A stretch of DNA of 60,307 nt, from IMG/VR virus record IMGVR_UViG_3300006620_000021, one strand, 5' to 3'. Of this stretch, positions 1 to 60,307 are shown piece by piece; positions within the stretch are counted from its first letter, which is position 1, and each line of letters opens with the position of its first letter. The notes beneath the pieces were generated by a model, which made no database searches, was not told where the DNA came from, and saw only the letters and a program-made list of their open reading frames with translations. The DNA is from an uncultured virus (IMG/VR IMGVR_UViG_3300006620_000021) (Duplodnaviria > Heunggongvirae > Uroviricota > Caudoviricetes). The position numbers were made by a program, and so were the translations under genes.

Positions 1-8
1 GGTTAGAA

Positions 9-533
9 ATGAATGAGAGACATTGGTCTTACAGAATTTTAAAACAGTGGTATTGCATATACCTAGGTCTGTCATTATTCGATCCTGAAGACTATGATGT
101 TGTAATTAAATGCAGAAGTGACTTCTCAACAAAGAACTTCAATATAAAAGATGGTGACATAGTTATCCCTGCATGGAAGGTTCATCCAGGTCCATGTGAA
201 CCAGAAGATTCATACATAGACTACTTCGCCCATGGCAAAGGATATTGGATGAAGCAATATTTCAAATGCTATGAGAAGATAAAAGAAATACATGACAATA
301 ATTGGGGTGATGTCTCTCTAGGAGAGACTCTAATCAAATCATACATCGATAGGTATATTGGCAAAGACCATATCAAGTTTGACTATGATATGGATTGGAT
401 GCTCAGGAATGAGATGTGGGCATCAGATTACAGAAGATTGTTTGAGATTGGAGATCCAGACAAACTACTCAAAGTTCCAGCCACTGAGAAGGATGCGTTG
501 ATCCTTGGTGGTAATCTGGGTTCTCAGGTTTGA
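9..533 (+). CDS. hypothetical protein, possibly glycosyltransferase-associated; probably 5'-truncated
   Basis: Frame is open to the window edge; YDVVIKCRSDF-type motif seen in sugar-island proteins; overlaps the next gene convergently by 65 nt. Confidence 0.45.
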   Translation: MNERHWSYRILKQWYCIYLGLSLFDPEDYDVVIKCRSDFSTKNFNIKDGDIVIPAWKVHPGPCEPEDSYIDYFAHGKGYWMKQYFKCYEKIKEIHDNNWGDVSLGETLIKSYIDRYIGKDHIKFDYDMDWMLRNEMWASDYRRLFEIGDPDKLLKVPATEKDALILGGNLGSQV

Positions 534-1146
534 GAGTAACCCTAACATCACCAGGAATAACAATCCTCTCACCTTTACGATCGGCAAACTGTTGGGTAAA
601 GTGTCCGACTTTACTAGGAAAAATAACTACTGTACCCTCTTTAGGGGTAATAGTATAAACATCACAGTTATATTTGTTATAACCACCGATCAGATTTCTC
701 TGAATCGCTGTAGTAAATAAATCTCCAACACACTCATTGGCATTATTCTCCTGAGCAACACAGAATTTATCTGAGGTCTCATCAGTATTCAAATAATATA
801 CAAAACTCAAATCAGAAGCATTATGATTGTGAGGTTTGACTGAGGGTGTCTCATTATCCTTATGATATCCAACCCATGACTTAATGATGTGATAATCCAA
901 CTTTGAATGATCAACAATCAGACAATCAAAGTAATTATCAATATGAGTTCTTAGTTCATTAAAGAAGGGTTTGCAACATTCTTTTTGATGAGCAAAGATT
1001 CTACCAGAATATTCTGGACTCTCATTCTCATACCCATTAAACCAATAGTCACGAAGTTCGTCAAGATGCTCTTTGATCATGTCGTGACACTCGACTTCCC
1101 CCTGATAAACCATCAGAGGGAATGCTTCATGTACCTTATAGGTCAT
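469..1146 (-). CDS. putative 2OG-Fe(II) oxygenase (TIGR02466-like)
   Basis: SW..PHNH..S.LSFVYY, P.EG.VVIFPS...H and C-terminal R motifs. Confidence 0.75.
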   Translation of the reverse strand: MTYKVHEAFPLMVYQGEVECHDMIKEHLDELRDYWFNGYENESPEYSGRIFAHQKECCKPFFNELRTHIDNYFDCLIVDHSKLDYHIIKSWVGYHKDNETPSVKPHNHNASDLSFVYYLNTDETSDKFCVAQENNANECVGDLFTTAIQRNLIGGYNKYNCDVYTITPKEGTVVIFPSKVGHFTQQFADRKGERIVIPGDVRVTLKPENPDYHQGSTHPSQWLEL

Positions 1147-1754
1147 TTGCCATTGATATTGTATTCCCTATTATCGCCTGGATAGTCCATTGCTGTCAAC
1201 CCCTGATATTCAGGAATATTTTTTGTAACATCCTTACGAACACCATGAACCATGAAGTCACAGTTAATTGCTGTGCCTGCGTTATTTTTAATTACAACTC
1301 TAGATCCCCATTCAATCTTTTCAACAAACAGTTCTTGCCAATGACCATTGGGAGTTAAAGTGATACCTAAACTCTCCATATCAACAAGATCTTTCCAGTA
1401 ATCTGGAAGTTGAATGTAAGATTCGTTTACGAGTTTACCTCTAAAATATACCTCTGCATCTGGTCCTTCCAGACAAATATATCTAAGTCTATGACCTTCT
1501 TTAGTTGGATGTGAGATATCAAAAGACTTCTTTGCATCCCAAATAGGTGCTTTTACGGATAAGATACCACCTGCCCATTTTAAATCTGTACATTGTACAA
1601 AGTCATGTCTCCTAAGTGGACATGCATCTGGTGGATATTCATTATCTCCTGTCCATGGATAGATGGGGAATCTCCAGTCACTAGTGGGAGCACCACTCCA
1701 TTTACCATCACAAGCAGGACTACCGTTCTGTTCTACTACAAATTCGTCAGACAT
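1143..1754 (-). CDS. baseplate/spike-associated structural protein, paralog of 1757..2527
   Basis: Shared C-terminal domain KKxFDIxHPxKEGxRLRxxCxEGP...LPDYW...IPEYxG...DYPG; downstream of gp5. Confidence 0.55.
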   Translation of the reverse strand: MSDEFVVEQNGSPACDGKWSGAPTSDWRFPIYPWTGDNEYPPDACPLRRHDFVQCTDLKWAGGILSVKAPIWDAKKSFDISHPTKEGHRLRYICLEGPDAEVYFRGKLVNESYIQLPDYWKDLVDMESLGITLTPNGHWQELFVEKIEWGSRVVIKNNAGTAINCDFMVHGVRKDVTKNIPEYQGLTAMDYPGDNREYNINGK

Positions 1755-1756
1755 AA

Positions 1757-2527
1757 TTACCTCTTCATATCATAGTGATATCCAGACACCGAATACTCAT
1801 CATTATTACCAGGATAATCTGCAGGTGTTGAACCCTCATACTCTGGAATAAGTCTCTCCCCGTCCATACGTTCACCAAAAATAAGGTAATGGCAGTTTAT
1901 TGGTCTTGTGGAGTGAAGTATTACTTTATTATCTTCGATAGACTGAATCATAATACTATTATTATTCCCTACTGGAGTTATTGATACCGTAATAGATTCG
2001 GGGTCAACAAATTCTCTCCAATAATCAGGCAGATCAATGATATGATTATTCTTTAATTTACCTCTTATGTATACGTCATTTGTTGGTCCTTCAGGACAGG
2101 TATGACGTAATCTCCAACCTTCTTTAGATGGGTGAGGAATGTCAAAATTCTTCTTCGCTGAGAGAATATGTACTCCACAACGAGACATAACCTCCCCTTG
2201 AGCAACGATATTCAAACCAGCATTAATACTAGCATTACAATCGATCATTCCCAAGAATGCTGATGGTCCAACCACAGCAAGTGAATATGGATTATTGATC
2301 CCAGTACACATGGCACCAGGAATAAAAGGAGGAACTACAATATCTGGGTTGATCGCTGGTCCAATATTTACATTACCATATAAAAATGGTGGAATCTGAC
2401 CAAACACTGCTGGAGATTCTACAAAAGCACCTCCTCTAATCTGAAGTGGTCCTTTGCCAAGAGGCAAACTTGGATCTCCCTCTCCAACATATAAAGTCTT
2501 TTTAACTTCTAAATCTGGTACTTTCAT
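1757..2527 (-). CDS. baseplate/spike-associated structural protein
   Basis: Beta-rich N-terminus plus the domain shared with 1143..1754; in the gp5 operon. Confidence 0.55.
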   Translation of the reverse strand: MKVPDLEVKKTLYVGEGDPSLPLGKGPLQIRGGAFVESPAVFGQIPPFLYGNVNIGPAINPDIVVPPFIPGAMCTGINNPYSLAVVGPSAFLGMIDCNASINAGLNIVAQGEVMSRCGVHILSAKKNFDIPHPSKEGWRLRHTCPEGPTNDVYIRGKLKNNHIIDLPDYWREFVDPESITVSITPVGNNNSIMIQSIEDNKVILHSTRPINCHYLIFGERMDGERLIPEYEGSTPADYPGNNDEYSVSGYHYDMKR

Positions 2528-3114
2528 TAAATAAATCCTCCTCCTCGTTGTTGAGTTTCAAATGCAGATGTTCCTTTAGACGGCAGTAATGTTGTAGAAG
2601 CGTCAGCACAATCAACCAATCCACCAAAAAAATTTAATGCGCTATTACCAACTATTTCGCATGTCCCTGAAGACAAGAACTTAGCAACAGCATCACCATT
2701 AATCTCAACGTTCTTACTGCGAACAATAATTTTTTCGTTAGATTCAATGTTAATTATACCACTCTTATTATCGTTCCCAGTTGCCTTTATGTCAACATTT
2801 CTAGCATCCATCCTAATTCTACCATTAGGTGCTCTAAGAATTATATCACCCAGAGCAGCATTTAGTACAAAAGATGTATCTTCTACTGGTTTTTCACCAC
2901 AATGTATTTGATATACACCAGGACACCTGTTGATAGTTCCTCCCTTCATTTTCCCAGAAGACATAAACGCCATATAGTGTTCAGATTGTCTCATTGGGTC
3001 ACCATTTCTAACCAAAACACCAGCATAGGTGTTATTCGGCAGGATATGACCAAATTTAATATGACCGAAGTCATTACCCAATTCTATTGGGTTATGTATT
3101 CTTGGACGTGACAT
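2527..3114 (-). CDS. gp5 C-terminal-like beta-helix (central spike) protein
   Basis: GDIILRAPNGRIRMDARNVDIKA beta-helix-like repeats; immediately downstream of gp5. Confidence 0.5.
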   Translation of the reverse strand: MSRPRIHNPIELGNDFGHIKFGHILPNNTYAGVLVRNGDPMRQSEHYMAFMSSGKMKGGTINRCPGVYQIHCGEKPVEDTSFVLNAALGDIILRAPNGRIRMDARNVDIKATGNDNKSGIINIESNEKIIVRSKNVEINGDAVAKFLSSGTCEIVGNSALNFFGGLVDCADASTTLLPSKGTSAFETQQRGGGFI

Positions 3115-3125
3115 GAGTTACTAGA

Positions 3126-6032
3126 TTAGTATCCGTATCCACCACCACCTGACGGTGGAGATGGTGGAGGAGAAGATGGTGGTGCTGCAGGAGGTGCCGC
3201 AGGAGGTGCTGCGGGAGGTGCTGCTGGTGGTGCCGCTGATGGAGGTGCTGCAGATGGAGGTGCTGCAGATGGTGATGCTGGTTGAGAGGTTGGTTGAGCA
3301 CCCTCTTCCATATCATTTTCATTTCCACCATCTCCTCCAGAAATTGTCATTCCACTAGAAGAATCTACAGAAGATACACTAGAAGAAGATCCTTGATCAA
3401 TAGTTCGGGTGTCTGGTGCTCCAGAATTTATCTGTCTCAGTAAACTTCCATCCCATCCAAATCTATTGTCATAATTTTGAACACTTTCGCCAACAGTGTC
3501 GTATATGAATGGATGTGGTCTTCCTTCATAATCCCTATGATTTCTACCAACCATCTTACGACCCCTATGCATATGGAAGTCTCCATAGTATGGTTTTCCA
3601 TTAACATATCCAACAAACTCTCTAGAATCAACATTACCAACACAATCAACAACATTAATTGCATTTTGAATGAGATCTCTCGAATCTAATGGATTGCCTT
3701 CAGTATCATCACCGAGTCTATCAACACAGAAAATTGGTGTCAATTCTGCATTATACCCAGTATCAGACTTAATGTAAATCCTAGGTCTTTCAACAAATCC
3801 TCTACCACTCTTAACAATTTTTACACCATCTAATACACCAAACGGACCCCATACAGGAACAATTTCTGCACCTTGATTGGGTTCGATAATAATTTTATCA
3901 TCGTAAGAATAGTTAATTCCAGCACTCTCAATATCAATAGCACAGAGATATAGTATTACAGGATAAGTACCAACATCTAATGTTGGATATGTATCAAATA
4001 CAGTTTCTCCATTTGGTCCCGTTCCAGGAATCTTAGTTATTCCATCAAGTCTACCTTTACGGTCATCTATTGTCTCTGGAAGTTTGTCAGAAATATCTCT
4101 ACCAGTACCATCTCCATCTTTATCTGGATCTTTGGGAGTGGGAAGACCCCCTGGACCTGGATCTGGTTTAACGTAATCACCAATATATGGTTTATCGTCT
4201 GGTCTAATTACGATAGTCGGTGGTTCATCTGGATCCTCTGTTCCAGGTATGGGAATATTAAGATCATCTTCAGATGTTCCAGGAGGATATTTCTCCCATC
4301 TTCCATCTGGTCTTTTTATTACTGTCCAATCTTTAGGTGCCCATACTCTACCATCTCCACCCATATCACCATCTGGTCTTGGGATAAATCCATCACCTGG
4401 ATCATCAATAACTACTCTAACTACTTGATATGTTGGTTGATTAGTTTCTGGATCAGTATTTCCATCTGGTTCTACTTCAGCATGCGCTCTTACTCCCGAT
4501 CCCTTCCCACAAGAATCACTAATATCTACAAAAGGTGCTTTTCTATATCCCAAACCCTGTGCTTTTATATCAATACCTAAAATATCACCTACTGCACTAG
4601 TGATTACATTTCCACTAGCACCACTACCACCAGCACCCCAAAAAGTAATCTGAGGAGGACCACAGAATATTGGACCAACATTACACTGATTTGCAGAATT
4701 AATCGCACCGTTGATTAGATCACCAAAATCCATCAATCCAAGATTATCGATATCAACTAAATCAGAAGTGTTCTTGGCAAGATCTTTTGCCTGATTGATA
4801 ACACCATCAATATCAAAACTTGCTGGTGGTTTAGCACCATCAAATATGCTCCACTCTTTTGCGTCAGGACACTCTTGATTTTCTTCGCAAGCGAGAAATC
4901 CCGCAATACCTGTCAAAATACCTAAAATACTACCAACAAGACTAAAAGCACCACCAATCAAACCAGATAGTTTACCGATTAAAGAATCAATAGCACCAGA
5001 TAAACCACCAAGAAGATTGCCAAGAAGCGATCCAACAAAATTTTGAACTGCACATGCTGGAACGTTAATATAACGATCCATCATCTGACCCAAAAAATTA
5101 CCCGCTAAAGATTTCAAATTACCAATCATTTTGTTGAAAAGACAAACAATCAATTCAACAAGAGCGTCTTTTGCAACCTTTGCCTTGTCTCTGTCTGGTG
5201 GATTAAGTAGTTCGTAAAGTTTTTTAGTTTCTTCGTTGAGTTTTTCTACAACAAACTTACGAATGTTTTTAAATAGGTCTTTTAAACCAAGAGCAATAAA
5301 ATTGGACGCTTCACTAATCTTTTCTTGAATCCACTCCTGCTTCTCTGAGATCCAACCTTGTGCAGCATCTTCCCATGTATTAAGTTGATTTTGCGCCCTC
5401 TCAATTTTTTGAATCAACTCCGTCATTGATTTTTGAATGGAGTTCATTGGGGCTTTATCACAATCAGTAGGTGATGCAACAGGGAACGCAGGTTCCTGCA
5501 TCATCGCAGTATCTGATAATGTTTTCATATTGGGATGGAATAATCCCTCAAGAGGTTTTCCCGACGAAGCAGGAATAGAATATCCTGCAACTAAATCAGA
5601 ACTTTTATACCCACTAAAAGGAATAAATCCATTATTTGATGGTTGTTCTTCAGGCAATAATAATTGATCAGTGTTTGGATATGTTCCAAGTTGAATTGGA
5701 TCTTCATGCTTTTGAGGATTTCCCCAAATACCAAAAACCCTACTTCCCTGAGTAACTCCAATACTTAAACCAGTTCTTTTATGCCCAGTACCAGTATTAG
5801 TACCACTAATACGGACCCAAGGTAATTGATCATCTGGGAGTATGGTTTTATCTGCTGGATGAATTCCCTGAATCCTAACTTTTACACGGTAACCCCAGTT
5901 GAGTAGATCACCCCGATCACCAACTAATTCTTCATCCCTCTCCCAAACTTCTCTAGGCGCAACAATTCCTTCCCAATAGTTCCATGGTGTACCAGCGTCA
6001 AAATAATTTGATCCTAAGGTCCAGCTGCTCAT
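3126..6032 (-). CDS. gp5: baseplate hub subunit gp5-like (OB-fold N-terminus; no lysozyme domain recognised)
   Basis: WEGIV...YRVKVRIQGIHP...LPDDQLPW...VFG OB-fold motif of T4 gp5. Confidence 0.8.
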   Translation of the reverse strand: MSSWTLGSNYFDAGTPWNYWEGIVAPREVWERDEELVGDRGDLLNWGYRVKVRIQGIHPADKTILPDDQLPWVRISGTNTGTGHKRTGLSIGVTQGSRVFGIWGNPQKHEDPIQLGTYPNTDQLLLPEEQPSNNGFIPFSGYKSSDLVAGYSIPASSGKPLEGLFHPNMKTLSDTAMMQEPAFPVASPTDCDKAPMNSIQKSMTELIQKIERAQNQLNTWEDAAQGWISEKQEWIQEKISEASNFIALGLKDLFKNIRKFVVEKLNEETKKLYELLNPPDRDKAKVAKDALVELIVCLFNKMIGNLKSLAGNFLGQMMDRYINVPACAVQNFVGSLLGNLLGGLSGAIDSLIGKLSGLIGGAFSLVGSILGILTGIAGFLACEENQECPDAKEWSIFDGAKPPASFDIDGVINQAKDLAKNTSDLVDIDNLGLMDFGDLINGAINSANQCNVGPIFCGPPQITFWGAGGSGASGNVITSAVGDILGIDIKAQGLGYRKAPFVDISDSCGKGSGVRAHAEVEPDGNTDPETNQPTYQVVRVVIDDPGDGFIPRPDGDMGGDGRVWAPKDWTVIKRPDGRWEKYPPGTSEDDLNIPIPGTEDPDEPPTIVIRPDDKPYIGDYVKPDPGPGGLPTPKDPDKDGDGTGRDISDKLPETIDDRKGRLDGITKIPGTGPNGETVFDTYPTLDVGTYPVILYLCAIDIESAGINYSYDDKIIIEPNQGAEIVPVWGPFGVLDGVKIVKSGRGFVERPRIYIKSDTGYNAELTPIFCVDRLGDDTEGNPLDSRDLIQNAINVVDCVGNVDSREFVGYVNGKPYYGDFHMHRGRKMVGRNHRDYEGRPHPFIYDTVGESVQNYDNRFGWDGSLLRQINSGAPDTRTIDQGSSSSVSSVDSSSGMTISGGDGGNENDMEEGAQPTSQPASPSAAPPSAAPPSAAPPAAPPAAPPAAPPAAPPSSPPPSPPSGGGGYGY
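3137..3300 (-). repeat. low-complexity 12/15-nt repeats encoding (S)AAPP units and a GGGG tail
   Basis: Tandem ggaggtgctgcagat and ggaggtgc(c/t)gc units. Confidence 0.85.
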
Positions 6033-6040
6033 ATACTATC

Positions 6041-6268
6041 TCAATCTTCGTAAACTAAACACTCGGGTTCTGAAGGGTTCTGATCACAATAAAGTTCAAG
6101 GTATGATGGATCATGATGATCTCCTGCCTCGATGTCTTTCTTATGATGCTCAACATAGTCCTCCAATTCATGCAATTCGCCTTCAATATGACGACGCATT
6201 TGTGGATTCGTTGTAGGATCTTCTAGGATCTCTTTATCTTTCTTGATGTGTGCTTCGATGCTTTCCAT
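6041..6268 (-). CDS. cp12: CP12 Calvin-cycle inhibitor (marine picocyanobacterial/cyanophage type)
   Basis: RRHIEGEL..LE.Y and C-terminal DPSYLELYCDQNPSEPECLVYED with the C-terminal Cys pair. Confidence 0.93.
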   Translation of the reverse strand: MESIEAHIKKDKEILEDPTTNPQMRRHIEGELHELEDYVEHHKKDIEAGDHHDPSYLELYCDQNPSEPECLVYED

Positions 6269-6290
6269 ATGTTGTATGGTTTCTTTTGTG

Positions 6291-6297
6291 TATTTAT
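6291..6297 (-). promoter_or_regulatory. T4-type late promoter core (ATAAATA) upstream of cp12/gp5
   Basis: ATAAATA in the intergenic region 23 nt upstream of the cp12 start. Confidence 0.65.
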
Positions 6298-6306
6298 GTG
6301 GTTATT

Positions 6307-7914
6307 CTAATCCAAACCTAGATATTCGTCAGTATTTAAGTTAGAGTTTTCTGACTGATTGTCATCTAAGTTAGCATTAATTCTAGTTTTATCAGTAGTT
6401 CTACCAGATCTATCCCTAGTTTGATTACTATTCAAATCATTTACTAAGTCAAATATTCCTTGATTTAAATTAAGATCACTGAATAAAGAACTAGAATCAT
6501 AGGGATTTACTCTTCCAGTGCCTGGAAGTGCTCGATTAAGATCAGTAAAGTTACCCTTACTAGCATTGGCAAGAGAGGTTCCTCCTTGTGCTCCAACACT
6601 ACTATTCGCTTGCCTTCCAAACGAATCCCTTACAATGTGCATCCTAGTAAAAATGGTCTTTGATGTCAACTGTGTGCATATATCTGCAATCATAAACTTG
6701 CCACTAAGTTCTTTATCAATACCACCCTCTTTTTTTGAACTCTGCTCGGGAAAATCACAATGAATAATATCCCCAGCCCTCAAAGAGTAATCTCCAGTAA
6801 TAGTAACCTTCATACTCATTGTAAATAATTTATTATATGTCATCGATGATTGAACGATAACTTCTTCCAATACCAAATTCGGATCTGTCTTCTTCTCAAT
6901 CTGCTCAGTCACACTGCCCTCTGGCAATTCTCCTACAGAATCAATTTTTGTAAATCTTCTGGATAATAAAGCACCATCCGTCGCAAATGCATCTGCAATT
7001 TCTTTTGATAGGGTTGGCATCTGTATACCACCATGCACTTTTTGCTCTTCAGTCTCAATTTCCTGCGCTTTTGTATTAAAAATATGACTATAAGTATTGA
7101 TAGTTTCCAACCTAGAACCATATGTTCCAGTTGCTAAGTTCTTCTCAACATCTATTGTAGTGTCAGCATCATATCTAAGAATTTTACCATCATATCCACT
7201 AGGTAATTTTGTACTGCTATTGTAGATATAAGACTTATGTCCAGCTTCATCTTCAAAGAGATTGTCAATTGATCTAAAATTATATCCATCATATGTTTCA
7301 AATATCAAATATCCTGCAGACTCTTTAGATGCTTGAGATACACCTTTTGTAGCAATCTCTGCAAGTAATCTAAATGGTTTTTTACCTTCACCAATAAAAT
7401 TATAATTATTTGCTGTAGCATCAACCGAAATAGACTTAGATGTTTTTAATATCTCCCTCAATATAATCTCTGCAGATTGACTAATCTCACCATCAAATCT
7501 ACGATAAACCTCTGTTGACAGTAAATCATTTGCTATCAACTCTTTATTCATTAATTCCAACGTATATATGGTGCTCTCCGAAGAAGATACAATATTCCTA
7601 ATCTCCCTAATATACATTGCATTATCATCTGCAAATTTCAACCTATTACTTTGATTATCTGAAATAGTAATATGACACTTTTCAGAACCCTCAAGTTTTA
7701 ATTCCTGCAATACTGTGATTGCCTCTCCACCCTTATCACTACTACCAGAATCAACAATTACAGCAACAAAACGAACTGATCCATCAAGAATACTCTCGTA
7801 ATAATTTAAAGAAATAACACCAGGACCAACATCAGCAGAACGCCCAGTCTTATTTGAGAATATTACAAATTCTAAGATATTGCCTGATTCGGCACATTGT
7901 AGTGGTGATGCCAT
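6307..7914 (-). CDS. baseplate hub/tail protein (gp27-like)
   Basis: YYESILD, GYLIFETYDGYNFRSID and ITGDYSLRAGDII...SGKFMI hub motifs; synteny before gp5. Confidence 0.7.
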   Translation of the reverse strand: MASPLQCAESGNILEFVIFSNKTGRSADVGPGVISLNYYESILDGSVRFVAVIVDSGSSDKGGEAITVLQELKLEGSEKCHITISDNQSNRLKFADDNAMYIREIRNIVSSSESTIYTLELMNKELIANDLLSTEVYRRFDGEISQSAEIILREILKTSKSISVDATANNYNFIGEGKKPFRLLAEIATKGVSQASKESAGYLIFETYDGYNFRSIDNLFEDEAGHKSYIYNSSTKLPSGYDGKILRYDADTTIDVEKNLATGTYGSRLETINTYSHIFNTKAQEIETEEQKVHGGIQMPTLSKEIADAFATDGALLSRRFTKIDSVGELPEGSVTEQIEKKTDPNLVLEEVIVQSSMTYNKLFTMSMKVTITGDYSLRAGDIIHCDFPEQSSKKEGGIDKELSGKFMIADICTQLTSKTIFTRMHIVRDSFGRQANSSVGAQGGTSLANASKGNFTDLNRALPGTGRVNPYDSSSLFSDLNLNQGIFDLVNDLNSNQTRDRSGRTTDKTRINANLDDNQSENSNLNTDEYLGLD

Positions 7915-10568
7915 TATCCTATTGCGGTGGTTGGGATTGCAGGTTTAGATGGTTTACCTGATATACCTGAACTGCTAGCAGTACGTTGTGTGATAGTTTT
8001 AATGCGAGTGGTCTCAGTATTAACTATCACAATTTCTGTTCCTCTCGTCTCATATGGTGCCTCAGTTTCAATTCCTTCAGCATTATTAGTGCGTTGAACA
8101 GGGTTTATTGCCACTTTTGGTAGTTCTGCACCATATGTATTTACCCAGTTACCAGGATCTACGTAACTAGTGAACTGACCGTTTGCAGCAGGTGCAGATT
8201 TAGATATCTCCCAATGTAAGTGAGGATCATACTTGTTTAAGTTACCAGCACCAGATCCACCAACATTTGCGAGCAATGCACCTGCCTTAAATTTATCGCC
8301 AACCTTTAAACCAGGTGGTCTATTTAAGTGCCCAAAGAAGTGATATGCACCATGCACAGAATCTTTCCACACAATCCAATATCCATAACTACCATCCTTA
8401 GATCCACCAAGTTGAGTGTTAGTGTGAGTCACCTCACCATCTAGATATGCATACATTGGAGTGTCAGTGGGAGCACCAATATCATATCCTTTATGATCAC
8501 TATCAGTACTCCTTCTATATCCTTTACCAGATGTAATTTCGGCTCCAGACCCCGCTTTAAATGGACTATAGGATATCGACAAGTCGGATTGCTCTTCACC
8601 ATCATATCTGACAGTTCCAGAAGTTCCTGAAAGTGCTATGAGTTTTTCATCTGCAGCAAGAGTCTGTCCTGCCCTAGTCGGCATTCTGGAATCTCCACTA
8701 CCAAGAGATAAATCATTGGCAGTATCACGTTGTTGATCTCTAACTCCAGCAGCGATAGATGATCTCTTAAGTGTTCCAAAAATTTCCGCCTGCTTCTCAA
8801 TAATATCGCGAGCAAATCCTTGTTGAAGTTGTCTAACAGTATCTTTAACTCTCCTGTCTCTCTCAATAGGCGAAAAACCTTTTACAAGTCCACCTTTAGA
8901 GAACTTTTGAATAATCTGTCTCAACATTGCCATTGGTGCTGGCAGTGCAGCATCAAAGAAATTCACCATATTCTTAGCAATATCCTGTATGGTTTTATTG
9001 GATACTGTTTTTCCACTCAGAATATCGATACCAAGACTCATAATCTTGGATATCATAGATGTTCTGCCAGCAGATATTTTTTGCCTAGCTTTTGTTAAAA
9101 ATTCAAAAGCACCACCCTTCTTCTTCAAATCACCAAAGACTCTTTCAAATAAAGTCTTTTTAGTTGGAGCGGGTGCATCGCTGACTTTTGGAGTAGGACT
9201 TACTCTAAATTTGTTTACTCGTCTCTGATTATCTCGCTCTCTTTCTTTTCTTAACTTCTCTTCCTCATCTTGGGATTTTCCAATCTCACCTCCCCGCTCT
9301 CTTCCTTCAGTCCCTTCAGGAACATCAACAGGTTTTTTGTTATCAAAGAACGTATCATATAACCACTTTCCTGCGGCATCACCTGCAAGACCACCTAAAG
9401 CAGCACCAACAAAGTTTCCTGCAACAGGAATGACTGATCCTGCCGTTGCACCGAGAGCACCAAGAATAGTACTACCAATAGCAGCAAACGCAGATCTACC
9501 AAGAGGTTCTTTAAATACAAAATAATTTAAAGCAAAATCAATCAGTCCACCAATGATGGGTATTCTCTTAACAACTGGACTAATGAAGTTTTTAAGGATT
9601 CCCAATGCTGTCCTTGTACCACCTCTACCAAGAACAGCTACTGCAGCTCTTCTAGCAACATTAGTAGCACCAGATCTGGCATACCTGCCACCCAAGCTTT
9701 GAACTGCATCTGGTCCAAATCTTTTTATTGCAGCGTCTCTTCCATACCTATCAGCAAATCTTCTAGCAGCAGAAGCAGTAGTGCCACCTCTTGTGACTCT
9801 ACCTGCTTGATTACGCATACCTTGTATGCCTGTTTGATTTCTACCACCAGGACCTCCACGTCTTCTACCAAGACCTAAATCACTTCCACCAGTGCTCAAC
9901 ATCGCAGCGATGATGGCAAGGTTCATGAACTTTGTAAATGTTCCCTGGAACTCCTTAAACTTTTTAAGACCTTCATCACCAAATAATTCCTCAACCTTAT
10001 CTTCTGCTTTTGCTTTAATATCATAAGCACCATCAATAAATCCAACAAATCCATTGAAGACATCACCTATAAATCCTTCAATCCAAGTAGCAATCGGTTT
10101 TATTCTCTCAAGAAATGCAGAAAATTGTGGGGCAAATTTGATTAACCTATAAGTCAACCACCCCAAAAATAAAGATCCTAAAAAGTTTTTAATCCTAGTA
10201 AAGAATGGTACTTGAGGAAGAGATATACCTCCCCTCTTCTTTTCTTTCTTATCATCTCCCTTCTCTAACTCATTTTCTCTACCAACTCTTTTAGTTTTTT
10301 CCTTTCTTTTACGTTCATCTCTAAATTGTTTTAAATCTATTTTTACACTCTTTCTCAGAACTGCTTTAATTTTTGTAGTAGATGTACGAATTGCAGCAAC
10401 ATCATCTTCCAGAGTACTCTTAAGTTTCTCCTCCTTTTTGCCACCCTCAACCTCTGGCATCGCAAACTTTCCTTGCGGAGAGTATGGAACCAATGAAGAT
10501 TTTGGAATTACACCTTTAACTATAGCTCCACCTGAAGATGGTAAAAACTTTTGTGCATTAACTGCCAT
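7914..10568 (-). CDS. tail-associated/tape-measure-like protein with C-terminal M23 peptidase
   Basis: Helical and hydrophobic Gly/Ala-rich segments; HKGYD (HxxxD) and PHLHWE (HxH) M23 motifs. Confidence 0.78.
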   Translation of the reverse strand: MAVNAQKFLPSSGGAIVKGVIPKSSLVPYSPQGKFAMPEVEGGKKEEKLKSTLEDDVAAIRTSTTKIKAVLRKSVKIDLKQFRDERKRKEKTKRVGRENELEKGDDKKEKKRGGISLPQVPFFTRIKNFLGSLFLGWLTYRLIKFAPQFSAFLERIKPIATWIEGFIGDVFNGFVGFIDGAYDIKAKAEDKVEELFGDEGLKKFKEFQGTFTKFMNLAIIAAMLSTGGSDLGLGRRRGGPGGRNQTGIQGMRNQAGRVTRGGTTASAARRFADRYGRDAAIKRFGPDAVQSLGGRYARSGATNVARRAAVAVLGRGGTRTALGILKNFISPVVKRIPIIGGLIDFALNYFVFKEPLGRSAFAAIGSTILGALGATAGSVIPVAGNFVGAALGGLAGDAAGKWLYDTFFDNKKPVDVPEGTEGRERGGEIGKSQDEEEKLRKERERDNQRRVNKFRVSPTPKVSDAPAPTKKTLFERVFGDLKKKGGAFEFLTKARQKISAGRTSMISKIMSLGIDILSGKTVSNKTIQDIAKNMVNFFDAALPAPMAMLRQIIQKFSKGGLVKGFSPIERDRRVKDTVRQLQQGFARDIIEKQAEIFGTLKRSSIAAGVRDQQRDTANDLSLGSGDSRMPTRAGQTLAADEKLIALSGTSGTVRYDGEEQSDLSISYSPFKAGSGAEITSGKGYRRSTDSDHKGYDIGAPTDTPMYAYLDGEVTHTNTQLGGSKDGSYGYWIVWKDSVHGAYHFFGHLNRPPGLKVGDKFKAGALLANVGGSGAGNLNKYDPHLHWEISKSAPAANGQFTSYVDPGNWVNTYGAELPKVAINPVQRTNNAEGIETEAPYETRGTEIVIVNTETTRIKTITQRTASSSGISGKPSKPAIPTTAIG

Positions 10569-10569
10569 C

Positions 10570-13053
10570 TTACTCTACCCCCACAATTCCATAAATTTGC
10601 ATATTCATCAATCTTGATGATGTGGTAAGTGCAGTGTCAAATTCAGGAATATCTCTATCATTACCTGGATTGGTAGCTGAATTTCCTGTTGCACCCCTAC
10701 TGTTTTGTATTTGAGTAATGCTAACCTTTGATCCCGCAGGTGGTTCTGGAGGAGGTTCTCTATCAGCAAATGGAATTACCTGAATTGGAGTTGGTTTAGG
10801 TGCAGCTTTAGGTTTTTCTGTCACCGCACCAGTAAATGGTGCCGAAAATGAAGACGCAGGTAGAGTTGTTGGCGCTACCATATCTTCCTCCTGATCAGGT
10901 GCTTCTGGAGTAGGAGGAGCAGCAACAACCGCAGAACTCTTCATTCCACTAAAAGTAGATCCCAAATTAGAACCAGATCCATTTGAAGAATTTGGTGTTT
11001 GACTCATTGGATACTGCAGTTCTGGAGATAACTCTGCATAATTACTATTTCGTCGAACTGTTGGAGCTACAGTTGCCGCCCGCTCACGCATCTTAAATGC
11101 TCTAAATTCTAATAGTGCTTGGTCAGCACCAACTTCATTTATTCTCTCTTGAAGACCAAATCTTTTCTGTTGTTCTTCTTGTGCTGCTATTATATCAAGA
11201 GTGGGGATACTACCACCAAACTCTACACCAACCTGACCACCTTCTGCAGCTAACTGAAGTCCACTCATAAATTTAGGAACATTAGTCCCCCCACCAGCTT
11301 TATTCAAATCTAAGAACAACTGAGGACCAAATTTGTCAACTGCTTTTTTGGATATTACAACCTCTCCAGGTTGAGCAACAATCATCTGAGTGTCTTTACC
11401 ACCACCCCTTACGCGCTTACCACTAGACTGTGTGACTCTACCACCAGAAAGTGAACTTTTTCTTGGAACTTTACCACCACCAGCAAGACCAGGAGCATTT
11501 AAAGAAGGTAGTATACCTCTAGTAAATGTTTCCATGATACTACCAGGTTTTGATAGTTCATCCGCTTGCTGCTTTGGAGGAGCATCACTCAGACCTTTAT
11601 CTTCTAATTGCTGTTCAGTGCTATCCTTAGCTCTGAATGCCATAACACCAGCAGCAATGCCAGTACCGATTGCAGCAGCTGCAAGTGGATTCTTCGCAAT
11701 AAATCTCAAGAGCATCGGTATGCCCCGTTTTAACATAGTTAATGTAAGTTTTGCTATGGTCCCCATAACTGTTCTTACTAATAAACCAAGAGGTGTTGCA
11801 AATAATAAGAACCCTGCAAGTAACGCTGGCCACCAGTCTTTCACAAACTGTATGACACTATTCAGTTTACCCTGATTCTCAGGATTACCCAACCATTCAA
11901 TAAGTTTATATAATATCCTACCAAGGATAATTGTTTTCAGGAAGTCCATTATCCTCCCCAAAACATCAAACACTGGGGCGAGGACCTTTCTAGCGGCACT
12001 CATGGCCTTTTTGACTGCACCCTCTAACTTATTCTCTCTATTCTCTCTCTTATCTCTCTCAAATGCTTTGCGATTAGCACCAATCGCCTTCATTTTTTGC
12101 TTGAGAGAATCCTCAAGGATCTTTTGTATTGCCTCTACATTCTTACGAATTGCAGCAACGTTCTCTTCAAGAGATGCCTTTCTCTTCTTCCTTTTCTTCT
12201 TAGGTCCTTCTGCTGGAGGAAGTAATTTTTGTTCTGGTTCTGGAGAACCTGTAATAAAATTTTTAGCTGCCTTTACTGGAGATGGAGCTGCTGGATCAGA
12301 TCCTATATTTACCTTCTTCTGATTAATCCTAAATCTACCAACCTTTCTCTTTACTCTCTTAAATTCATTTGCTATTAATTCCGCTTCTTCAGTGCTAATC
12401 TTAGCACCTTTCATTCTGGCAGCAATACTCCACTCTTTTAGAAGAGAGATGTAAGTTGCATAATCAATATCTTCAATTACATCCAATCCTATCATTCTTA
12501 GGATTCTTTCATCAATCTCTTCATCACCAATTAAATCATCTTCCTTTACACCCTCATATATTGTGAGAGAAGTGGAGGGTTTTTTCTTCGGTTTTGTACT
12601 TGGAATGGATAAGAGATCGTCATCATCACCATATCCTTCAAACTCTCCCTCAGAAGTTACTTGAGGAGGTTCTTGATCTGAAGGTGTCTTTGGTTTTGGT
12701 GGTTCTGGTTTTTTCTGCTCTGGTACTTTAGGAGGTGCTTTTGGTTTTGGTGGTTCTTTCTTATTCTCAACATAATATTCCCAAAGGTACAGACAATATT
12801 CATTGAATGTAGTAAATTCAGCAATATTTTGAGGTGTTATAACAGATGGTGATGGATAATCTTTTTCAGATTTATCCCATGCTTTAAGAAATATACTTAC
12901 TACTCTATCATAATCAACGTCATATGCGTCACCAATAAGAATCTTAGACCGTTCCATATAACTGGAAACGGACTGTCTAAACCCATCTTTTTTCCTTACA
13001 AGACGAGAATATGGGATTATTTCGCTTAGATACTTTGGTAACTTATTAGCCAT
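10570..13053 (-). CDS. tape-measure-like / baseplate hub structural protein
   Basis: Coiled coils, hydrophobic helices, GGGKDTQMIVAQPGEVVISKKAV motif; directly downstream of gp51. Confidence 0.6.
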   Translation of the reverse strand: MANKLPKYLSEIIPYSRLVRKKDGFRQSVSSYMERSKILIGDAYDVDYDRVVSIFLKAWDKSEKDYPSPSVITPQNIAEFTTFNEYCLYLWEYYVENKKEPPKPKAPPKVPEQKKPEPPKPKTPSDQEPPQVTSEGEFEGYGDDDDLLSIPSTKPKKKPSTSLTIYEGVKEDDLIGDEEIDERILRMIGLDVIEDIDYATYISLLKEWSIAARMKGAKISTEEAELIANEFKRVKRKVGRFRINQKKVNIGSDPAAPSPVKAAKNFITGSPEPEQKLLPPAEGPKKKRKKRKASLEENVAAIRKNVEAIQKILEDSLKQKMKAIGANRKAFERDKRENRENKLEGAVKKAMSAARKVLAPVFDVLGRIMDFLKTIILGRILYKLIEWLGNPENQGKLNSVIQFVKDWWPALLAGFLLFATPLGLLVRTVMGTIAKLTLTMLKRGIPMLLRFIAKNPLAAAAIGTGIAAGVMAFRAKDSTEQQLEDKGLSDAPPKQQADELSKPGSIMETFTRGILPSLNAPGLAGGGKVPRKSSLSGGRVTQSSGKRVRGGGKDTQMIVAQPGEVVISKKAVDKFGPQLFLDLNKAGGGTNVPKFMSGLQLAAEGGQVGVEFGGSIPTLDIIAAQEEQQKRFGLQERINEVGADQALLEFRAFKMRERAATVAPTVRRNSNYAELSPELQYPMSQTPNSSNGSGSNLGSTFSGMKSSAVVAAPPTPEAPDQEEDMVAPTTLPASSFSAPFTGAVTEKPKAAPKPTPIQVIPFADREPPPEPPAGSKVSITQIQNSRGATGNSATNPGNDRDIPEFDTALTTSSRLMNMQIYGIVGVE

Positions 13054-13226
13054 TAGCTATTTGCTCGCTGTTGTTCAGCTTTAAGTTTTTCTTCTTCCAA
13101 ATGAGCTTTTAGTAGTGCAACATAGACTTCCCGCTCCCATGGAATTAGATTTTCAACTTCGGTTAATGAATATTTATGGTACTGTATTAACGCGAAGTTT
13201 AACTTATAGTAATTCTCCAAATCCAT
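13053..13226 (-). CDS. gp51: baseplate hub assembly catalyst gp51 (57 aa, not in ORF track)
   Basis: Manual translation MDLENYYKLNFALIQYHKYSLTEVENLIPWEREVYVALLKAHLEEEKLKAEQQRANS; follows gp26. Confidence 0.88.
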   Translation of the reverse strand: MDLENYYKLNFALIQYHKYSLTEVENLIPWEREVYVALLKAHLEEEKLKAEQQRANS

Positions 13227-13237
13227 GTGAGAGAGGG

Positions 13238-13957
13238 CTATGCGAAAAAACTAGATAACCCCTCCAAAACAACAGTGCTTACAACACCAGTCTTTGGATT
13301 TTTGACCACTATCTCATGAGATAGTTTTGGCATGGTAGAGAAAAATTGCTCAATTTTTTTAAATTGAGAGGAATTCATCTGATCCAAAAATGCCTGTACT
13401 TCTTTTTTAGGAACATCTTCTACAGCCCAAGATTCCTCGGAAGTAAAGATTTGACTAATACATGAAGCAATCAAATTGAATGATTGTTCAACTCCAGCAT
13501 CGTTAGTGAAATCAAAATTTGTTTGAATAAATTGCTCTAATGATGGATACTTCATCTCCATCATGAGTTGATCATCAATTTTGATATTCTTTTCATGCTC
13601 TTCATTTTTGACGACTTTAATATCATCAATATTAATTGTAGTGGGAACATATGTTTCTTCGTCATCAGGACAAAGAACATTTACTTCCAATTCTTCACCA
13701 ACTGACTTACCTCTAATGTTTAAAAACAAATATTCAATATCAAAAGTTGGAAGACTCTCAACTTTGACTGACTCCGTTTTTATACAATTAGTAATTACAG
13801 ATTTAATTGCATTGGTTATCTGACGAGAATCTTCACTTTCTAAAGCAAGAACAAGTAATTTTTCTTCTCTAACTAAAAAGGGACGATACTGTACAGATTC
13901 TCCAGTTGATGGCAACTCAAGCTCATAGGTTGGAGTTGATATAGTAGGTAATGGCAT
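13238..13957 (-). CDS. gp26: baseplate hub subunit gp26
   Basis: MPLPTISTPTYELELPSTG...YRPFLVREEK...FDIEYLFLNIRGKSVGE...LEGLSSFF. Confidence 0.92.
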   Translation of the reverse strand: MPLPTISTPTYELELPSTGESVQYRPFLVREEKLLVLALESEDSRQITNAIKSVITNCIKTESVKVESLPTFDIEYLFLNIRGKSVGEELEVNVLCPDDEETYVPTTINIDDIKVVKNEEHEKNIKIDDQLMMEMKYPSLEQFIQTNFDFTNDAGVEQSFNLIASCISQIFTSEESWAVEDVPKKEVQAFLDQMNSSQFKKIEQFFSTMPKLSHEIVVKNPKTGVVSTVVLEGLSSFFA

Positions 13958-13979
13958 AGTTATTATAAGTTCATGTGGT

Positions 13980-13986
13980 TATTTAT
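13980..13986 (-). promoter_or_regulatory. late promoter core ATAAATA upstream of gp26
   Basis: Intergenic ATAAATA. Confidence 0.65.
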
Positions 13987-13988
13987 TG

Positions 13989-14810
13989 TCAATAGTTAAA
14001 GTTAAAATCAAATGGGACTTGGTTAGAAAGAAGTTCACTAAATCCTAAATTATTAAAACTTGCACTGTCATTAGTCATATTAAAAATTGATGTAGCATCA
14101 AAAGGACTAGGTTTTCCAAGGAATTGACTTTTAAGATCAATACCTAGATCATAATCTACATTGAATCCCCCAAGATTGGCAGCTGCTGCGGCAAAATCAG
14201 TTGTAGACTTTTCTTGACCGATAAAGTATCTAGTATATGTCATTGAAACAGTGGTCTTTAAAAGTTGAGAAGTATCATAAGATACTTGAATTGTATTCAT
14301 CGACTTGGGGAATGCGTCAACAAAATTATAAACCAAGACAGGATTTACTATTTCTTTACCGCTCCCAAGACTCTTCTCATATTTTACAATTTTAAAGTTA
14401 GTTTGATACTCACTTGGATATCTAGCTCTTTGATGTATCTTTCCTTGCATCTGTTGATCATTATACAGATCCTCACCAACGATCCACTTCATCCAATAAT
14501 CAAAGAATCTAATCTGAAGATAGTTACTATCTAAAGTAACTAAGAATGTCAGATCTATAGTTTCATCATATAGTCTAGCATATGCATGTCGTTCAACAAC
14601 ACCCATATAATCTCTACTCGTCTCAACAGTAGCGAGACTAGAACCTGGCAATGCTGCCTCTATGCAGGTGAGTTCAAACAACTCTCTATCCTGCTGCATA
14701 CCGAAGGAAGGTTGGTTCATCAAAACAGAATATACTGATGTCTGAGCAGGATTCAAGATCCTACTCTTCAGTTTACTCATTGGAACGCCTGGAGTTATTC
14801 CTAAGGACAT
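13989..14810 (-). CDS. gp54: tail tube-like / baseplate-tail tube initiator (gp54-like)
   Basis: C.EA.LPGSSLAT, FFDYWM and Y.F.DAFPKS tube-fold motifs; synteny. Confidence 0.7.
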   Translation of the reverse strand: MSLGITPGVPMSKLKSRILNPAQTSVYSVLMNQPSFGMQQDRELFELTCIEAALPGSSLATVETSRDYMGVVERHAYARLYDETIDLTFLVTLDSNYLQIRFFDYWMKWIVGEDLYNDQQMQGKIHQRARYPSEYQTNFKIVKYEKSLGSGKEIVNPVLVYNFVDAFPKSMNTIQVSYDTSQLLKTTVSMTYTRYFIGQEKSTTDFAAAAANLGGFNVDYDLGIDLKSQFLGKPSPFDATSIFNMTNDSASFNNLGFSELLSNQVPFDFNFNY

Positions 14811-14853
14811 CTAAATAAAGATATTAAGTCTATATTATATGTAGCCAACTTTT

Positions 14854-15297
14854 ATGAAGGAAAGTATTAAAAGTAGATACCGTCCATCGTATCCTAAAAA
14901 ATATAAAGGCAATCCCAATAATATAATTTGCCGAAGTAGTTGGGAACGTAAGTTTTGTTCTTGGTGTGATTTGAATGAGAATATAGTTGAGTGGGCAAGT
15001 GAAGAATTTTGTATACCTTACATATCACCAATTGACGGGAGAGTTCACCGATACTTTCCAGACTTTTTAATAAAAGTACAAGAGAAAAATGGATCTACAA
15101 AGACATACGTTATAGAAGTAAAACCCAAAAAACAAACTGTGCCACCAAAAAGAAAGTCCAAAGTAACAAAATCATTCATATACGAAGCAAAAACATATGA
15201 AGTCAATAAAGCAAAATGGAAGGCAGCAGAAGAATGGTGTAAAGATAGAAGACTAGAATTTAAAATCGTTACTGAAGACGAATTAGGTATCAAGTAA
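14854..15297 (+). CDS. gp4: head completion protein gp4 (TnsA-like endonuclease fold)
   Basis: PKKYKGNPNNIICRSSWERKF, WASEE, HRYFPDF, IEVKP, VNKAKW. Confidence 0.92.
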   Translation: MKESIKSRYRPSYPKKYKGNPNNIICRSSWERKFCSWCDLNENIVEWASEEFCIPYISPIDGRVHRYFPDFLIKVQEKNGSTKTYVIEVKPKKQTVPPKRKSKVTKSFIYEAKTYEVNKAKWKAAEEWCKDRRLEFKIVTEDELGIK

Positions 15298-15935
15298 TGT
15301 CAAATCAAACTGTATTTGAAGAATTAAGAGAGCGTGTTGACCTAGAAGCAGGTAAATCACCATTCTTTTATAGAAGAGCATTTAGAAGTCTGACTCGCAG
15401 TTATATGCGTCGTCCTGGCAAATTCATTATTGATGAACGTGCAGATTCTAAAGATCCAATAGAAGAAAGAGATCAAAATCTCATAAGAAGAATACCAAAG
15501 CAGGGACATCTTTTTATGTTTGAATATACTTCAGAAAAAGAGACCGTAAAGATATTCGATCCGTTTCCATTAGCATATGTAATTAAGTTTGATGGTCGAA
15601 CATTCGATGCATGCAATTTACACTTAATACACCCAATAAGAAGAAAATATGTTGTAGAAAATTTAAAGCGTGACAAACTCACATTACCATACAATTCCAT
15701 ATCTAAATATAACATAAGTCAAATTAGAGGATTATTGCTAGATATAGCAATTAATGAGTGGGATACTGCATCTATGCTACCTGTTGAAGACTTCGTATCA
15801 ATCAAAGAAGGTAAACCTAGCAGTTTAAGTGCTAAGGATATCTGGAAAACAAATAATAGATCATTTAGAAAAATGTTGCGTGGAGCAAGGATCTATAAAG
15901 GATACGGCAAACATGATTCAAACTTTAAAGGTTAA
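15297..15935 (+). CDS. gp2: DNA end protector protein gp2-like
   Basis: GHLFMFEY...FDPFPL...NLH...W.TA..LPVEDF; adjacent to gp4. Confidence 0.7.
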   Translation: MSNQTVFEELRERVDLEAGKSPFFYRRAFRSLTRSYMRRPGKFIIDERADSKDPIEERDQNLIRRIPKQGHLFMFEYTSEKETVKIFDPFPLAYVIKFDGRTFDACNLHLIHPIRRKYVVENLKRDKLTLPYNSISKYNISQIRGLLLDIAINEWDTASMLPVEDFVSIKEGKPSSLSAKDIWKTNNRSFRKMLRGARIYKGYGKHDSNFKG

Positions 15936-15940
15936 ATAAA

Positions 15941-17410
15941 ATGGCAGAACCCGCCCGCGTCTTTAGAAAAGCAGAATTCTTTTCAGGTCTTAGACAGGCT
16001 GATGTAACGAATAGAGACAATGAAGTTTACATATCACCACCCAATCAGATTGTAGTTAAGACTGGAACTGAAGGTTCACAAACTACAGAGAGTGTGCAAT
16101 ATGTAACATTGCACGACCCTGCAACCAATGAAACTCTAATATACGAGAAAACCTATGTTCTCGGATCACAACAAAAGCTAGATCCTGACAAATTAATTGC
16201 AACAAGAAATGCGGATGGCACATATGAACCATCGGCATATGCTTCTGGAGATGATTTTAATTCAAATATTGCAGACGCCATAATAAACAATCCCGATACT
16301 CTCTCTAGTCTAGAGGCGCAAAGAAAATATACCATTCAAAGTGCATTGGAAGTCAAAAATGGCAAAACTCCAACTGCTGCAGAACTTGCAACAGCACTAG
16401 GAACAACCACAGAAGAAGAAGCAGACGAAGTTGATGAAGATGATCTGGATCGTCGTACTGGTGGGGACGATGATGATAATACTTCAGATGATGACAATGA
16501 TGGTAGCGTTACACCACAACAACAACCCAACGATCTATCTGGTACAAATGGATCAATTGTTGGTAACACATCCAGTCAAGCAGAGTTAACATCGGATGTA
16601 GTCTATCCAACTGCGAGAGCAGAATCGATGACCAGTGACTACATAAGATTTTCTTCTTTAGAATATAAACCAAGAACGTATTCTCAAGGAACTTTTAGTT
16701 TTGGATCAGCAAAAAATCAAAAAATAGGAAAGTCTGTATATCTACCCATTCAAGGTAGTATAACAGATTCAAATGGTGTTGGATGGAATGAAGATACAAT
16801 AACTCCTATGCAAATTGCTGGTGCTCAATTTGCGGGTGAGTTCATGGAAAATGGACCTGCGAAAGCAATTAACGCACTTCAAGGGCAACTTGGAAAAGTA
16901 AGCGGTTTTAGTGCAGAAGCTCAAAAGTATGTTGTTAAAGCAGCAACAGAAGCTGCAATTGGTGCGAATATCTTTCCAAGAACAGAACGTGCTATTTTTA
17001 ACCCTAACGTAGAGTTATTGTTCAATGGTCCTCAACTCAGAGCGTTTACATTCCAATTTAAGTTAACTCCAAGAAGTGCAGATGAAGATAGGAATGTAAA
17101 GCAAATTATTAAATTCTTTAAAATAAATATGTCAGCGAAGACAACTCAATCTGAGTTGTTTTTAAAAGCACCCAACGTATTCCGAATAGAATACTTGTAC
17201 AGAGACGGAGCTCACCCTGGCATAAATCTTATTAAAGATTGTGCCCTACAAAATTTCTCAGTAGATTATACTCCAGATGGCACTTACATGACATTACCTA
17301 ATGGTGGTATGTTCTCATACGCCCTTACAATGTCATTCATGGAACTTCTGCCAATTTACTCCACAGATTATGATGAAGGCGAAGCCGCAAATCACCCAAT
17401 CGGATATTAA
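15941..17410 (+). CDS. gp48: baseplate tail tube cap gp48
   Basis: VYLPIQ..ITDSN.V.W, NPNVELLFNGPQLRAFTFQF, CALQNFSVDYTPDG, MSFMEL. Confidence 0.9.
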   Translation: MAEPARVFRKAEFFSGLRQADVTNRDNEVYISPPNQIVVKTGTEGSQTTESVQYVTLHDPATNETLIYEKTYVLGSQQKLDPDKLIATRNADGTYEPSAYASGDDFNSNIADAIINNPDTLSSLEAQRKYTIQSALEVKNGKTPTAAELATALGTTTEEEADEVDEDDLDRRTGGDDDDNTSDDDNDGSVTPQQQPNDLSGTNGSIVGNTSSQAELTSDVVYPTARAESMTSDYIRFSSLEYKPRTYSQGTFSFGSAKNQKIGKSVYLPIQGSITDSNGVGWNEDTITPMQIAGAQFAGEFMENGPAKAINALQGQLGKVSGFSAEAQKYVVKAATEAAIGANIFPRTERAIFNPNVELLFNGPQLRAFTFQFKLTPRSADEDRNVKQIIKFFKINMSAKTTQSELFLKAPNVFRIEYLYRDGAHPGINLIKDCALQNFSVDYTPDGTYMTLPNGGMFSYALTMSFMELLPIYSTDYDEGEAANHPIGY

Positions 17411-17413
17411 ACA

Positions 17414-19792
17414 ATGGCAAATTATTTCAGTCATATACCTTTTTTAGCATACGTCTCTAGAGATCAAGAGAGAAACTCTCTTAATGACTATACTGTCGTT
17501 AAGAATCTTTTTAAGCGTGGCAAAATCCGTGCGGACATTTTTCAAAATGTAAGTTACTTTACTAAGTATCAGATTGTAGGTGATGAGAGACCTGATCAAG
17601 TTGCTGACAAAATTTATGGTGATCCAACATTAGATTGGGTAGTTTTACTAGCAAATAATATTCAAAACATTTATGATGAATGGCCAAAGTCTCAAGTCGC
17701 CTTTGATAAGCATATGCTTCAAAAATATGGATCATATGAAAAATTATATTCAACTCATCACTACGAGACTCTAAAGAAAACAACAGAAGATGGTCATATT
17801 ATTGTAGAATCTGGTATTGAAGTTAATGAAGGATTCTTCAAAGCTCCAGAGTATGATATAGAGAGAGATCAAAGTATTATTCTTCCCAGTGAAATTGAAG
17901 GTGTATTTGCAACGGCAACGGCATCGGTAAATCAACAGTCAGGACAACTTACATCACTTCTATTAGCTAACGTTGGAGCTGGATACACTGAAACTGCAAC
18001 AGTTGAGATTGATCCTCCACCAACTCCAAGGGTTGGTATAATTACTGTATCCTTAAATCCACCGCCAGATGATAGGGAAGTTGGTCCATTTACAGTCGTT
18101 GATACTGGTCAGGGATACACATATCAACCCTTAGTAACGTTCAGCGATCCACCACCAACAATTCCACCACAATTAGAAGCAGTCATTGGTGCTGGTGGAT
18201 CCATTGCAAGTGTTGGTATTACATCCGCTGGTGATGGTTATACATTTACACCTATAATTACCTTCCCACCACCACCAAATATTATTGAAAGTGCAATATT
18301 TGAATCTGCTTCACCATTCACAATGGAGAGTGGATTTGAAGGTATGTTTTTGGATGCTCTTGGCAAACAGTTATTTACTGCTCATGGAGCAAACTCATAT
18401 ACTGTTGGTAAGATTCAAAAGTATGAGATGTCAACATCTCATGATATGTCAACAGGTAGTCTTGCACAAGAATTAACATTAAACATAAATTCACTAACAT
18501 TTCAATACGCTACATGCGTTGAATTTAAACCTGATGGTTCAAGAATGTATGTCAGTGGTTTAACAAACTCGGGCAATAAAGTAGCACAATATGACTTATC
18601 AACTCCATGGGATCTTAGCACTGCGACTTTAGATGTCTCTATAAGTATGCCAGCAGTATCTTCTGTAAGACTACAAGATACAGGTGAGCACATGTTCATC
18701 TTAGATGTTACTGATCCAGATACTATTAAAAAATATGAGATGGTTACACCATGGGATATTGGATCAATGTTCCCATTACCAGTACAAACTCAGAACCTAA
18801 CAGTAATTACTCAACCATCAGAGTCATCCATTCGTGGATTATCATTCAAGGATGATGGATCTAAAATGTACGTCGCTGGAACAGACAATAACTCCCTATT
18901 TGTAATTACCTTAGGAACTAAATGGGATTTAAATACTCTAACACTTTTGGGAGTCTTGAACGTACAAAATGCCAGTGGTGACTCAACACCTTTAGATACA
19001 TATACCAATTTTACAGAAACTTTATTCTTTATTGGTGGTAGTATCAATAGAAAAGTATATACCTATAATACTGACGTTACTGCCGCTGCAACAGCAACTG
19101 TTGGTATTGGCACCAGGGCAGAGACTATTGTTAATGTGACTGTCACAAAACCAGGTTCTGGATACACAACCACACCATTACCAACAATTCAGATACAACC
19201 ACCCATTCCACACAGAACAGCAAAGGGATATGTAACTATTGATAAAGGTTCTGTTGCCAATCTTGTGATGCAAGATCGTGGGTATAACTACAGAACACCA
19301 CCAACGGTAACAATACAAGAACCTCTCTTCCCAATTACAGCAGAAGGATTTGCAAAAGTAGAGGATGGAGAAATTAAAGAACTTAGTCTCCTAAATCCTG
19401 GAAGAGGATACTCAGCAATTCCAAATATAAAATTTAGCAAACCAGGTCCTCTATACACTCCAGCACCTAATGAAGTTTTTGAGAAAGGGGGACAAGAATG
19501 GAAGTTTGATGGATATAACTGGAGAAGAAGACTTAGTTATGGAACTGTTTTCTATGACAACACAACCAACGCATTGGTAGAAATTCCAGGAAAACTTGCA
19601 TCCCAATCAATATCAAACTACACGTATGAAGAACGTTTAGAGAACCAGAAGAGAAGTATTTTTATACTCAAACCAGAACTACTATCAATAATATTCAATG
19701 ATATGGATAACATCATGCCATACAAAAAAGGTTCTGGACAGTATGTGTCCGAGAACCTTAAGAGAGGGGATAACCCCAGAATGTATGACTAA
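17414..19792 (+). CDS. gp53: baseplate wedge subunit gp53 with large internal insertion
   Basis: N-terminal YF...VKNLFKRGKIR...GDERPDQVA...WVVLLANNI...EWP and C-terminal SNYTYEERLENQKRSIFILKP. Confidence 0.88.
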   Translation: MANYFSHIPFLAYVSRDQERNSLNDYTVVKNLFKRGKIRADIFQNVSYFTKYQIVGDERPDQVADKIYGDPTLDWVVLLANNIQNIYDEWPKSQVAFDKHMLQKYGSYEKLYSTHHYETLKKTTEDGHIIVESGIEVNEGFFKAPEYDIERDQSIILPSEIEGVFATATASVNQQSGQLTSLLLANVGAGYTETATVEIDPPPTPRVGIITVSLNPPPDDREVGPFTVVDTGQGYTYQPLVTFSDPPPTIPPQLEAVIGAGGSIASVGITSAGDGYTFTPIITFPPPPNIIESAIFESASPFTMESGFEGMFLDALGKQLFTAHGANSYTVGKIQKYEMSTSHDMSTGSLAQELTLNINSLTFQYATCVEFKPDGSRMYVSGLTNSGNKVAQYDLSTPWDLSTATLDVSISMPAVSSVRLQDTGEHMFILDVTDPDTIKKYEMVTPWDIGSMFPLPVQTQNLTVITQPSESSIRGLSFKDDGSKMYVAGTDNNSLFVITLGTKWDLNTLTLLGVLNVQNASGDSTPLDTYTNFTETLFFIGGSINRKVYTYNTDVTAAATATVGIGTRAETIVNVTVTKPGSGYTTTPLPTIQIQPPIPHRTAKGYVTIDKGSVANLVMQDRGYNYRTPPTVTIQEPLFPITAEGFAKVEDGEIKELSLLNPGRGYSAIPNIKFSKPGPLYTPAPNEVFEKGGQEWKFDGYNWRRRLSYGTVFYDNTTNALVEIPGKLASQSISNYTYEERLENQKRSIFILKPELLSIIFNDMDNIMPYKKGSGQYVSENLKRGDNPRMYD
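19724..19759 (-). terminator. intrinsic terminator for gene 32, inside the 3' end of gp53
   Basis: - strand AAGGTTCT(C)GGACA-CATAC-TGTCCAGAACCTT followed by a T run. Confidence 0.65.
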
Positions 19793-19798
19793 TTCACA

Positions 19799-20770
19799 TC
19801 AACTTTCAGCAAGTTTCTGAAAGTAACTCATGGGATCATCATCATCGCTAGATGATGATTTTGCCATAATATCAGGATCATTAAACCCACCAGATGGGGG
19901 AAGATCACTGAGTTGCTGCTTCAATTCAGAAGGCAGCTCAGACTCCTGTTGGCGATTGCCAAAACTAGGAGTAAAATTACCACGCATATTATCCTCGTTC
20001 TCAACCTCTTCATCCTGAGGACGAGCCTTGCCCTTACGACCAAGAACATAGTCCAGACGAGTCTGAAGTTGTTCATATGTCTTGAACTGATCTTCAGCGG
20101 TCATTGCTGCGAGAGAATACTCCTTCTTCCAAAGTGCTTCAAGAGCATCATCATCGTCCAGCAGGACAGCAGTATTATCAAATTCAGACTTATCATAGTT
20201 CCAATAACCATCAACCTTACGAATCTTCAGTTTGAAGTTCGCACCTTGCCAAAAGTCAAAGGGGTTGATAGGACTCTCATCCTCAAACTCAGGTTGCATG
20301 GCTGCCATGATCTTGTCAAAGATCTTCTTGCCAAACTTAAACAGGAAGACCTGTCCTTCGTTATGGGGATTAGTGGGATCCTTTACAACATAGATATTGC
20401 TGTAATAGGACAGTTTGCGTTTTTGCTTGCGTACAATCTCTTTATCCTTATCATTGCCACTGTTCCATAGAGTACGATTATACTCAGACACAGGATCCTT
20501 TTGACCAAGAGTGGTCAAAGAATTTTCAATGTACCAACCGCCAGGACCCTGGAATCCATGGGAGTACATCTTTACCCAAGGAAGATCTTCGCCGTCAGGG
20601 GCAGGAAGGAATCGAATAACGGCATAACCATTACCCGTTTTGTCCATTTCTGGTTTCCAGAGACGATCATCACCGCCACTAGAGTTGTTGTTCATCTTCT
20701 CAACCTCTTTGACCAGTTTAGAAGTCAAAGAACCAAGAGATGATTGTTTTTTGAGATTTGCAAAAGACAT
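19799..20770 (-). CDS. gp32: single-stranded DNA-binding protein gp32
   Basis: DDRLWKPEMDKTGNGYAVIRFLPAP, WYIENSLTT, FDFWQGANFKLK, acidic tail. Confidence 0.97.
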   Translation of the reverse strand: MSFANLKKQSSLGSLTSKLVKEVEKMNNNSSGGDDRLWKPEMDKTGNGYAVIRFLPAPDGEDLPWVKMYSHGFQGPGGWYIENSLTTLGQKDPVSEYNRTLWNSGNDKDKEIVRKQKRKLSYYSNIYVVKDPTNPHNEGQVFLFKFGKKIFDKIMAAMQPEFEDESPINPFDFWQGANFKLKIRKVDGYWNYDKSEFDNTAVLLDDDDALEALWKKEYSLAAMTAEDQFKTYEQLQTRLDYVLGRKGKARPQDEEVENEDNMRGNFTPSFGNRQQESELPSELKQQLSDLPPSGGFNDPDIMAKSSSSDDDDPMSYFQKLAES

Positions 20771-20840
20771 TCGGATTACCTCGTATTTGTTGTATTCGGC
20801 TTGTGTGTACCCTTAGGGCACTTGCGGCGAGTACGGAACC

Positions 20841-20869
20841 ATATTAGTGCAAGTGCCCGTGGTTGTCAA
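20841..20869 (-). promoter_or_regulatory. sigma70-like promoter of gene 32
   Basis: TTGACA-N17-TAATAT. Confidence 0.7.
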
Positions 20870-21210
20870 TCAATATTTCCAGTCTTCTCAACCTGATCTT
20901 TCATGTGCTCAACCAACTTCTCCATATTGCTAAAAATGAGGTTCATGTCCATATCAGATGGCATACCAAGCATAACAGCAGACTTGGCGATATGCTCCTT
21001 CATCTTTTTTGCCTCAGGATCATCAGATAGAGATAATCTAGCATAAAGGACTTTTTGTTTATCAATAAGAGTCTTCAGCAATTCTACATGATCAAGCTTG
21101 TCCTGCTTGTCCATTGTATAGAAGCTAAACATCTTATTATACAGTTTTTCTTGTAACTCGTTGATATGGACAATTTCTGCCCTTACAACATCTGAATCAA
21201 AAAACGTCAT
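20866..21210 (-). CDS. DUF1825 family protein
   Basis: FFDSDVVRAE...YARLSLSDDPEA motif. Confidence 0.8.
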   Translation of the reverse strand: MTFFDSDVVRAEIVHINELQEKLYNKMFSFYTMDKQDKLDHVELLKTLIDKQKVLYARLSLSDDPEAKKMKEHIAKSAVMLGMPSDMDMNLIFSNMEKLVEHMKDQVEKTGNID

Positions 21211-21791
21211 AAAACGCAGTCCTTTAAAATCTTACGAAATTTGAATATATCGATATTTAGGAAAGAATCGTACTTCTTCATTGTCTTGGAAACCGTCTCC
21301 CAGACGGGATCTTCCAATTTTTTATCAAAATCTTGTTTAAATCCCAAGATTCGATTTAAAATAATTAGCGTCTCTATTGATATGTGTCCCTGAAGGTGCA
21401 ATTTAAGCACTCTTGGGTGTTGACCACTTTTTACGGAAAATAGAGAATCCAAATCAGTATTTACTATCATATTCTCAACCTCTTCTCTAAAAAGATAGCT
21501 AAGACTTTGAATCCTCTTCTGCCAACTAATATATGCAGATTCACCTTCTCGGATCATTTCTCCAATCCAGGTGCTATCGCCAGACGCGACAAAATTTGAT
21601 ACAAAGAAGTCAACGACTTCTCGATCATTTTTTTGCCTACTCATCTTCTCAAACCAATACCTATCTTTTCGCTTATAGAAGGATTGCAAGGAAGCACGAG
21701 TTTTACCACAATATTTGTGGTAGTCATATTTATCTTTTGTGAAGTGATTCTTCAATCCAAGATAAGTTTTATATACGTCAAAGGGAGTCAT
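21207..21791 (-). CDS. gp59: helicase loader gp59
   Basis: Y..YLGLKNHFT..KYDYHKY.GK...SFYKRKDRY.FEK...ISIETL. Confidence 0.92.
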   Translation of the reverse strand: MTPFDVYKTYLGLKNHFTKDKYDYHKYCGKTRASLQSFYKRKDRYWFEKMSRQKNDREVVDFFVSNFVASGDSTWIGEMIREGESAYISWQKRIQSLSYLFREEVENMIVNTDLDSLFSVKSGQHPRVLKLHLQGHISIETLIILNRILGFKQDFDKKLEDPVWETVSKTMKKYDSFLNIDIFKFRKILKDCVL

Positions 21792-21851
21792 TTTAACAAA
21801 AAGGGTTTTCACGCAATTTTCCCCGCGATAAATTTTCCGACTTTTTCTGAA

Positions 21852-22121
21852 TTAAAAGACCAATTTCGCTCTGGAGGTTCTCTTAAGGAAGTTCAACTCC
21901 ACTGCATCATACTTAATCTTTTCTTTAAGTGGTTTTGATATGAGTTTAGGAACAGACTCTAGGTCAATACTATTACACTCACAGAAGTGAATGATAGCAT
22001 CGATGTAGTTCATCTCCTTGTTGTCTCGCACAAGTTCTTCAATCTCTTGTGCGAATTTGGCAGGACAGAAGAACTTTTTTTCTAGTGCCTTCTCAAACTC
22101 GTCTTCGATTTTACTGGGCAT
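21852..22121 (-). CDS. gp33: late promoter transcription coactivator gp33
   Basis: F..EIE..V....NYIDAI..FC..N.I..ESV.KLISKPLKEK...LNFLK; start reassigned to ATG at 22121. Confidence 0.9.
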   Translation of the reverse strand: MPSKIEDEFEKALEKKFFCPAKFAQEIEELVRDNKEMNYIDAIIHFCECNSIDLESVPKLISKPLKEKIKYDAVELNFLKRTSRAKLVF

Positions 22122-22788
22122 ATGTTTCCAGTTTGTAGTTAAGAAATTCTCTAATGTATTCCTGTAAAAGGTTAATGTATTTGGTTTTGTCATACTCTTC
22201 ATAAACAACGCAGTCTCCATTTTCACATGCCATAATAATGACAAGTTTTTTTACACTGATACCAGTGAGTTCGTAAAGCATACACCCATAAGCCATGCAT
22301 TGAACAAAATAATGTTCAACCCACTCCACTGGTTTAGGTTTTTTTGATGTCTTAAAATCAATGATTGCTAACTCACCATTGAATTCTGCAATACAATCGA
22401 CAGTGCCAGCGATTCCTAGCACCTTACTATATAGAGAACTTTCTAAAGCGTGAATGTTAGTTATCTTATTAAGATCTGGTTTGGCAATCTTAAAAAGATA
22501 GTCTGCAAGAGGTTGAACCTTTGGCAGATCTTCATTCTTCAAATAATGCTCGGTCAGAGTATGCATGTCAGTACCACGACTCGTGGACTGCTTGGTGATC
22601 TTATCCGCCTTTGCATTTCCAACTTTTTTTCTCCAGTTAATAAAAATCTCACGATTTTTATGACTAGTAACAGAAGTGATGGAGACCAACTTAATGAGAT
22701 CTCCACCATCAGGAACAGAATAATATCGAACTCCATCAAGTGTCTCTCGTTGGAGAGATGGGAGGTTCAATTCAACATGATTAAACAT
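22111..22788 (-). CDS. PD-(D/E)XK exonuclease
   Basis: SITSVT, RGT.MH, AGTVDC, IIDFKTS, Y..Q..AY motifs. Confidence 0.88.
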   Translation of the reverse strand: MFNHVELNLPSLQRETLDGVRYYSVPDGGDLIKLVSITSVTSHKNREIFINWRKKVGNAKADKITKQSTSRGTDMHTLTEHYLKNEDLPKVQPLADYLFKIAKPDLNKITNIHALESSLYSKVLGIAGTVDCIAEFNGELAIIDFKTSKKPKPVEWVEHYFVQCMAYGCMLYELTGISVKKLVIIMACENGDCVVYEEYDKTKYINLLQEYIREFLNYKLETYAQ

Positions 22789-23543
22789 CAAAGACCTAAT
22801 TCGTGTTTTGCAATGAGGTATTCTTTACAAAGACCAGAGCGAACAATATCATCAAGACCAAACTCAATAATATCAAACGAAGGCATGACCCTAAGGATCT
22901 TCATAAAGTCTACAATTCCATTTCTTTCATTGGTCTTCTGCAAATCAGATTGAGTTGCATCACCGCAGAAACAAATTTTTGTGTGCTCACCTGCCCTTGT
23001 AATTATACTATCAAGTTCATGAAAATTCAAGTTTTGGAATTCATCAACGATAATAATAGCTTTATCAAGGGTTGTTCCCCTAAGAAAAGAAGTAGACCAA
23101 AAACTTACACTGCCCTGAGTTTTTAAGTTACCATACAACATCTCAAAATCAGCATCAGTTGCCATCTGGAACATGTATTTGACCATGTTCTTGTATGGAA
23201 TTTGATAGATGTCTGCCTTGTCTTCATGGGTTCCAGGAAGGAATCCAATTTCTCTAGTAGCAACTAAAGAACGAACGATGTAGATCTTCTCGTAAGGAGT
23301 ATTCTCATCAAGAACATCTCGCAACGCATTGTAAAAGGTAATAAACGTCTTACCTGTGCCTGCTGCACCGTATGCTACAAGATTTTTATCATTAACAAAT
23401 GATTCATACAATGTTGCTTGATTATCTGTAAGTGGTTCGATGTCAAGTAAAAAGTCCGTGTTAATTGGTTTCTTTCTTTTCATCTGCTTAGCAGTCATAC
23501 CAACACCAATTGGTTGCAGTTCAGTCTTTCTCTTTCTTGCCAT
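22788..23543 (-). CDS. phoH: PhoH-like ATPase
   Basis: GAAGTGKT Walker A, IGFLPG, SFLRGTT, DEFQN, GDATQSD, DIVRS. Confidence 0.95.
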   Translation of the reverse strand: MARKRKTELQPIGVGMTAKQMKRKKPINTDFLLDIEPLTDNQATLYESFVNDKNLVAYGAAGTGKTFITFYNALRDVLDENTPYEKIYIVRSLVATREIGFLPGTHEDKADIYQIPYKNMVKYMFQMATDADFEMLYGNLKTQGSVSFWSTSFLRGTTLDKAIIIVDEFQNLNFHELDSIITRAGEHTKICFCGDATQSDLQKTNERNGIVDFMKILRVMPSFDIIEFGLDDIVRSGLCKEYLIAKHELGL

Positions 23544-23582
23544 AAAATTTAACTTTAAGATGAGTGAGAGGGGTGGGGAAAG

Positions 23583-23589
23583 TATTTAT
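23583..23589 (-). promoter_or_regulatory. late promoter core ATAAATA upstream of phoH
   Basis: Intergenic ATAAATA. Confidence 0.55.
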
Positions 23590-23597
23590 GACCTATG

Positions 23598-23846
23598 TCA
23601 AAGTTTTTTAACTGTAGATCCAGGTGCTTTTTGTGCTTTGCCAAGAACCTCATTCCATTCTGGTCTTTGCTTGATCAGTCTGGACTGCCAGTCACTAATT
23701 TCAACTCCCAGACCAGGAGAATTATCAGGTGTAAAAAACCTCTCCCAATCTGGATTATCAATCTTCCACTGATCCCATTCATGAACACTCATCTTCACTT
23801 CTTTGGTCTCACCAGTCTCCTTATGCTTAACAGGGTATGTTGCCAT
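23598..23846 (-). CDS. conserved cyanophage protein (FmdB-like)
   Basis: MATYPVKHKETGETKEV.MS...W.EVL.K....PGS; between thyX and phoH. Confidence 0.65.
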   Translation of the reverse strand: MATYPVKHKETGETKEVKMSVHEWDQWKIDNPDWERFFTPDNSPGLGVEISDWQSRLIKQRPEWNEVLGKAQKAPGSTVKKL

Positions 23847-24481
23847 TACTTCCACTCCAATGCTTCTGAGATGATCGGGAACTGCTCAATGAAGATGGCA
23901 CGAATGTCTTCAGCGAGTTCCATGTGTTCTTTTTGTGTGCCATTTGCAGTACGCAGATCCAAATAATGAGCCCATGAGCGAACATTGCCGCTCATGTAGA
24001 GTCTGGTTTGCGTGTTTTGTGGAAGCACAAAACGAGCACACTCCTTTGCAACACCTTTGTCAAGCAATGCATTATAAACTTCAAGACTTTGCTTGAAGTG
24101 CTCTGCAATCATTGCCTCCATGTATGCTTTATCGCGTGGATTGATATCATCAATAGAGTTTTGACGATTCTTTGTATCCTGACGACGAAGATCTGGAATA
24201 GGAATTTCTAGTTGAAGTTCCTTGCTATCAGCATAGCGTTGTGAAAACTGCTGATATGTGAAGCTACGGTGCCTCAGCACTTGAGTTGCCACTGCCAGTG
24301 ATGTATTTAGTTCCACTGTCATGAACGCATGCTCAAAGATGCTCCAGTGGCGATGCTTGATGCAATACTTTAGGAGTCCAGCAAAACTATCGTTCTCCTG
24401 GTTCTTAGGGTTTGAAACACGGGCACAATATGCAATCTGCTTCTCCGCATCAGGGGTAACACTGATAAGTTTTGCGCTCAT
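23846..24481 (-). CDS. thyX: flavin-dependent thymidylate synthase
   Basis: HWSIFEH, QVLRHRSFTYQQFSQRY, KECARFVLP, TQKEH. Confidence 0.96.
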   Translation of the reverse strand: MSAKLISVTPDAEKQIAYCARVSNPKNQENDSFAGLLKYCIKHRHWSIFEHAFMTVELNTSLAVATQVLRHRSFTYQQFSQRYADSKELQLEIPIPDLRRQDTKNRQNSIDDINPRDKAYMEAMIAEHFKQSLEVYNALLDKGVAKECARFVLPQNTQTRLYMSGNVRSWAHYLDLRTANGTQKEHMELAEDIRAIFIEQFPIISEALEWK

Positions 24482-25057
24482 TTAATCCTCCAAATAATTT
24501 TTAAAAATTTCTAATGCACTATCCCAATGAATAAATTGGTGTCTCTGATTTACTGGAACAAAACAAAGAGTCCATCTTCCAAATGGTGTTGGGTTAGTTG
24601 TCCCATGAAGAACACCAACGTTCACCAAACTAGGACGATTTGTATTTGCTTCGTACAGAAGTTCACAATCTTCTTCATTTGCCCAAAGATTATCATGATG
24701 TTCAGTGGTGTATTCACCATACCCATTCATCTTTTTTCTAAAAGTTTTATCAGACTTCCACCATTGTATCATACCTTCTTCTGGACCCCAAGTAATATTA
24801 ATCTTGGCATGATTTGTATACATACCATGATCAGTATGAATTGGAATCTTAGAGAATGGTGGTGTATAAAATAGTTCCTTCAACATCAATACTAATCCAA
24901 GATCATCCATGAAACATTCCATTGGATAAAAAGGATAATCATTAATATAAAAATGCTTAACAGTATCACCCTGCTCTTTGAAGATTGGCAATGGTGATAT
25001 ATTAAATGGTAAATTTAAATACCTATGGTAACAATTAGTCTGGGTATCCATCATCAT
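24482..25057 (-). CDS. hypothetical protein, cupin/2OG-oxygenase-like
   Basis: IHTD...VNVGVLH...RW.L motif; start reassigned. Confidence 0.5.
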   Translation of the reverse strand: MMMDTQTNCYHRYLNLPFNISPLPIFKEQGDTVKHFYINDYPFYPMECFMDDLGLVLMLKELFYTPPFSKIPIHTDHGMYTNHAKINITWGPEEGMIQWWKSDKTFRKKMNGYGEYTTEHHDNLWANEEDCELLYEANTNRPSLVNVGVLHGTTNPTPFGRWTLCFVPVNQRHQFIHWDSALEIFKNYLED

Positions 25058-25226
25058 CGTTAAAAATTTCGTCGTAGTCCGAGACAGGTGCATAATATGA
25101 TGCAGGATCATCAAAGTTCTCCCGCCTATCAGTATATGCACTAATGTCAGAGTAAACTTCGGTATCAATCTCTTGGACTAATTCTCTTAGTTTACAAACC
25201 AATTCCTTCAGTTTACCTCTGTCCAT
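25035..25226 (-). CDS. conserved cyanophage hypothetical protein
   Basis: MDRGKLKELV...EVYSD...DYDEIFNDDDGYPD; preceded by a sigma70 promoter. Confidence 0.65.
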   Translation of the reverse strand: MDRGKLKELVCKLRELVQEIDTEVYSDISAYTDRRENFDDPASYYAPVSDYDEIFNDDDGYPD

Positions 25227-25248
25227 ACCTAGTAATAGTACTGCTTTG

Positions 25249-25277
25249 ATTATAGTACAAAAAAAGAGGGGTCGCAA
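25249..25277 (-). promoter_or_regulatory. sigma70-like promoter overlapping the terminator
   Basis: TTGCGA-N17-TATAAT. Confidence 0.6.
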
Positions 25278-25285
25278 CCCCTCTT
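25259..25285 (-). terminator. intrinsic terminator closing the DUF4278 operon
   Basis: 9-bp stem AAGAGGGGT/ACCCCTCTT with 4-nt loop and T tract. Confidence 0.8.
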
Positions 25286-25287
25286 GT

Positions 25288-25380
25288 TTATTTTTGGAGG
25301 AGAAGTATCTCCCCGTATAGTAACGACATGAATGCAACACATGCAAGAGAACTAAGTCCCACAACTTGTAATGCTTCCAT
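25288..25380 (-). CDS. 30-aa hydrophobic peptide (not in ORF track)
   Basis: MEALQVVGLSSLACVAFMSLLYGEILLLQK; fills the gap between DUF4278 and the terminator. Confidence 0.55.
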   Translation of the reverse strand: MEALQVVGLSSLACVAFMSLLYGEILLLQK

Positions 25381-25385
25381 GGCGA

Positions 25386-25553
25386 TCACTTGACGTAAGT
25401 GCGACCACGATAGCAGAAAGTGCCATGTGGATCAGCCATCTCAACACAACGAGTATCATAGGTAACGCCACGATATGCAGCGTGAGTGATCTGAGCGTCG
25501 TGAAGTGCAGCAGCTTTTTGAATCTGCTTCTTGATGAGATTAAGGGTGTTCAT
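25386..25553 (-). CDS. DUF4278-like small protein (55 aa, not in ORF track)
   Basis: MNTLNLIKKQIQKAAALHDAQITHAAYRGVTYDTRCVEMADPHGTFCYRGRTYVK with two YRGxxY motifs; AGGAG RBS. Confidence 0.82.
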   Translation of the reverse strand: MNTLNLIKKQIQKAAALHDAQITHAAYRGVTYDTRCVEMADPHGTFCYRGRTYVK

Positions 25554-25588
25554 GAGTTTGTCTCCTAAAGGATGAGGTTTTTAATCCC

Positions 25589-25774
25589 CGTTCCTTCAGT
25601 CGTGTGCGTCCCAATACCACTGACAATCTGGAGCTGAATCCTTGAGGGTATCAACCAACTCAACCTTAACTTGATTGCTAAGGTTTTCGTTTGACTCAAT
25701 CTTTAGCATAATGCTATCAGTTTGAGCACAGGTCAGTGTCGAGTAAAATAGTAATTCTAGCATTGAGATGAACG
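25589..25774 (-). ncRNA. glutamine riboswitch-like aptamer 2 (Downstream-peptide/glutamine-II type) with an ORF in the P2 loop
   Basis: CGTTCA-TCTCAATGC...GTATTGGGA-CGCACACGACTGAAGGAACG directly upstream of the DUF4278 RBS. Confidence 0.72.
25596..25763 (-). CDS. 55-aa two-Cys small protein nested in aptamer 2 (not in ORF track)
   Basis: MLELLFYSTLTCAQTDSIMLKIESNENLSNQVKVELVDTLKDSAPDCQWYWDAHD; paralog of 25805..26005. Confidence 0.7.
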   Translation of the reverse strand: MLELLFYSTLTCAQTDSIMLKIESNENLSNQVKVELVDTLKDSAPDCQWYWDAHD

Positions 25775-25777
25775 CTC

Positions 25778-26015
25778 CGTTCCGCGACNNGACTTACTTG
25801 CGTCTTATGTATACGTCCCATCGCATTGACCTTCCACCTTCGATTTAAGATAACCTATAAGGTTATACTTTGCACGACGATCCAAGTTATCATCCATAAG
25901 GATTTCAACTCGTCTCTGGAGGAACCTTTCACACGACATGTGCCACCCATAGGGGGAACCGTCTTGATGATGGGCAAGGGTCAATGCCAGTAGGATGCTC
26001 AACATAAGATGAACG
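25778..26015 (-). ncRNA. glutamine riboswitch-like aptamer 1 (glnA/Downstream-peptide family) with an ORF in the P2 loop
   Basis: CGTTCA-TCTTATGT...ACATAAGA-CGCAAGTAAGTC(nn)GTCGCGGAACG; contains a 2-N gap. Confidence 0.68.
25805..26005 (-). CDS. 66-aa two-Cys small protein nested in aptamer 1
   Basis: MLSILLALTLAHHQDGSPYGWHMSCERF...GQCDGTYT; start reassigned to the first ATG after the promoter. Confidence 0.7.
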   Translation of the reverse strand: MLSILLALTLAHHQDGSPYGWHMSCERFLQRRVEILMDDNLDRRAKYNLIGYLKSKVEGQCDGTYT

Positions 26016-26023
26016 ACAGGTCT

Positions 26024-26052
26024 AGTATAGACCATATGAACTATATAGTCAA
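26024..26052 (-). promoter_or_regulatory. sigma70-like promoter initiating just before aptamer 1
   Basis: TTGACT-N17-TATACT; predicted start site about 26017. Confidence 0.75.
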
Positions 26053-26059
26053 GTTCTTT

Positions 26060-26075
26060 TGTAACATGTGATACA
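26060..26075. promoter_or_regulatory. NtcA-type binding site
   Basis: TGTA-TCACATGT-TACA matches GTA-N8-TAC, 8 nt upstream of the -35. Confidence 0.7.
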
Positions 26076-26078
26076 GTT

Positions 26079-26954
26079 TTACAGAAGCAACTGTGATGAT
26101 GGTATAATGGGATCACATATCATCAATTTTTCACACTCACGATAGAATTCTTTTCTTTTTTTAGTAGAAAAATCTGATGGATGAGTCAGTCTTTTTATAT
26201 CACTATAAAATTCTAAGATTAATTTTTTAAATTGATGATGTGTATTCCGAACTGCAAGCGTCGTATCATTACAAAATTTATAATCAAATAATTTATTAAC
26301 ATATTCATAATGTTCCTCTACAGTCGGATGCCCTTCACTATAGTACTTGTGGAGTTCTTTACAGTCTCGATCATACTTATTACTCATATCATCATTCCAT
26401 ATAAGATTATAAAAGTCAATCGATATTTTATTAACTACATCCTCATACATGAGACTTAATTTATTGTCATTAAATTCTTCATGACAAATTTTACTCATAG
26501 ATAAAAGATGATATTGTGTTTTACTAGACAACAAACTATCAATTAATTTTATATAAGACAGATCTCTCATTAAAAAGTGTGTTCGATCTGCAATTTCATT
26601 GACAAGTTTTTTACTGTAGTGAGAGTTGTTGTATATATTTCCACCCGTAATCCATTCATCATCTTTCCATCTATCTTCTCTACTAATGCTAGTCCAACAA
26701 ACTATGACTAGATCATTACTATTAAATTTATAGACCTGATCTACCTGGGATATTACATTTGCAATGTAAGTATTACCAGCTCCCGCTCTACCAAAATTAT
26801 AGAACTCACATCCATGTAGCAATTGCAATTCATATCCCAGTATGTTTGCCCAAGTTGCCCAATCATACGAAGTAAAACTGCACCCAAAAGTAAATAACCT
26901 TCTAGGTACAGTTTCATACAGTATTTTCATTTCAAACAAACATGCCCTTGTCAC
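26079..26954 (-). CDS. SGNH-like hypothetical protein
   Basis: FGCSFT, NFGRAGAGN and HPT motifs; AT-rich. Confidence 0.55.
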   Translation of the reverse strand: MTRACLFEMKILYETVPRRLFTFGCSFTSYDWATWANILGYELQLLHGCEFYNFGRAGAGNTYIANVISQVDQVYKFNSNDLVIVCWTSISREDRWKDDEWITGGNIYNNSHYSKKLVNEIADRTHFLMRDLSYIKLIDSLLSSKTQYHLLSMSKICHEEFNDNKLSLMYEDVVNKISIDFYNLIWNDDMSNKYDRDCKELHKYYSEGHPTVEEHYEYVNKLFDYKFCNDTTLAVRNTHHQFKKLILEFYSDIKRLTHPSDFSTKKRKEFYRECEKLMICDPIIPSSQLLL

Positions 26955-27168
26955 TCATATATTGAAGTGCTTCTTTCATACTACCAATATGAGTATAACC
27001 AATAGAAACTTGTGGATAGGTTGCTTCCTCTCCAAATTCATCTTCAAATGCTCTTTGAGTGAAGTGCTTATCCAATTTATATTCTAAGAATTCTCCACCA
27101 AGAGATTTCAATAGAGATGCCATGCGCTCACATTCTTGACTTCCGTTACTGTAAATTACTGCAGTCAT
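26932..27168 (-). CDS. glutaredoxin-like protein (single Cys)
   Basis: VIYSNGSQEC...FG..ATYPQV.I...HIG. Confidence 0.7.
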   Translation of the reverse strand: MTAVIYSNGSQECERMASLLKSLGGEFLEYKLDKHFTQRAFEDEFGEEATYPQVSIGYTHIGSMKEALQYMSDKGMFV

Positions 27169-27353
27169 TTTTTCTTGTGGTTGTATTCAATTACAATTTT
27201 TTCGTGAGTTGTAAATTTGTCAGTGCAAGTATAATGTTTTAATTCGCCACCCAATATCTTGCACACATTATCTAGTTGCAATTGAGTAACAAACTCTTTG
27301 AATACAGGAGTGATTCCTATCTTCTCAGATCCTGGTTGATTAAAATCATCCAT
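27165..27353 (-). CDS. hypothetical protein
   Basis: Overlapping start/stop packing with neighbours. Confidence 0.55.
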   Translation of the reverse strand: MDDFNQPGSEKIGITPVFKEFVTQLQLDNVCKILGGELKHYTCTDKFTTHEKIVIEYNHKKK

Positions 27354-27567
27354 TAGGTCTTCCTCCAATAGCATCCCACATCTCTTGTACCATATCTACT
27401 GCTGGTGGGGTTTCGTATGCAGGTGATGGTTGTGATTGCCACTTATCAATTGCTTCCTGTGTAGGAACAGCAATTCGGAAAGCAATATCATCTTCTTCAA
27501 ACTCCTTATTCATATCAATATATGTTTGAGGAGTAATTTTAATTTCAGTCACGTTGTCTCCAGTCAT
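27346..27567 (-). CDS. hypothetical protein
   Basis: ORF in a tightly packed run. Confidence 0.55.
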   Translation of the reverse strand: MTGDNVTEIKITPQTYIDMNKEFEEDDIAFRIAVPTQEAIDKWQSQPSPAYETPPAVDMVQEMWDAIGGRPNG

Positions 27568-27859
27568 CAGGTTTATCTTGTTTAAACCAGTCTACAATCT
27601 CATCTGCACTATCAAACCCCGTTTTGTAATTGGATGGATCGGGGTCACCTAGTCCCATCCTATTCATAAAATCATCTATACTACCCTCTTCAATATCTTG
27701 AGAGGCGTGACGACGTGCTTTTTTTAACATCTCACGAGCAGTAGTATTTGCTTTGGATAACTTCTCTGCCCATACCATATCTCCAAGAGAAACTTCTTCT
27801 TTATTTGCAATCCTTTTACAAATAGCTTCCAACATTAGACGATACTGAGTAGATAGCAT
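27545..27859 (-). CDS. conserved cyanophage/picocyanobacterial hypothetical protein
   Basis: MLSTQYRL.LE.IC..IA...GLGDPDPSN...WF.QDKPDDWRQRD. Confidence 0.7.
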   Translation of the reverse strand: MLSTQYRLMLEAICKRIANKEEVSLGDMVWAEKLSKANTTAREMLKKARRHASQDIEEGSIDDFMNRMGLGDPDPSNYKTGFDSADEIVDWFKQDKPDDWRQRD

Positions 27860-27860
27860 T

Positions 27861-28055
27861 TTACTCCCTTAATTTGTCTTCCAGATCAGAAAGTTTTGTA
27901 AACTCTCTCTGTGCGGTCGCTTGACGTTCGCACACAATATTTAGAATGTCATTCAAAATGACCTGGTTATCGGTATCTTCATCCAGATACTTGTCCAGTG
28001 CTTCTTTTAAATATCTAAACCTATGCCACTCAGGACTGTAGGGTTTGTATGTCAT
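27861..28055 (-). CDS. conserved cyanophage hypothetical protein
   Basis: YKPYSPEWHR.RYLKEALDKY; downstream of a consensus promoter. Confidence 0.65.
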   Translation of the reverse strand: MTYKPYSPEWHRFRYLKEALDKYLDEDTDNQVILNDILNIVCERQATAQREFTKLSDLEDKLRE

Positions 28056-28081
28056 AATAAAAAAACATTTTCATACGGTAC

Positions 28082-28110
28082 ATTATAAGCAAATCAAAGA
28101 GCATTGTCAA
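28082..28110 (-). promoter_or_regulatory. consensus sigma70 early promoter within an inverted repeat
   Basis: TTGACA-N17-TATAAT; palindrome CAAAGAGCATT-GAC-AATGCTCTTTG. Confidence 0.85.
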
Positions 28111-28238
28111 TGCTCTTTGTACTTACTAGGATTTTTCTTAACATCATAAATGAAGTAAGTAAAAGGAACTAATAAAAAAGCTCCCATAAGAGATCCAATT
28201 AAAGCAGGGTCAATAAAAGTCAAGACTTTATGTATCAT
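28107..28238 (-). CDS. 43-aa single-TM protein (not in ORF track)
   Basis: MIHKVLTFIDPALIGSLMGAFLLVPFTYFIYDVKKNPSKYKEH; fills the gap between neighbours. Confidence 0.5.
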   Translation of the reverse strand: MIHKVLTFIDPALIGSLMGAFLLVPFTYFIYDVKKNPSKYKEH

Positions 28239-28434
28239 CTTCTTCTTCACCGAAGTTATTGAGTAAGTCGTTAACACGAGTCTCAGTACCAGAGAGATTT
28301 TTAATCTCGTATAAAGGAGACTTCATATACTTTTTGATCTGTTTATATTCTTTAATTAGTTTTTCGATTTGTTCTTTTTGAATAATGACTTTGGCTTTAC
28401 CATCACCAACGCCTCCACCAAATCCATTTGACAT
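28228..28434 (-). CDS. hypothetical protein
   Basis: ORF in a packed run. Confidence 0.6.
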   Translation of the reverse strand: MSNGFGGGVGDGKAKVIIQKEQIEKLIKEYKQIKKYMKSPLYEIKNLSGTETRVNDLLNNFGEEEDDT

Positions 28435-28442
28435 GTTGATAC

Positions 28443-28700
28443 CTACTTCTTTTTATCTGCTGGGTTGTTCCACAGTTTAGGACTGATTCTGCCCTCAGTT
28501 TGAGTCATATTCAGAAGATCTTTACGATACTTATCATAGTAGTCATCAAAGATATCTACCCGCCCTGCAGCAGTGACAATATCAAATTTTGTTATGCCGT
28601 CTTGGAGATACTCAACCAAGAAAGCATTTGTTGGAAGTGATTTATCCTCAGCAGCAGTAGGATCACACTCTTTTTGAATAATTCTGCAACCTTTTCCCAT
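28443..28700 (-). CDS. conserved cyanophage hypothetical protein
   Basis: CDP..A.DKSLP...LVEY...IFD.YYD.Y...GR..PKLW. Confidence 0.65.
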   Translation of the reverse strand: MGKGCRIIQKECDPTAAEDKSLPTNAFLVEYLQDGITKFDIVTAAGRVDIFDDYYDKYRKDLLNMTQTEGRISPKLWNNPADKKK

Positions 28701-29263
28701 TAAGATCTTCCTCCCCAATTAATATCGGAATATGCTTCGGCAATAATAGCCCGTGTAATCTTATATTTGGTTTGCAATTGCTTATCTTTAACTAAAACCA
28801 TGATCTCTGCCTCTCTAGGATGAAGTCCTTCAAGCATCTGAATGAACATAGTTTCTCTACGAAGACTAGTCAGAGATGGATTACCACCCTGAAGATAGTT
28901 GTAGAAATTTTGCCACTCTTTACGAATGGATGTTGCTCTTTGTCTAACAACCTCATTCATCTTAGACAATCCTTCAACAGTATTTAATTTTTCTAAAGAT
29001 GCTGATAAAGATTCATTTGATGCTGACTGTTCCTCTACTCTAGAATATGGTACTTCTCCAGGTGGGAGAGCAGAGATTGCTGTATCATCAAAGTTCCAAA
29101 TAAGGAGGGCAACCAACCCCTCATTACGATACTTCTGCAAAACTTCTACCTTTTTTGCGGTAGATCTTTGCTTGTTTACTAACTCAAGAATCTCATGCTG
29201 AAATGGATTTGGTTGTAATTCAGGAATGGGTTTACTCTTCGTCGTCGTACTCTTCTGTGCCAT
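28700..29263 (-). CDS. conserved T4-like hypothetical protein (DUF6433-like)
   Basis: LIWNFDD...LP.GEVPY...RRETMFIQMLEGLHP.EA. Confidence 0.7.
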   Translation of the reverse strand: MAQKSTTTKSKPIPELQPNPFQHEILELVNKQRSTAKKVEVLQKYRNEGLVALLIWNFDDTAISALPPGEVPYSRVEEQSASNESLSASLEKLNTVEGLSKMNEVVRQRATSIRKEWQNFYNYLQGGNPSLTSLRRETMFIQMLEGLHPREAEIMVLVKDKQLQTKYKITRAIIAEAYSDINWGGRS

Positions 29264-29459
29264 CAGTGTGCTCAATCCTCAAAGCTAAAATTTCATCTGG
29301 TAATAGATTACCATTCTCGTCAAACATCTCTGGATGTGTATAGACGATATTTGGAGTGCTTTCATATACGTAAGAACGTACAAACCACCCAACTAATCCA
29401 CCCACAACTAAAGAGAGAATGCAAAATAAGGCGGAAAAAGTAAGTGCTATAGCTAACAT
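29232..29459 (-). CDS. conserved single-TM protein
   Basis: N-terminal TM helix; HPEMFDENGN..PDEI. Confidence 0.65.
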   Translation of the reverse strand: MLAIALTFSALFCILSLVVGGLVGWFVRSYVYESTPNIVYTHPEMFDENGNLLPDEILALRIEHTDGTEEYDDEE

Positions 29460-29476
29460 TGGTCTAACTCCTGATA

Positions 29477-29725
29477 CTACCTTTTACTAATCGCAAAACT
29501 TAATTCAAAATTAAAGTGTATCTCCCGCTTCAGGAGGGAGATAATCTTGCCGAACTTTAAACCAAATGTTTTAGGCTCTGGCGCGTCCCTCCTGCTGCGG
29601 TGTCGCAACATTAACTCAAATCCTCTGTTAATTTCAGAGGATTCTTCTGGTTTATTTAGATAACTTTTTCCTTCTTCCTGGTTTTTTGTCATTGCTGTAT
29701 CTCCAGGCGTCTTCAAGAATACCAT
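29477..29725 (-). CDS. hypothetical protein (start uncertain)
   Basis: INRGFELMLR...REIHF. Confidence 0.55.
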   Translation of the reverse strand: MVFLKTPGDTAMTKNQEEGKSYLNKPEESSEINRGFELMLRHRSRRDAPEPKTFGLKFGKIISLLKREIHFNFELSFAISKR

Positions 29726-30050
29726 AAAGGTAATTCTTTATTTTTCTTGCTTGTGGTTTTGGAATGTGACCGTAACCCTCTCGCAATTGCTTGTGAGTAT
29801 CGTCTTGACCACCCTGAAGATATTCTTCAAGATCCAAAATCAACAAGTTGATCTCTGCCGCCGTTTTACTATCAATAAAATCGTCAGCATGTCGGCGTTT
29901 TGCATTACATACTTTTAGGTAATCATACATTTTAAGTACAAACTTACCTTCAAAGGCAAAATCGATTGCTTTCTCTACATCATAGTAGAGTGAGGCAAAC
30001 TCAACGTCCTCTTCCATTAGTGCAGAAACCATTGTAAAATTATATATCAA
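29652..30050 (-). CDS. conserved cyanophage hypothetical protein (start uncertain)
   Basis: HKQLREGYGHIPKPQARKIKNYL. Confidence 0.65.
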   Translation of the reverse strand: MIYNFTMVSALMEEDVEFASLYYDVEKAIDFAFEGKFVLKMYDYLKVCNAKRRHADDFIDSKTAAEINLLILDLEEYLQGGQDDTHKQLREGYGHIPKPQARKIKNYLYGILEDAWRYSNDKKPGRRKKLSK

Positions 30051-31702
30051 AGATTGGATTTAAACAACCTCTTGTTCTCAAAAAACCATAAGTAGTCGAG
30101 CAAAGAGGTGCATAATGTATTCAGAGCATCCTCTGGTGTCTCCACCAAAGGTTCACCTGCTAAATTAAAACTTGTGTTTAATAAGATACCATGCCCTGTT
30201 ATATTTTTAAACTCTAGAAGAAGGTCATGTAAGAAGTGATCTGAATTTACGGTTTGAATTCTACAAGTACCATCAACATGAGTTACACCAGGAATTATAT
30301 CAGATATCACAGGAAAGCAAGCTGTCATGTGTGGATTCGGAATTACGTTACCAAAATACAAGTGAGCATCAGACTCTAGAACCATAGCAGCAAAAGGTCT
30401 ATACCACTCCCTCTTCTTTATCTTATTCACTATGTCCTTTGCCTCTGGATTAAGAGCATTGAATAGTATGGATCTATTCCCTAATGCCCTCTGACCCGCC
30501 TCTGCCTGCCCGTAGAAGACCGCTACAGATCGATTCTTAGATAAGAGTGTAGCAACATCCTTTATCGATGCTCGAATGTCTTTACAGTGTTTGTGTGCAA
30601 CTGGAGTGTGATGAGGAACTCCATGGTAACTCGTAGTCACTTCAGGATAAATCTTCATGTCTTTAGTTTTACATCGATAGGTATATAAACAAGCACCGAT
30701 TGACAAATTACTATCATCACATACTGGATCAAAATAAAAATTTATATCAGGATATTTTTGTAGCAACTCATAATTGGTGATGATATTCATAGCATATCCA
30801 CCACTGATACAAACATTTTTTATACCAGTAAGAGAGACATACTTATCAACAATGTCTATGACTTGCTCTTGACACTGGCGTTGAACCTCATGACAAAAAT
30901 TAGCAAATGGTTGATAATTATCTTCAGACATTTGTAACATACTGGATGAATCATATTCCTCTGTAAACAGTTGTCTCAATAGTTTAGGATAGTCCTTAAA
31001 GTATTGTTTTATATTCTTATAAACATCAGCACCCTTCAAGTTAAAGTTTGGAATTGATTTACCATATGAAGACAGTCCCATTGCCTTGCCACAATTATCT
31101 GGGTCGGATCCTATCGCTATTGCAGCACAATTATAAAGATTACCAATATCTATTAGTCCATGATAAATTTTATGCATCTCAAAATCAACATCCTGCTTCG
31201 TCTTCATGCATACACTAGTATTATCATCAAGTTTAGACATGTATCTTTTATATAATGGTTTAAATCTATGTGGATATGAAACCTCATAAACACTAGTGCA
31301 TTCATATGCCTCTACGGGTTTATTATCTACACCTCTAAGAAAAGCTCCCGCAGAATCAATAGTTATCACTAAAGATTTTTTAAACCCACTAGCATAAAAA
31401 GCATGTGCTGCATGAAATAAATGATGATGACCTTTAGGTTCCACCATAGTACAACTTGGTGCATAACTCAGAAGTACAGAATCTTGTCTCTTCTTTACCT
31501 CTTTAGATTCACCATTAGAAAAAAGTAAGTAATCAAGATCATAAAATAAATTATTTTTCCTTGCTACCTCTATCAATACCTTATAGTTGTTGTCGTGTTT
31601 TACTTTAGTATATCTCTCAGACTTAAGATAAGTATCAACCACACCATCCTTTACGACACATATTGATGCATCATGGCTACTACTTATACTCATTATTTTC
31701 AT
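30047..31702 (-). CDS. carbamoyltransferase (CmcH/NodU/TobZ family)
   Basis: HDAS, HHLFHAAHAFYAS, GKAMGLSSYG, GQRALGNRS, KKREWYRPFA, LNTSFNLAGEPLVET. Confidence 0.9.
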   Translation of the reverse strand: MKIMSISSSHDASICVVKDGVVDTYLKSERYTKVKHDNNYKVLIEVARKNNLFYDLDYLLFSNGESKEVKKRQDSVLLSYAPSCTMVEPKGHHHLFHAAHAFYASGFKKSLVITIDSAGAFLRGVDNKPVEAYECTSVYEVSYPHRFKPLYKRYMSKLDDNTSVCMKTKQDVDFEMHKIYHGLIDIGNLYNCAAIAIGSDPDNCGKAMGLSSYGKSIPNFNLKGADVYKNIKQYFKDYPKLLRQLFTEEYDSSSMLQMSEDNYQPFANFCHEVQRQCQEQVIDIVDKYVSLTGIKNVCISGGYAMNIITNYELLQKYPDINFYFDPVCDDSNLSIGACLYTYRCKTKDMKIYPEVTTSYHGVPHHTPVAHKHCKDIRASIKDVATLLSKNRSVAVFYGQAEAGQRALGNRSILFNALNPEAKDIVNKIKKREWYRPFAAMVLESDAHLYFGNVIPNPHMTACFPVISDIIPGVTHVDGTCRIQTVNSDHFLHDLLLEFKNITGHGILLNTSFNLAGEPLVETPEDALNTLCTSLLDYLWFFENKRLFKSNL

Positions 31703-31727
31703 ACTAAATACCTATTATTGAATACTT

Positions 31728-32378
31728 GTGATGGAAGTAAGGGATAAATTATTTGAGATATATGATGACCTAACTCCTGTTGAACTCCCTAACTGGTTAG
31801 CACCTGTCATAGAAGACAAAAAATCTTGTATAAAATCATATGTGTGGAGGAATGATCGTCTCCGCAGAATAAGATTATGTGAGTTATATATCTCTGGAAA
31901 GTTTATTGCTGAGTCTCTTGTTATATATCCCGACTTCCAATATGAAGCGCCAGTATTCGGAACGGAATATGTAAAATGTGGTAGCGTAAAATATTTTGGT
32001 ACGATTGATTTTCACCCACTAAAGGGTGGTAATGATTATCAAGAAAAGTATATCACACCATACCTAGGAGATCAACAAGATAGAATAAAAAATAAATCAA
32101 AAATTTATGATCTAGATACATACTTCTCAAAAAAACTCTGGATCAAATCAGATAAACAAGATTTTTATGGAGAGTATATAGATAAATTAGAGTTGTACCT
32201 CACAAGATATAAAGAATGCATAAAAAAATGTGAGCAGGAAAGTACTACTCACATCTTTCAAAAAGGTTATGATTATCACCTATCGTATACAGATCCTGCA
32301 TACGGCATTATAAAATCATACTATACAAAAGAATTTGCTAGAAGATATATCAACGACTTTTTGTTTGACCTTGCCTAG
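31728..32378 (+). CDS. ferredoxin-dependent bilin reductase, PebA/PebS-like and divergent
   Basis: RRIR, VIYP.F.Y..P.FG, IDFHPL, YFSKKL, FQ..YD.....DPA, INDFLF. Confidence 0.75.
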   Translation: MMEVRDKLFEIYDDLTPVELPNWLAPVIEDKKSCIKSYVWRNDRLRRIRLCELYISGKFIAESLVIYPDFQYEAPVFGTEYVKCGSVKYFGTIDFHPLKGGNDYQEKYITPYLGDQQDRIKNKSKIYDLDTYFSKKLWIKSDKQDFYGEYIDKLELYLTRYKECIKKCEQESTTHIFQKGYDYHLSYTDPAYGIIKSYYTKEFARRYINDFLFDLA

Positions 32379-32608
32379 ACAAGTTTTTGTTCTCGGAGAT
32401 ACTTTACAGTCTCAGTACATCCACCAATAGTCTTACCATCTACGAGAACTTGTGGGAACGTAGTTCCCCTACCAAACTTCTCGTAGAATTCTTGCCGATC
32501 ATAATCACGATCAAGTTTATATACAACATGCTTTACTTCAGCGAGTTGCATGACTTGCTCGACCTTTGTGCAGTAAGGACAAAAGTCTTTGGAATAAACA
32601 GTGAACAT
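32375..32608 (-). CDS. nrdC: glutaredoxin
   Basis: CPYC active site, TFPQV, IGGC. Confidence 0.88.
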   Translation of the reverse strand: MFTVYSKDFCPYCTKVEQVMQLAEVKHVVYKLDRDYDRQEFYEKFGRGTTFPQVLVDGKTIGGCTETVKYLREQKLV

Positions 32609-32615
32609 AGTAAAA

Positions 32616-34196
32616 TTAGATTCCGAATACGATCCACCCGTTGGATGCATCAGTGTAAATTAATTCAAAAGATGCTCCTTCAGTCTCTACTGTGAGATCA
32701 GAAGCATCTCCCATGATATTACTACTATTTCTACCAACGGTCAAGGTATTGCTGTTAGCAGATTTCTTATAGTCAATAATTCTAACCTTGTCTCCCTGAG
32801 TAGGAGATGCTGGCAAGGTTAAAGTCCATGTTCCACCAGACATGTCAGCAAGAACTGTGGTGAATGGATCAATAGTTGTATTATTAGTCAGTGTTCTGAA
32901 GTTTGTATCAACACCAAGAACAGGCATCCATCGGGTAAGAGATGCGTTCCATACCTCAAGGTCACCAGTGACTGTATTTCCTCTGAGTTGAGGTTGAGCT
33001 ACCGTACCAACACCAACCTGACCTTTAACAATCAGATCACCATTCGCAGCGATATTACCAGTCGCCATGACGGCAGTGGTTGCTGCACCAATAATTGCTT
33101 GAGTTTGAGTGAGTCCAGTTCCAACACGACCAATGGTTGCAATACCACTGGTGCCATTACTCAGATCAATTTGATTGCCTCTGATCGTATCTGCAGAGTA
33201 AACATATCTCCACTTTTTAGAGTCTTGACCCAGGTCAAAGGTATTAGTTGTACCAGGAGTTACGTTAGAGTTAACGTTAGCATCAAGAACAACTGCGTTC
33301 TCAGTACCAACACCAGTGTTAACTGTACCTCCTTGGAAGGTTACCGTACCTGTGAACGTAGATACACCAATAACCCCAAGGTTCTGTTGAACAGTAAGGT
33401 CATCAGTTATATTAACATCAGTAAGTTCTGTACTACCAACTACCTTCAAAGCATTTCCAGCAGGACTGGTAACACCAATAGATACTGCTCCCTTCACATA
33501 AGCATCTTGAGACTGCATTGTCGCTGCAATGCCAACATCTCCACTGAAGGTAGTAAAGTTCTCATAGTATCCACTGAGAACAAAGTTTACCATGTCCTCA
33601 GAGGATCTGATGTAAATAACATCTCCACCAGAAGCTCTTAAGTCAACTCTAGAGTGAGTAGATCCCCGCTCTACAATGTAATTGTACTCAAGGTAGTCTG
33701 TTGCGGTTGTTCCAAGACCAACTCTAACCTTAGTATCAAATGATCCTCTATTACAAACAAAGAGGTTACCTCTGAACTGCTTGTAGTCTGTAGGGATAGT
33801 GAAGAGTAGGGTGCTCTTCTTACCATTCATCTCAGAGAATCCTTGTGCAAGGAATCCAGCATCCTCTCTATCCTCAGTCTCTGTACCGAGAAGAGTAAAC
33901 GTTACACTAGTATGATCAGCACGTACAACTACACTCTCACCATCCGCAAAATAAAGAGGGTCAGACTCAAAGAACTCATTAGGAGCAAGTACTCTATCGA
34001 ATACAATATATCCACGAGTAGTATCAAAGTCAGATACAGTGCCCGTGGAGAGTCCTACGCGAAACTTAATTTCACTACTGGTTTGATTCGTTATATATAC
34101 TTTACCTTCAACCAACTTGCCAGCGGGGGCGGTGTACAATACTTCGTTCTTTCCCGCCAAGGATGGTGTTATAATTGCTAAGGATCCAGAAGCCAT
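32616..34196 (-). CDS. tail fibre/virion structural protein
   Basis: Two N-terminal beta-sandwich repeats, beta-rich shaft, C-terminal TLPASPTQGD domain shared with other fibre proteins. Confidence 0.7.
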   Translation of the reverse strand: MASGSLAIITPSLAGKNEVLYTAPAGKLVEGKVYITNQTSSEIKFRVGLSTGTVSDFDTTRGYIVFDRVLAPNEFFESDPLYFADGESVVVRADHTSVTFTLLGTETEDREDAGFLAQGFSEMNGKKSTLLFTIPTDYKQFRGNLFVCNRGSFDTKVRVGLGTTATDYLEYNYIVERGSTHSRVDLRASGGDVIYIRSSEDMVNFVLSGYYENFTTFSGDVGIAATMQSQDAYVKGAVSIGVTSPAGNALKVVGSTELTDVNITDDLTVQQNLGVIGVSTFTGTVTFQGGTVNTGVGTENAVVLDANVNSNVTPGTTNTFDLGQDSKKWRYVYSADTIRGNQIDLSNGTSGIATIGRVGTGLTQTQAIIGAATTAVMATGNIAANGDLIVKGQVGVGTVAQPQLRGNTVTGDLEVWNASLTRWMPVLGVDTNFRTLTNNTTIDPFTTVLADMSGGTWTLTLPASPTQGDKVRIIDYKKSANSNTLTVGRNSSNIMGDASDLTVETEGASFELIYTDASNGWIVFGI

Positions 34197-34217
34197 CGCG
34201 TTATATCCTGAAAGTTA

Positions 34218-34246
34218 TTGCAGTAATATTATTTATTTGATATAAT
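34218..34246 (+). promoter_or_regulatory. sigma70-like promoter of hldD with an opposite-strand late promoter in its spacer
   Basis: TTGCAG-N17-TATAAT with a TGn extension; ATAAATA on the - strand at 34230-34236. Confidence 0.65.
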
Positions 34247-34261
34247 ATTGGACAAAAAGAT

Positions 34262-35065
34262 ATGATCATTTTAACTGGGTCCTCTGGATTCATTGGTAGA
34301 CATTTTGCAGAGAGATTAAGAGATGATGTGATGTTAGTAGACCAAGATGATGCTTGGAGACTATTCAGAGATTTTGACGAGTGGGATAAAGTCGATCTTG
34401 TTCTACATCAAGGTGCAATATCTTCCACTACAGAAAAAGATTTACAAAAACTATGGCACTTTAACGTAGGATTCTCATGTGCTCTCTTAAATAAAGCGAT
34501 TGTATATGAGTTCCCAATTAAATACGCATCGTCCGCATCCGTCTATGGAAATCAAAGCGTATATCAAAAGTCTAAAACCTATAATCCTCTCAATCAATAT
34601 GCAATCTCAAAGTTGCAAGTAGATTATACTGTTATGGATAACATAGATCAGTTCTCCTTGGTTCAAGGATTCAGATACTTCAATGTATATGGAAGTGGAG
34701 AAGAAGATAAAGGTAATCAAGCAAGTCCAGTAAGTAAATTCACTAAAGAAGTTAAAGAAACTGGAGAATTAAATTTATTTAGTGGATCCAATAAGTTCCT
34801 AAGAGATTTTGTATGTGTAGATGATGTCGTAGATATTGTTCTACACAACAATGCAGGTAGCGGTATTTATGATCTTGGTACTGGATCTCCAGTATCATTT
34901 CAACACGTTGCAGAATTGGTAGCAAAAAAAGAGGGTGGTAAAATTAATACCATCCCATTCCCTGATCACTTGAAGGGTAAATATCAGACCTACACATGTG
35001 CAGACATGTCATGGGTAGGAGAATATAAATTTAAGACTGTTGAGGAATATCTACAAGCAAATTAA
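34262..35065 (+). CDS. hldD: ADP-L-glycero-D-manno-heptose 6-epimerase
   Basis: TGSSGFIG, HQGAISSTTE, YASSASVYG, YAISK, FRYFNVYG..E..KG.QAS, KGKYQ.YT.AD. Confidence 0.9.
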   Translation: MIILTGSSGFIGRHFAERLRDDVMLVDQDDAWRLFRDFDEWDKVDLVLHQGAISSTTEKDLQKLWHFNVGFSCALLNKAIVYEFPIKYASSASVYGNQSVYQKSKTYNPLNQYAISKLQVDYTVMDNIDQFSLVQGFRYFNVYGSGEEDKGNQASPVSKFTKEVKETGELNLFSGSNKFLRDFVCVDDVVDIVLHNNAGSGIYDLGTGSPVSFQHVAELVAKKEGGKINTIPFPDHLKGKYQTYTCADMSWVGEYKFKTVEEYLQAN

Positions 35066-35648
35066 AACTAAGTGTTCTACGCTCTGAAATACATTTTTGT
35101 TTGACCACCCAGTGCATCAACTTACTATCAAACAAAAATGTTTTACCATTAACTTGTTCTGGTCTATGGTGCTCATTGTTCCAAACAAATTCCAGAGAAT
35201 GTAGATCCTGCCAATCAGATTCCTTTGGCAAATCTAAAATAGTAATCCCCGATATATGTCCTGCATGGTCATGTGGAGGGGTATAATTATTTTCATAATA
35301 TCTATTTACCCAGGCATCAACAAATAAATCAGAGAACTGAGATTTATTAAAGTATACTTGTGCGCTGTCAACATTATATGCTTTTAAATATTCTACCGCA
35401 GCACCAGCAATAAACTTTGTAAATCCAATATCATCTAATTGTTGACCAGTCATGTATATAATTTCAAATCCTCTAGACAACAGGTCAGGAAAACCCTCAA
35501 CCTTACTATGCTTGGAAGAGCAAATATCTTTAGTCTCCTGATCCATGTCCTCAACAAAAGCATTAAACTTTGTAAGAACATTATCTGGACACATACATTC
35601 TAAAATGTATGGACCAAAAGGTCTTGTCAAGTTAATATCGTACATCAA
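35031..35648 (-). CDS. putative 2OG-Fe(II) oxygenase
   Basis: WVN....Y.PPHDH...ISG, F.S.L.H.V, ERRTLSFN. Confidence 0.7.
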   Translation of the reverse strand: MMYDINLTRPFGPYILECMCPDNVLTKFNAFVEDMDQETKDICSSKHSKVEGFPDLLSRGFEIIYMTGQQLDDIGFTKFIAGAAVEYLKAYNVDSAQVYFNKSQFSDLFVDAWVNRYYENNYTPPHDHAGHISGITILDLPKESDWQDLHSLEFVWNNEHHRPEQVNGKTFLFDSKLMHWVVKQKCISERRTLSFNLLVDIPQQS

Positions 35649-35998
35649 TCACCTTTAATAACTCTATAACTATCAGAATCAAAATGTTGAGTTGAGAACT
35701 CAAACAGTTCAGTATCATTCAATGCAACCATCTGATGTCTCAATCCAACAGGAACGTGAAACTTATCTCCTGGAGTAAGAACAATCATATCCGCCTTAGA
35801 TAAATCATCTTCTTCACCATAATACAATGACATGAGACCACTCTGTAGATAGAAGGTCTCATCTTTTATTTTGTGGTAATGCCACGAACATCTCTTACCC
35901 TTCTCAAGGAACAAGAGTTTACCACAGTATTCTTCATTGTTAACGATCCACTTCTCATATCCCCAACCCTTGGGAACATATTTAATTGAAGAAGTCAT
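35645..35998 (-). CDS. cupin sugar isomerase (D-lyxose/mannose-6-P isomerase-like)
   Basis: VPKGWGYEKWI...YCGKLL...SWHYHKIKDETFY...H...EFST. Confidence 0.8.
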   Translation of the reverse strand: MTSSIKYVPKGWGYEKWIVNNEEYCGKLLFLEKGKRCSWHYHKIKDETFYLQSGLMSLYYGEEDDLSKADMIVLTPGDKFHVPVGLRHQMVALNDTELFEFSTQHFDSDSYRVIKGD

Positions 35999-36329
35999 TA
36001 GAATTTACCGCTTTATCATCTATGTAGTAATCAGCAGAGGGTTTACCCATAATAAGTTCGTGATACTTACATCCCCACATCTTCAACTGACACTTTGTAA
36101 GTTCTTCCCAACGATGTCCAGCAAGAGTAGCATTTCCCTTGTATGTACCCATACCTCTTGCAGTAAAGTATTTAATATAATGACCTTCATCATAAAGTTT
36201 ATTTACTGCTTCGATATTTTTTGTGATTGGAGAAGATGCTTCATACTTACACGTCTTACATAGACTGTCTTGCTCAGCAATTACACCATCAATATCAACG
36301 ACATATGTTTTGGATTCAAATGGTGTCAT
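35982..36329 (-). CDS. HAD-family phosphatase (capsule biosynthesis type)
   Basis: DIDG, FTARG, GKP.ADYYIDDKA. Confidence 0.82.
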   Translation of the reverse strand: MTPFESKTYVVDIDGVIAEQDSLCKTCKYEASSPITKNIEAVNKLYDEGHYIKYFTARGMGTYKGNATLAGHRWEELTKCQLKMWGCKYHELIMGKPSADYYIDDKAVNSNDFFN

Positions 36330-37423
36330 CTCTCTTTACCCAGGTATAATGTTTTTAATTTATGTCTAGAAGTAGATTTAGTATTAAAATAATAAATTAT
36401 TTTTGCCAACCCTATAGACGTACCAGCATCTGTTGATATTGGTTCCACATATAGTTTAACACCCTTCGGCAAGATTTTCAAATACTCGTAATTAGCAACA
36501 CAATTCAGAGCGCAACCACCAGTAAGAACTATGTTGGTCTCACCAGTCACTTCCAATGTTCTAAGAATTAAGTTTGACATGTATCTTTCAAAATCTTTTT
36601 GAACTCTATAAGCAAGGTTGGAGAACTTAAATTTAAGTTCATCATCAAGATCCATAAAGTTATTCACACCTTTCGGATATCTTACATATTCATATGGCAA
36701 GAACGTGAGTCCAAACCTATTTCTACAAAATAAATTAGTGTCTAGAGTAAAGTCATCATTAACAAAAGGTTTTATGTTTTCATCTTCCACACCATATGAA
36801 GATAATCCCATCAATTTACCAGAACCAAAGTCACCAAATCCAAAGTACTTTGATAGTGAATGATAAACCATACCAATACCAAAAGACAAATCATACTTAT
36901 CAGCATCTAAGTATGTCGGAGTTAATCCAACACTATGCTTTTTGAATTGAATTGGATATGTACAAGAGAATATTGTCTCAACTTCCTGAACTTCTTTTTT
37001 ATCTGGTAAAGGATTACCCATCCCATCGACAACTAAAACTGCTGCTCTAGCAAATCCAGAATTGTAAAACCCACAAGCAGCATGGAAGTCATGGTGCAGT
37101 TCATAAAGCTCATATTCAATATCATTAGAATCTCTTACGGATATTTCCTTTGCATATCTCTTTGATAATATACGAGTAAAAAACTCTGCATGATTTTTTA
37201 GATAATCTTTATTATGTGGTTCATACAAACCAGATACTTGAATTCTCTTGTGTATATTTGGAGATATATCTATTTCCATGGCTGATGTCAACGGATCAAC
37301 GTCATGTTTGATTCCACTGTATCTCTCTTCCTCAACAAACCAATCAATCTCTCCACCAGTAACCTGACAGATAGACGCATCATGAGTTACATGGGCACCC
37401 AGATAAGATTCCTTACTTAACAT
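36326..37423 (-). CDS. carbamoyltransferase, N-terminal (Kae1-like) domain only
   Basis: HDAS, EEERYS..KHD, HH.FHAA..FY.S, GGCALNCVAN, DAGTSIG; ends at LYLG without the YrdC-like domain. Confidence 0.8.
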   Translation of the reverse strand: MLSKESYLGAHVTHDASICQVTGGEIDWFVEEERYSGIKHDVDPLTSAMEIDISPNIHKRIQVSGLYEPHNKDYLKNHAEFFTRILSKRYAKEISVRDSNDIEYELYELHHDFHAACGFYNSGFARAAVLVVDGMGNPLPDKKEVQEVETIFSCTYPIQFKKHSVGLTPTYLDADKYDLSFGIGMVYHSLSKYFGFGDFGSGKLMGLSSYGVEDENIKPFVNDDFTLDTNLFCRNRFGLTFLPYEYVRYPKGVNNFMDLDDELKFKFSNLAYRVQKDFERYMSNLILRTLEVTGETNIVLTGGCALNCVANYEYLKILPKGVKLYVEPISTDAGTSIGLAKIIYYFNTKSTSRHKLKTLYLGKER

Positions 37424-38190
37424 AGAATCATCTCCACGTCATCAGTAGTTAACGTATAACAACCATAGTTTTGCACTGCAATTGCAGACGCTTTATTTGC
37501 AATAGTAATAGCAGTGGCAATGTCCTGATACTCCAAAAAGGAGTATGCCAAAGCTGCTAAAAAAGTATCCCCAGCACCAACAACATCAAATACATTCACC
37601 TTCTCGGCAGGATATACATTCCCCTGATACACTACACCACTCTCACCCAAAGTAACAATCAGTTGTTTTGCATCAGGTTTCGCTGTCAACTTATCATACT
37701 CCCTTTGATTTATCTTAAAGAAAACATTTGGATAAGTAAAGAGTTCTGTCTTTTTCGTATCAATAAAAACAGGACCGTCAAAATTTTGACAAAAGACTTC
37801 TAAATCATTTTTAGATAAGTATCCCTTATCATAGTCAGATATCACAACAGCATCATACTGCATATGAATGAATGCAGATTTAACTTCAGATACTTTAAGA
37901 GCATCTATATCTTCTTCTTCATCTATCCTCAACAATTGTTGGTTACTACTACTATCAACAATCCTTCTTTTAATAATTTGTTTTTTATTTGTGATGTGAT
38001 TTACAATAACACCAAAAGATTCCAGATTTGCCTTAACATTAGCAGACATACCCTTTGAAGTTACTGTTTTAACATACTTCAATACAGGGATAGGTGCTTC
38101 GGGACTAATTCTTTCTACATCACCATAGACGTACTCGTCATCACACGTCTCCCCTAGCAATAATATCTTGAATTGTTTTTGTTGTTGCAT
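37417..38190 (-). CDS. rfaE: heptose-7-phosphate kinase (HldE kinase domain, PfkB family)
   Basis: G.VERISPEAPIPV, ISDYDKG, DVVGAGDTFLA. Confidence 0.88.
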   Translation of the reverse strand: MQQQKQFKILLLGETCDDEYVYGDVERISPEAPIPVLKYVKTVTSKGMSANVKANLESFGVIVNHITNKKQIIKRRIVDSSSNQQLLRIDEEEDIDALKVSEVKSAFIHMQYDAVVISDYDKGYLSKNDLEVFCQNFDGPVFIDTKKTELFTYPNVFFKINQREYDKLTAKPDAKQLIVTLGESGVVYQGNVYPAEKVNVFDVVGAGDTFLAALAYSFLEYQDIATAITIANKASAIAVQNYGCYTLTTDDVEMILC

Positions 38191-38548
38191 AATTACTTAT
38201 TCTAGTAAAGAATACTAACTCGGAAGCGTACATAGATCCAATAACAGACTTACCTTGCCAATCAGATCCAACAACCATTACATTAGGTTGAATAAAATTA
38301 ATGAGTGCTTCTAATTCAAAATCAGAATCAAACAAGTGTACTTTATGTACTGCTTTTAAATTTTCTAAGAAGAACTTTCTTTCTTCTTGATTATATATTG
38401 GTCTAGATGGTCCCTTCTTTTCAGACACCCTACGATCAGTGTCTATACCAACATAGACTCTATCACCTAAAGACTTCGCAAAGTTTAAAAGTTCTAAATG
38501 CCCACGATGAAGTAGATCAAATGTACCATTAACAAAAACTTTTCTCAT
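38141..38548 (-). CDS. heptose-1-phosphate nucleotidyltransferase (HldE C-domain/HldC)
   Basis: NGTFDLLHRGH, KGPSRPI....R, VGSDW, YATT. Confidence 0.85.
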   Translation of the reverse strand: MRKVFVNGTFDLLHRGHLELLNFAKSLGDRVYVGIDTDRRVSEKKGPSRPIYNQEERKFFLENLKAVHKVHLFDSDFELEALINFIQPNVMVVGSDWQGKSVIGSMYASELVFFTRISNYATTKTIQDIIARGDV

Positions 38549-39165
38549 GAAAAAATTCTCTGCGTATCTTTTTCTGATAACATAAAACTAAAGACCCACA
38601 AAATTCTATTTGTCTTACCGACGATCTCATCAACCTGATGCTCTGCAGAAGACACAATATACATCAGAAGATCTGTATCCTCCACTTCCCAAGGTTCACC
38701 ATCAATGATAGTGACACCACCAGATTCTGGTTTCTGAGTTATGAAGTTACAATGGACGGTATGTGTTCCTTCAAACCATACGGGATCTGTATGTGGATGA
38801 ATTGTTCCACCCTCAAAACTAATCTCTGTAATTATACCATTCTTTCCAACAGGTGACAATCCAAAATCTCTAAAATCAAATGTTCTGACAATACTATTCT
38901 GTATCTCATGAGCCACATCTGGATATTTAAAATTTGGATTAGATGATGCTAGGAAGTTAATATGATCATGACTTTCCAAAAAAGGATTCATGTAATTTAC
39001 CAGAGGATTGGCAAACCTAGTTGTTAATTTTGTATTCCTAATAAAATTGGCATCCATCCTAGGATCCATAAAGATATCTCTACTGTAATTCTCTGTGGTC
39101 CAACGATTTAATTCATCTCTTTGCTCTTCACTAATGAAGTCTTTAAATGCTTGAACTACCTTCAT
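38545..39165 (-). CDS. putative 2OG-Fe(II) oxygenase
   Basis: HPHTD, QKPESGG, H.V.....R. Confidence 0.7.
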   Translation of the reverse strand: MKVVQAFKDFISEEQRDELNRWTTENYSRDIFMDPRMDANFIRNTKLTTRFANPLVNYMNPFLESHDHINFLASSNPNFKYPDVAHEIQNSIVRTFDFRDFGLSPVGKNGIITEISFEGGTIHPHTDPVWFEGTHTVHCNFITQKPESGGVTIIDGEPWEVEDTDLLMYIVSSAEHQVDEIVGKTNRILWVFSFMLSEKDTQRIFS

Positions 39166-40676
39166 TTTACGCCGTGCCCAGAGTAATAATGTATCCCCAA
39201 TTTATCACCTCTTGCTATTTTTATTAGGCACTGCTGAATCCACTCTCGATGTAGAATTGACTTCTTATGTTTTTCTATTTCATTCTTACAAAAATCTTCT
39301 ACAAGAATCCTCGATTGATCCTTATCAACACCATCATCTTTTGGTTCAACCAATTCTTTATCCAATAATTGGAAGATAAACATTGCCCAATTTTCTCCTT
39401 GGAACATAAAGTCACCCGAGACTGGAATTGTATATGGATTATTTAAAGTCTCATTCTCATAAAACTCTTGAGACTCTGACATTTTAAAAGTATCTTGAAC
39501 ATACTTCCAAAACTTTCCAGTCTCCCTCTTGTTGTGAGAGTAATGCATACTTACAAAATCAATACAGTCTTCATAGAAATGATTCATCTTCATATTGAAT
39601 AGTTCTGCATCAAGATCATTATAACAATGTCCCTTTACTGCTTCTACAATCTCAATTGCAGCTGCACATATCAATGCAATCCCAGTGCTTTCTAATGGTT
39701 CAATAAATCCACTAGACAATCCATTACAACAAACATTATCAACCCAAGAATTTTTATGATAATAAGGTGTCCAGTTTAAAACCTTTAGTGTATCTCTATT
39801 AACTCTACCATCCCAATAGTCAACGAAGAAATCTTTAGCTTCTTCAATATCAGTAACAGATTTATTGAATACTAATCCTGTTCCAATCCTGCTTTGATTT
39901 GGAGTCTTCCAGATCCACCCATGCTCTACAGCAGAGCATGTTGTATATGGTCTCATCTCAGAATCCATATCAATATACTGAGCGGGACCAGCAATAGCAG
40001 TATCACAAAACAATCTACCAGTACAATCCACACTATCTGGTTCTGGACCTAACAATCTTCTCCAACCAGTACAGTCAATAAACAAATCGGATTCAACTAC
40101 CTGCCCATCCTCAAGAGTGATAGAATTCAATCCACCTTTTGAATTTCTATCAACATCTTTTACACCAGATTTAACAAAACTAATTTTATTGCCAATCCTT
40201 TCCTTTATAAAATTAACCAATTTACCACAGTCAATATGATATGAATAGGTTGATATGTTATCTGGATCAACTTTATTCTCTGTTACTCCTGGATTATATA
40301 ATGCACAAGCATGAGTAAAATATTCAAGATCTTTATTCTTAGTCCAAAGATTTAAAAGATTAGTTTCAAGGAAATCAAATTCGGGAAAAGCAAATGGATG
40401 CCATAAGTTTTGACCTTCCTTTTGCCAGTCCTCAAAAAGAATACCACCTTTAAATGTGGCATCAATTTTACCTAACCAATCTTCAGGTTCAAATCCACAT
40501 TCCATCATAAACTGTTTGAAGCTAAGAATCGTCGCTTCACCAACACCCACTGCCTCACTCTCAGATTTATCAATGAGAACTATTTGTGTACGTTTTAATT
40601 TTGCATGTAAAAAAGCAGCGGTCATCCATCCAGATGTACCGCCGCCAACAACAACAATGCGATTAATTGGTCTCAT
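39162..40676 (-). CDS. flavin-dependent (tryptophan-type) halogenase
   Basis: GGGTSGW, GVGEAT, ATFK (catalytic Lys position), DLFIDCTG, GWIWKTP, GFIEPLESTG. Confidence 0.9.
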   Translation of the reverse strand: MRPINRIVVVGGGTSGWMTAAFLHAKLKRTQIVLIDKSESEAVGVGEATILSFKQFMMECGFEPEDWLGKIDATFKGGILFEDWQKEGQNLWHPFAFPEFDFLETNLLNLWTKNKDLEYFTHACALYNPGVTENKVDPDNISTYSYHIDCGKLVNFIKERIGNKISFVKSGVKDVDRNSKGGLNSITLEDGQVVESDLFIDCTGWRRLLGPEPDSVDCTGRLFCDTAIAGPAQYIDMDSEMRPYTTCSAVEHGWIWKTPNQSRIGTGLVFNKSVTDIEEAKDFFVDYWDGRVNRDTLKVLNWTPYYHKNSWVDNVCCNGLSSGFIEPLESTGIALICAAAIEIVEAVKGHCYNDLDAELFNMKMNHFYEDCIDFVSMHYSHNKRETGKFWKYVQDTFKMSESQEFYENETLNNPYTIPVSGDFMFQGENWAMFIFQLLDKELVEPKDDGVDKDQSRILVEDFCKNEIEKHKKSILHREWIQQCLIKIARGDKLGIHYYSGHGVK

Positions 40677-42465
40677 TATTCTTAATGTTGATCAGTTTAC
40701 TATATTCAGGTAAGTATAAGTATTCAATTCCAGAGTTTGCCAGAGTCCTACAAGCATCATCTAAAGTCTCAACCAATGGTTCTCCACCAAGATTAAAAGA
40801 GGTATTAAAGATAATCGGACATCCAGTCTTCTTGTAAAAGGTTTCAATCAAATCATGGTAATGCAAGTTTTGTTCTTTAGTTACCGTTTGAATTCTACAA
40901 GTGCCGTCAACATGAATGATCGAAGGAATTTTTTCTTCAATGCCATCTTGACACCTGACTGCATACATCATAAAAGGAGTCTCATCCATACCACGGAGAT
41001 CAAACCACTCATGAACATGTTCTTGAAGAATTGATCCTGCAAAGGGACGGAAGTATTCTCTTCTCTTAATCTCATTGACATGATCCTTGCCATTTGGATC
41101 TCTAGGATCATACAAGATAGATCTATTTCCAAGAGCACGAGGTCCTGCTTCAGACCTACCTTGGAACATTGCCACAATGTTCTTATTAGTAATCAGTTCA
41201 ACTACATCCTCATGAGTGGCATCAGTTACAGAATCAGCATTATACTTATCTGCAGTCTCCGCAATTTGATCAGTAGTATACATATGATAAAATCCAGTAT
41301 AAAGATTTTCAAGCTTCCCTCTAACATCCGTGCTACCAGTGACTCTATGATACTGTAAAAGTGCAGCACCAATAGCAGTTCCAGCATCATTGCTGACTGG
41401 TTCAACAAACAAGTTGATACCTTCATCTTTTAATTGATCAAGATACCAATAGTTCGCAACACAATTCAGACCATAACCACCAGAGAGAACAACATTCTTA
41501 TTACCACTAATGTCAACTGCCTTGCGAATGAGATCTAAGACCATTTGCTGTGATTCAGTTTGAATAGCATATGCAAGGTCTCTGCGATTCTCAAGCATAG
41601 TTAGATCATCACAATCTAATGGAGTATGAAGAAAATCATATCTACCTTCATTTACAACTGCACCATTAGGATAAGTAGGAACAATGACATTTCTATCAGA
41701 AGTCTTCCATGATCCACCACCACCATCAGTGTAGATTGTAGGAACATTCTTATTAGGTTTTCCATATGGGAATAGACCCATAGTCTTACCAGCTTCGATA
41801 GGTGCCCAACCACAATATTGAGTTACCGCTTCATATGCTTTTGTAATACCAGCACTCTCATCAAGAATCATCTCATGAGTGCCTTCTTCACCTTCACTAC
41901 TACTATCCATCTCTTCGATTCTAGCAGATCCCCATGGTCCTCGACCCGCTTGATGCTTATATAATGTCTTAAACTCTGAGGGATAATCACATGAGAAGAT
42001 AGTCTCAAGTTCCCAAGTCATCTCCTGTTCCATACCAATATTCATCGGCACAAAAGTTCCTGCGCCATCAACAACAAGTCCAACAGCACTTTCAAAACCC
42101 GACCGATAGAATGCACAAGCAGCATGCAGTTTATGGTGAGTCCTACTTAGATCAATGACTTGAGGATGATCGTGAGGATTAACATTCCTATCAATCAATC
42201 CCAACTTTCTTGCCAGACCAGTGTACATATCGTCACCAGTAAAATCAATTGTGCCTGCCTGACCCAAAGGTTGAGTGTGTGCAATCACAAGATAGTCTAG
42301 ACGATCAGTATAGTCAAGAATTTTTACCATGGACGCTAATGGTCCACCATCATATTTATTTCTAGATAGTCTCTCCTCCTCAATAGATAAAACCAATTCA
42401 CCATTGTGAAGTAGACACACTCCAGAGTTATGTCCACGGGCAATTGCCGCAATCCATTCTGACAT
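40663..42465 (-). CDS. carbamoyltransferase (CmcH/NodU/TobZ family)
   Basis: EEERLSR.K.D, HHKLHAA, GKTMGL, GPRALGNRS, KRREYFRPFA, NTSFNLGGEPLVET. Confidence 0.92.
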   Translation of the reverse strand: MSEWIAAIARGHNSGVCLLHNGELVLSIEEERLSRNKYDGGPLASMVKILDYTDRLDYLVIAHTQPLGQAGTIDFTGDDMYTGLARKLGLIDRNVNPHDHPQVIDLSRTHHKLHAACAFYRSGFESAVGLVVDGAGTFVPMNIGMEQEMTWELETIFSCDYPSEFKTLYKHQAGRGPWGSARIEEMDSSSEGEEGTHEMILDESAGITKAYEAVTQYCGWAPIEAGKTMGLFPYGKPNKNVPTIYTDGGGGSWKTSDRNVIVPTYPNGAVVNEGRYDFLHTPLDCDDLTMLENRRDLAYAIQTESQQMVLDLIRKAVDISGNKNVVLSGGYGLNCVANYWYLDQLKDEGINLFVEPVSNDAGTAIGAALLQYHRVTGSTDVRGKLENLYTGFYHMYTTDQIAETADKYNADSVTDATHEDVVELITNKNIVAMFQGRSEAGPRALGNRSILYDPRDPNGKDHVNEIKRREYFRPFAGSILQEHVHEWFDLRGMDETPFMMYAVRCQDGIEEKIPSIIHVDGTCRIQTVTKEQNLHYHDLIETFYKKTGCPIIFNTSFNLGGEPLVETLDDACRTLANSGIEYLYLPEYSKLINIKNNETN

Positions 42466-42474
42466 ATTAAAACC

Positions 42475-43599
42475 TCACTTAAGTTTCTGAAGAATATCTA
42501 CTGTGTTTGCTTTGGATTTACCAAAACCTTTGTTAGACGCATCAAATTTAGACGTATCTAACTGTGGCAACTTACTCATTTCCTGTTGTTTGTTCCCAGG
42601 TGATGCTGAACAAGATGAATAATCTTGTTGTGGAGGAGAGTAATCACCAGTATATGCAACGGATTTACCCATTCTATTTTTAACAGACTTGATAATAGAA
42701 TCAATCTGCTCTTTGCTCATCTCCATTGCTTCATCATTGAGTCGATCTTTAACCTCATCAATTGCAACTCTGATTGGAGAATAAACTCTTCTACCCTCTC
42801 CAATATCAATAACATCAAAGTCTTTGTGATCAGGATAAGAAATATTTACAGGGAATGTTGAACCTGTAACTACAGTGGCAGTCTTATCAAGTGCTCTTGC
42901 AATATGCTGACCCATGCTATCACATCCAAGAAGATGATCAGCAGCATTAATAACACCTGCCCAAACTCTCATGTCAGTAATCTGAGGTCTGGCAACTTTG
43001 TATCTTGCTTTATCTTCATTCTCTTCCAGAGGGAAGTGAATCTCACTCATGATAATGACAGCATATTCCTTCTTCAATTCATTAATAATATTGACAATAT
43101 TATTAAGAGAAAAACTTCTAGAGGAAGTGTCGATAATAAAGTCTTGACCTACTTGCTCTACAGATCTACCAAACGGTTGAACCACTAAGACTTTATCTTT
43201 ACCTGTCCCTGCTTTTACTTCCTCAACAATGTTAAATCCTTGAACTACTTCTGCTTTGTTCAGAACTACAGTTGGTTTGGGAAGTTCTCTTGGTTCATCA
43301 AGTTCATTGATGAGAATATCAAATGCTTGTGCAAGACTACACTCTTGGTTGTAGTAGTGCCAGCATCTATATGGTTCTGGACTAACACATTCTCTATGCT
43401 TAATCTCGTTTTCAAACAGACCCTTGTGCCAGTTATCAAAAACTTTTGTGGATAGAGTTGGATGACCTTTAAAAAAGTCGGTGCCTCCTTCACACACAAT
43501 GACAAAATCATCATGCGTTTCCGCATACTTTTCAAATGCAGGGATAGCACAAATTACTCGACCAGCTCCACCATTGATGAAGAACGCTTTAGACCTCAT
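42475..43599 (-). CDS. GT9-like glycosyltransferase (heptosyltransferase-like)
   Basis: GGAGR.I.AIP N-terminal loop; I.AAD..LGCDS..QH.A.AL.K.A.V..GST. Confidence 0.62.
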   Translation of the reverse strand: MRSKAFFINGGAGRVICAIPAFEKYAETHDDFVIVCEGGTDFFKGHPTLSTKVFDNWHKGLFENEIKHRECVSPEPYRCWHYYNQECSLAQAFDILINELDEPRELPKPTVVLNKAEVVQGFNIVEEVKAGTGKDKVLVVQPFGRSVEQVGQDFIIDTSSRSFSLNNIVNIINELKKEYAVIIMSEIHFPLEENEDKARYKVARPQITDMRVWAGVINAADHLLGCDSMGQHIARALDKTATVVTGSTFPVNISYPDHKDFDVIDIGEGRRVYSPIRVAIDEVKDRLNDEAMEMSKEQIDSIIKSVKNRMGKSVAYTGDYSPPQQDYSSCSASPGNKQQEMSKLPQLDTSKFDASNKGFGKSKANTVDILQKLK

Positions 43600-43651
43600 T
43601 TTTTCAACCTCAGGGTACTAATATTGCTATGACAATAGCATGATTTGATTT

Positions 43652-43658
43652 TATTTAT
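43652..43658 (-). promoter_or_regulatory. late promoter core ATAAATA upstream of the GT/carbamoyltransferase/halogenase/heptose run
   Basis: Intergenic ATAAATA. Confidence 0.6.
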
Positions 43659-43663
43659 CCCAA

Positions 43664-44365
43664 TCAAAAAAACATTATTTGAGTGAGACGATCGTATTCC
43701 GTATACATACCAGGTTGCATGATAGCACCATGCACCATATTTGCATCATAGATTATCAATCTATTATACTTCATTGGGCACACATATTGCAACCTTGGTT
43801 TAGGTTTTGGATTATCTTCCGTTGGGTTTTGAACTGTACAGAATCCAGTTCCTGGTACAGAATTTTCTTCACCATACTCTTCAGGAGTATTTAAAAAGAC
43901 TAAAGAACCCCACTTATTGTATGGTCCATCGACGTGGAATATATCATCCCATCTACCAGAGTCAACAATCTCCTTGTCATTCGTGACATTAACAACAAAG
44001 TGCATTGACCTCCATTTATTTGTGAAGTGCTCTTCATCAAATTCAATATGCCAATCCTCATGATTACATAGTTCTTTGAATACACCTGATAGTTGAAGAT
44101 ACAATTCCTCTACAATCTCAGGTTCATCTCTCCATACTCTTCTACCTATTGCACTAGCAAGACGTTCTTCATCAGTATATACAGGAGAATCCAATGCTAG
44201 TTGTCTAACTTCATCTGGATTTTTATAAAAATTATCTATCACAAATATGGGTTTACTTATGATCTCTCTTGTATCATAAAACATTCTCCCATCTTCTAAG
44301 GCATTCCATCGCATTTCTTTGATGGTATCCTTCATCACTCTTAGATCAGAATTAACTTCAAACAT
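43664..44365 (-). CDS. 2OG-Fe(II) oxygenase-like protein (DUF6445-like)
   Basis: VIDNFYKNPDEVR.LA, HVD, W..LVFLN, YNRLIIY....HG, RLTQ. Confidence 0.7.
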   Translation of the reverse strand: MFEVNSDLRVMKDTIKEMRWNALEDGRMFYDTREIISKPIFVIDNFYKNPDEVRQLALDSPVYTDEERLASAIGRRVWRDEPEIVEELYLQLSGVFKELCNHEDWHIEFDEEHFTNKWRSMHFVVNVTNDKEIVDSGRWDDIFHVDGPYNKWGSLVFLNTPEEYGEENSVPGTGFCTVQNPTEDNPKPKPRLQYVCPMKYNRLIIYDANMVHGAIMQPGMYTEYDRLTQIMFF

Positions 44366-44898
44366 TACAACAAAGGTATAGCGCCAAAATTTTGAGTAGG
44401 TGAAGCAGGGAGAGTATAATCTTCCCTAGACATAATATCAAATCCTAAAGTTATTCTTTTACCAGAATACTTTCTTAAATTTACAACTCTATGTGCATGT
44501 TTACCAGGACCAAAATATATGTTACCACATTTATTGTCAATAGTCCAATCCTCAAATTCGGTTACAGTGTCCTGAGGTTCTATGGATATGTAACCATGCC
44601 ACAATGCACTATGATTATGCCACCCAAGCACACTATCATGATCTTGGTAGTTTAACCAAGACTGAATCCAGAGTATGCTTTCGGGCAATTGTTCTCTTAC
44701 AATTTCCCTAACTTTTTCGTAAATTCTATACATGTGTATAGAAGGAGAAGATACCCCAAAGATATTATAGTAAGTGTAAGCCCCCGTGGAATCGGAGAGA
44801 CCATTACTCACTATGTGATCATGGGATATCTTCAGTTCTGTTATTATTTCTTGTTGGTTCTCTTTAATGTAATCAAAGTTATACAGAATATAATTCAT
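44365..44898 (-). CDS. 2OG-Fe(II) oxygenase-like protein
   Basis: QSWLN...WHNH...HGYI, HRV, RITLGFD. Confidence 0.65.
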   Translation of the reverse strand: MNYILYNFDYIKENQQEIITELKISHDHIVSNGLSDSTGAYTYYNIFGVSSPSIHMYRIYEKVREIVREQLPESILWIQSWLNYQDHDSVLGWHNHSALWHGYISIEPQDTVTEFEDWTIDNKCGNIYFGPGKHAHRVVNLRKYSGKRITLGFDIMSREDYTLPASPTQNFGAIPLL

Positions 44899-44935
44899 TC
44901 ACTATGATTCAATTGCTTAATTATATATTATAGCA

Positions 44936-45658
44936 CTATTCAGCAGGATCGCCTTTGCCTGCCGTTGCATCAGAATACTTAGTAGCTGCACTTGGTTGAA
45001 GTGGGAACATGTGCGTAGCAATGTTAGGATCAATGCTTGCAAGAGTTGCTGGCATATCTCTAAGTTTTTGTCTATACGCAGTCCATTCTGCTTTAAGTGC
45101 AGCAGGAGAATCCTCAACGATAGTATTATCACTGGAGTCGAGATGTTTATCTCTTACCATTTTGATATCATCCCAGGTAACATCTCTCTCAGTTCCGCAA
45201 ATAGATTGACTTACAGTTCTGGTTTTGACCTCTATCTTACCAGTCTCAAGGTTTTTGGATACTTCTGTACCATCATAGATATCATTAGGTTTTGGTGGTC
45301 CCCAAACCTTCAGCTGCTCATAACCCTCAATAGCAGGGGATTGTGGATGAGCAGTAGGAGTCTCATCATACTCTTCTTGTCTAGAGTCATCGATTGGTCC
45401 TCTTAACTGACAGACAAGAGGATCGGTAGAACAATCTACCTCAAACCACTCTGCAACATCCTCAGGAACGGGTCTACCGTCCACAATATCTTCTTCGGTT
45501 AAAGGACCATACTTCTCTTTGCCGTCCGCACCCAGTTGGAGCCAGATTTTATCTGGACCATGGTACGTAAATTTACGAGTTTTTCCTTCAGACTGAGAAT
45601 GGTCTACTTGGTATTCGTTGGGGAGACCCAGATCAAATTCTATAGAAACTTGTGCCAT
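44936..45658 (-). CDS. tail fibre assembly chaperone-like protein
   Basis: C-terminal W..IK..RD..L..SD......W..YRQKLRD.P....FP..P. Confidence 0.75.
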   Translation of the reverse strand: MAQVSIEFDLGLPNEYQVDHSQSEGKTRKFTYHGPDKIWLQLGADGKEKYGPLTEEDIVDGRPVPEDVAEWFEVDCSTDPLVCQLRGPIDDSRQEEYDETPTAHPQSPAIEGYEQLKVWGPPKPNDIYDGTEVSKNLETGKIEVKTRTVSQSICGTERDVTWDDIKMVRDKHLDSSDNTIVEDSPAALKAEWTAYRQKLRDMPATLASIDPNIATHMFPLQPSAATKYSDATAGKGDPAE

Positions 45659-45698
45659 GGTTATTACTACTTAAAAAAGGTTGACTTACTTTTAATAA

Positions 45699-45706
45699 TA
45701 TTTATA
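45699..45706 (-). promoter_or_regulatory. T4 late promoter TATAAATA
   Basis: Exact consensus overlapping the upstream stop codon. Confidence 0.75.
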
Positions 45707-46490
45707 GGAAACTAATCTTAACTAATCCAGGACCGCCAGTGCCGCCCTTGGCGCAGCAGTTGCTACCACCACAGTATGTGGTCATACCACCCTGCCCACC
45801 ATGTGCATATGGAGAAGTCCAGCAACCACAACGAACCCAACACTCATGGAGTTGAGCTTGAACTTGTGTACCAATAAATGGTGCAGCAGTTGGAGCGTGT
45901 CCAAAGCAGTGACAATGACACTCAGACATGTGAGTAACAAATGATCCTCTATGGTTGCCCATTCCAAAGTCACCACCATGAGCGTTTGGTTCCATACAAC
46001 ATCTACCCCAGTCAGAGTGGCAAGCAGTATTCCAAGAGGAGTTAGCACAACCACCACTACCACCCATGGCACAGAAGTTGCTCAGTCCAGTACCATTAAC
46101 GTAAGATGCACATCCATGACACGCATAACAATCAACACTCTCACATGGGTGAGTGCCACCAGCACAAACTGTGTACTGAGCACCAGCAGTTACTGTAAGC
46201 GTTTTGCTATTATAGTATCCACCTTGGGCACCAGCATAGTGCTGACATCTACCAGTAGAGCACGCTCCGTGACCGTTACCACCTGATCCCCACAGTTCAA
46301 AATGTACTCTCCTAACACCTGCAGGAACAGTCCAGAGACAGCAACATCCAGTTGAGCAACGGTTAGGTGATCCATAGAACCATTTGACACACCAAGTATC
46401 AAATACACCAGTAGCAACAGCAGCTTGTGGGATACTACCATCAACTATTGAATCTGTTAGGATCTTTTTATAGCTAGAGTAAGATGCCAT
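45702..46490 (-). CDS. Cys/Gly-rich virion (fibre-associated) protein, paralog 3
   Basis: 26 Cys in 262 aa; WTVP.GV....FELWG.GG...GG.GLV.I Gly-rich domain. Confidence 0.7.
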   Translation of the reverse strand: MASYSSYKKILTDSIVDGSIPQAAVATGVFDTWCVKWFYGSPNRCSTGCCCLWTVPAGVRRVHFELWGSGGNGHGACSTGRCQHYAGAQGGYYNSKTLTVTAGAQYTVCAGGTHPCESVDCYACHGCASYVNGTGLSNFCAMGGSGGCANSSWNTACHSDWGRCCMEPNAHGGDFGMGNHRGSFVTHMSECHCHCFGHAPTAAPFIGTQVQAQLHECWVRCGCWTSPYAHGGQGGMTTYCGGSNCCAKGGTGGPGLVKISFL

Positions 46491-46522
46491 CTCTTTTTAA
46501 ACCTCTTTATTAATAGTATTTA

Positions 46523-47323
46523 TCAATAGTATGTAATTCTGACCAATCCTGGTCCACCCATGCCACCAGTACCACAGCAGCTGCTGCCACCACAGTAAGA
46601 TGTCATAGCATTCTGTCCACCATGACCATATGGAACGGTCCAGCAACCACAACGCATCCAACAGAAGTTAATAGACATCTGAACTTCCGTACCAATTCTT
46701 GGTGCAGAAGTTGCTCTTGTTGGTTGGTTATGGCAGTGGCAGAATCCCTGACCAAACCACCAGTTTGGAGAACCGAATGCACCTCTGTGACCAATCGTAC
46801 CGAAGTCTCCGCCGTTGCCTCCTGCCTGTAAGCAGCAAGTATTAGTAGAGTGACATGCAGTTGTCCAACTATCGTTAGCACAACCACCAGCACCACCAAT
46901 GGCGCAGAAATTACTTAAATTTGTTCCATTAACATAAGATGCACATCCTTGGCATCCATTACAATCTCTTCTACAACAGTTACCATTGCCAGCAGCACAG
47001 ACTGTATAAGCTGTACCACTAGTAGTGGTAATATACTTAGAGTTATATGCTCCACCTTGAGCTCCAGCATAGTGCTGACATCTACCAGTAGAACATGCTC
47101 CAGCTCCAGATCCTCCCGAACCCCAAATCTCAAAGAATAGATTAGTTACGCCGTCAGGAACAGTCCAGAGACAGCAACATCCAGTTGAGCATGCATTAGG
47201 GGATCCATAAACCCACTTAACACCAAAGGTCTTCCTAGCATCAGGATCTAACTGAGCAGCACCAATAGACGCATCCGAAAAGGATGATCCATCGACCTTC
47301 TTATAACTTGCATACGATGCCAT
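46523..47323 (-). CDS. Cys/Gly-rich virion (fibre-associated) protein, paralog 2
   Basis: Same motif set as neighbours. Confidence 0.7.
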   Translation of the reverse strand: MASYASYKKVDGSSFSDASIGAAQLDPDARKTFGVKWVYGSPNACSTGCCCLWTVPDGVTNLFFEIWGSGGSGAGACSTGRCQHYAGAQGGAYNSKYITTTSGTAYTVCAAGNGNCCRRDCNGCQGCASYVNGTNLSNFCAIGGAGGCANDSWTTACHSTNTCCLQAGGNGGDFGTIGHRGAFGSPNWWFGQGFCHCHNQPTRATSAPRIGTEVQMSINFCWMRCGCWTVPYGHGGQNAMTSYCGGSSCCGTGGMGGPGLVRITYY

Positions 47324-47337
47324 TTTTAGCTGTCTCC

Positions 47338-48123
47338 TTAGAAATAAGTAATTTTAACAACACCAGAACCACCAGTAGTTCCTCTACCACAACAGTTGGA
47401 TCCGCAATATGTAGTCATACCACCCTGTCCACCAGATGCATAAGGAACGTTATTACAACCACAACGCATCCAACACTCAGTAACTTCACCACTAACTCCC
47501 ATGCTGCCCATAAATGGTGCTCCAGCAGAACACTCTCTATGACGATAGCAGTGGCAGTTAAATGAACCAGAGAACGAACCAGGGTGACCGCCCATTGCGA
47601 AGTCACTACTATAAGCAGTTGGGTTTACACAACAAGGACCCCAATCGGAGTAACACATCGTGTTCCAAGAACTGTTAGCACAGCCTCCTTTTCCTCCAAT
47701 GGCACAGAAGTTACTAAGATTGCAACCATTTACATAAGATGAGCAACCTTGGCAGGCATAACACTCAACAGACTGACAGGGATGAACTCCAGCAGCGCAA
47801 ATTGTGTAGGTCCAACCGTCTTGAACACTAATAGTTTTAGTGGTGTAATAACCACCACCAGCGCCAGCATAGTGCTGACATCTGTTATTAACGCACATTC
47901 CGTGACCGTTACCACCTGCGCCCCACAGTTCAAAAGTAACTCTTCTGACACCAGTAGGGACCGTCCAAAGGCAGCAGCAACCTGGAGTGGTTTCACCTAA
48001 ACATCCGCGAATCCACTTGACGGCGTAATTTTTAAAGGCAGAGGGGTCAAGTTTAGCATCGGTGATAGAACCCGTTGGTAAACTCGCCCCACTTACTTTT
48101 TTGTAACTTGCGTAGGTAGCCAT
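47338..48123 (-). CDS. Cys/Gly-rich virion (fibre-associated) protein, paralog 1
   Basis: Same motif set; preceded by a late promoter. Confidence 0.7.
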   Translation of the reverse strand: MATYASYKKVSGASLPTGSITDAKLDPSAFKNYAVKWIRGCLGETTPGCCCLWTVPTGVRRVTFELWGAGGNGHGMCVNNRCQHYAGAGGGYYTTKTISVQDGWTYTICAAGVHPCQSVECYACQGCSSYVNGCNLSNFCAIGGKGGCANSSWNTMCYSDWGPCCVNPTAYSSDFAMGGHPGSFSGSFNCHCYRHRECSAGAPFMGSMGVSGEVTECWMRCGCNNVPYASGGQGGMTTYCGSNCCGRGTTGGSGVVKITYF

Positions 48124-48141
48124 TTCTTAATCCACTGTTCG

Positions 48142-48154
48142 TATTTATATTTAT
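48142..48154 (-). promoter_or_regulatory. tandem late promoter (ATAAATATAAATA)
   Basis: Contains exact TATAAATA. Confidence 0.75.
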
Positions 48155-48157
48155 GGA

Positions 48158-48180
48158 TAAAGGGGGCATTGCTGCCCCCT
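48158..48180 (-). terminator. intrinsic terminator after the tail fibre gene
   Basis: AGGGGGCA-GCAA-TGCCCCCT with a GNRA loop and a short T run. Confidence 0.72.
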
Positions 48181-48194
48181 GAGTGTCTCTTCTA

Positions 48195-51100
48195 TTAGAC
48201 GGTGAAGAGTCTCCAACCGTAAGTATCGTTGTAGAATACCAGATCGAATGCGGCACCCTCTGCGCCTACTGTCATGTCGGAAGCATCACCCATAATCAAC
48301 TTGCCATTTCTAGCAATGGTGAGGTTATTAGAATCAAACGTCTTAGCAACGTCGAAGAATCTAACGGTGTCGCCCTTGTTAGGTGAACCAGGCAGAGTAA
48401 CAGTGAATCCACCACCAGTTGTATCACACCATACTGCAGAGAATGCAGCGGCAGAAGTGCTGCTGTTAGCATCAACGTGCTGGAGACCACCAATGGGCAC
48501 CCAAGCAGAACCGTTGTATGCTTCATGAGTTCCGAGAGATGTGTTAAATCTCAGACCACCTTGAATTGGAGCAGCAGGTCTTTGTGCAGTTGTTCCCTTA
48601 GGTGGAACCATCTGCTCAACACCCATGTTGCCTCTTTGCAGGAATCCGCGAACCGCGAATTCAGTTGGGCAAGCGGTGTTAGAGTTACCACTCATGGTCT
48701 CGTCAGAGGAGAACTCGTTGATCGCCTCACCAATCTGACCACCCAGTGAACCCAGTCTCAGTTCTGTCAAACCAGACAGGTTGAACGCGGAAGCGTCCAG
48801 GGTAGCAGCACCAGTCAACTGGTTAACGGAGAAGAAGTCACCAACTCTGAAGTTACCACCTTGGTCAGTAGACACGAAGAACACTCTACCAGGACCAAAG
48901 TTGCTAGTCTCATTACCCTGTTGTACGTTTGCCTCGTTAACATTTGGATAGTTGGTTTCAATCTTGTTACCAACACCAATCGAGAGGAAATCGTGACCAG
49001 TCAGACGTGCGTTAGAGAATCTAGTTCTAATCTCAACCAGTGAACCACCATCAGTAATAGTGTTACCAGTTCCTGTACGAGTATCAGGTGTTCTGATTCC
49101 CTTCTCAGGTGATACAGTAACGGTTACACGACCAGGATAGTTAACAGGTGATTCACCAATGTCACCTCTATGCTGAGTATAAGTTGTGGTGAATCCAGTT
49201 ACGTTGTTAATAATATAGAATCTTGGTTGATCATTGACAAGATCACTACCAATACCAGTAGTAGTAATACCAATAGCATCACCCACAAGTGGTAAGTTAT
49301 TACCATCAGCAAGGTCAAGTTCAAAGAGAACGCCTTTCTGACCACCAACAGTTCCACTAACAGCAGAGAGTTGAATAGCACCAGTTGTACCAGCGCCGAT
49401 GAAGTTAACCCACTCACCAGGTACGAAGGAGGTAGTACCAATACCAACAGTTTGACCAGCACCAACGCTAGGATCACCGTAACCAGGATAGTACTTGAAG
49501 TAGATCGCATCAGCGGAGATTTGATCGTTGAGGAAGGTTGCTCTTGCACCAGAGGTTCCACCAACCATGGTGTTACCGACTGCAACAGTACCACTTACAG
49601 TACCAACTGCAGTCTCTGCCTTATCACCGAAGAGTCTCAGGGATCTTGGAGTCTCAGCAGTAGAGAATCCAGATGCAATAACGCCATAGTCACCGTAAGA
49701 GTTGTTACCACCAACACCACGAATTCTAGAACCACCACCTGCGTAATAACCCCACTTACAGTAGTACGTGAAGGAGGAGACGATCTCAGAACCAGCGTCA
49801 GCATCAAGAATAAATCCAGCACCATCACTCAGAACGTTCGTGAAGGCGTCAAAGACCATCGTGCGGAATCCAGAATCATGGACACCACCATCACAAAGAA
49901 CACCAACACCAGCACCACCAGTACCACCATCAGTTGGAGGATTACCGAACGCAGTACAGTCCTTAACGTAAGGTGACTTGTTCAGAATTGGGGAGTTGGG
50001 GTTGAATGCGAAGTAAATACCGCAAGCAGTTGTACCAATACCAGTTCTAATAGTAGAATACTCTAACTGATAAGGATAGGAAGGATCATAATCAAATCCA
50101 ACCATACCATCAACGTTCAGACCTTGAATCGTTGTTGCGTCAGACAGTTGGAACATGGTCTGACGGTTGTTAGGAGTTGTACCGTCAGCAGACAGACCAG
50201 AAGCAGGTCTGATCTTAGAAGATCTCAGCGTAGAACCAACAACAGAGGTGAATGGAGGAACAACAATTGGAAGTTGCTCAACAAATTCCGAGGAAGACAG
50301 TTTAACAACAGCAGGAGACAGGTTCAGAACTTCTCCACCTTGTACATAAGTATGGGTAATTGTCGATACACCAGCGTTAATTGTAAATACGTTGTTATCA
50401 ACAACATCAATAACGTTGAAGTAAGAAGTCAGAACGTTTCTTGGGAAGAAGGAAGTATCAACACCAACAAATACAGTACCGCCAGAGACGTATACGTGTG
50501 GAATTGTTGATACACCAACTGCCATCTCAATCTGCTGAGGACCGTTGATTGCACTTACAGTGAAGTTAAAACCAGCTTCTCTTGTTCCGTCAGGGAATAT
50601 AGTCGTCGTAATACCAGAACCACCTGGGCAGGTGAATTCAAGGTTGTCCAGTCTGATAGTATCTCCAACATTGAGACCAGTCATTGCTGCACCAACGGTA
50701 CAGGTAGCAACACCCGCTACGTTATCGTATTGGAATGCGTTAACAGCATAAGTATTTGCACCAGAGAGGCAAGTAAACTCAATATCTCTCAGTCTAACGG
50801 TAATATTTGGATAAAGAATACCGTGGTTTGGTGCTGTAACTGTGGACAGACCAGTTGCTTCATCATAAATGAAGTTTGTAATATTTGTAATCGCGCTTGC
50901 GTTATCACATGCAACCTTCAGCGTTCTAAACGCCATATCTGGGGTGCTACCATTGAAGGTATCCTTACCCAGTTCGGGGTCAACGTGATAAATTCTAGTG
51001 GAATCACCGATGGTCATCCAGACAGGAACATTATCTGTTCCAATACCCAGAGACTGATATGTCATTCCGACACCCAGTCTGGTTGGAGCAGTGTTATCTC

Positions 51101-52010
51101 TGATCAGAATGTCACCAGTTTGTGTCAGCAGAGCATTGGAGTCGCCCAGTGCAAGTGCTGCCCAAATGGTTTGATTAGAACCAGGAACAATATTCGTAAA
51201 AGAGGTAGATCCAATACCAACGTAAGATGATGATGCATATTCAACTACATCATTTCTAAAATACTCAGTCGCTGTAGAGTATGTACCAGCATATCTTAGA
51301 CCTGTATTAAACAGTTCCCATGCAGTTTGTGCAATACCAACAGTAGTAGAACCAATACCAGTGGTCAGACCCTTAGTTGGGTGAACATCTTGTGCAGATG
51401 TTGCCGTCAACTGATAAGTATCACCACCGATAGTTGCTAATTGACCCTTATAATAGGTAGCACCAGATTGATAGGTTCCAATACCAGTCGCCTCAAAACC
51501 TTCTGCCAGTACGTTCCAGACAGTTCCAAGGTTTGGAGATGGTGGTTGCCCTGTTGTTGAGGTGGTAATTGCAACATATGAAGTACCAAAATAGGCAACT
51601 ACGTCACCAGTTTCATAGACAGTACCTGGATCCCAGGAACCTTCTCCGTTGAAACCAGAGACATAAGAGACCACGTTGGGGTTATTATCACCCGCAAAAC
51701 GTAATCCAGCGGTAGTTCCAATACCAACAGTAACTCTGTACTGGGTATTACCAAACTTAACAACGTCGTTAACTTTGTAGAATGTTCCCGCAGAATAAGA
51801 TCCTACGTTACGGATACCTTCAGCATGAAGGCTCCAGTAGGATAAATCTGTATCATACCACGTAGTATCACTAGCGGCAGAGGTGTGATTGGTAGTTGCT
51901 ACGTAGGTGTTGGCACCAAACTTGACGATATCATCAATGACGTATTCGGTGCTAGGAGCCCAGTCGCCTCTCCAATTGAATTTTAGTCTTCCTAATCTAA
52001 AATCAGCCAT
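48195..52010 (-). CDS. long tail fibre / virion structural protein
   Basis: N-terminal W.....Y...D.V.....Y repeats, pectin-lyase-like central region, GTTAQRP and C-terminal TLPGSPNKGD domain. Confidence 0.8.
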   Translation of the reverse strand: MADFRLGRLKFNWRGDWAPSTEYVIDDIVKFGANTYVATTNHTSAASDTTWYDTDLSYWSLHAEGIRNVGSYSAGTFYKVNDVVKFGNTQYRVTVGIGTTAGLRFAGDNNPNVVSYVSGFNGEGSWDPGTVYETGDVVAYFGTSYVAITTSTTGQPPSPNLGTVWNVLAEGFEATGIGTYQSGATYYKGQLATIGGDTYQLTATSAQDVHPTKGLTTGIGSTTVGIAQTAWELFNTGLRYAGTYSTATEYFRNDVVEYASSSYVGIGSTSFTNIVPGSNQTIWAALALGDSNALLTQTGDILIRDNTAPTRLGVGMTYQSLGIGTDNVPVWMTIGDSTRIYHVDPELGKDTFNGSTPDMAFRTLKVACDNASAITNITNFIYDEATGLSTVTAPNHGILYPNITVRLRDIEFTCLSGANTYAVNAFQYDNVAGVATCTVGAAMTGLNVGDTIRLDNLEFTCPGGSGITTTIFPDGTREAGFNFTVSAINGPQQIEMAVGVSTIPHVYVSGGTVFVGVDTSFFPRNVLTSYFNVIDVVDNNVFTINAGVSTITHTYVQGGEVLNLSPAVVKLSSSEFVEQLPIVVPPFTSVVGSTLRSSKIRPASGLSADGTTPNNRQTMFQLSDATTIQGLNVDGMVGFDYDPSYPYQLEYSTIRTGIGTTACGIYFAFNPNSPILNKSPYVKDCTAFGNPPTDGGTGGAGVGVLCDGGVHDSGFRTMVFDAFTNVLSDGAGFILDADAGSEIVSSFTYYCKWGYYAGGGSRIRGVGGNNSYGDYGVIASGFSTAETPRSLRLFGDKAETAVGTVSGTVAVGNTMVGGTSGARATFLNDQISADAIYFKYYPGYGDPSVGAGQTVGIGTTSFVPGEWVNFIGAGTTGAIQLSAVSGTVGGQKGVLFELDLADGNNLPLVGDAIGITTTGIGSDLVNDQPRFYIINNVTGFTTTYTQHRGDIGESPVNYPGRVTVTVSPEKGIRTPDTRTGTGNTITDGGSLVEIRTRFSNARLTGHDFLSIGVGNKIETNYPNVNEANVQQGNETSNFGPGRVFFVSTDQGGNFRVGDFFSVNQLTGAATLDASAFNLSGLTELRLGSLGGQIGEAINEFSSDETMSGNSNTACPTEFAVRGFLQRGNMGVEQMVPPKGTTAQRPAAPIQGGLRFNTSLGTHEAYNGSAWVPIGGLQHVDANSSTSAAAFSAVWCDTTGGGFTVTLPGSPNKGDTVRFFDVAKTFDSNNLTIARNGKLIMGDASDMTVGAEGAAFDLVFYNDTYGWRLFTV

Positions 52011-52028
52011 TGTTAGTTAATTCCTTTC

Positions 52029-52385
52029 TTACTTAGGTCCTTCGGTTGTGTAATCATATGTGCCGTTAATACGGGCGACAAGGTATCCATCATCATCGAT
52101 GAAATAGTGCAGATTTCTAAAATCAAATCTGTACTGTTGGTATTTATCAAATGGATCATTCCTATAGGATTTGTTCTCCGTAGTTTCATCCACATAATCA
52201 ACGCCATCAAGAAACCCTGGATATTGGGTTCCGTTTGTTCTATGGAAGTCACCTATTTCAGTGCTCCCCGAACCCACTTTCGTGTAGCGCAGCATACCAT
52301 CTGCGTCTCTACGTAGTGCATGTACGATGAAGTCGTTTGATTGAACGACATGTTTCATCGAACCGTCCATTCTACTGAGGTTCAT
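52029..52385 (-). CDS. conserved fibre-locus protein
   Basis: HALRRDADGMLRYTK...DKYQQYRFD...YFIDDDGYLVAR. Confidence 0.65.
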   Translation of the reverse strand: MNLSRMDGSMKHVVQSNDFIVHALRRDADGMLRYTKVGSGSTEIGDFHRTNGTQYPGFLDGVDYVDETTENKSYRNDPFDKYQQYRFDFRNLHYFIDDDGYLVARINGTYDYTTEGPK

Positions 52386-52840
52386 GAGAACATCCTCCAG
52401 AAAGTTCCTTCCCAAATAAGCTCGACATAACCACCAGCAACGTCACAATTTAAAAATGTATCGATGAACCCAGTGCTGTCTTTTATTTGGTCTCCACCTT
52501 GAGCATATACTGTAAGATTATTTATATTCCAGGTGTATTTGGAATCTGCAAGATGAATAGTATCTCCTACAAATCGAAGTGTCGGTAAATTTACTGCAAA
52601 AGGACCCGCTGAGGTATCACTGAAGTATTTCATATTGGTTCTCAATGTATCGTTATTATTAGAACCATCTAAATCAGTCAATCGAGATTTTTGTATCTCT
52701 ACTCCAGACAATGTGAGTCCATCATGAACTCTAATCGTCCCTTTATCAGTATCAAAAGTTACTTCAGCTAAAGCACCTGTAAATGTTGAGTGCTCCAACT
52801 CCGTTCCTTTACGCAGTTGTACCCGTTTGGTGTTAGCCAT
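52382..52840 (-). CDS. short fibre adaptor-like protein (Mtd-N-like N-terminus)
   Basis: RVQLRKGT...FTGALAEVT.DTD....VHDG plus DTSAGPFAVNLP...GD domain. Confidence 0.65.
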   Translation of the reverse strand: MANTKRVQLRKGTELEHSTFTGALAEVTFDTDKGTIRVHDGLTLSGVEIQKSRLTDLDGSNNNDTLRTNMKYFSDTSAGPFAVNLPTLRFVGDTIHLADSKYTWNINNLTVYAQGGDQIKDSTGFIDTFLNCDVAGGYVELIWEGTFWRMFS

Positions 52841-52862
52841 TAAAGGTCCACTAATTGCGTTA

Positions 52863-52873
52863 TATTTATTTAT
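52863..52873 (-). promoter_or_regulatory. late promoter core(s) ATAAATAAATA
   Basis: Intergenic, upstream of the fibre genes. Confidence 0.6.
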
Positions 52874-52877
52874 CAGT

Positions 52878-55800
52878 TTAAATAACTACAATTCTTGTAG
52901 GTTGCGGATCTCTGAACTCAATATATCTGGACTTAGTATCCTTAGTTCCCTTCTCAATATCAATGAGACCTTCACCGATAACAGGTGCTGGAGTGAAGGA
53001 CTCTGCTTTTGTTCCAGTAAATCTGACCTTCGGACCTTCTGGGAAGGTTCTGAGTCTGAAGACTGTAATACCTCTGGAGATATCTCCAGGAATTCCATCG
53101 TTGCTGAGACCAATTCTGACCTGACCAACTGCCAGATTCGCAGCAGTAAACTTGACATCTCCACCAACTGTATCTCCACCGATGGTGAAGAGAGTGAACT
53201 TGACTTCGACGTTGGATACACTCTCTGCTCCACCAACAAATCCAGTAAGTGTGCCAGAACCAATCTCGACATTGGTCTCGCTCTCTGCGCCGTTGCCAAC
53301 AACGGTAAAGACATTTCTGAGTCCGCGAGGAACGATGACTCTCGCCTCGGTGGTGCTGGAGAATCCGAAGATCGAACCTGTACCCGCATGTGCGAAGGTT
53401 GATCTCTCGACCAGACTGCCATCGACTTCCAGACCAGGAACTGCGGTTCCTTCTGCTGCAATAGATGCTTTCTCGACTGCAGTACCAGTAACGCTGAAGA
53501 GTGTAGTACGCTCTGGATAATCGAAGACCTTCGCTTCGGTTGTGCTGGAGAATCCAAAGAGTCCACCAGTTGTAACGTGTGGTGCAGGAGTAGTACGCTC
53601 TTGAAGATTGCCAGCGAAGGAGAACAGTGCCTGCTTCTCTTCTGCAACTGCAGTTGCTTCGGTCGAGGAAGCAAATCCGAAGAGAGATCCAAACGCGACC
53701 ATGGAATTGGTCTCGCTCTCTGCAGCATTGCCCTCGAAGGAGAAGAGAGTAGTCTTGTCGATTGGATTGAAGACTGCTGCTTCTGCTGCACCACTGAATC
53801 CATAGAGTCTTCCAGTTCCAACTTCTGGTGCAGGAGTGAAGGACTCGTCCAGTTCGCCATGAACTTCGACAGGTTGCAGACCAGTCTCGGTAACTTTGAG
53901 TTGGAAGGTAGTGAATGCCTCGTCTGGCAGGAATCTTGCCTGAACAAACTTCTGCTCGGAGAACGTGAGCAGAGGAGTATCGACCTGACCTGTAAATGTG
54001 AACAGAGTAAAGTCGTCTGGTGGATTTGAACCAACTGCTTCTGCAGCACCACCAATTCCACCAAATAGTTTTCCAAATCCTTCTGGAATGAATGGAGTGA
54101 AGGATTCTGGTTCGATTCTGACACCAGAATCGCGGACGAAGATAGCACCAGCACCAGTGTGCTTGGGCAGAACAAAGATCTTGGGTGATCCTCTGAGCAG
54201 CAGGTGGGTAGTCTCGACTGTCTCCCAAGCGAAGCTGAACTGAACGTCTGTAACAGCGCCAGAGAATCCGAAGAGTGCCTTCTTCTTCGCAGGTACAAAT
54301 GTTGCTGCCTCGGTAAAGGAGACGAACGAGAAGATAGATCCGCGACCAGCAGGAATCCATGGGGTGAAGGATTCTGGTTCGATTCTGACACCAGAATCGC
54401 GAATAAAGATGGTGCCACTTCCAGTCTCTTCTTGACCAGTTGCCTCTCCAGATCCCTCGATACCAAAGAGAGATCCACTTGCTGCCCAAGCAGCGGTGAA
54501 CTTGAGTTCGGATTCTTGCTCTTCAACTGCACTGATGCGAAGACCACCATCGATTGCAAACAGAGGATGTACCTTCGCAGGTACAAATGCAACTCTCTCA
54601 CTGAAGGTAACGTAACTGAAGAGAGAACCAGATCCAATCTCAGTTGCAGGAGTCGTAGACTCTGCAGCGTTGCCTTCAAATCCAAACAGTGCTTTCTTCT
54701 TACCAGGTACGAAGGTGACTGCCTCTGCAGCACCAACGATAGATCCAAGAGAACCAGAACCAGTGTAGTTACCCTTACCAAAGGACTCAGTAAAGGTGCT
54801 AACGAACTGAAGTTGCAGACCTTGAGGTTCAAGACAATCGTCTGGATGAAGATCGCCGTAATCTTCGTGATTGTACTGATAGTATTGATTTACATAACCG
54901 TAATCGATCGCGTTTGGTACTCTTCCAAACTCAGATACAACTTCATTAGCAAGAGAACTGACAGGATCATTGAGATATCCAAGCAGTGCTGGAGATTCTT
55001 CGACGTTGTAGACAGACTCACTGACGAATCCATAATCATCACCTTCACATGTGCCGAAGGAAGAATCCTGATTGTAATGGAAGGTGATGGACTCAGCAGC
55101 ACCATCAAATCCACCAATAGATCCAGATCCAACTTCACTAAAGATTCTACTCTCAACAACTTCACCATGTATGGAGAAGATACCCTCATTGATAGTAGTA
55201 ATTCTAATCGATACTGAAGTAGAATCAAATCCGAAGAGTGTTCCAACTCCGTCGTAGTTGCCCTTACCAAACTTCTCAATGAGTTCACCTTCAAAGTTGA
55301 AGAGTGCTCTATCATCTTTAGCAGGTACGAATGCAACGGCTTCCGCTCCTCCAGATAGAGTGGGTAGATTACCAGTACCAACCCAATCTCTCGCTCTGCT
55401 GAAGGTTGTGTCGCCTCTGAGTTTAACAAGGTCACCCTTAGAGGTGAACTTAGGCAGAACGTATACCTTACCAGTACCAAGAACTCTAATGTGACCGTGG
55501 TCAGCATTACCAATAAAGTTTCTAACTCTTGGAGTCTCAGTAGAACTATGAAGTCTACCAAGTCCGAAGGGAAGTCTTGTTGTGGTAGGAGCAAGTGTAC
55601 CGAAGTCTTCTGTCTGCCAAGGATAGTAGATCTCATCGTAACTTACATCACCATAGTCTTCTGCAACGGTGATTGTATCAGTGATGAATCCATAATCAAT
55701 AGACTCAACATTGACAACAGAAGACAGGTTGTATGCAAATGCTCTTCTATTGATCTCTTTGTTGTTGAAGGAGAAGACTCTATCAACCTGATTGAAGATG

Positions 55801-57485
55801 ACCTCATAGAATGCACCACCCTGTACCAGGATGTCCTCTTCACTAACACCAACTTCACTGCGGACTGCCTTGAAGGTTGCCTCACTCTTAAGACCGAAGA
55901 GTCCACCAGCTTCATTGAGGACAGCAGTAGACTCTGCACCCTGAGCAAATCCGAAGAGAGATCCACCACGGAATCTATTGGGATAGAAGTCCCAACCACC
56001 GTCTGCCTTGTAGTGCATCCTGATCTGGACGCGAGGCGTACCATCAATATTAATCCAACCAGATCCTTGATGCTTAGGAATGGTGTAATCAATTGCAGTA
56101 CCAACAAGTCTGGGTTGCTTATTACCAACAGATCCAGTGTAGTTGCCCTTGATGAAGCTCTCTGCTGCACCACCACTGAATGGCATTCTGCCAGTTGCTG
56201 CCTTGGTAGTAACATCAACACTGATAAGACCAAAGTCATCTTCACTGAGTCCAGTGCCAACTGTAGTCTCAACAAATTGTATATCTTTGACTCCCCAATG
56301 GTCAAAGCTAAGACCGTCAAAAGTACTATTAGTTAACTGAATAAATCTAAATCTCTGCCCGTAATTTTTTGCTGCCTCGGGAAGAGTGACATTATAAGTT
56401 CTTAATTCATTATAGATGCTGGATAACCAGTTGTATACTCGGAGTGCAACCCAAGTACCATCTTCTTTTTGATACTGAAGTCTTAAATCCTCACCAAAAT
56501 CTGGTTCTTCACCACCATTACTTCCGCTACCCTTAATAACCTGGGTAATAATACTATCCAGATGTCTAGTATCAGATTCAAACTCAAAATATCTCTGATG
56601 ATTATATCCACCAGGATTTGTATATCTTGGTGGATATCCTCTAAATGCTATATGGGGACCAATATCAAATCCACCAGTAATTCCAGATCCAGTTCCACCC
56701 TGCTCAATAGAAGTAGAGAAGAATACGGACTGGTATGAAGGATCTGTAAGATCATTCGGTTCAATAGTGAACGGATGACCTGTAAGAGTTTGAATATAAT
56801 TAACGTCTCCGTAGTCTTCGCTCCTCAATACAGTCTCATTGAGGAATCCGAAGTCATCGGATCTAAAGTCTATTGCATCTTGTTCATCAAACAGATAAGA
56901 TCTACGCTCGCCTGCTTCGCCAATGATGTCGAAGATTCGATCTTGCTGATTGAATATTACTTCTGTCTTCGCTGAACCTTTTGTGGAAAGGTGGAAGATG
57001 GATGTAGGTGGTGTAGAGATGACCGCATCCAGAGCTTCCGCCCCGACTGGAGGCAAGACGCCTCTTCCCAACCAGGAAGAGGTAGTCTTGTCAACGGCAA
57101 CGCCTTGGAAGTCAAATACCCTATCAACTGGGTTGAAGAATACCTCGGTTATTGCTCGTCCGAACAGTGCGAACTCGACACCACCAACACTTACTCTTGT
57201 GGTATTGTCGTCTGCTGACAAGTGGATACCGATCTTACCCATCGGTATGCTAGCTGTATCTAGCGTGATAGTTCCAAAGTCTTGGATCTGATAGTATTGT
57301 TCGATGGAAGCAGTGATCTCACCGTAGTCTTCTGCTTCTACTACCGCATCGGTAATACTACCATAACTAAGTTCCTCATAATTGAGGATAGAAAATTGAT
57401 TATACGAATATACCGCTCTCTGTACGGTAAAACGATTACCTAGAGAACGGAGGCTACCTATTCCTTCATATTGGAATAACGCCAT
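52878..57485 (-). CDS. large repetitive virion structural protein
   Basis: EDYG/DFG repeats and approx. 45-aa G.G.LF.F...AE repeats. Confidence 0.8.
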   Translation of the reverse strand: MALFQYEGIGSLRSLGNRFTVQRAVYSYNQFSILNYEELSYGSITDAVVEAEDYGEITASIEQYYQIQDFGTITLDTASIPMGKIGIHLSADDNTTRVSVGGVEFALFGRAITEVFFNPVDRVFDFQGVAVDKTTSSWLGRGVLPPVGAEALDAVISTPPTSIFHLSTKGSAKTEVIFNQQDRIFDIIGEAGERRSYLFDEQDAIDFRSDDFGFLNETVLRSEDYGDVNYIQTLTGHPFTIEPNDLTDPSYQSVFFSTSIEQGGTGSGITGGFDIGPHIAFRGYPPRYTNPGGYNHQRYFEFESDTRHLDSIITQVIKGSGSNGGEEPDFGEDLRLQYQKEDGTWVALRVYNWLSSIYNELRTYNVTLPEAAKNYGQRFRFIQLTNSTFDGLSFDHWGVKDIQFVETTVGTGLSEDDFGLISVDVTTKAATGRMPFSGGAAESFIKGNYTGSVGNKQPRLVGTAIDYTIPKHQGSGWINIDGTPRVQIRMHYKADGGWDFYPNRFRGGSLFGFAQGAESTAVLNEAGGLFGLKSEATFKAVRSEVGVSEEDILVQGGAFYEVIFNQVDRVFSFNNKEINRRAFAYNLSSVVNVESIDYGFITDTITVAEDYGDVSYDEIYYPWQTEDFGTLAPTTTRLPFGLGRLHSSTETPRVRNFIGNADHGHIRVLGTGKVYVLPKFTSKGDLVKLRGDTTFSRARDWVGTGNLPTLSGGAEAVAFVPAKDDRALFNFEGELIEKFGKGNYDGVGTLFGFDSTSVSIRITTINEGIFSIHGEVVESRIFSEVGSGSIGGFDGAAESITFHYNQDSSFGTCEGDDYGFVSESVYNVEESPALLGYLNDPVSSLANEVVSEFGRVPNAIDYGYVNQYYQYNHEDYGDLHPDDCLEPQGLQLQFVSTFTESFGKGNYTGSGSLGSIVGAAEAVTFVPGKKKALFGFEGNAAESTTPATEIGSGSLFSYVTFSERVAFVPAKVHPLFAIDGGLRISAVEEQESELKFTAAWAASGSLFGIEGSGEATGQEETGSGTIFIRDSGVRIEPESFTPWIPAGRGSIFSFVSFTEAATFVPAKKKALFGFSGAVTDVQFSFAWETVETTHLLLRGSPKIFVLPKHTGAGAIFVRDSGVRIEPESFTPFIPEGFGKLFGGIGGAAEAVGSNPPDDFTLFTFTGQVDTPLLTFSEQKFVQARFLPDEAFTTFQLKVTETGLQPVEVHGELDESFTPAPEVGTGRLYGFSGAAEAAVFNPIDKTTLFSFEGNAAESETNSMVAFGSLFGFASSTEATAVAEEKQALFSFAGNLQERTTPAPHVTTGGLFGFSSTTEAKVFDYPERTTLFSVTGTAVEKASIAAEGTAVPGLEVDGSLVERSTFAHAGTGSIFGFSSTTEARVIVPRGLRNVFTVVGNGAESETNVEIGSGTLTGFVGGAESVSNVEVKFTLFTIGGDTVGGDVKFTAANLAVGQVRIGLSNDGIPGDISRGITVFRLRTFPEGPKVRFTGTKAESFTPAPVIGEGLIDIEKGTKDTKSRYIEFRDPQPTRIVVI
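54097..54401. repeat. 38-nt exact direct repeat (54097-54134 and 54364-54401) containing a hairpin
   Basis: gtgaaggattctggttcgattctgacaccagaatcgcg twice; internal cgattctg-acac-cagaatcg. Confidence 0.85.
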
Positions 57486-57501
57486 CTACTCGCGCTTTCT
57501 T

Positions 57502-58416
57502 TTATTTAGTAAACCTAGGATATAACTGTCCTGTGACTGGTCTATTTTCATTGGATGCATCACGCGCAGAAGATATTTTATCCGACAAATCATAGTTGTT
57601 AATTGTTCTCGTTCCCATGGTTTGTGTGATTAAACTTCTGTTACGAGATTGATCATACAGAACTCTAACCTCAGGATCACCCAAATGCCTATCGCGATAT
57701 ATTCTTACAAGATCAATTTTACCTACAAAAGTAAGTCCAGCCGATGCAGCATACCTTCCAATTAAAAAATCTAATGTAGGTTCAATTGGAGCGGCATAAG
57801 TATCCTCGACTCCAAGTTTTCCATTCATCCACCACTTAATTACACCATCTCTTCTAGTAACAACCATATGGTAATCAGTATTAAGAGATATTGTCTCTGG
57901 ATATATCCAATCATTAGATTCACCATTTATCGCAAGTGTCATGCCACCATTAGAACTAATGAATATAATAAATTTATTATTACTATCACCAAATGTAGTC
58001 CAACTTGCAATTAATGCTGATGGATATGTTGCATTTGGAGTTCCAGTCATATTAAAAGACATCTCTATTGCAAAATCACCAATAAGATTAAAGTCTTCAC
58101 TGTCAGTTAAAGTTGCATAGTTGCCAGAATTAAAAACAACACTTCTACCATCATAAGAAGTGCCAGTAAACGTGGCATTATTTTGAGGTTTAGTTAGATC
58201 ATACCAGATACCACTAGTTTGGACTCCAACATTAACATTACCTGGAACATTTATCAATGAATCATTATTCATTGAGTCCAATTCCAAAAGTAAATTAGTT
58301 GTATATCCAACTCTATTATACTGTCTTGCAAATCTTATCTCAGTAGATCTAGATACTGTAGAAGCAATCCCAACAACAGCAGTAGTTAAATTTGGAAATG
58401 AATAGTTTGCCATCAA
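57502..58416 (-). CDS. LamG/concanavalin-A-like domain virion protein
   Basis: L.L.LD, WYDL, YH.VVTR, F.GKI..VRIY...L...EV..LY. Confidence 0.75.
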   Translation of the reverse strand: MMANYSFPNLTTAVVGIASTVSRSTEIRFARQYNRVGYTTNLLLELDSMNNDSLINVPGNVNVGVQTSGIWYDLTKPQNNATFTGTSYDGRSVVFNSGNYATLTDSEDFNLIGDFAIEMSFNMTGTPNATYPSALIASWTTFGDSNNKFIIFISSNGGMTLAINGESNDWIYPETISLNTDYHMVVTRRDGVIKWWMNGKLGVEDTYAAPIEPTLDFLIGRYAASAGLTFVGKIDLVRIYRDRHLGDPEVRVLYDQSRNRSLITQTMGTRTINNYDLSDKISSARDASNENRPVTGQLYPRFTK

Positions 58417-60307
58417 ACTACCCTCGCACAGAATAAAACACCTCTTGTTACCGTAGTCTGACTATATGATCCATCAATTACCTTATAAACTTCTGATGGA
58501 CTTACTGTAATAGTATCTCCCTGCTGAATATTAGCGGAAGCAGCATTATAGTAAAACTGAATCAGAACAAAATCATCAGGAATATAGTATGGCATTGGGA
58601 GTAGATTACCATTCAGTGGTAATCCTTTTATTACCGCGTTGAAGTTTGCTTCAGGAGAAACTCTATCCTTACCACTAGTATCACTTGATCCACCAGACCA
58701 ATGCAATGAAATATCAGAGAAGCGCGAGTACAAGCATGGAAAATCATCATCCCAATCAACTGGATATACTCTACTGTGTAGATGATAATCTACATAATTT
58801 TGCATTGCAGTACTATATCCTAAGTAGTGCATATACCCAAATTCTGCCGAACGCTTAGCAGGAGAGTATGTATTATCAGGATCATAAGGTCCAAAATATG
58901 TCCTAAACTGTAACTCTCTAGCACTATCTCCAGTTGATGGTGCCATTATTTCAGTAACTCCACCGAGGAATACATGATCTAAATCCCAAATATCAGTCGT
59001 AAAATTATGCAGTATAAATGTATCATGAGTGTTGCTACTTATAGATGTTGTTGATACTGTAGGAGATCTATAAGAAAATACTGCAAACCTAGGATCAATG
59101 CTAGACCTATAAACATTTAAATCAAGATCAAAATCATCTTGACTTCCATGACTTATACGAACTGTTCTATTGTAACTGCTACTATAAGTATTATTGTTAA
59201 CGTCAAAATCACTATCAGTAATTTCATCTAAATTATAAGATCCATAATCTAAATATCTTGCTCCAGCAAATCTTCTATGCTGCGCTGTAGATCCATGACA
59301 ATCTTTTGTATTTGTATTAGCATAATCTGAACCCACACCATAATGCATATATCCACTACCAGTCGTTATATCTATGGAAGACGAAGACTCGGATTTGAAC
59401 AATGTATATGTATCACCAAATAATTTATTCTCTTGAATAGTACGTCTCACTACTCCCCAAGGAGCATCAGCATTAGATAAATTAGACTGCCAATATGTAC
59501 TCGAAGTTCCAAAACCAACAACTGTCCTATCTCCAGATTCACCACTCCATGGTTGAACAACCAGTCTTCCTAATTCAGCATATCCTGATGTATATCTACT
59601 GTTAAAAAAGTATGTTCCTGCTTGCCCAATTTTAGGAGTGAATGTAGCGGTTTGACCGATACCATTAACTTCAGTAAATCCTGCAATCTGACCCGTGTTC
59701 GATCCTGCCGTCTCAGGTCCTGGTCGTGGTGTTGGGTTTACTAAACAAGCATAGTGTGAATATACAGAATTATCAGCAATAGTTAATGATAGAGTATCAC
59801 CTTCCCTAATAGTAATAACTGTTGCTCCAGCACCAATAGCACCAGTTCTATCAGTCCCTTCAAACAAGTAAGTACCACCACTCAAGTCAGTTAAAGCTAT
59901 AGAAATATTTGACCCATTAGTTACAACCTCATCAACACAAACAGAGAATGATAAATCAGTTGCTCCATTTGAAAATCCACCAAGAGAATCAGCATCAAGA
60001 GTAACTACCTCGCCACTGGTATATCCATATCCAGGACGATTAACATGTACTCGTCTTACCCCGTGAGTATCTCTATAAACATAAAAGCTTGCACCCGTTC
60101 CAATACCTGTTGTGCTTTTGGGGAAGACATCATGATAATCATCAGAAGCATTAGTATCTCCACCACCACTAAAACTGCTAAGACCAACAACAAAACCACT
60201 TCTTTCTCCACCATGCCATCCTAACCAACCAATTGCATCATCCATTTGTTGGATGATATCAGTCTTACCCCATCCTGCGTTTATTTTAAAAGTCTCTGTA
60301 GTAATTG
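58413..60307 (-). CDS. virion structural protein, 5'-truncated by the window edge
   Basis: Frame stays open from 60245 to the edge (ITTETFKINAGWGKTDIIQQM...); G.GY..G repeat; C-terminal YYIPDDFVLI...GDTITVS..EVY.VI. Confidence 0.65.
   Translation of the reverse strand, partial: ITTETFKINAGWGKTDIIQQMDDAIGWLGWHGGERSGFVVGLSSFSGGGDTNASDDYHDVFPKSTTGIGTGASFYVYRDTHGVRRVHVNRPGYGYTSGEVVTLDADSLGGFSNGATDLSFSVCVDEVVTNGSNISIALTDLSGGTYLFEGTDRTGAIGAGATVITIREGDTLSLTIADNSVYSHYACLVNPTPRPGPETAGSNTGQIAGFTEVNGIGQTATFTPKIGQAGTYFFNSRYTSGYAELGRLVVQPWSGESGDRTVVGFGTSSTYWQSNLSNADAPWGVVRRTIQENKLFGDTYTLFKSESSSSIDITTGSGYMHYGVGSDYANTNTKDCHGSTAQHRRFAGARYLDYGSYNLDEITDSDFDVNNNTYSSSYNRTVRISHGSQDDFDLDLNVYRSSIDPRFAVFSYRSPTVSTTSISSNTHDTFILHNFTTDIWDLDHVFLGGVTEIMAPSTGDSARELQFRTYFGPYDPDNTYSPAKRSAEFGYMHYLGYSTAMQNYVDYHLHSRVYPVDWDDDFPCLYSRFSDISLHWSGGSSDTSGKDRVSPEANFNAVIKGLPLNGNLLPMPYYIPDDFVLIQFYYNAASANIQQGDTITVSPSEVYKVIDGSYSQTTVTRGVLFCARVV

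Follow-up and report, generated by a model that had tools for sequence, protein, structure and literature searches.

A putative nested double glutamine aptamer with a small gene in each hairpin in a T4-like marine cyanophage

Introduction

The minus strand of a stretch of cyanophage DNA carries two copies of a riboswitch-like motif, CGTTCA...GGAACG, each spread out around a small open reading frame, which raises the question of whether one RNA can be both a ligand sensor and the message for the genes inside it. The DNA belongs to the uncultured virus record IMGVR_UViG_3300006620_000021 of IMG/VR, and the window referred to below is the whole stretch analyzed, 60,307 nucleotides in length. A first-pass annotation had placed both copies on the minus strand between 26015 and 25589, and all of their parts were found there: CGTTCA at 26015-26010 and 25774-25769, and GGAACG at 25783-25778 and 25594-25589. 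We call the two copies, from 5' to 3', units 1 and 2 and mark their motifs (1) and (2).

Riboswitches are thought to be rare in phages, and glutamine is the cell's nitrogen signal. The available text of one survey records just two glutamine aptamers in cyanophage genomes (PMC5473149). With a probability of roughly 0.7, we read the present locus as a nested double aptamer of the glutamine-I type that holds a gene in each of its hairpins and acts as a glutamine ON switch, with RNA folding and translation in competition.

Results

The sequences CGUUCA, CGCA, and GGAACGG are those of wild-type glutamine-II RNA, with its contacts, as described in the available part of PMC6698751, and they are also the consensus of Rfam family RF01739. 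Every core nucleotide named for glutamine-II in that part of the source is present twice in the window, which bears out the proposal that this is RNA of the glutamine-riboswitch type. The equivalents of pocket nucleotides C1, G2, G18, C19, C39, G40, and G41 (same source) are invariant in both cores of 66 gene-bearing and 23 compact elements. In those same sequences the stems and loops are free to vary. The Downstream-peptide (glutamine-II) fold, also suggested initially, finds no counterpart here: by eye, neither unit has a strand after GGAACGG that is complementary to the strand after CGCA. The naming of helices changes as well, in that the gene-bearing hairpin first called P2 is P1 in the nomenclature of PMC6698751 (as far as its available text goes), and the helix first called P1 is the PK helix, or P1 of glutamine-I.

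The expectation that covariance models would miss this element was correct: it gave no Rfam glutamine match, whether the gathering score or E <= 10 was applied. A search of 751 nt of the window at E <= 10 returned only two unrelated low scores (TMV_UPD-PK3 and mir-2767), Rfam searches of three related loci returned only terminator-like and chance matches, and RF01704 and RF01739 found nothing above cut-off across three whole related phage genomes. In S-CAM1 one RF01739 match of 12.1 bits falls on the 3' half of unit 1, and weak RF01704 matches (at most 10.7 bits) in three related phage genomes fall elsewhere than the element. The loops of the two hairpins, at 190 and 140 nt, are far beyond the range usual for the family in RF01739 alignments. 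The 445-nt element is nevertheless matched by 291 sequenced cyanophage records, 32 of them over at least 80% of its length, and these records together with the blank standard scans point to a common, ecologically important class of phage regulator that is hidden from routine annotation.

When 132 distinct elements were sorted by the contents of hairpin 1 and hairpin 2, 23 were compact/compact, 35 compact/gene, 8 gene/compact, and 66 gene/gene, and in compact relatives both hairpins are minihairpins of 9-20 nt. Two compact doubles exceed the RF01739 gathering score of 35 with an alignment that spans both units (43.6 bits for L116 and 38.4 bits for L165). RF01739 aligns unit 2 alone in two of the five compact doubles scanned (L097, 36.7 bits; L125, 35.3 bits), and it found no match in compact double L161. 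The linkers of compact doubles resemble those of the window: the first, CGCA-AGTAAGTCGC-GGAACG, is the same, and in place of the second, CGCA-AACGACTGAA-GGAACG, the window has CACGACTGAA, a variant that also occurs in compact double L145. A covariance model that we built from compact doubles (R1) missed the element under default filters, its sole match (11 bits at 54447-54505, E = 2) being taken as chance. With filters off it recovered the central core only (14.9 bits, E = 0.002), with the remainder forced onto ORF sequence, and on 14 relatives it scored 15.9-35.8 bits with the 3' parts forced.

The strand that links the two units is interrupted in the window by an NN at 25789-25790. The five letters 25786-25790 are omitted in a public DNA contig that is otherwise identical to the window (X1), in a contig from a second DNA run (X2), and in one RNA-library contig (X17), and relatives read AAGTAAGTCGCGGAACG in this region. 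Judged from these sequences, the NN (letters 25790-25786, NNGTC) is an assembly artefact; AGTCG is therefore contiguous, and the true strand of the helix described below is AGUCG. Apparent joints in X2 and X17 that skip about 151-153 nt over gene 2 were set aside, as they are most simply explained by relatives whose gene 2 is too diverged for 88% likeness.

Once the artefact is removed, a fold can be proposed in which one core lies within the other. The outer core would consist of CGUUC(1), hairpin 1, CGCA(1), a loop E with a helix shared by both cores, and GGAACG(2)-G. CGUUC-A(1) (26010-26015, minus strand, as for all features here), comprising the 5' strand of outer P1 and the junction A, is invariant in 66/66 and 23/23 elements and is paired with GAACG(2) when Rfam aligns compact relatives, in RNAalifold, and in folds of relatives. 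Also invariant is the segment at 25795-25802, made up of CGCA(1), with what would be the outer core's linchpin C and triple-forming G, and AGUA, the putative 5' half of loop E, roles that were assigned by comparison with the available part of PMC6698751 and the RF01739 consensus. It is followed by the 5' strand of the shared helix, AGUC..G (25785-25794; AGUCG when corrected), which is indicated by relatives, public contigs, and covariation. The Rfam alignment and covariation likewise place the 3' strand, CGACU (25602-25598), and then GAA, the 3' half of loop E, at 25595-25602. Last comes GGAACG(2)-G (25588-25594), the invariant 3' strand of outer P1 with the outer linchpin G, supported by the Rfam alignment, RNAalifold, and folds. 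In this arrangement AGUA-AGUCG (25798-25785, artefact removed) faces CGACU-GAA (25602-25595), forming between the units with no hairpin. The inner core would be circularly permuted, with GGAACG(1)-G closed on CGUUC(2), hairpin 2, CGCA(2), and the same shared helix. Its P1 hairpin, GGAACG(1)-GAG-CGUUC(2), lies at 25770-25783 and is predicted by pair probabilities of 0.76-0.97 and by RNAalifold, and the G after GGAACG(1), which would be the inner linchpin, is invariant in the 66 gene-bearing and 23 compact elements. This inner core is without loop E, and its P1 is closed by just 3 nt.

The first-pass annotation had instead described two independent aptamers side by side, with CGUUC(1) paired to GAACG(1), CGUUC(2) paired to GAACG(2), a gene in each hairpin, and AGUCG:CGACU as a pseudoknot between them. 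That description has points in its favor, since the canonical order of CGUUCA, hairpin, CGCA, and GGAACG-G is kept in each unit, the invariant P1 strands are compatible with pairing inside each unit, the two Rfam alignments of unit 2 alone are just over threshold, and glnA aptamers are called "tandem" in the available parts of two reviews (PMC10265488, PMC2864571). The pairing of AGTCG with CGACT was upheld, as it covaries in compact relatives, but not its role as a pseudoknot between separate aptamers. Loop E is split between the units, with AGUA alone in unit 1 and GAA alone in unit 2, and AGUCG:CGACU together with AGUA/GAA makes up a loop-E arm. The three-way junction closed by this covarying helix requires pairing of CGUUC(1) with GAACG(2), and GAACG(1)-GAG-CGUUC(2) then remains as the inner hairpin. 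The P1 strands themselves are identical and invariant in both units, and covariation is therefore silent on which CGUUC pairs with which GAACG.

Several further results favor the nested topology. The Rfam alignments that span both units score higher (43.6 and 38.4 bits) than those of unit 2 alone. In the 23 compact doubles, 95.7% of cells are paired, four pairs of the shared helix are altered on both sides, and RNAalifold yields the nested fold; the covariation score was reached by 0/500 shuffles, though the sequences in our alignments are related, so that shuffle and Fisher figures overstate independence. ViennaRNA pair probabilities in five full-length relatives were 0.82-0.87 for outer P1, 0.95-0.96 for hairpin 1, 0.86-0.91 for hairpin 2, 0.76-0.97 for inner P1, and 0.31-0.52 for the shared helix, against 0.001-0.067 for side-by-side pairing, which is not scored fairly by a program that leaves out pseudoknots. 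A structure with all five helices lay within 0.3 kcal/mol of the minimum in these relatives. Finally, the GGAACG-GAG-CGUUC hairpin would form within 14 nt during transcription, when CGUUC(1) is 230 nt off. Two independent aptamers are thus disfavored by the spanning alignments, RNAalifold, and pair probabilities, and we consider that arrangement very improbable.

Downstream of the nested element lies a 55-aa gene (25386-25553, minus strand) with two YRG motifs, a homologue of Syn9 gp198 (phrog_545) that is DUF4278-like (IF17-like). The annotation had called this a DUF4278 gene, and the likeness holds, but the Pfam score is under the cut-off: DUF4278 is the best Pfam match of the window protein (20 bits versus a cut-off of 25.3) and of 23/24 homologues, all at 17.9-23.5 bits and under the same cut-off. 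A contig search with the DUF4278-like protein recovered two unrelated bacterial loci and no cyanobacteria.

According to the available text of PMC6212724, glutamine riboswitches of both types raise DUF4278/IF17 translation, and a proposed helix would occlude the ribosome-binding site until melted by glutamine. In the window, a strand with CCUUUAG (25562-25571) overlaps the ribosome-binding site AGGAG (25566-25562) and can pair with CUGAAGG (25599-25593), which runs from the shared-helix end through the loop-E GAA into the two leading G of GGAACG(2). At least six of the seven pairs are present in 108 of 117 distinct elements. At the variable position x of CUxAAGG, A is partnered only by U (27/27) and G by C in 48 elements, U in 38, and another base in 4, and position 2 is U-A in 102, C-G in 6, and U-G in 9. 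On this comparative evidence the covarying switch helix fits the published ON switch.

These features also bear on the idea that the fold has been conserved and glutamine sensing lost, with the sequence kept by descent for a role in mRNA stabilization, RNase processing, or protein binding. The inner core without loop E, the 150-200-nt hairpin loops, and the position of the element under Rfam thresholds would all suit such a loss. It is hard to reconcile with the invariance of every ligand-contact and pocket nucleotide in both cores of the 66 gene-bearing and 23 compact elements, or with the retention of a host-like DUF4278 context and a helix that blocks the ribosome-binding site, and we give it only a slim chance.

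By its sequence features, the region from 26052 to 25264 on the minus strand is predicted to be one promoter-to-terminator unit. A sigma-70-like promoter, TTGACT-17-TATACT (26024-26052), matches 10/12 consensus positions, and the pattern TTGACN-N16-18-TANNNT occurs 4-12 nt before CGTTCA in 81 of 120 distinct stretches upstream of double elements. The predicted transcript start, at about 26018-26016, would place CGUUCA(1) at the RNA's 5' end. Eight nucleotides upstream of the -35 hexamer is a GTA-N8-TAC box, GTATCACATGTTAC (26061-26074), a candidate site that we take to be of the NtcA-type consensus; among 120 distinct 90-nt stretches that lie upstream of double elements, 97 contain GTA-N8-TAC, versus 3.2 expected from shuffles. 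An intrinsic-terminator-like hairpin (25264-25285) ends the unit. Preceding it is a short hydrophobic ORF (...LLYGEILLLQK; 25291-25389, minus strand), putatively coding with a probable ATG start at 25380, which overlaps the stop of the DUF4278-like gene. Similar frames are visible in S-CAM1 and S-TIM5, where they are unannotated as CDS. Contigs X15 and X17, from RNA libraries, cover parts of 25771-25955 and 25586-25614; we dropped them as proof of transcription or of transcript ends, as RNA libraries may contain DNA.

The two nested genes are closed in by the arms of the hairpins. In hairpin 1 the 5' arm TCTTATGT (RNA UCUUAUGU; 26009-26002) holds the AUG (26005-26003) of nested gene 1 and the 3' arm ACATAAGA (RNA ACAUAAGA; 25810-25803) holds its UAA stop; the complementarity claimed for these arms is exact, with ATG and TAA of the 66-aa ORF inside them. 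In hairpin 2 the 5' arm TCTCAATGC (RNA UCUCAAUGC; 25768-25760) holds the AUG (25763-25761) of nested gene 2 and pairs with GTATTGGGA (25617-25609) through a stem that does include two G-U pairs, and the TGA of the 55-aa ORF is inside CGACTGA, as had been described. The segment at 25605-25617 comprises the 3' arm, GUAUUGGGA, and then CGCA(2) of the inner core, as indicated by covariation.

Covariation of the closing stems, which the annotation had suspected from the two copies alone, is evident for both stems in 66 distinct homologous loci. There, 91.7% of cells are paired, a value that falls to 27.5-48.4% when partners are slid by 1-3 columns, and the covariation score was matched by 0/500 shuffles, which again overstates independence among related loci. 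Two-sided changes occur in hairpin 1 (UA 36/CG 26 and CG 23/UA 19) and in hairpin 2 (UA 61/CG 5, CG 64/UA 1/UG 1, and CG 62/UA 2/UG 2); at positions 6-7 of hairpin 2 the paired share of cells is just 42%. Compared with 200 shuffles each, the hairpin regions of the window fold far better, with z = -4.79 (0/200 as good) and z = -3.47 (1/200). The stem of hairpin 1 reaches about 12 codons inward, such that ~12 codons at either end of gene 1 pair together, and the interior of gene 2 has little conserved structure.

Nested gene 1 (25805-26005, minus strand; 66 aa, phrog_6471) and nested gene 2 (25596-25763, minus strand; 55 aa, phrog_504) are homologues of Syn9 gp196 and gp197, both annotated genes in that phage, and relatives of the former are encoded on 335 viral contigs. 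Phages Syn9 and S-CAM1 share the layout seen here. Both ORFs are intact in 66/66 loci, with pN/pS of 0.22 for gene 1 and 0.47 for gene 2 and entropies by codon position of 0.37/0.20/0.83 and 1.07/0.59/1.35, respectively. As judged by these patterns of sequence change, both nested genes are real and under purifying selection. The proposal of a whole gene inside each hairpin thus stands as to the genes but not as to the strict nesting of gene 2, whose last five codons (W-D-A-H-D-stop) form the 3' arm of hairpin 2, CGCA(2), and the shared helix.

Both proteins are modeled as helical, with invariant cysteines at C25 and C61 in the product of gene 1 and at C12 and C47 in that of gene 2, and both models are arranged as Cys-helix-turn-helix-Cys, the two cysteines being separated by 35-36 residues. 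Paralogy of the two was considered and is unsupported at the sequence-profile level (hhalign probability 0.43%, E = 0.14), and a Foldseek search of both models against the PDB gave no usable match (best E = 3.0 and 4.3).

Such genes could be mere passengers, with the aptamer controlling only the DUF4278-like gene and translation of the nested genes not meaningfully coupled to glutamine or to folding. The existence of all four combinations of compact and gene-bearing hairpins is what insertion into permissive loops would produce, hairpin length is free to vary in ordinary glutamine riboswitches, and the sole covarying expression-platform helix that we found serves the downstream gene. Against this, the anatomy of the locus is one of tight interleaving. 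Every gene-bearing element has its start codons within the closing stems, the choice among UAA, UGA, and UAG as the stop of gene 1 covaries with the two bases preceding its AUG, the first and last ~12 codons of that gene pair with each other, and the final five codons of gene 2 double as aptamer core. The likely ribosome-binding site of gene 2, GGAG (25778-25775), sits in the inner core and appears only where the gene is present: GAG begins the inner-hairpin loop in 91 of the 101 elements whose hairpin 2 holds a gene, against 0 of the 31 whose hairpin 2 is compact. Arguing from this anatomy, we consider independence of genes and aptamer unlikely.

Discussion

We favor a nested double aptamer in which glutamine would stabilize both cores, and their stabilization would free the downstream ribosome-binding site to give an ON switch, as published for host gifB. 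The nested genes would be translated mainly on nascent or glutamine-free RNA, and ribosomes on them would hold the sensor unfolded. Since each hairpin closes around a real small gene, nitrogen sensing and nested-gene translation probably compete on one mRNA, a view supported by the position of the nested start sites inside aptamer helices. A stronger version, which we put forward tentatively and at less than even odds, is a reciprocal translational switch set by glutamine on a single phage mRNA. At low glutamine, or on nascent RNA, ribosomes would load on both nested genes and keep the sensor open; at high glutamine the interlocked cores would lock, bury both nested starts, and release the ribosome-binding site of the IF17-like gene. 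If this reading is true, ligand level and the state of translation would be sensed jointly by the aptamer, a behavior that we know of in no described riboswitch, and riboswitch hairpin loops would be a modular docking site for gene cassettes, as suggested by the occurrence of all four occupancy states in nature.

The proposed architecture combines two features, with two aptamers nested via a common helix, one of them circularly permuted, and with genes placed in the ligand-binding domain such that codons double as aptamer core. Our findings suggest that cyanophages read host glutamine to time three or four tiny proteins, one of which resembles a host glutamine-synthetase inactivating factor.

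Elements of this design have precedents in other systems. Glycine aptamers lie side by side and make tertiary contacts, the Salmonella mgtA/mgtL leader has a short ORF whose translation sets the fold, and group I introns carry homing-endonuclease ORFs in peripheral loops. The latter two resemble the present locus in having a reading frame within a structured regulatory or catalytic RNA, in a tolerant loop where an ORF is lodged; unlike them, it has conserved proteins of 55-66 aa in the aptamer itself, with starts and stops in the closing stems. The glycine riboswitch, a tandem system mentioned in the available part of PMC10265488, is similar in that two aptamers for one ligand are physically joined in one leader, whereas the phage RNA would have one core nested inside its partner and a Watson-Crick helix common to both. 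In the accessible literature we found no description of genes nested in a double glutamine aptamer.

Among known glutamine riboswitches, the closest counterpart is glutamine-I (glnA RNA, RF01739), as in the Synechocystis gifB/IF17 leader described in the available text of PMC6212724. Shared features are P1 CGUUC:GAACG with its junction A, a hairpin closed by UC..GA, CGC, a helix with loop E (AAGUA/GAA), GGAACG-G, a DUF4278/IF17-like gene downstream, and an ON switch in which the aptamer's 3' part and a short helix masking the ribosome-binding site are in competition. The phage element differs in that its loop-E helix is closed by a second, circularly permuted core instead of a hairpin, both hairpin loops hold genes of 55-66 codons, the host genome is that of a phage, and the window is below Rfam thresholds. 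Glutamine-II (Downstream-peptide, RF01704), as far as described in the available part of PMC6698751, has the same pocket of CGUUCA, hairpin, and CGCA...GGAACGG and the same gene association; its defining P2 is missing here, where the strand following CGCA finds its partner in the other unit. The same viral collections also contain single-copy glutamine-II elements, which lie upstream of MTVTYVYRG-type genes.

Layout of the locus

The element lies on the minus strand (26015-25589), downstream of a sigma-70-like promoter (TTGACT-17-TATACT, 26052-26024); all coordinates in the first-pass annotation were correct on re-reading this strand. Two units of the form CGUUCA-hairpin-CGCA-GGAACG-G make up the element. 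In unit 1, CGTTCA (26015-26010) leads into hairpin 1, whose 5′ arm, TCTTATGT, contains the ATG of a 66-amino-acid (aa) ORF (gene 1, 26005..25805) and whose complementary 3′ arm, ACATAAGA (25810-25803), contains its TAA, followed by CGCA, AGTAAGTC-NN-GTCGC, GGAACG (25783-25778), and GAG. Unit 2 opens with CGTTCA (25774-25769) and continues with hairpin 2, in which the 5′ arm, TCTCAATGC, contains the ATG of a 55-aa ORF (gene 2, 25763..25596); the 3′ arm, GTATTGGGA (25617-25609), is followed by CGCA, CACGACTGAA, GGAACG (25594-25589), and GGGG. Beyond a ribosome-binding site lie a downstream 55-aa ORF (25553..25386), a short hydrophobic ORF (...LLYGEILLLQK, 25291-25389) that overlaps the stop of this DUF4278-like gene, and a terminator-like hairpin (25285-25264), all on the minus strand. 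Frames resembling the hydrophobic ORF occur in S-CAM1 (L002, ~1075-1170) and S-TIM5 (L003, ~1034-1127), where no CDS is annotated; in Syn9 the terminator comes directly instead. A second promoter-like site (TTGCGA-17-TATAAT, 25249-25277, minus strand) directly follows the terminator and precedes an ORF (25035-25364) that matches phrog_878 (function unknown) over its residues 47-109.

Relatives read AAGTAAGTCGCGGAACG where the window carries NN, and the five letters at 25786-25790 are absent from three public contigs, namely, a 1926-nt contig from DNA run X1 that is otherwise identical to the window, one from DNA run X2, and one from RNA library X17; the NN and the repeated GTC are therefore an assembly artefact. 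This artefact falls where conservation in the element is highest, and all relatives and public contigs lack it. Once it is removed, AGTCG is contiguous.

Two probably nested cores of the glutamine riboswitch type

Rfam returned no match at gathering score for the window and no glutamine riboswitch at an E value of ≤10 over 751 nt of it, as had been expected of covariance-model searches. The glutamine-II wild-type sequence described in PMC6698751 runs CGUUCA, P1 hairpin (UCCA..UGGA), CGCA ... GGAACGG, with a ligand pocket built from the CGUUC:GAACG helix, the G and C of CGCA, and the G after GGAACG; all of the pocket elements in that description are present twice in the window. A pattern scan of viral contigs for compact forms (CGTTCA, 6 to 36 nt, GACGCA, 4 to 30 nt, GGAACGG) recovered at least 120 loci, and Rfam, run on 20 of the 120 listed, gave 14 matches at or above gathering on 13 loci, including single glutamine-II and single glutamine-I aptamers. 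In two of the five compact doubles scanned (both hairpins short; L116, 43.6 bits; L165, 38.4 bits), a glutamine-I alignment spanned both units as CGUUCA, hairpin, CGCAAGUA-AGU (38 nt) ACU-GAAGGAACG, and the linkers of these two are those of the window. Two others, to the contrary, were aligned over unit 2 alone (L097, 36.7 bits; L125, 35.3 bits), and the fifth (L161) had no Rfam match, nor did five scanned loci with a gene in a hairpin (L099, L111, L122, L135, and L157).

Loop E is split between the units, with only the AGUA half in unit 1, only the GAA half in unit 2, and a shared helix, AGUCG:CGACU, between them. A glutamine-I-type three-way junction closes only when CGUUC of unit 1 pairs with GAACG of unit 2 (the outer core); GGAACG-GAG-CGUUC at the boundary of the units is then a hairpin, which together with hairpin 2, the second CGCA, and the shared helix makes a circularly permuted second junction (the inner core). 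RNAalifold predicted exactly this nested arrangement for 23 distinct compact doubles, in which 95.7% of cells pair under the nested model including the shared helix (33.5 to 56.6% in slid controls), with a covariation score reached by 0 of 500 shuffles. Four shared-helix pairs changed on both sides (AU 16, GC 5, GU 2; UA 8, CG 1; GC 19, AU 1, GU 1; AU 5, UA 5, GC 1), bearing out the proposed complementarity of AGTCG, across the NN, to CGACT.

The first-pass annotation had described two tandem aptamers, each closed by its own P1. The core is indeed present twice, but the side-by-side P1 pairing is disfavored: RNAalifold predicts nesting, and among five full-length gene-bearing relatives ViennaRNA, a program that cannot score pseudoknots, gave side-by-side pairings probabilities of 0.001 to 0.067, against 0.82 to 0.87 for outer P1, 0.95 to 0.96 for hairpin 1, 0.86 to 0.91 for hairpin 2, 0.76 to 0.97 for inner P1, and 0.31 to 0.52 for the shared helix. 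The structure with all five helices lay at most 0.3 kcal/mol from the minimum in these relatives. Covariation cannot decide which CGUUC pairs with which GAACG, as the P1 columns are invariant; the spanning Rfam alignments, RNAalifold, and shared-helix covariation favor nested cores. In a divergent subclass of compact doubles (L117, L156, L174, and L175), hairpin 2 is TTCGCTATT-CGCA-AATAGCGAA, with a decoy CGCA in its loop, and the shared helix, GGACGG:CCGCCC, contains an A-C mismatch.

Stems enclosing the genes

A search with the gene 1 protein found relatives encoded on 335 viral contigs; the best 80 of these, together with the window and three phage records, gave 84 candidates, 78 of which have the full two-gene layout. 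The six outside the pattern include loci visibly too short for the whole element (e.g., L027, L039, and L090). With duplicates removed, 66 distinct sequences were aligned, and the pairing proposed for the arms proved conserved and covarying: 91.7% of cells pair under the nested model (27.5 to 48.4% in slid controls), and the covariation score was reached by 0 of 500 shuffles. Beside the stop codon, hairpin 1 has a UA pair in 36 sequences, a CG pair in 26, and a UG pair in 1; the next position is CG in 23, UA in 19, and unpaired in 24. Which stop codon is used (UAA, UGA, or UAG) therefore tracks the two bases before the AUG. Whole arms are replaced among variants (TCACTACTATG with CATAGAAGTGA; TCTCAC with GTGAGA). 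Three of the first four hairpin 2 pairs changed on both sides (UA 61, CG 5; CG 64, UA 1, UG 1; CG 62, UA 2, UG 2), and pairs 6 and 7 are held in only 42% of cells. The G-U pairs on the minus strand indicate pairing in RNA rather than in DNA.

The hairpin 1 region of the window folds at -74.4 kcal/mol (shuffles, -54.7 ± 4.1; z = -4.79; 0 of 200 as good) and the hairpin 2 region at -50.5 kcal/mol (z = -3.47; 1 of 200 shuffles as good), both closed by the arms originally named. Mapped onto the 66-sequence alignment, these folds join the opening ~12 codons of gene 1 to its closing ~12 (84 to 92% of cells paired; both sides changed in three pairs), a result biased in favor of a structure derived from one row of that alignment; structure in the gene 2 interior is poorly conserved. 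At the ends of gene 1 (25962-26005 with 25805-25850; alignment columns 35-54 with 202-223), synonymous sites are unusually conserved, the two ends pair mutually (e.g., GCAUUGACC with GGUCAAUGC), and changes are mostly wobble compatible, so RNA structure constrains the gene 1 coding sequence.

Nested genes and modularity

In all 66 sequences both nested frames are open; the gene 1 product has 66 aa in 62 of them, 79 in 3, and 67 in 1, and the gene 2 product has 52 to 57 aa. Codon-position entropies are 0.37/0.20/0.83 in gene 1 and 1.07/0.59/1.35 in gene 2, with pN/pS values of 0.22 and 0.47, respectively; judged by these sequence statistics, the nested ORFs are genes, and the claim of small genes inside hairpin loops stands. 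In L029, L052, and L059, the hairpin 1 3′ arm has no stop, and gene 1, at 79 aa, extends a further 13 codons across CGCA, loop E, and the inner hairpin. The last five gene 2 codons (W-D-A-H/N-D, then stop) form the 3′ arm, the second CGCA, and the shared helix. AlphaFold models of both proteins are helical (mean pLDDT, 75 for gene 1 and 84.5 for gene 2), and each protein has one invariant cysteine at a helix start and a second 35 to 36 residues on. Foldseek found no usable match with either model, and profile comparison gave no support for paralogy of the two genes (probability, 0.43%).

Among 132 distinct double elements, a nonrandom sample, both hairpins are compact in 23 and both carry genes in 66, while a gene is present only in hairpin 2 in 35 and only in hairpin 1 in 8. 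GAG at the start of the inner P1 hairpin loop creates a GGAG 10 nt before the gene 2 AUG. Of the 101 elements carrying a gene in hairpin 2, 91 have this loop start, as against none of the 31 that lack such a gene (counts that include related sequences).

Expression platform and proposed mechanism

CUGAAGG (25599-25593), which runs from the last bases of the shared helix through the loop-E GAA into the first two G's of the second GGAACG, can pair with CCUUUAG (25571-25565), which overlaps AGGAG. A partner 7-mer adjoins the ribosome-binding site in 117 of 119 distinct elements, with at least 6 of 7 standard pairs in 108 of the 117. The partner base is U in 27 of 27 CUAAAGG elements and C in 48, U in 38, and another base in 4 CUGAAGG elements; position 2 of the helix is U-A in 102, C-G in 6, and U-G in 9. 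The covarying helix predicted at the downstream site matches the ON switch modeled by Klähn et al. (PMC6212724), where a helix that blocks the ribosome-binding site melts once glutamine binds. Glutamine would stabilize both cores, releasing the downstream IF17-like gene, while the gene 1 AUG, 10 nt from the predicted 5′ end and within the long stem, would be sealed in helix, and the GGAG and AUG of gene 2 would be sealed within the inner core. Ribosomes on nascent RNA could begin gene 1 before its 3′ arm is transcribed, and translating ribosomes would hold the sensor open.

A perfect GTA-N8-TAC box (the NtcA-type consensus) is located 8 nt before the -35 hexamer (26061-26074, minus strand). 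Of 120 distinct 90-nt stretches preceding double elements, 97 contain the motif (3.2 expected from shuffles), and it mostly starts 52 to 61 nt before CGTTCA. Its center in the window is ~50 nt before the predicted transcript start, which differs from classical activator spacing.

Distribution and relatives

Matches to the 1001-nt region come from 402 phage records, all Synechococcus or Prochlorococcus cyanophages; the 445-nt element alone matches 291, with coverage of at least 80% in 32 and matches to the second half only in most others. The three ORFs are gp196, gp197, and gp198 in the Syn9 annotation and hypothetical proteins in S-CAM1 and S-TIM5, and PHROGs assigns them to phrog_6471, phrog_504, and phrog_545, all of unknown function. 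The proposed assignment of the downstream protein to DUF4278 is its best Pfam match, although at 20 bits it scores under the cutoff of 25.3; the same best match, likewise below the cutoff, was found for 23 of 24 homologues (17.9 to 23.5 bits). According to Klähn et al. (PMC6212724), the glutamine-synthetase inactivating factor IF17 contains DUF4278, and both glutamine riboswitch types are mostly upstream of DUF4278-type genes.

The literature searched yielded no account of a gene lodged in a glutamine aptamer, nor of glutamine aptamers nested in one another. One review notes that glnA aptamers are often in tandem or even triple arrangements (PMC10265488), and McCown et al. found just two glutamine aptamers among cyanophage genomes (PMC5473149). 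Several phage records, including Sf-CH5 (H25), Sf-FS3 (H34), and S-TIM5 (L003, 1-363), have annotated homing or HNH endonuclease genes beside or within the homologous locus, an arrangement that suggests a mobile-insertion hot spot in this region.

Follow-up and report, generated by a model that had tools for sequence, protein, structure and literature searches.

What keeps more than a kilobase of a phage structural gene free of stop codons in all three sense frames? The question is raised by a 60,307-nt stretch of DNA from an uncultured member of the Caudoviricetes (IMG/VR record IMGVR_UViG_3300006620_000021), analysed here in its entirety and referred to as the window. The initial annotation had described three overlapping ORFs on the minus strand (1535, 648 and 505 aa), which together left about 1.5 kb without TAA, TAG or TGA in any sense frame. 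All three ORFs are present as described, and the triple-open stretch could be delimited to 52973..54524 on the minus strand, that is, 1551 nt corresponding to main-frame codons 988-1503, a degenerate repeat array. It is the only triple-open stretch of at least 300 nt on either strand of the window.

Results

The main gene and its neighbourhood

Judging from its profile match to PHROG 11522 (phrog_11522, E=1.3e-52, five matched stretches), the product of the 1535-aa ORF (52878..57485, minus strand) is the giant repeat-rich virion structural protein of a T4-like marine cyanophage. In tblastn searches its identity to S-CAM1 and S-CAM3, two cultured Synechococcus phages, was 27-28% across residues 686-1516, and the orthologues assigned by synteny are SXBG_00232 in S-CAM1 and C421010_094 in S-CAM3. 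The order giant gene, 152-aa tail protein, 128-aa protein, tail fibre is common to the window, S-CAM1 and S-CAM3. Because third codon positions are the most divergent positions of the gene when homologues are compared, frame 0 is the selected protein frame. Megablast against phage records gave no match and a PDB profile search none at E up to 1, and an AlphaFold2 model of the main-frame C-terminal 636 residues, built on a 20-row alignment, was unusable (mean pLDDT 25.7).

The N-terminal two thirds of the gene (54890..57485, minus strand) contain DYG-type modules as well as a beta-sandwich-like domain around residues 300-420. A Reelin_subrepeat-B match in this part stayed under the Pfam cutoff, and feature-based comparison with the ESM Atlas gave weak leads (score 0.75) to F5_F8_type_C and MAM clusters. 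The +1 open run described below has its border at the last DYG module. In the C-terminal half, an LFxFxG-type motif recurs every 20 or so, 40-42 or 61-66 residues, with single intervals of 31 and 90 as well, and the repeats of the array are degenerate units of about 20-40 residues.

A 37-nt spacer (52841..52877, minus strand) with a GATAAATAA motif leads to the downstream gene (52382..52840, minus strand), which encodes a tail protein (phrog_9648) and has an ordinary density of off-frame stops. Spacers of distant orthologues measure 36-39 nt and carry GTATAAATA; a spacer of this length with a TATAAATA-like motif was present in five of five genes examined. We take GATAAATAA and GTATAAATA to resemble the T4-type late promoter, presumably TATAAATA. 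A promoter and terminator scan found none above shuffled expectation. Translational coupling of the array to the downstream gene is unlikely, given that a late-promoter-like motif of its own precedes that gene and that the alternative frames do not stop at a common position.

Off-frame stops against synonymous shuffles

The -1 frame (codon positions 3, 1', 2') is stop-free for 517 codons (52972..54522, minus strand), down to its own stop at 52972..52974. This run, which contains the 505-codon ORF (52972..54489), would give a basic, Arg/Ser/Trp/Cys-rich translation (pI 10.7, W+C 15.5%). The +1 frame (codon positions 2, 3, 1') is stop-free for about 668 codons (52886..54889, minus strand), ends 8 nt before the main stop and contains the 648-codon ORF (52886..54832); its translation would be Leu/Ser/Arg-rich. 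In gene coordinates, 120 stops of the -1 frame fall in nt 1-2960, none in 2960-4511 and six in the last 100 nt, while the +1 frame has 17 stops in the whole gene and none between nt 2593 and 4597.

Synonymous codons were shuffled within the region 2000 times to provide a null. The -1 frame has no stop against 34.7±4.1 expected (minimum 21 in 2000 shuffles), and the +1 frame none against 4.3±1.4, a value of zero being attained in 2 of the 2000 shuffles; this is the opposite of an 'ambush'-type enrichment of off-frame stops. The longest triple-open run averaged 182±50 nt (maximum 435) in 1000 shuffles inside 100-codon blocks and 158±44 nt (maximum 387) in 1000 region-only shuffles, compared with 1551 nt observed. 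The shuffle comparison proposed with the initial annotation thus never yielded an equally long stretch. The null was well calibrated on the other 42 ORFs of the window, with observed/expected ratios of off-frame stops of 0.99 (+1) and 1.03 (-1) and longest off-frame gaps of 396 and 231 nt. Within the N-terminal two thirds of the giant gene itself, the density of -1 stops is ordinary, with 120 for 110.8 expected, and that of +1 stops is about half the expectation (16 versus 29). The adjoining 1271-aa tail-fibre gene shows no off-frame stop depletion, so that length in a fibre gene does not suffice for the effect. All three antisense frames of the region carry stops in the expected numbers, and an antisense overlapping gene was rejected accordingly. 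We also considered a 'termination zone' of -1 stops in the last 32 codons, and found no enrichment there (6 observed, 5.6 expected).

Specificity for stop triplets

How the two frames are kept open can be read at the codon junctions. The observation that no T-ending codon precedes GAN, AAN or AGN holds: in three pooled genes of the open class defined below, T was found before GA at 0 of 157 junctions, before AA at 0 of 78 and before AG at 0 of 54, compared with 74% of junctions before GG, 38% before AC and 46% before GC. For the +1 frame, plain avoidance of NTA and NTG codons had been offered as sufficient, and this did not stand. The region does contain these codons, with counts of 70 over five close genes, 66 over four distant genes and 128 over three members of the S-CAM1 group, but the next base that would complete a stop is nearly absent: A follows NTG in 0 of 115 cases, and A or G follows NTA in 3 of 149, two of these three, in close genes, probably representing the frame's own terminal stop close to the 3' end of the gene. 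After NTY codons, A or G make up 68-72% of next bases. With codon usage held constant, shuffles predict 3-13 stops of the +1 frame (3.2-13.4), against none observed in 23 of 26 genes and 1, 1 and 4 in the other three.

These counts bear on causes in which the alternative frames are never read. A frame-blind reader, such as a nuclease, a binding protein or promoter-like sites, might avoid UAA, UAG and UGA on this mRNA or DNA strand. Since frame 0 is stop-free by definition, open frames and avoidance of three trinucleotides on the sense strand are formally inseparable in the data. However, TGG, TAY and TGY are common at the same junctions, the avoided set is exactly the release-factor set TAA/TAG/TGA, and the effect is limited to one gene in 60 kb. 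Removal of an RNA motif, also raised at the outset, is unlikely because the avoided triplets are precisely the stop set. Alternatively, the openness could be a leftover of repeat amplification under no present selection, the array having begun stop-free when one unit was amplified. Against this leftover, third positions have diverged by 18-27% with no T at at-risk sites (see below), and the repeats have no long shared DNA identity of the kind suggesting recent homogenisation. Reuse of the repeats across frames was likewise rejected, as BLASTP of the alternative-frame products against the main protein gave best E values of 0.083 and 9.2. Altogether we consider a cause that involves no reading of the alternative frames improbable. 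C9ORF72-type expanded repeats, translated in all frames, are another case of a repeat-built region open in three frames; according to the parts of that literature available to us they are short, near-identical nucleotide repeats, open by construction. The array, in contrast, consists of degenerate repeats with selection against one base at specific junctions.

Conservation and loss in homologues

Homologues were compared, as proposed with the initial annotation, and the pattern recurs in S-CAM1, in S-CAM3 and in a large number of relatives from metagenomes. Essentially all homologues examined have an open +1 frame, and most have an open -1 frame, with loss in some clades. Codons 1400-2129 of the S-CAM1 gene contain no +1 stop (9.9 expected) and three -1 stops (51 expected), and the S-CAM3 gene contains nested same-strand stop-to-stop ORFs of 657, 400, 455 and 467 codons. 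Among distant IMG/VR relatives, 13 of 21 have 0-1 stops in the +1 frame (7-21 expected) and 2-5 in the -1 frame (31-60 expected). Public reads placed the stretch in marine metagenomes from several studies. In two RNA libraries, contigs 88-99% alike span 22 and 23 of the 30 bins, contigs of this kind being blind to frame, starts and level. Paired +1/-1 differences 4-7 nt apart in public data proved to be local variants of relatives and not slippage.

The -1 frame divides the genes into two classes. Open-class genes have 0-13 stops in this frame; closed-class genes have 33-38 in codons 988-1503 and 40-45 across a wider alignment span, near the 52-55 that shuffles predict for that span. The pattern is sharply two-state in genes that are about 85% identical, and the closed clade has dropped protection of the -1 frame while keeping that of the +1 frame. 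In the S-CAM1 group, an old -1 stop is common to nine of nine genes, yet the 490 codons 3' of it are still under selection. Since the shared stop has not released the downstream codons, site-by-site selection fits better than maintenance of one ORF.

In distant lineages both alternative frames become open near each other, after the last DYG module (gene nt 3119/3175 in S-CAM1, 2800/2828 in homologue L025 and 1297/1418 in homologue L004). A shared border of this kind is expected if the architecture of the main-frame protein sets it. In open genes, the 5' limit of the -1 run ranges from gene nt 2747 to 3158 (full-length genes, 4581-4650 nt).

Selection on stops and on alternative-frame amino acids

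Third positions differ by 18-27% between pairs of the 13 open-class genes. In the core of the 13 homologues, 12 at-risk columns are polymorphic and none of them contains T, versus 77 of 90 polymorphic control columns; in the 3' extension, T occurs in 0 of 184 at-risk instances. Synonymous sites thus vary without ever changing to the stop-making T in the open class, and off-frame stops are purged by ongoing selection on stop triplets as such. The proposal that selection keeps the Arg/Ser/Trp/Cys-rich -1 frame open is upheld by these columns.

What this selection spares is the sequence of the alternative products. No amino-acid constraint was detected in the alternative frames, the identity excess over shuffles being alike in the region and upstream. 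The products of the window and S-CAM1 show no similarity in the +1 frame and weak similarity in the -1 frame (E about 3e-5), and neither alternative-frame product has a Pfam or PHROG match. The analysis of synonymous sites showed no drop in the region such as an overprinted gene would give: sliding values of synonymous diversity are 0.14-0.43, against a gene mean of 0.23, and third-position divergence is alike to that upstream.

Compensated frameshifts as a diversifier were rejected, as a 14-gene nucleotide alignment has no non-3n indels inside the region, and so were natural variants using the alternative frames, since tblastn over all loci found no frame switch in the region. One possible pair of 2+1 nt indels lies just 5' of the region, at gene nt 2778/2805. 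In tblastn of the main protein, frame switches occur at residue 207 of homologue L020 and in fragment L039, and nowhere else.

Starts and shift sites

If the alternative frames are read, ribosomes must either initiate in them or shift into them. The -1 frame of the region contains one ATG and two GTG/TTG codons in the window. Of the 13 open genes of the window clade, 9 have ATG at the sole candidate -1 start; the other four, and five of five closed genes, have TTG there. The S-CAM1 -1 stop-to-stop runs of 579 and 490 codons have no ATG, GTG or TTG leaving at least 100 codons, the search counting canonical start codons. In the +1 frame there are 9 ATG codons in the region of the window and 22 in S-CAM1, none of which is singled out as a start. 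Neither alternative frame has a conserved start codon, and SD-like motifs are depleted rather than enriched.

Same-strand overprinted viral genes are exemplified by phiX174, and young overlapping genes are typically lost in some lineages only. One or both frames here, +1 above all, could likewise encode separate proteins with their own initiation and a function exerted through composition or length. The resemblance is real: the ORFs are longer than codon-permutation nulls allow, are held by selection and kept in relatives with loss confined to certain lineages, have an odd amino-acid composition and, in the +1 frame, offer many ATG, GTG and TTG codons, which may leave room for an independent +1 ORF. 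An ordinary overprinted gene, as first envisaged, is nevertheless not what we found, in that beyond ORF length and retention the array has neither a conserved start (nor any available one in the -1 frame), nor constrained alternative-frame amino acids, nor lowered synonymous diversity. Two genes of 500-1000 codons extending from one border in two frames at once would moreover be a coincidence. We therefore rate true overprinted genes as unlikely. According to the part of the source available to us, overlapping genes are detectable by ORF-length permutation tests (PMC6188560).

Sites for a shift were sought in the same genes. The slippery heptamer X XXY YYZ is absent from the region of six close genes, with matches only at gene nt 1079 and 1115, and absent from S-CAM1 and homologue L059; homologue L076 has one AAACCCA at nt 3047. 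No homopolymer of 6 or more lies in the region of 11 genes scanned, and homopolymers of the S-CAM1 group reach 5 at most, with none at the border. Transcriptional slippage, which would call for at least some 7-9 consecutive A or T where the frame is entered, was accordingly rejected, TTTT being strongly avoided; so was slippage on Lys runs, whose triplets read AAG AAG AAG. No segment of clearly reduced synonymous diversity that might mark a stimulator lies in or just 5' of the region. The 1535-aa gene is in fact unusually poor in slippery and pausing motifs (TTTT, 5 versus 41 expected; GGAG, 12 versus 29).

Canonical programmed frameshifting, one of the mechanisms first suggested, thus found neither its slippery site nor a homopolymer in the region. 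A non-canonical form would have a share of ribosomes deliberately shifted into -1 and/or +1 at or near the start of the array, producing functional transframe proteins in which the main-frame N-terminal part acquires long basic tails as alternative C-termini. Transframe products of programmed ribosomal frameshifting include lambda G/GT, T7 gene 10A/10B and influenza PA-X. In these, as here, a sense frame is open past a point and is entered only by main-frame ribosomes. They differ in shifting at a defined slippery site, in most cases with a stimulator, and in having an extension that is short or non-overlapping and conserved in sequence or length; the array has no site, an overlap of 1.5-3.3 kb, both alternative frames and tails unconstrained beyond the main-frame effect. 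The proximity of the two borders after the last DYG module in distant lineages, the finish of the open runs near the end of the gene, a -1 frame enterable by shifting only and a keep-or-lose pattern that fits a product either made or not all speak for programmed recoding. It is hard to reconcile with the varying 5' limit of the -1 run, which leaves no single site evident upstream of all runs, and with an S-CAM1-group run that is cut by an old conserved stop and open afterwards. On balance, deliberate recoding has in our view perhaps one chance in a handful of being the explanation.

Discussion

Any account of this array has to accommodate a depletion of off-frame stops that is specific for stop triplets, under ongoing selection and conserved in the family, together with the lack of marks of an ordinary gene or of canonical frameshifting. 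The conserved stop-free constraint in the last third of this giant gene most likely relates to ribosomes that lost the main frame by slipping. The -1 frame is nearly devoid of canonical starts, with none usable in S-CAM1, and its readers would therefore be ribosomes slipped from the main frame. The explanation that we prefer, tentatively and at somewhat less than even odds, is that selection disfavours termination of frameshifted ribosomes within the repeats and so keeps both alternative sense frames stop-free.

Under this preferred explanation, ribosomes would start in the main frame and slip at no particular site, and selection would oppose their terminating in the array, so that a slipped ribosome would continue to the end of the gene. 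The benefit may lie in the fate of the product. A chain cut within self-folding repeats might still fold and assemble, poisoning a multimeric virion structure, while a chain ending in a long nonsense tail, either basic and rich in Trp/Cys or rich in Leu, would be kept out of the structure or degraded. Historically, the array may have been amplified from a unit that by chance had no off-frame stops, selection then maintaining this state and some lineages losing it.

Several observations sit uneasily with mitigation of errors. The sharp two-state pattern of the -1 frame looks like an ORF that is kept or lost, which counts against a diffuse process, and an extra assumption is needed for the closed clade, which keeps +1 and drops -1 protection. 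The proposed benefit would also be opposite in sign to the 'ambush' hypothesis of off-frame stop codons, which counts against our reading. According to the parts of the sources available to us, that hypothesis holds off-frame stops to be useful by ending slipped translation early, the usual expectation (PMC3700767, PMC5909447, PMC2996987). As far as those parts go, both ideas have synonymous codon choice shaped by the fate of ribosomes after a frameshift error; here, however, off-frame stops are removed and not enriched, in a manner local to one gene and nearly complete. In the accessible portions of the literature on overlapping genes and ribosome profiling in cyanophages, phage off-frame stops, S-CAM1 repeats and stop-free frames of repeat proteins, we found no published description of such a case.

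A bolder possibility, which we hold to be unlikely, is that 1.5-3.3 kb are deliberately read in all three frames by shifts that use no classical signal. The resulting chimeras, an N-terminal anchor joined to basic Trp/Arg/Cys-rich or Leu/Ser-rich tails, would then be components of the virion or of host takeover. If true, no longer triple-coded segment would be known, and a family of ocean cyanophages would have conserved a new form of recoding that needs no site.

For annotators, the array carries a warning that long 'overlapping ORFs' flagged by codon-permutation tests may have no start codons. It also provides a signature, three stop-free frames whose alternative-frame sequences are unconstrained, with which other genes for repeat proteins can be screened. 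Error mitigation protecting virion assembly, site-less programmed recoding and kilobase-long overprinted genes are the candidates, and S-CAM1 and S-CAM3 on marine Synechococcus offer a culturable and harmless system in which every explanation is testable. If slipped ribosomes are indeed what the constraint concerns, the wrong-frame ribosomes of a single gene can be under strong and very long-lasting selection, in a direction opposite to the textbook view of off-frame stops as useful.

A stretch free of stops in all three sense frames

Off-frame stops were counted along the main gene (window 52878..57485, minus strand), with nucleotides numbered from its ATG at window 57485, codon positions 3,1',2' taken as the -1 frame and positions 2,3,1' as the +1 frame. 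The -1 frame contained 120 stops up to nt 2960, none in nt 2960-4511 and six over the final 100 nt. In the +1 frame there were 17 stops overall and none across nt 2593-4597. The three nested ORFs described in the initial annotation were all present, the alternative ones at 52886..54832 (+1) and 52972..54489 (-1), and the sense strand lacked TAA, TAG and TGA over 1551 nt (window 52973..54524, minus strand). No second stop-free stretch of at least 300 nt was found on either strand of the window. Alternative-frame translations were basic (pI 9.6-10.7 versus 4.7-5.0 for the main frame), and Trp and Cys made up 15-18% of the residues in -1 frame translations.

Chance expectation was obtained by permuting synonymous codons inside the 515-codon region (codons 988-1503), which preserves the protein and local codon usage. 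For the -1 frame the shuffles predicted 34.7±4.1 stops (2000 shuffles, minimum 21); for the +1 frame they predicted 4.3±1.4, with zero reached in 2 of 2000. None was observed in either frame. When codon usage of the upstream part served as the null, expectations climbed to 45.7 (-1) and 13.6 (+1). Shuffling within 100-codon blocks (1000 shuffles) never produced the equally long triple-open runs that the initial annotation had allowed for, the longest reaching 435 nt (mean 182) versus the 1551 nt observed. The null is calibrated by the remaining 42 ORFs of the window, in which the ratio of observed to expected off-frame stops was 0.99 (+1) and 1.03 (-1) and the longest off-frame gaps were 396 and 231 nt. 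Stop counts were likewise normal in the 1271-aa tail-fibre gene next to the main gene (39 off-frame stops versus 39.7 expected, and 141 versus 130) and in all three frames antisense to the region.

Avoidance is specific to stop triplets

When three open-class genes (orthologues with a stop-free -1 frame) were pooled, codon-final T was found at 0/78 junctions before AA, 0/54 before AG and 0/157 before GA, in line with the rule first read from the window that no T-ending codon precedes AAN, AGN or GAN. The same genes carried codon-final T before GG in 74%, AC in 38%, GC in 46% and GT in 36% of cases, and two close relatives of the closed class (-1 frame not stop-free) carried it before AA in 32%, AG in 15% and GA in 35%. 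A k-mer scan against synonymous shuffles revealed depletion of TTT, CGG and AGG and enrichment of TGG in both open and closed genes; the k-mers distinguishing the two were TGA, TAA and TAG only.

Avoidance in the +1 frame is as stop-specific as in the -1 frame. NTA followed by A or G, and NTG followed by A, occurred in 2/22 and 0/48 cases in five close genes (the two being probably the frame-ending stop near the gene's end), in 0/43 and 0/23 in four distant genes, and in 1/84 and 0/44 in three genes of the group around the cultured Synechococcus phage S-CAM1. After NTY codons the next base was A or G in 68-72%. Because NTA and NTG codons are used but hardly ever ahead of a stop-completing base, the general avoidance of these codons previously put forward for +1 openness does not hold.

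Open and closed frames among relatives

The orthologue set comprised 28 distinct gene sequences from viral and metagenome contigs, the window's included, of which two were incomplete, leaving 26. Whether homologues keep the frames open, a check named in the initial annotation, had a divided answer. The +1 frame was open for ~1650-2016 nt up to the gene end in all full-length orthologues, with no stop over ~560 codons in 23 of 26 genes, one in two and four in one (3.2-13.4 expected from shuffles). The -1 frame was open in 13 genes (the window and homologous loci L002, L004, L006, L016, L017, L020-L023, L025, L026 and L033), with stop-free runs of 1077-1782 nt. It was closed in five (L001, L005, L018, L024, L027) whose proteins are 83-88% identical to the window's, with 33-38 stops in codons 988-1503 and 40-45 over a wider span versus 52-55 expected. 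A more distant clade of eight genes (55-60% identical) had near-ordinary -1 stops (45-52 in codons 988-1503; 52-64 across the wider span versus 58-70 expected) and, despite this ordinary density, a -1 patch of 264-489 nt without stops close to the 3' end. The patch measured 264 nt in L008 and 315-489 nt in L007, L009-L013, L030-L032 and L035, where it ended ~25-320 nt before the gene's end; it corresponds to about the last 150 codons ahead of the final 30-100.

Cultured phages showed the same effect. S-CAM1 codons 1400-2129 contained 0 +1 stops versus 9.9 expected and 3 -1 stops versus 51, and codons 1060-2100 contained TGA 0 times versus 39 expected, TAA 0 versus 24 and TAG 1 versus 23; the S-CAM1 tail-fibre-like gene was normal. 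A single -1 stop (L040, the S-CAM1 locus, ~6011..6013; ATT AGY, read as Ile-Ser in the main protein) recurs at the corresponding alignment column in L059-L076. It was common to 9/9 genes of the S-CAM1 group, at protein identities as low as 59%, and splits the frame into stop-free runs of ~580 and, downstream, 490 codons. In the matching part of the S-CAM3 gene, nested same-strand stop-to-stop ORFs spanned 657, 400, 455 and 467 codons. Distant IMG/VR relatives (21 distinct sequences, 23-31% identity) comprised 13 with 0-1 +1 stops versus 7-21 expected and 2-5 -1 stops versus 31-60, three with 1 versus 11-15 and 14 versus 39-49, four with about half the expected +1 stops and a near-normal -1 frame, and one short contig end not classed in either frame. 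In the fullest cases the two alternative frames become open at nearby positions, immediately past the final DYG-type module of the main protein (nt 3119 and 3175 in S-CAM1, 2800 and 2828 in L025, 1297 and 1418 in L004).

Selection is ongoing in the open class. Within the core common to all 13 open genes, 34 columns were classed as at risk: their codon family allows T, and the next codon starts with AA, AG or GA in all 13. T was present in 0/12 polymorphic at-risk columns versus 77/90 polymorphic control columns, in agreement with the earlier proposal that selection keeps the -1 frame open; a binomial on these counts (p=0.86) gives ~6e-11, which is only indicative because the sequences are related. 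In the 3' extension T was found in 0/184 at-risk instances versus 232/440 controls.

In a maximum-likelihood tree of the core, the five closed genes formed one clade (support 100/100) with a long stem (0.13), nested among the open genes; the distant clade fell outside. The tree was built on the sites under question, a bias that would draw closed genes out of the open class and not into it. On this tree, closure is the derived condition. Because S-CAM1-type genes share the open state, that state is probably ancestral and would have been lost several times.

The gene, its protein and its neighbours

From its sequence, the window is identified as part of a T4-like cyanophage. Genes around the main gene have matches to PHROGs for tail, tail-fibre and virion proteins and to auxiliary genes of the cyanophage type. 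For the 1535-aa protein the match is to PHROG 11522 (function unknown; E=1.3e-52), with no Pfam match above cutoff, no PDB relative and no close match among phage records. A tblastn search with this protein returned Synechococcus phages only, S-CAM1 and S-CAM3 at 27-28% identity; both share the window's gene order of giant gene (2130 aa in S-CAM1, 2558 aa in S-CAM3), 152-aa tail protein, 128-aa protein and tail-fibre-like gene. The C-terminal third of the main protein is a degenerate repeat array with LFxFxG-type motifs spaced by about 20, 40-42 and 61-66 residues (31 and 90 once each), for which AlphaFold2 gave no usable model (pLDDT 25.7). A conserved 36-39-nt spacer ahead of the downstream gene carries a separate TATAAATA-like motif, which resembles the T4-type late promoter.

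TTTT occurred 5 times in the main gene where synonymous shuffles predicted 41, a stronger depletion than in any other of the 14 genes tested, and SD-like motifs were purged more strongly from it than from the other genes tested. In its C-terminal part, T stood before a TT-starting codon in 1-4% of cases, in open and closed homologues alike; before GG it stood in 74-82%. Just upstream of the triple-open stretch (window ~54681..54708, gene nt 2778-2805), 2-nt and 1-nt gaps lie 27 nt apart relative to L006, L022 and L025, possibly a compensated frameshift or an alignment artefact. The metagenome copy L020 (~1386..2006) switches frame around main-protein residue 207, far from the region, a change due either to a frameshift or to misassembly.

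Elsewhere in the window, three tandem paralogues (45702..48123, minus strand; 262, 266 and 261 aa; all phrog_4205) lie directly downstream of the tail-fibre gene, and carbamoyltransferase (phrog_1601), tryptophan-halogenase-like (phrog_2928) and heptose kinase/adenylyltransferase-like (phrog_7878) genes adjoin structural genes (37417..42465, minus strand). Across 1..60307, CCGG occurred 0 times versus 36 expected under a second-order model, GGCC 3 versus 28 and AGCT 75 versus 138, a scarcity that looks like restriction-site avoidance.

Candidate readers of the alternative frames

An ordinary overlapping gene was rejected, as conserved start, alternative-frame constraint and lowered synonymous diversity were all absent. 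The sole -1 start candidate is ATG in 9/13 open genes; the remaining four, like all five closed genes, have TTG there. The S-CAM1 -1 runs (579 and 490 codons) offer no ATG, GTG or TTG that leaves 100 codons, and codons 1060-2100 hold none whatever in that frame. Neither the +1 nor the -1 product had a Pfam or PHROG match; between the window and S-CAM1, -1 products showed weak similarity and +1 products none. Alternative-frame peptide identity exceeded shuffles about equally in the region and an upstream control. Third-position differences among open-class genes were 18-27% in the region and similar upstream, so the lowered diversity expected of overprinting was not seen. That real overprinted genes occupy these frames is accordingly quite improbable, even though the two-state pattern of the -1 frame and the +1-only protection of the closed clade would favour them.

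Canonical programmed frameshifting, one of the earlier suggestions, and transcriptional slippage were likewise rejected: the region contains no slippery heptamer and no homopolymer of six or more, and its Lys triplets are spelled AAG AAG AAG. Non-canonical programmed recoding into the alternative frames would suit the same two-state pattern and +1-only protection, but no discrete shift site was found, and we consider it unlikely. Searches for repeat DNA reused in other frames, and for compensated frameshifts or natural frameshifted variants inside the region, found none.

Discussion

The avoided set is the release-factor set and the effect is strand- and gene-specific, which suggests that something translates the alternative frames and that its termination matters. 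With the -1 frame closed to normal initiation and no discrete shift site, the simplest readers would be ribosomes slipping out of the main frame at any point in the repeat array. We tentatively favour selection against termination by such ribosomes inside the array. Termination there would be harmful: a shortened array, its repeats folding by themselves, might still be built into a multimeric virion part and spoil it, and a long basic nonsense tail would exclude the chain from assembly or lead to its degradation. Amplification of one stop-free repeat unit may have been the origin, in which case ~35 stops would not have needed stepwise clearing.

Selection against termination by slipped ribosomes would explain why both frames are involved, why starts are missing and why alternative-frame sequence is unconstrained. 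It would also explain why the two frames share a border, set by the architecture of the main protein, why selection persists downstream of the old stop and why slippery motifs have been purged in parallel. The two-state -1 pattern, and a closed clade that keeps +1 protection alone, are not readily explained in this way.

In the portions of the literature covered by our search, no published description of such stop-free alternative frames was found. Programmed-frameshift transframe products and overprinted genes are near ideas, but the main gene lacks defining features of each; the ambush hypothesis is also near, but here stop depletion has the opposite sign. We rate the finding as a kind of selection on off-frame reading, of high interest because the effect occurs in cultured phages and is directly testable.
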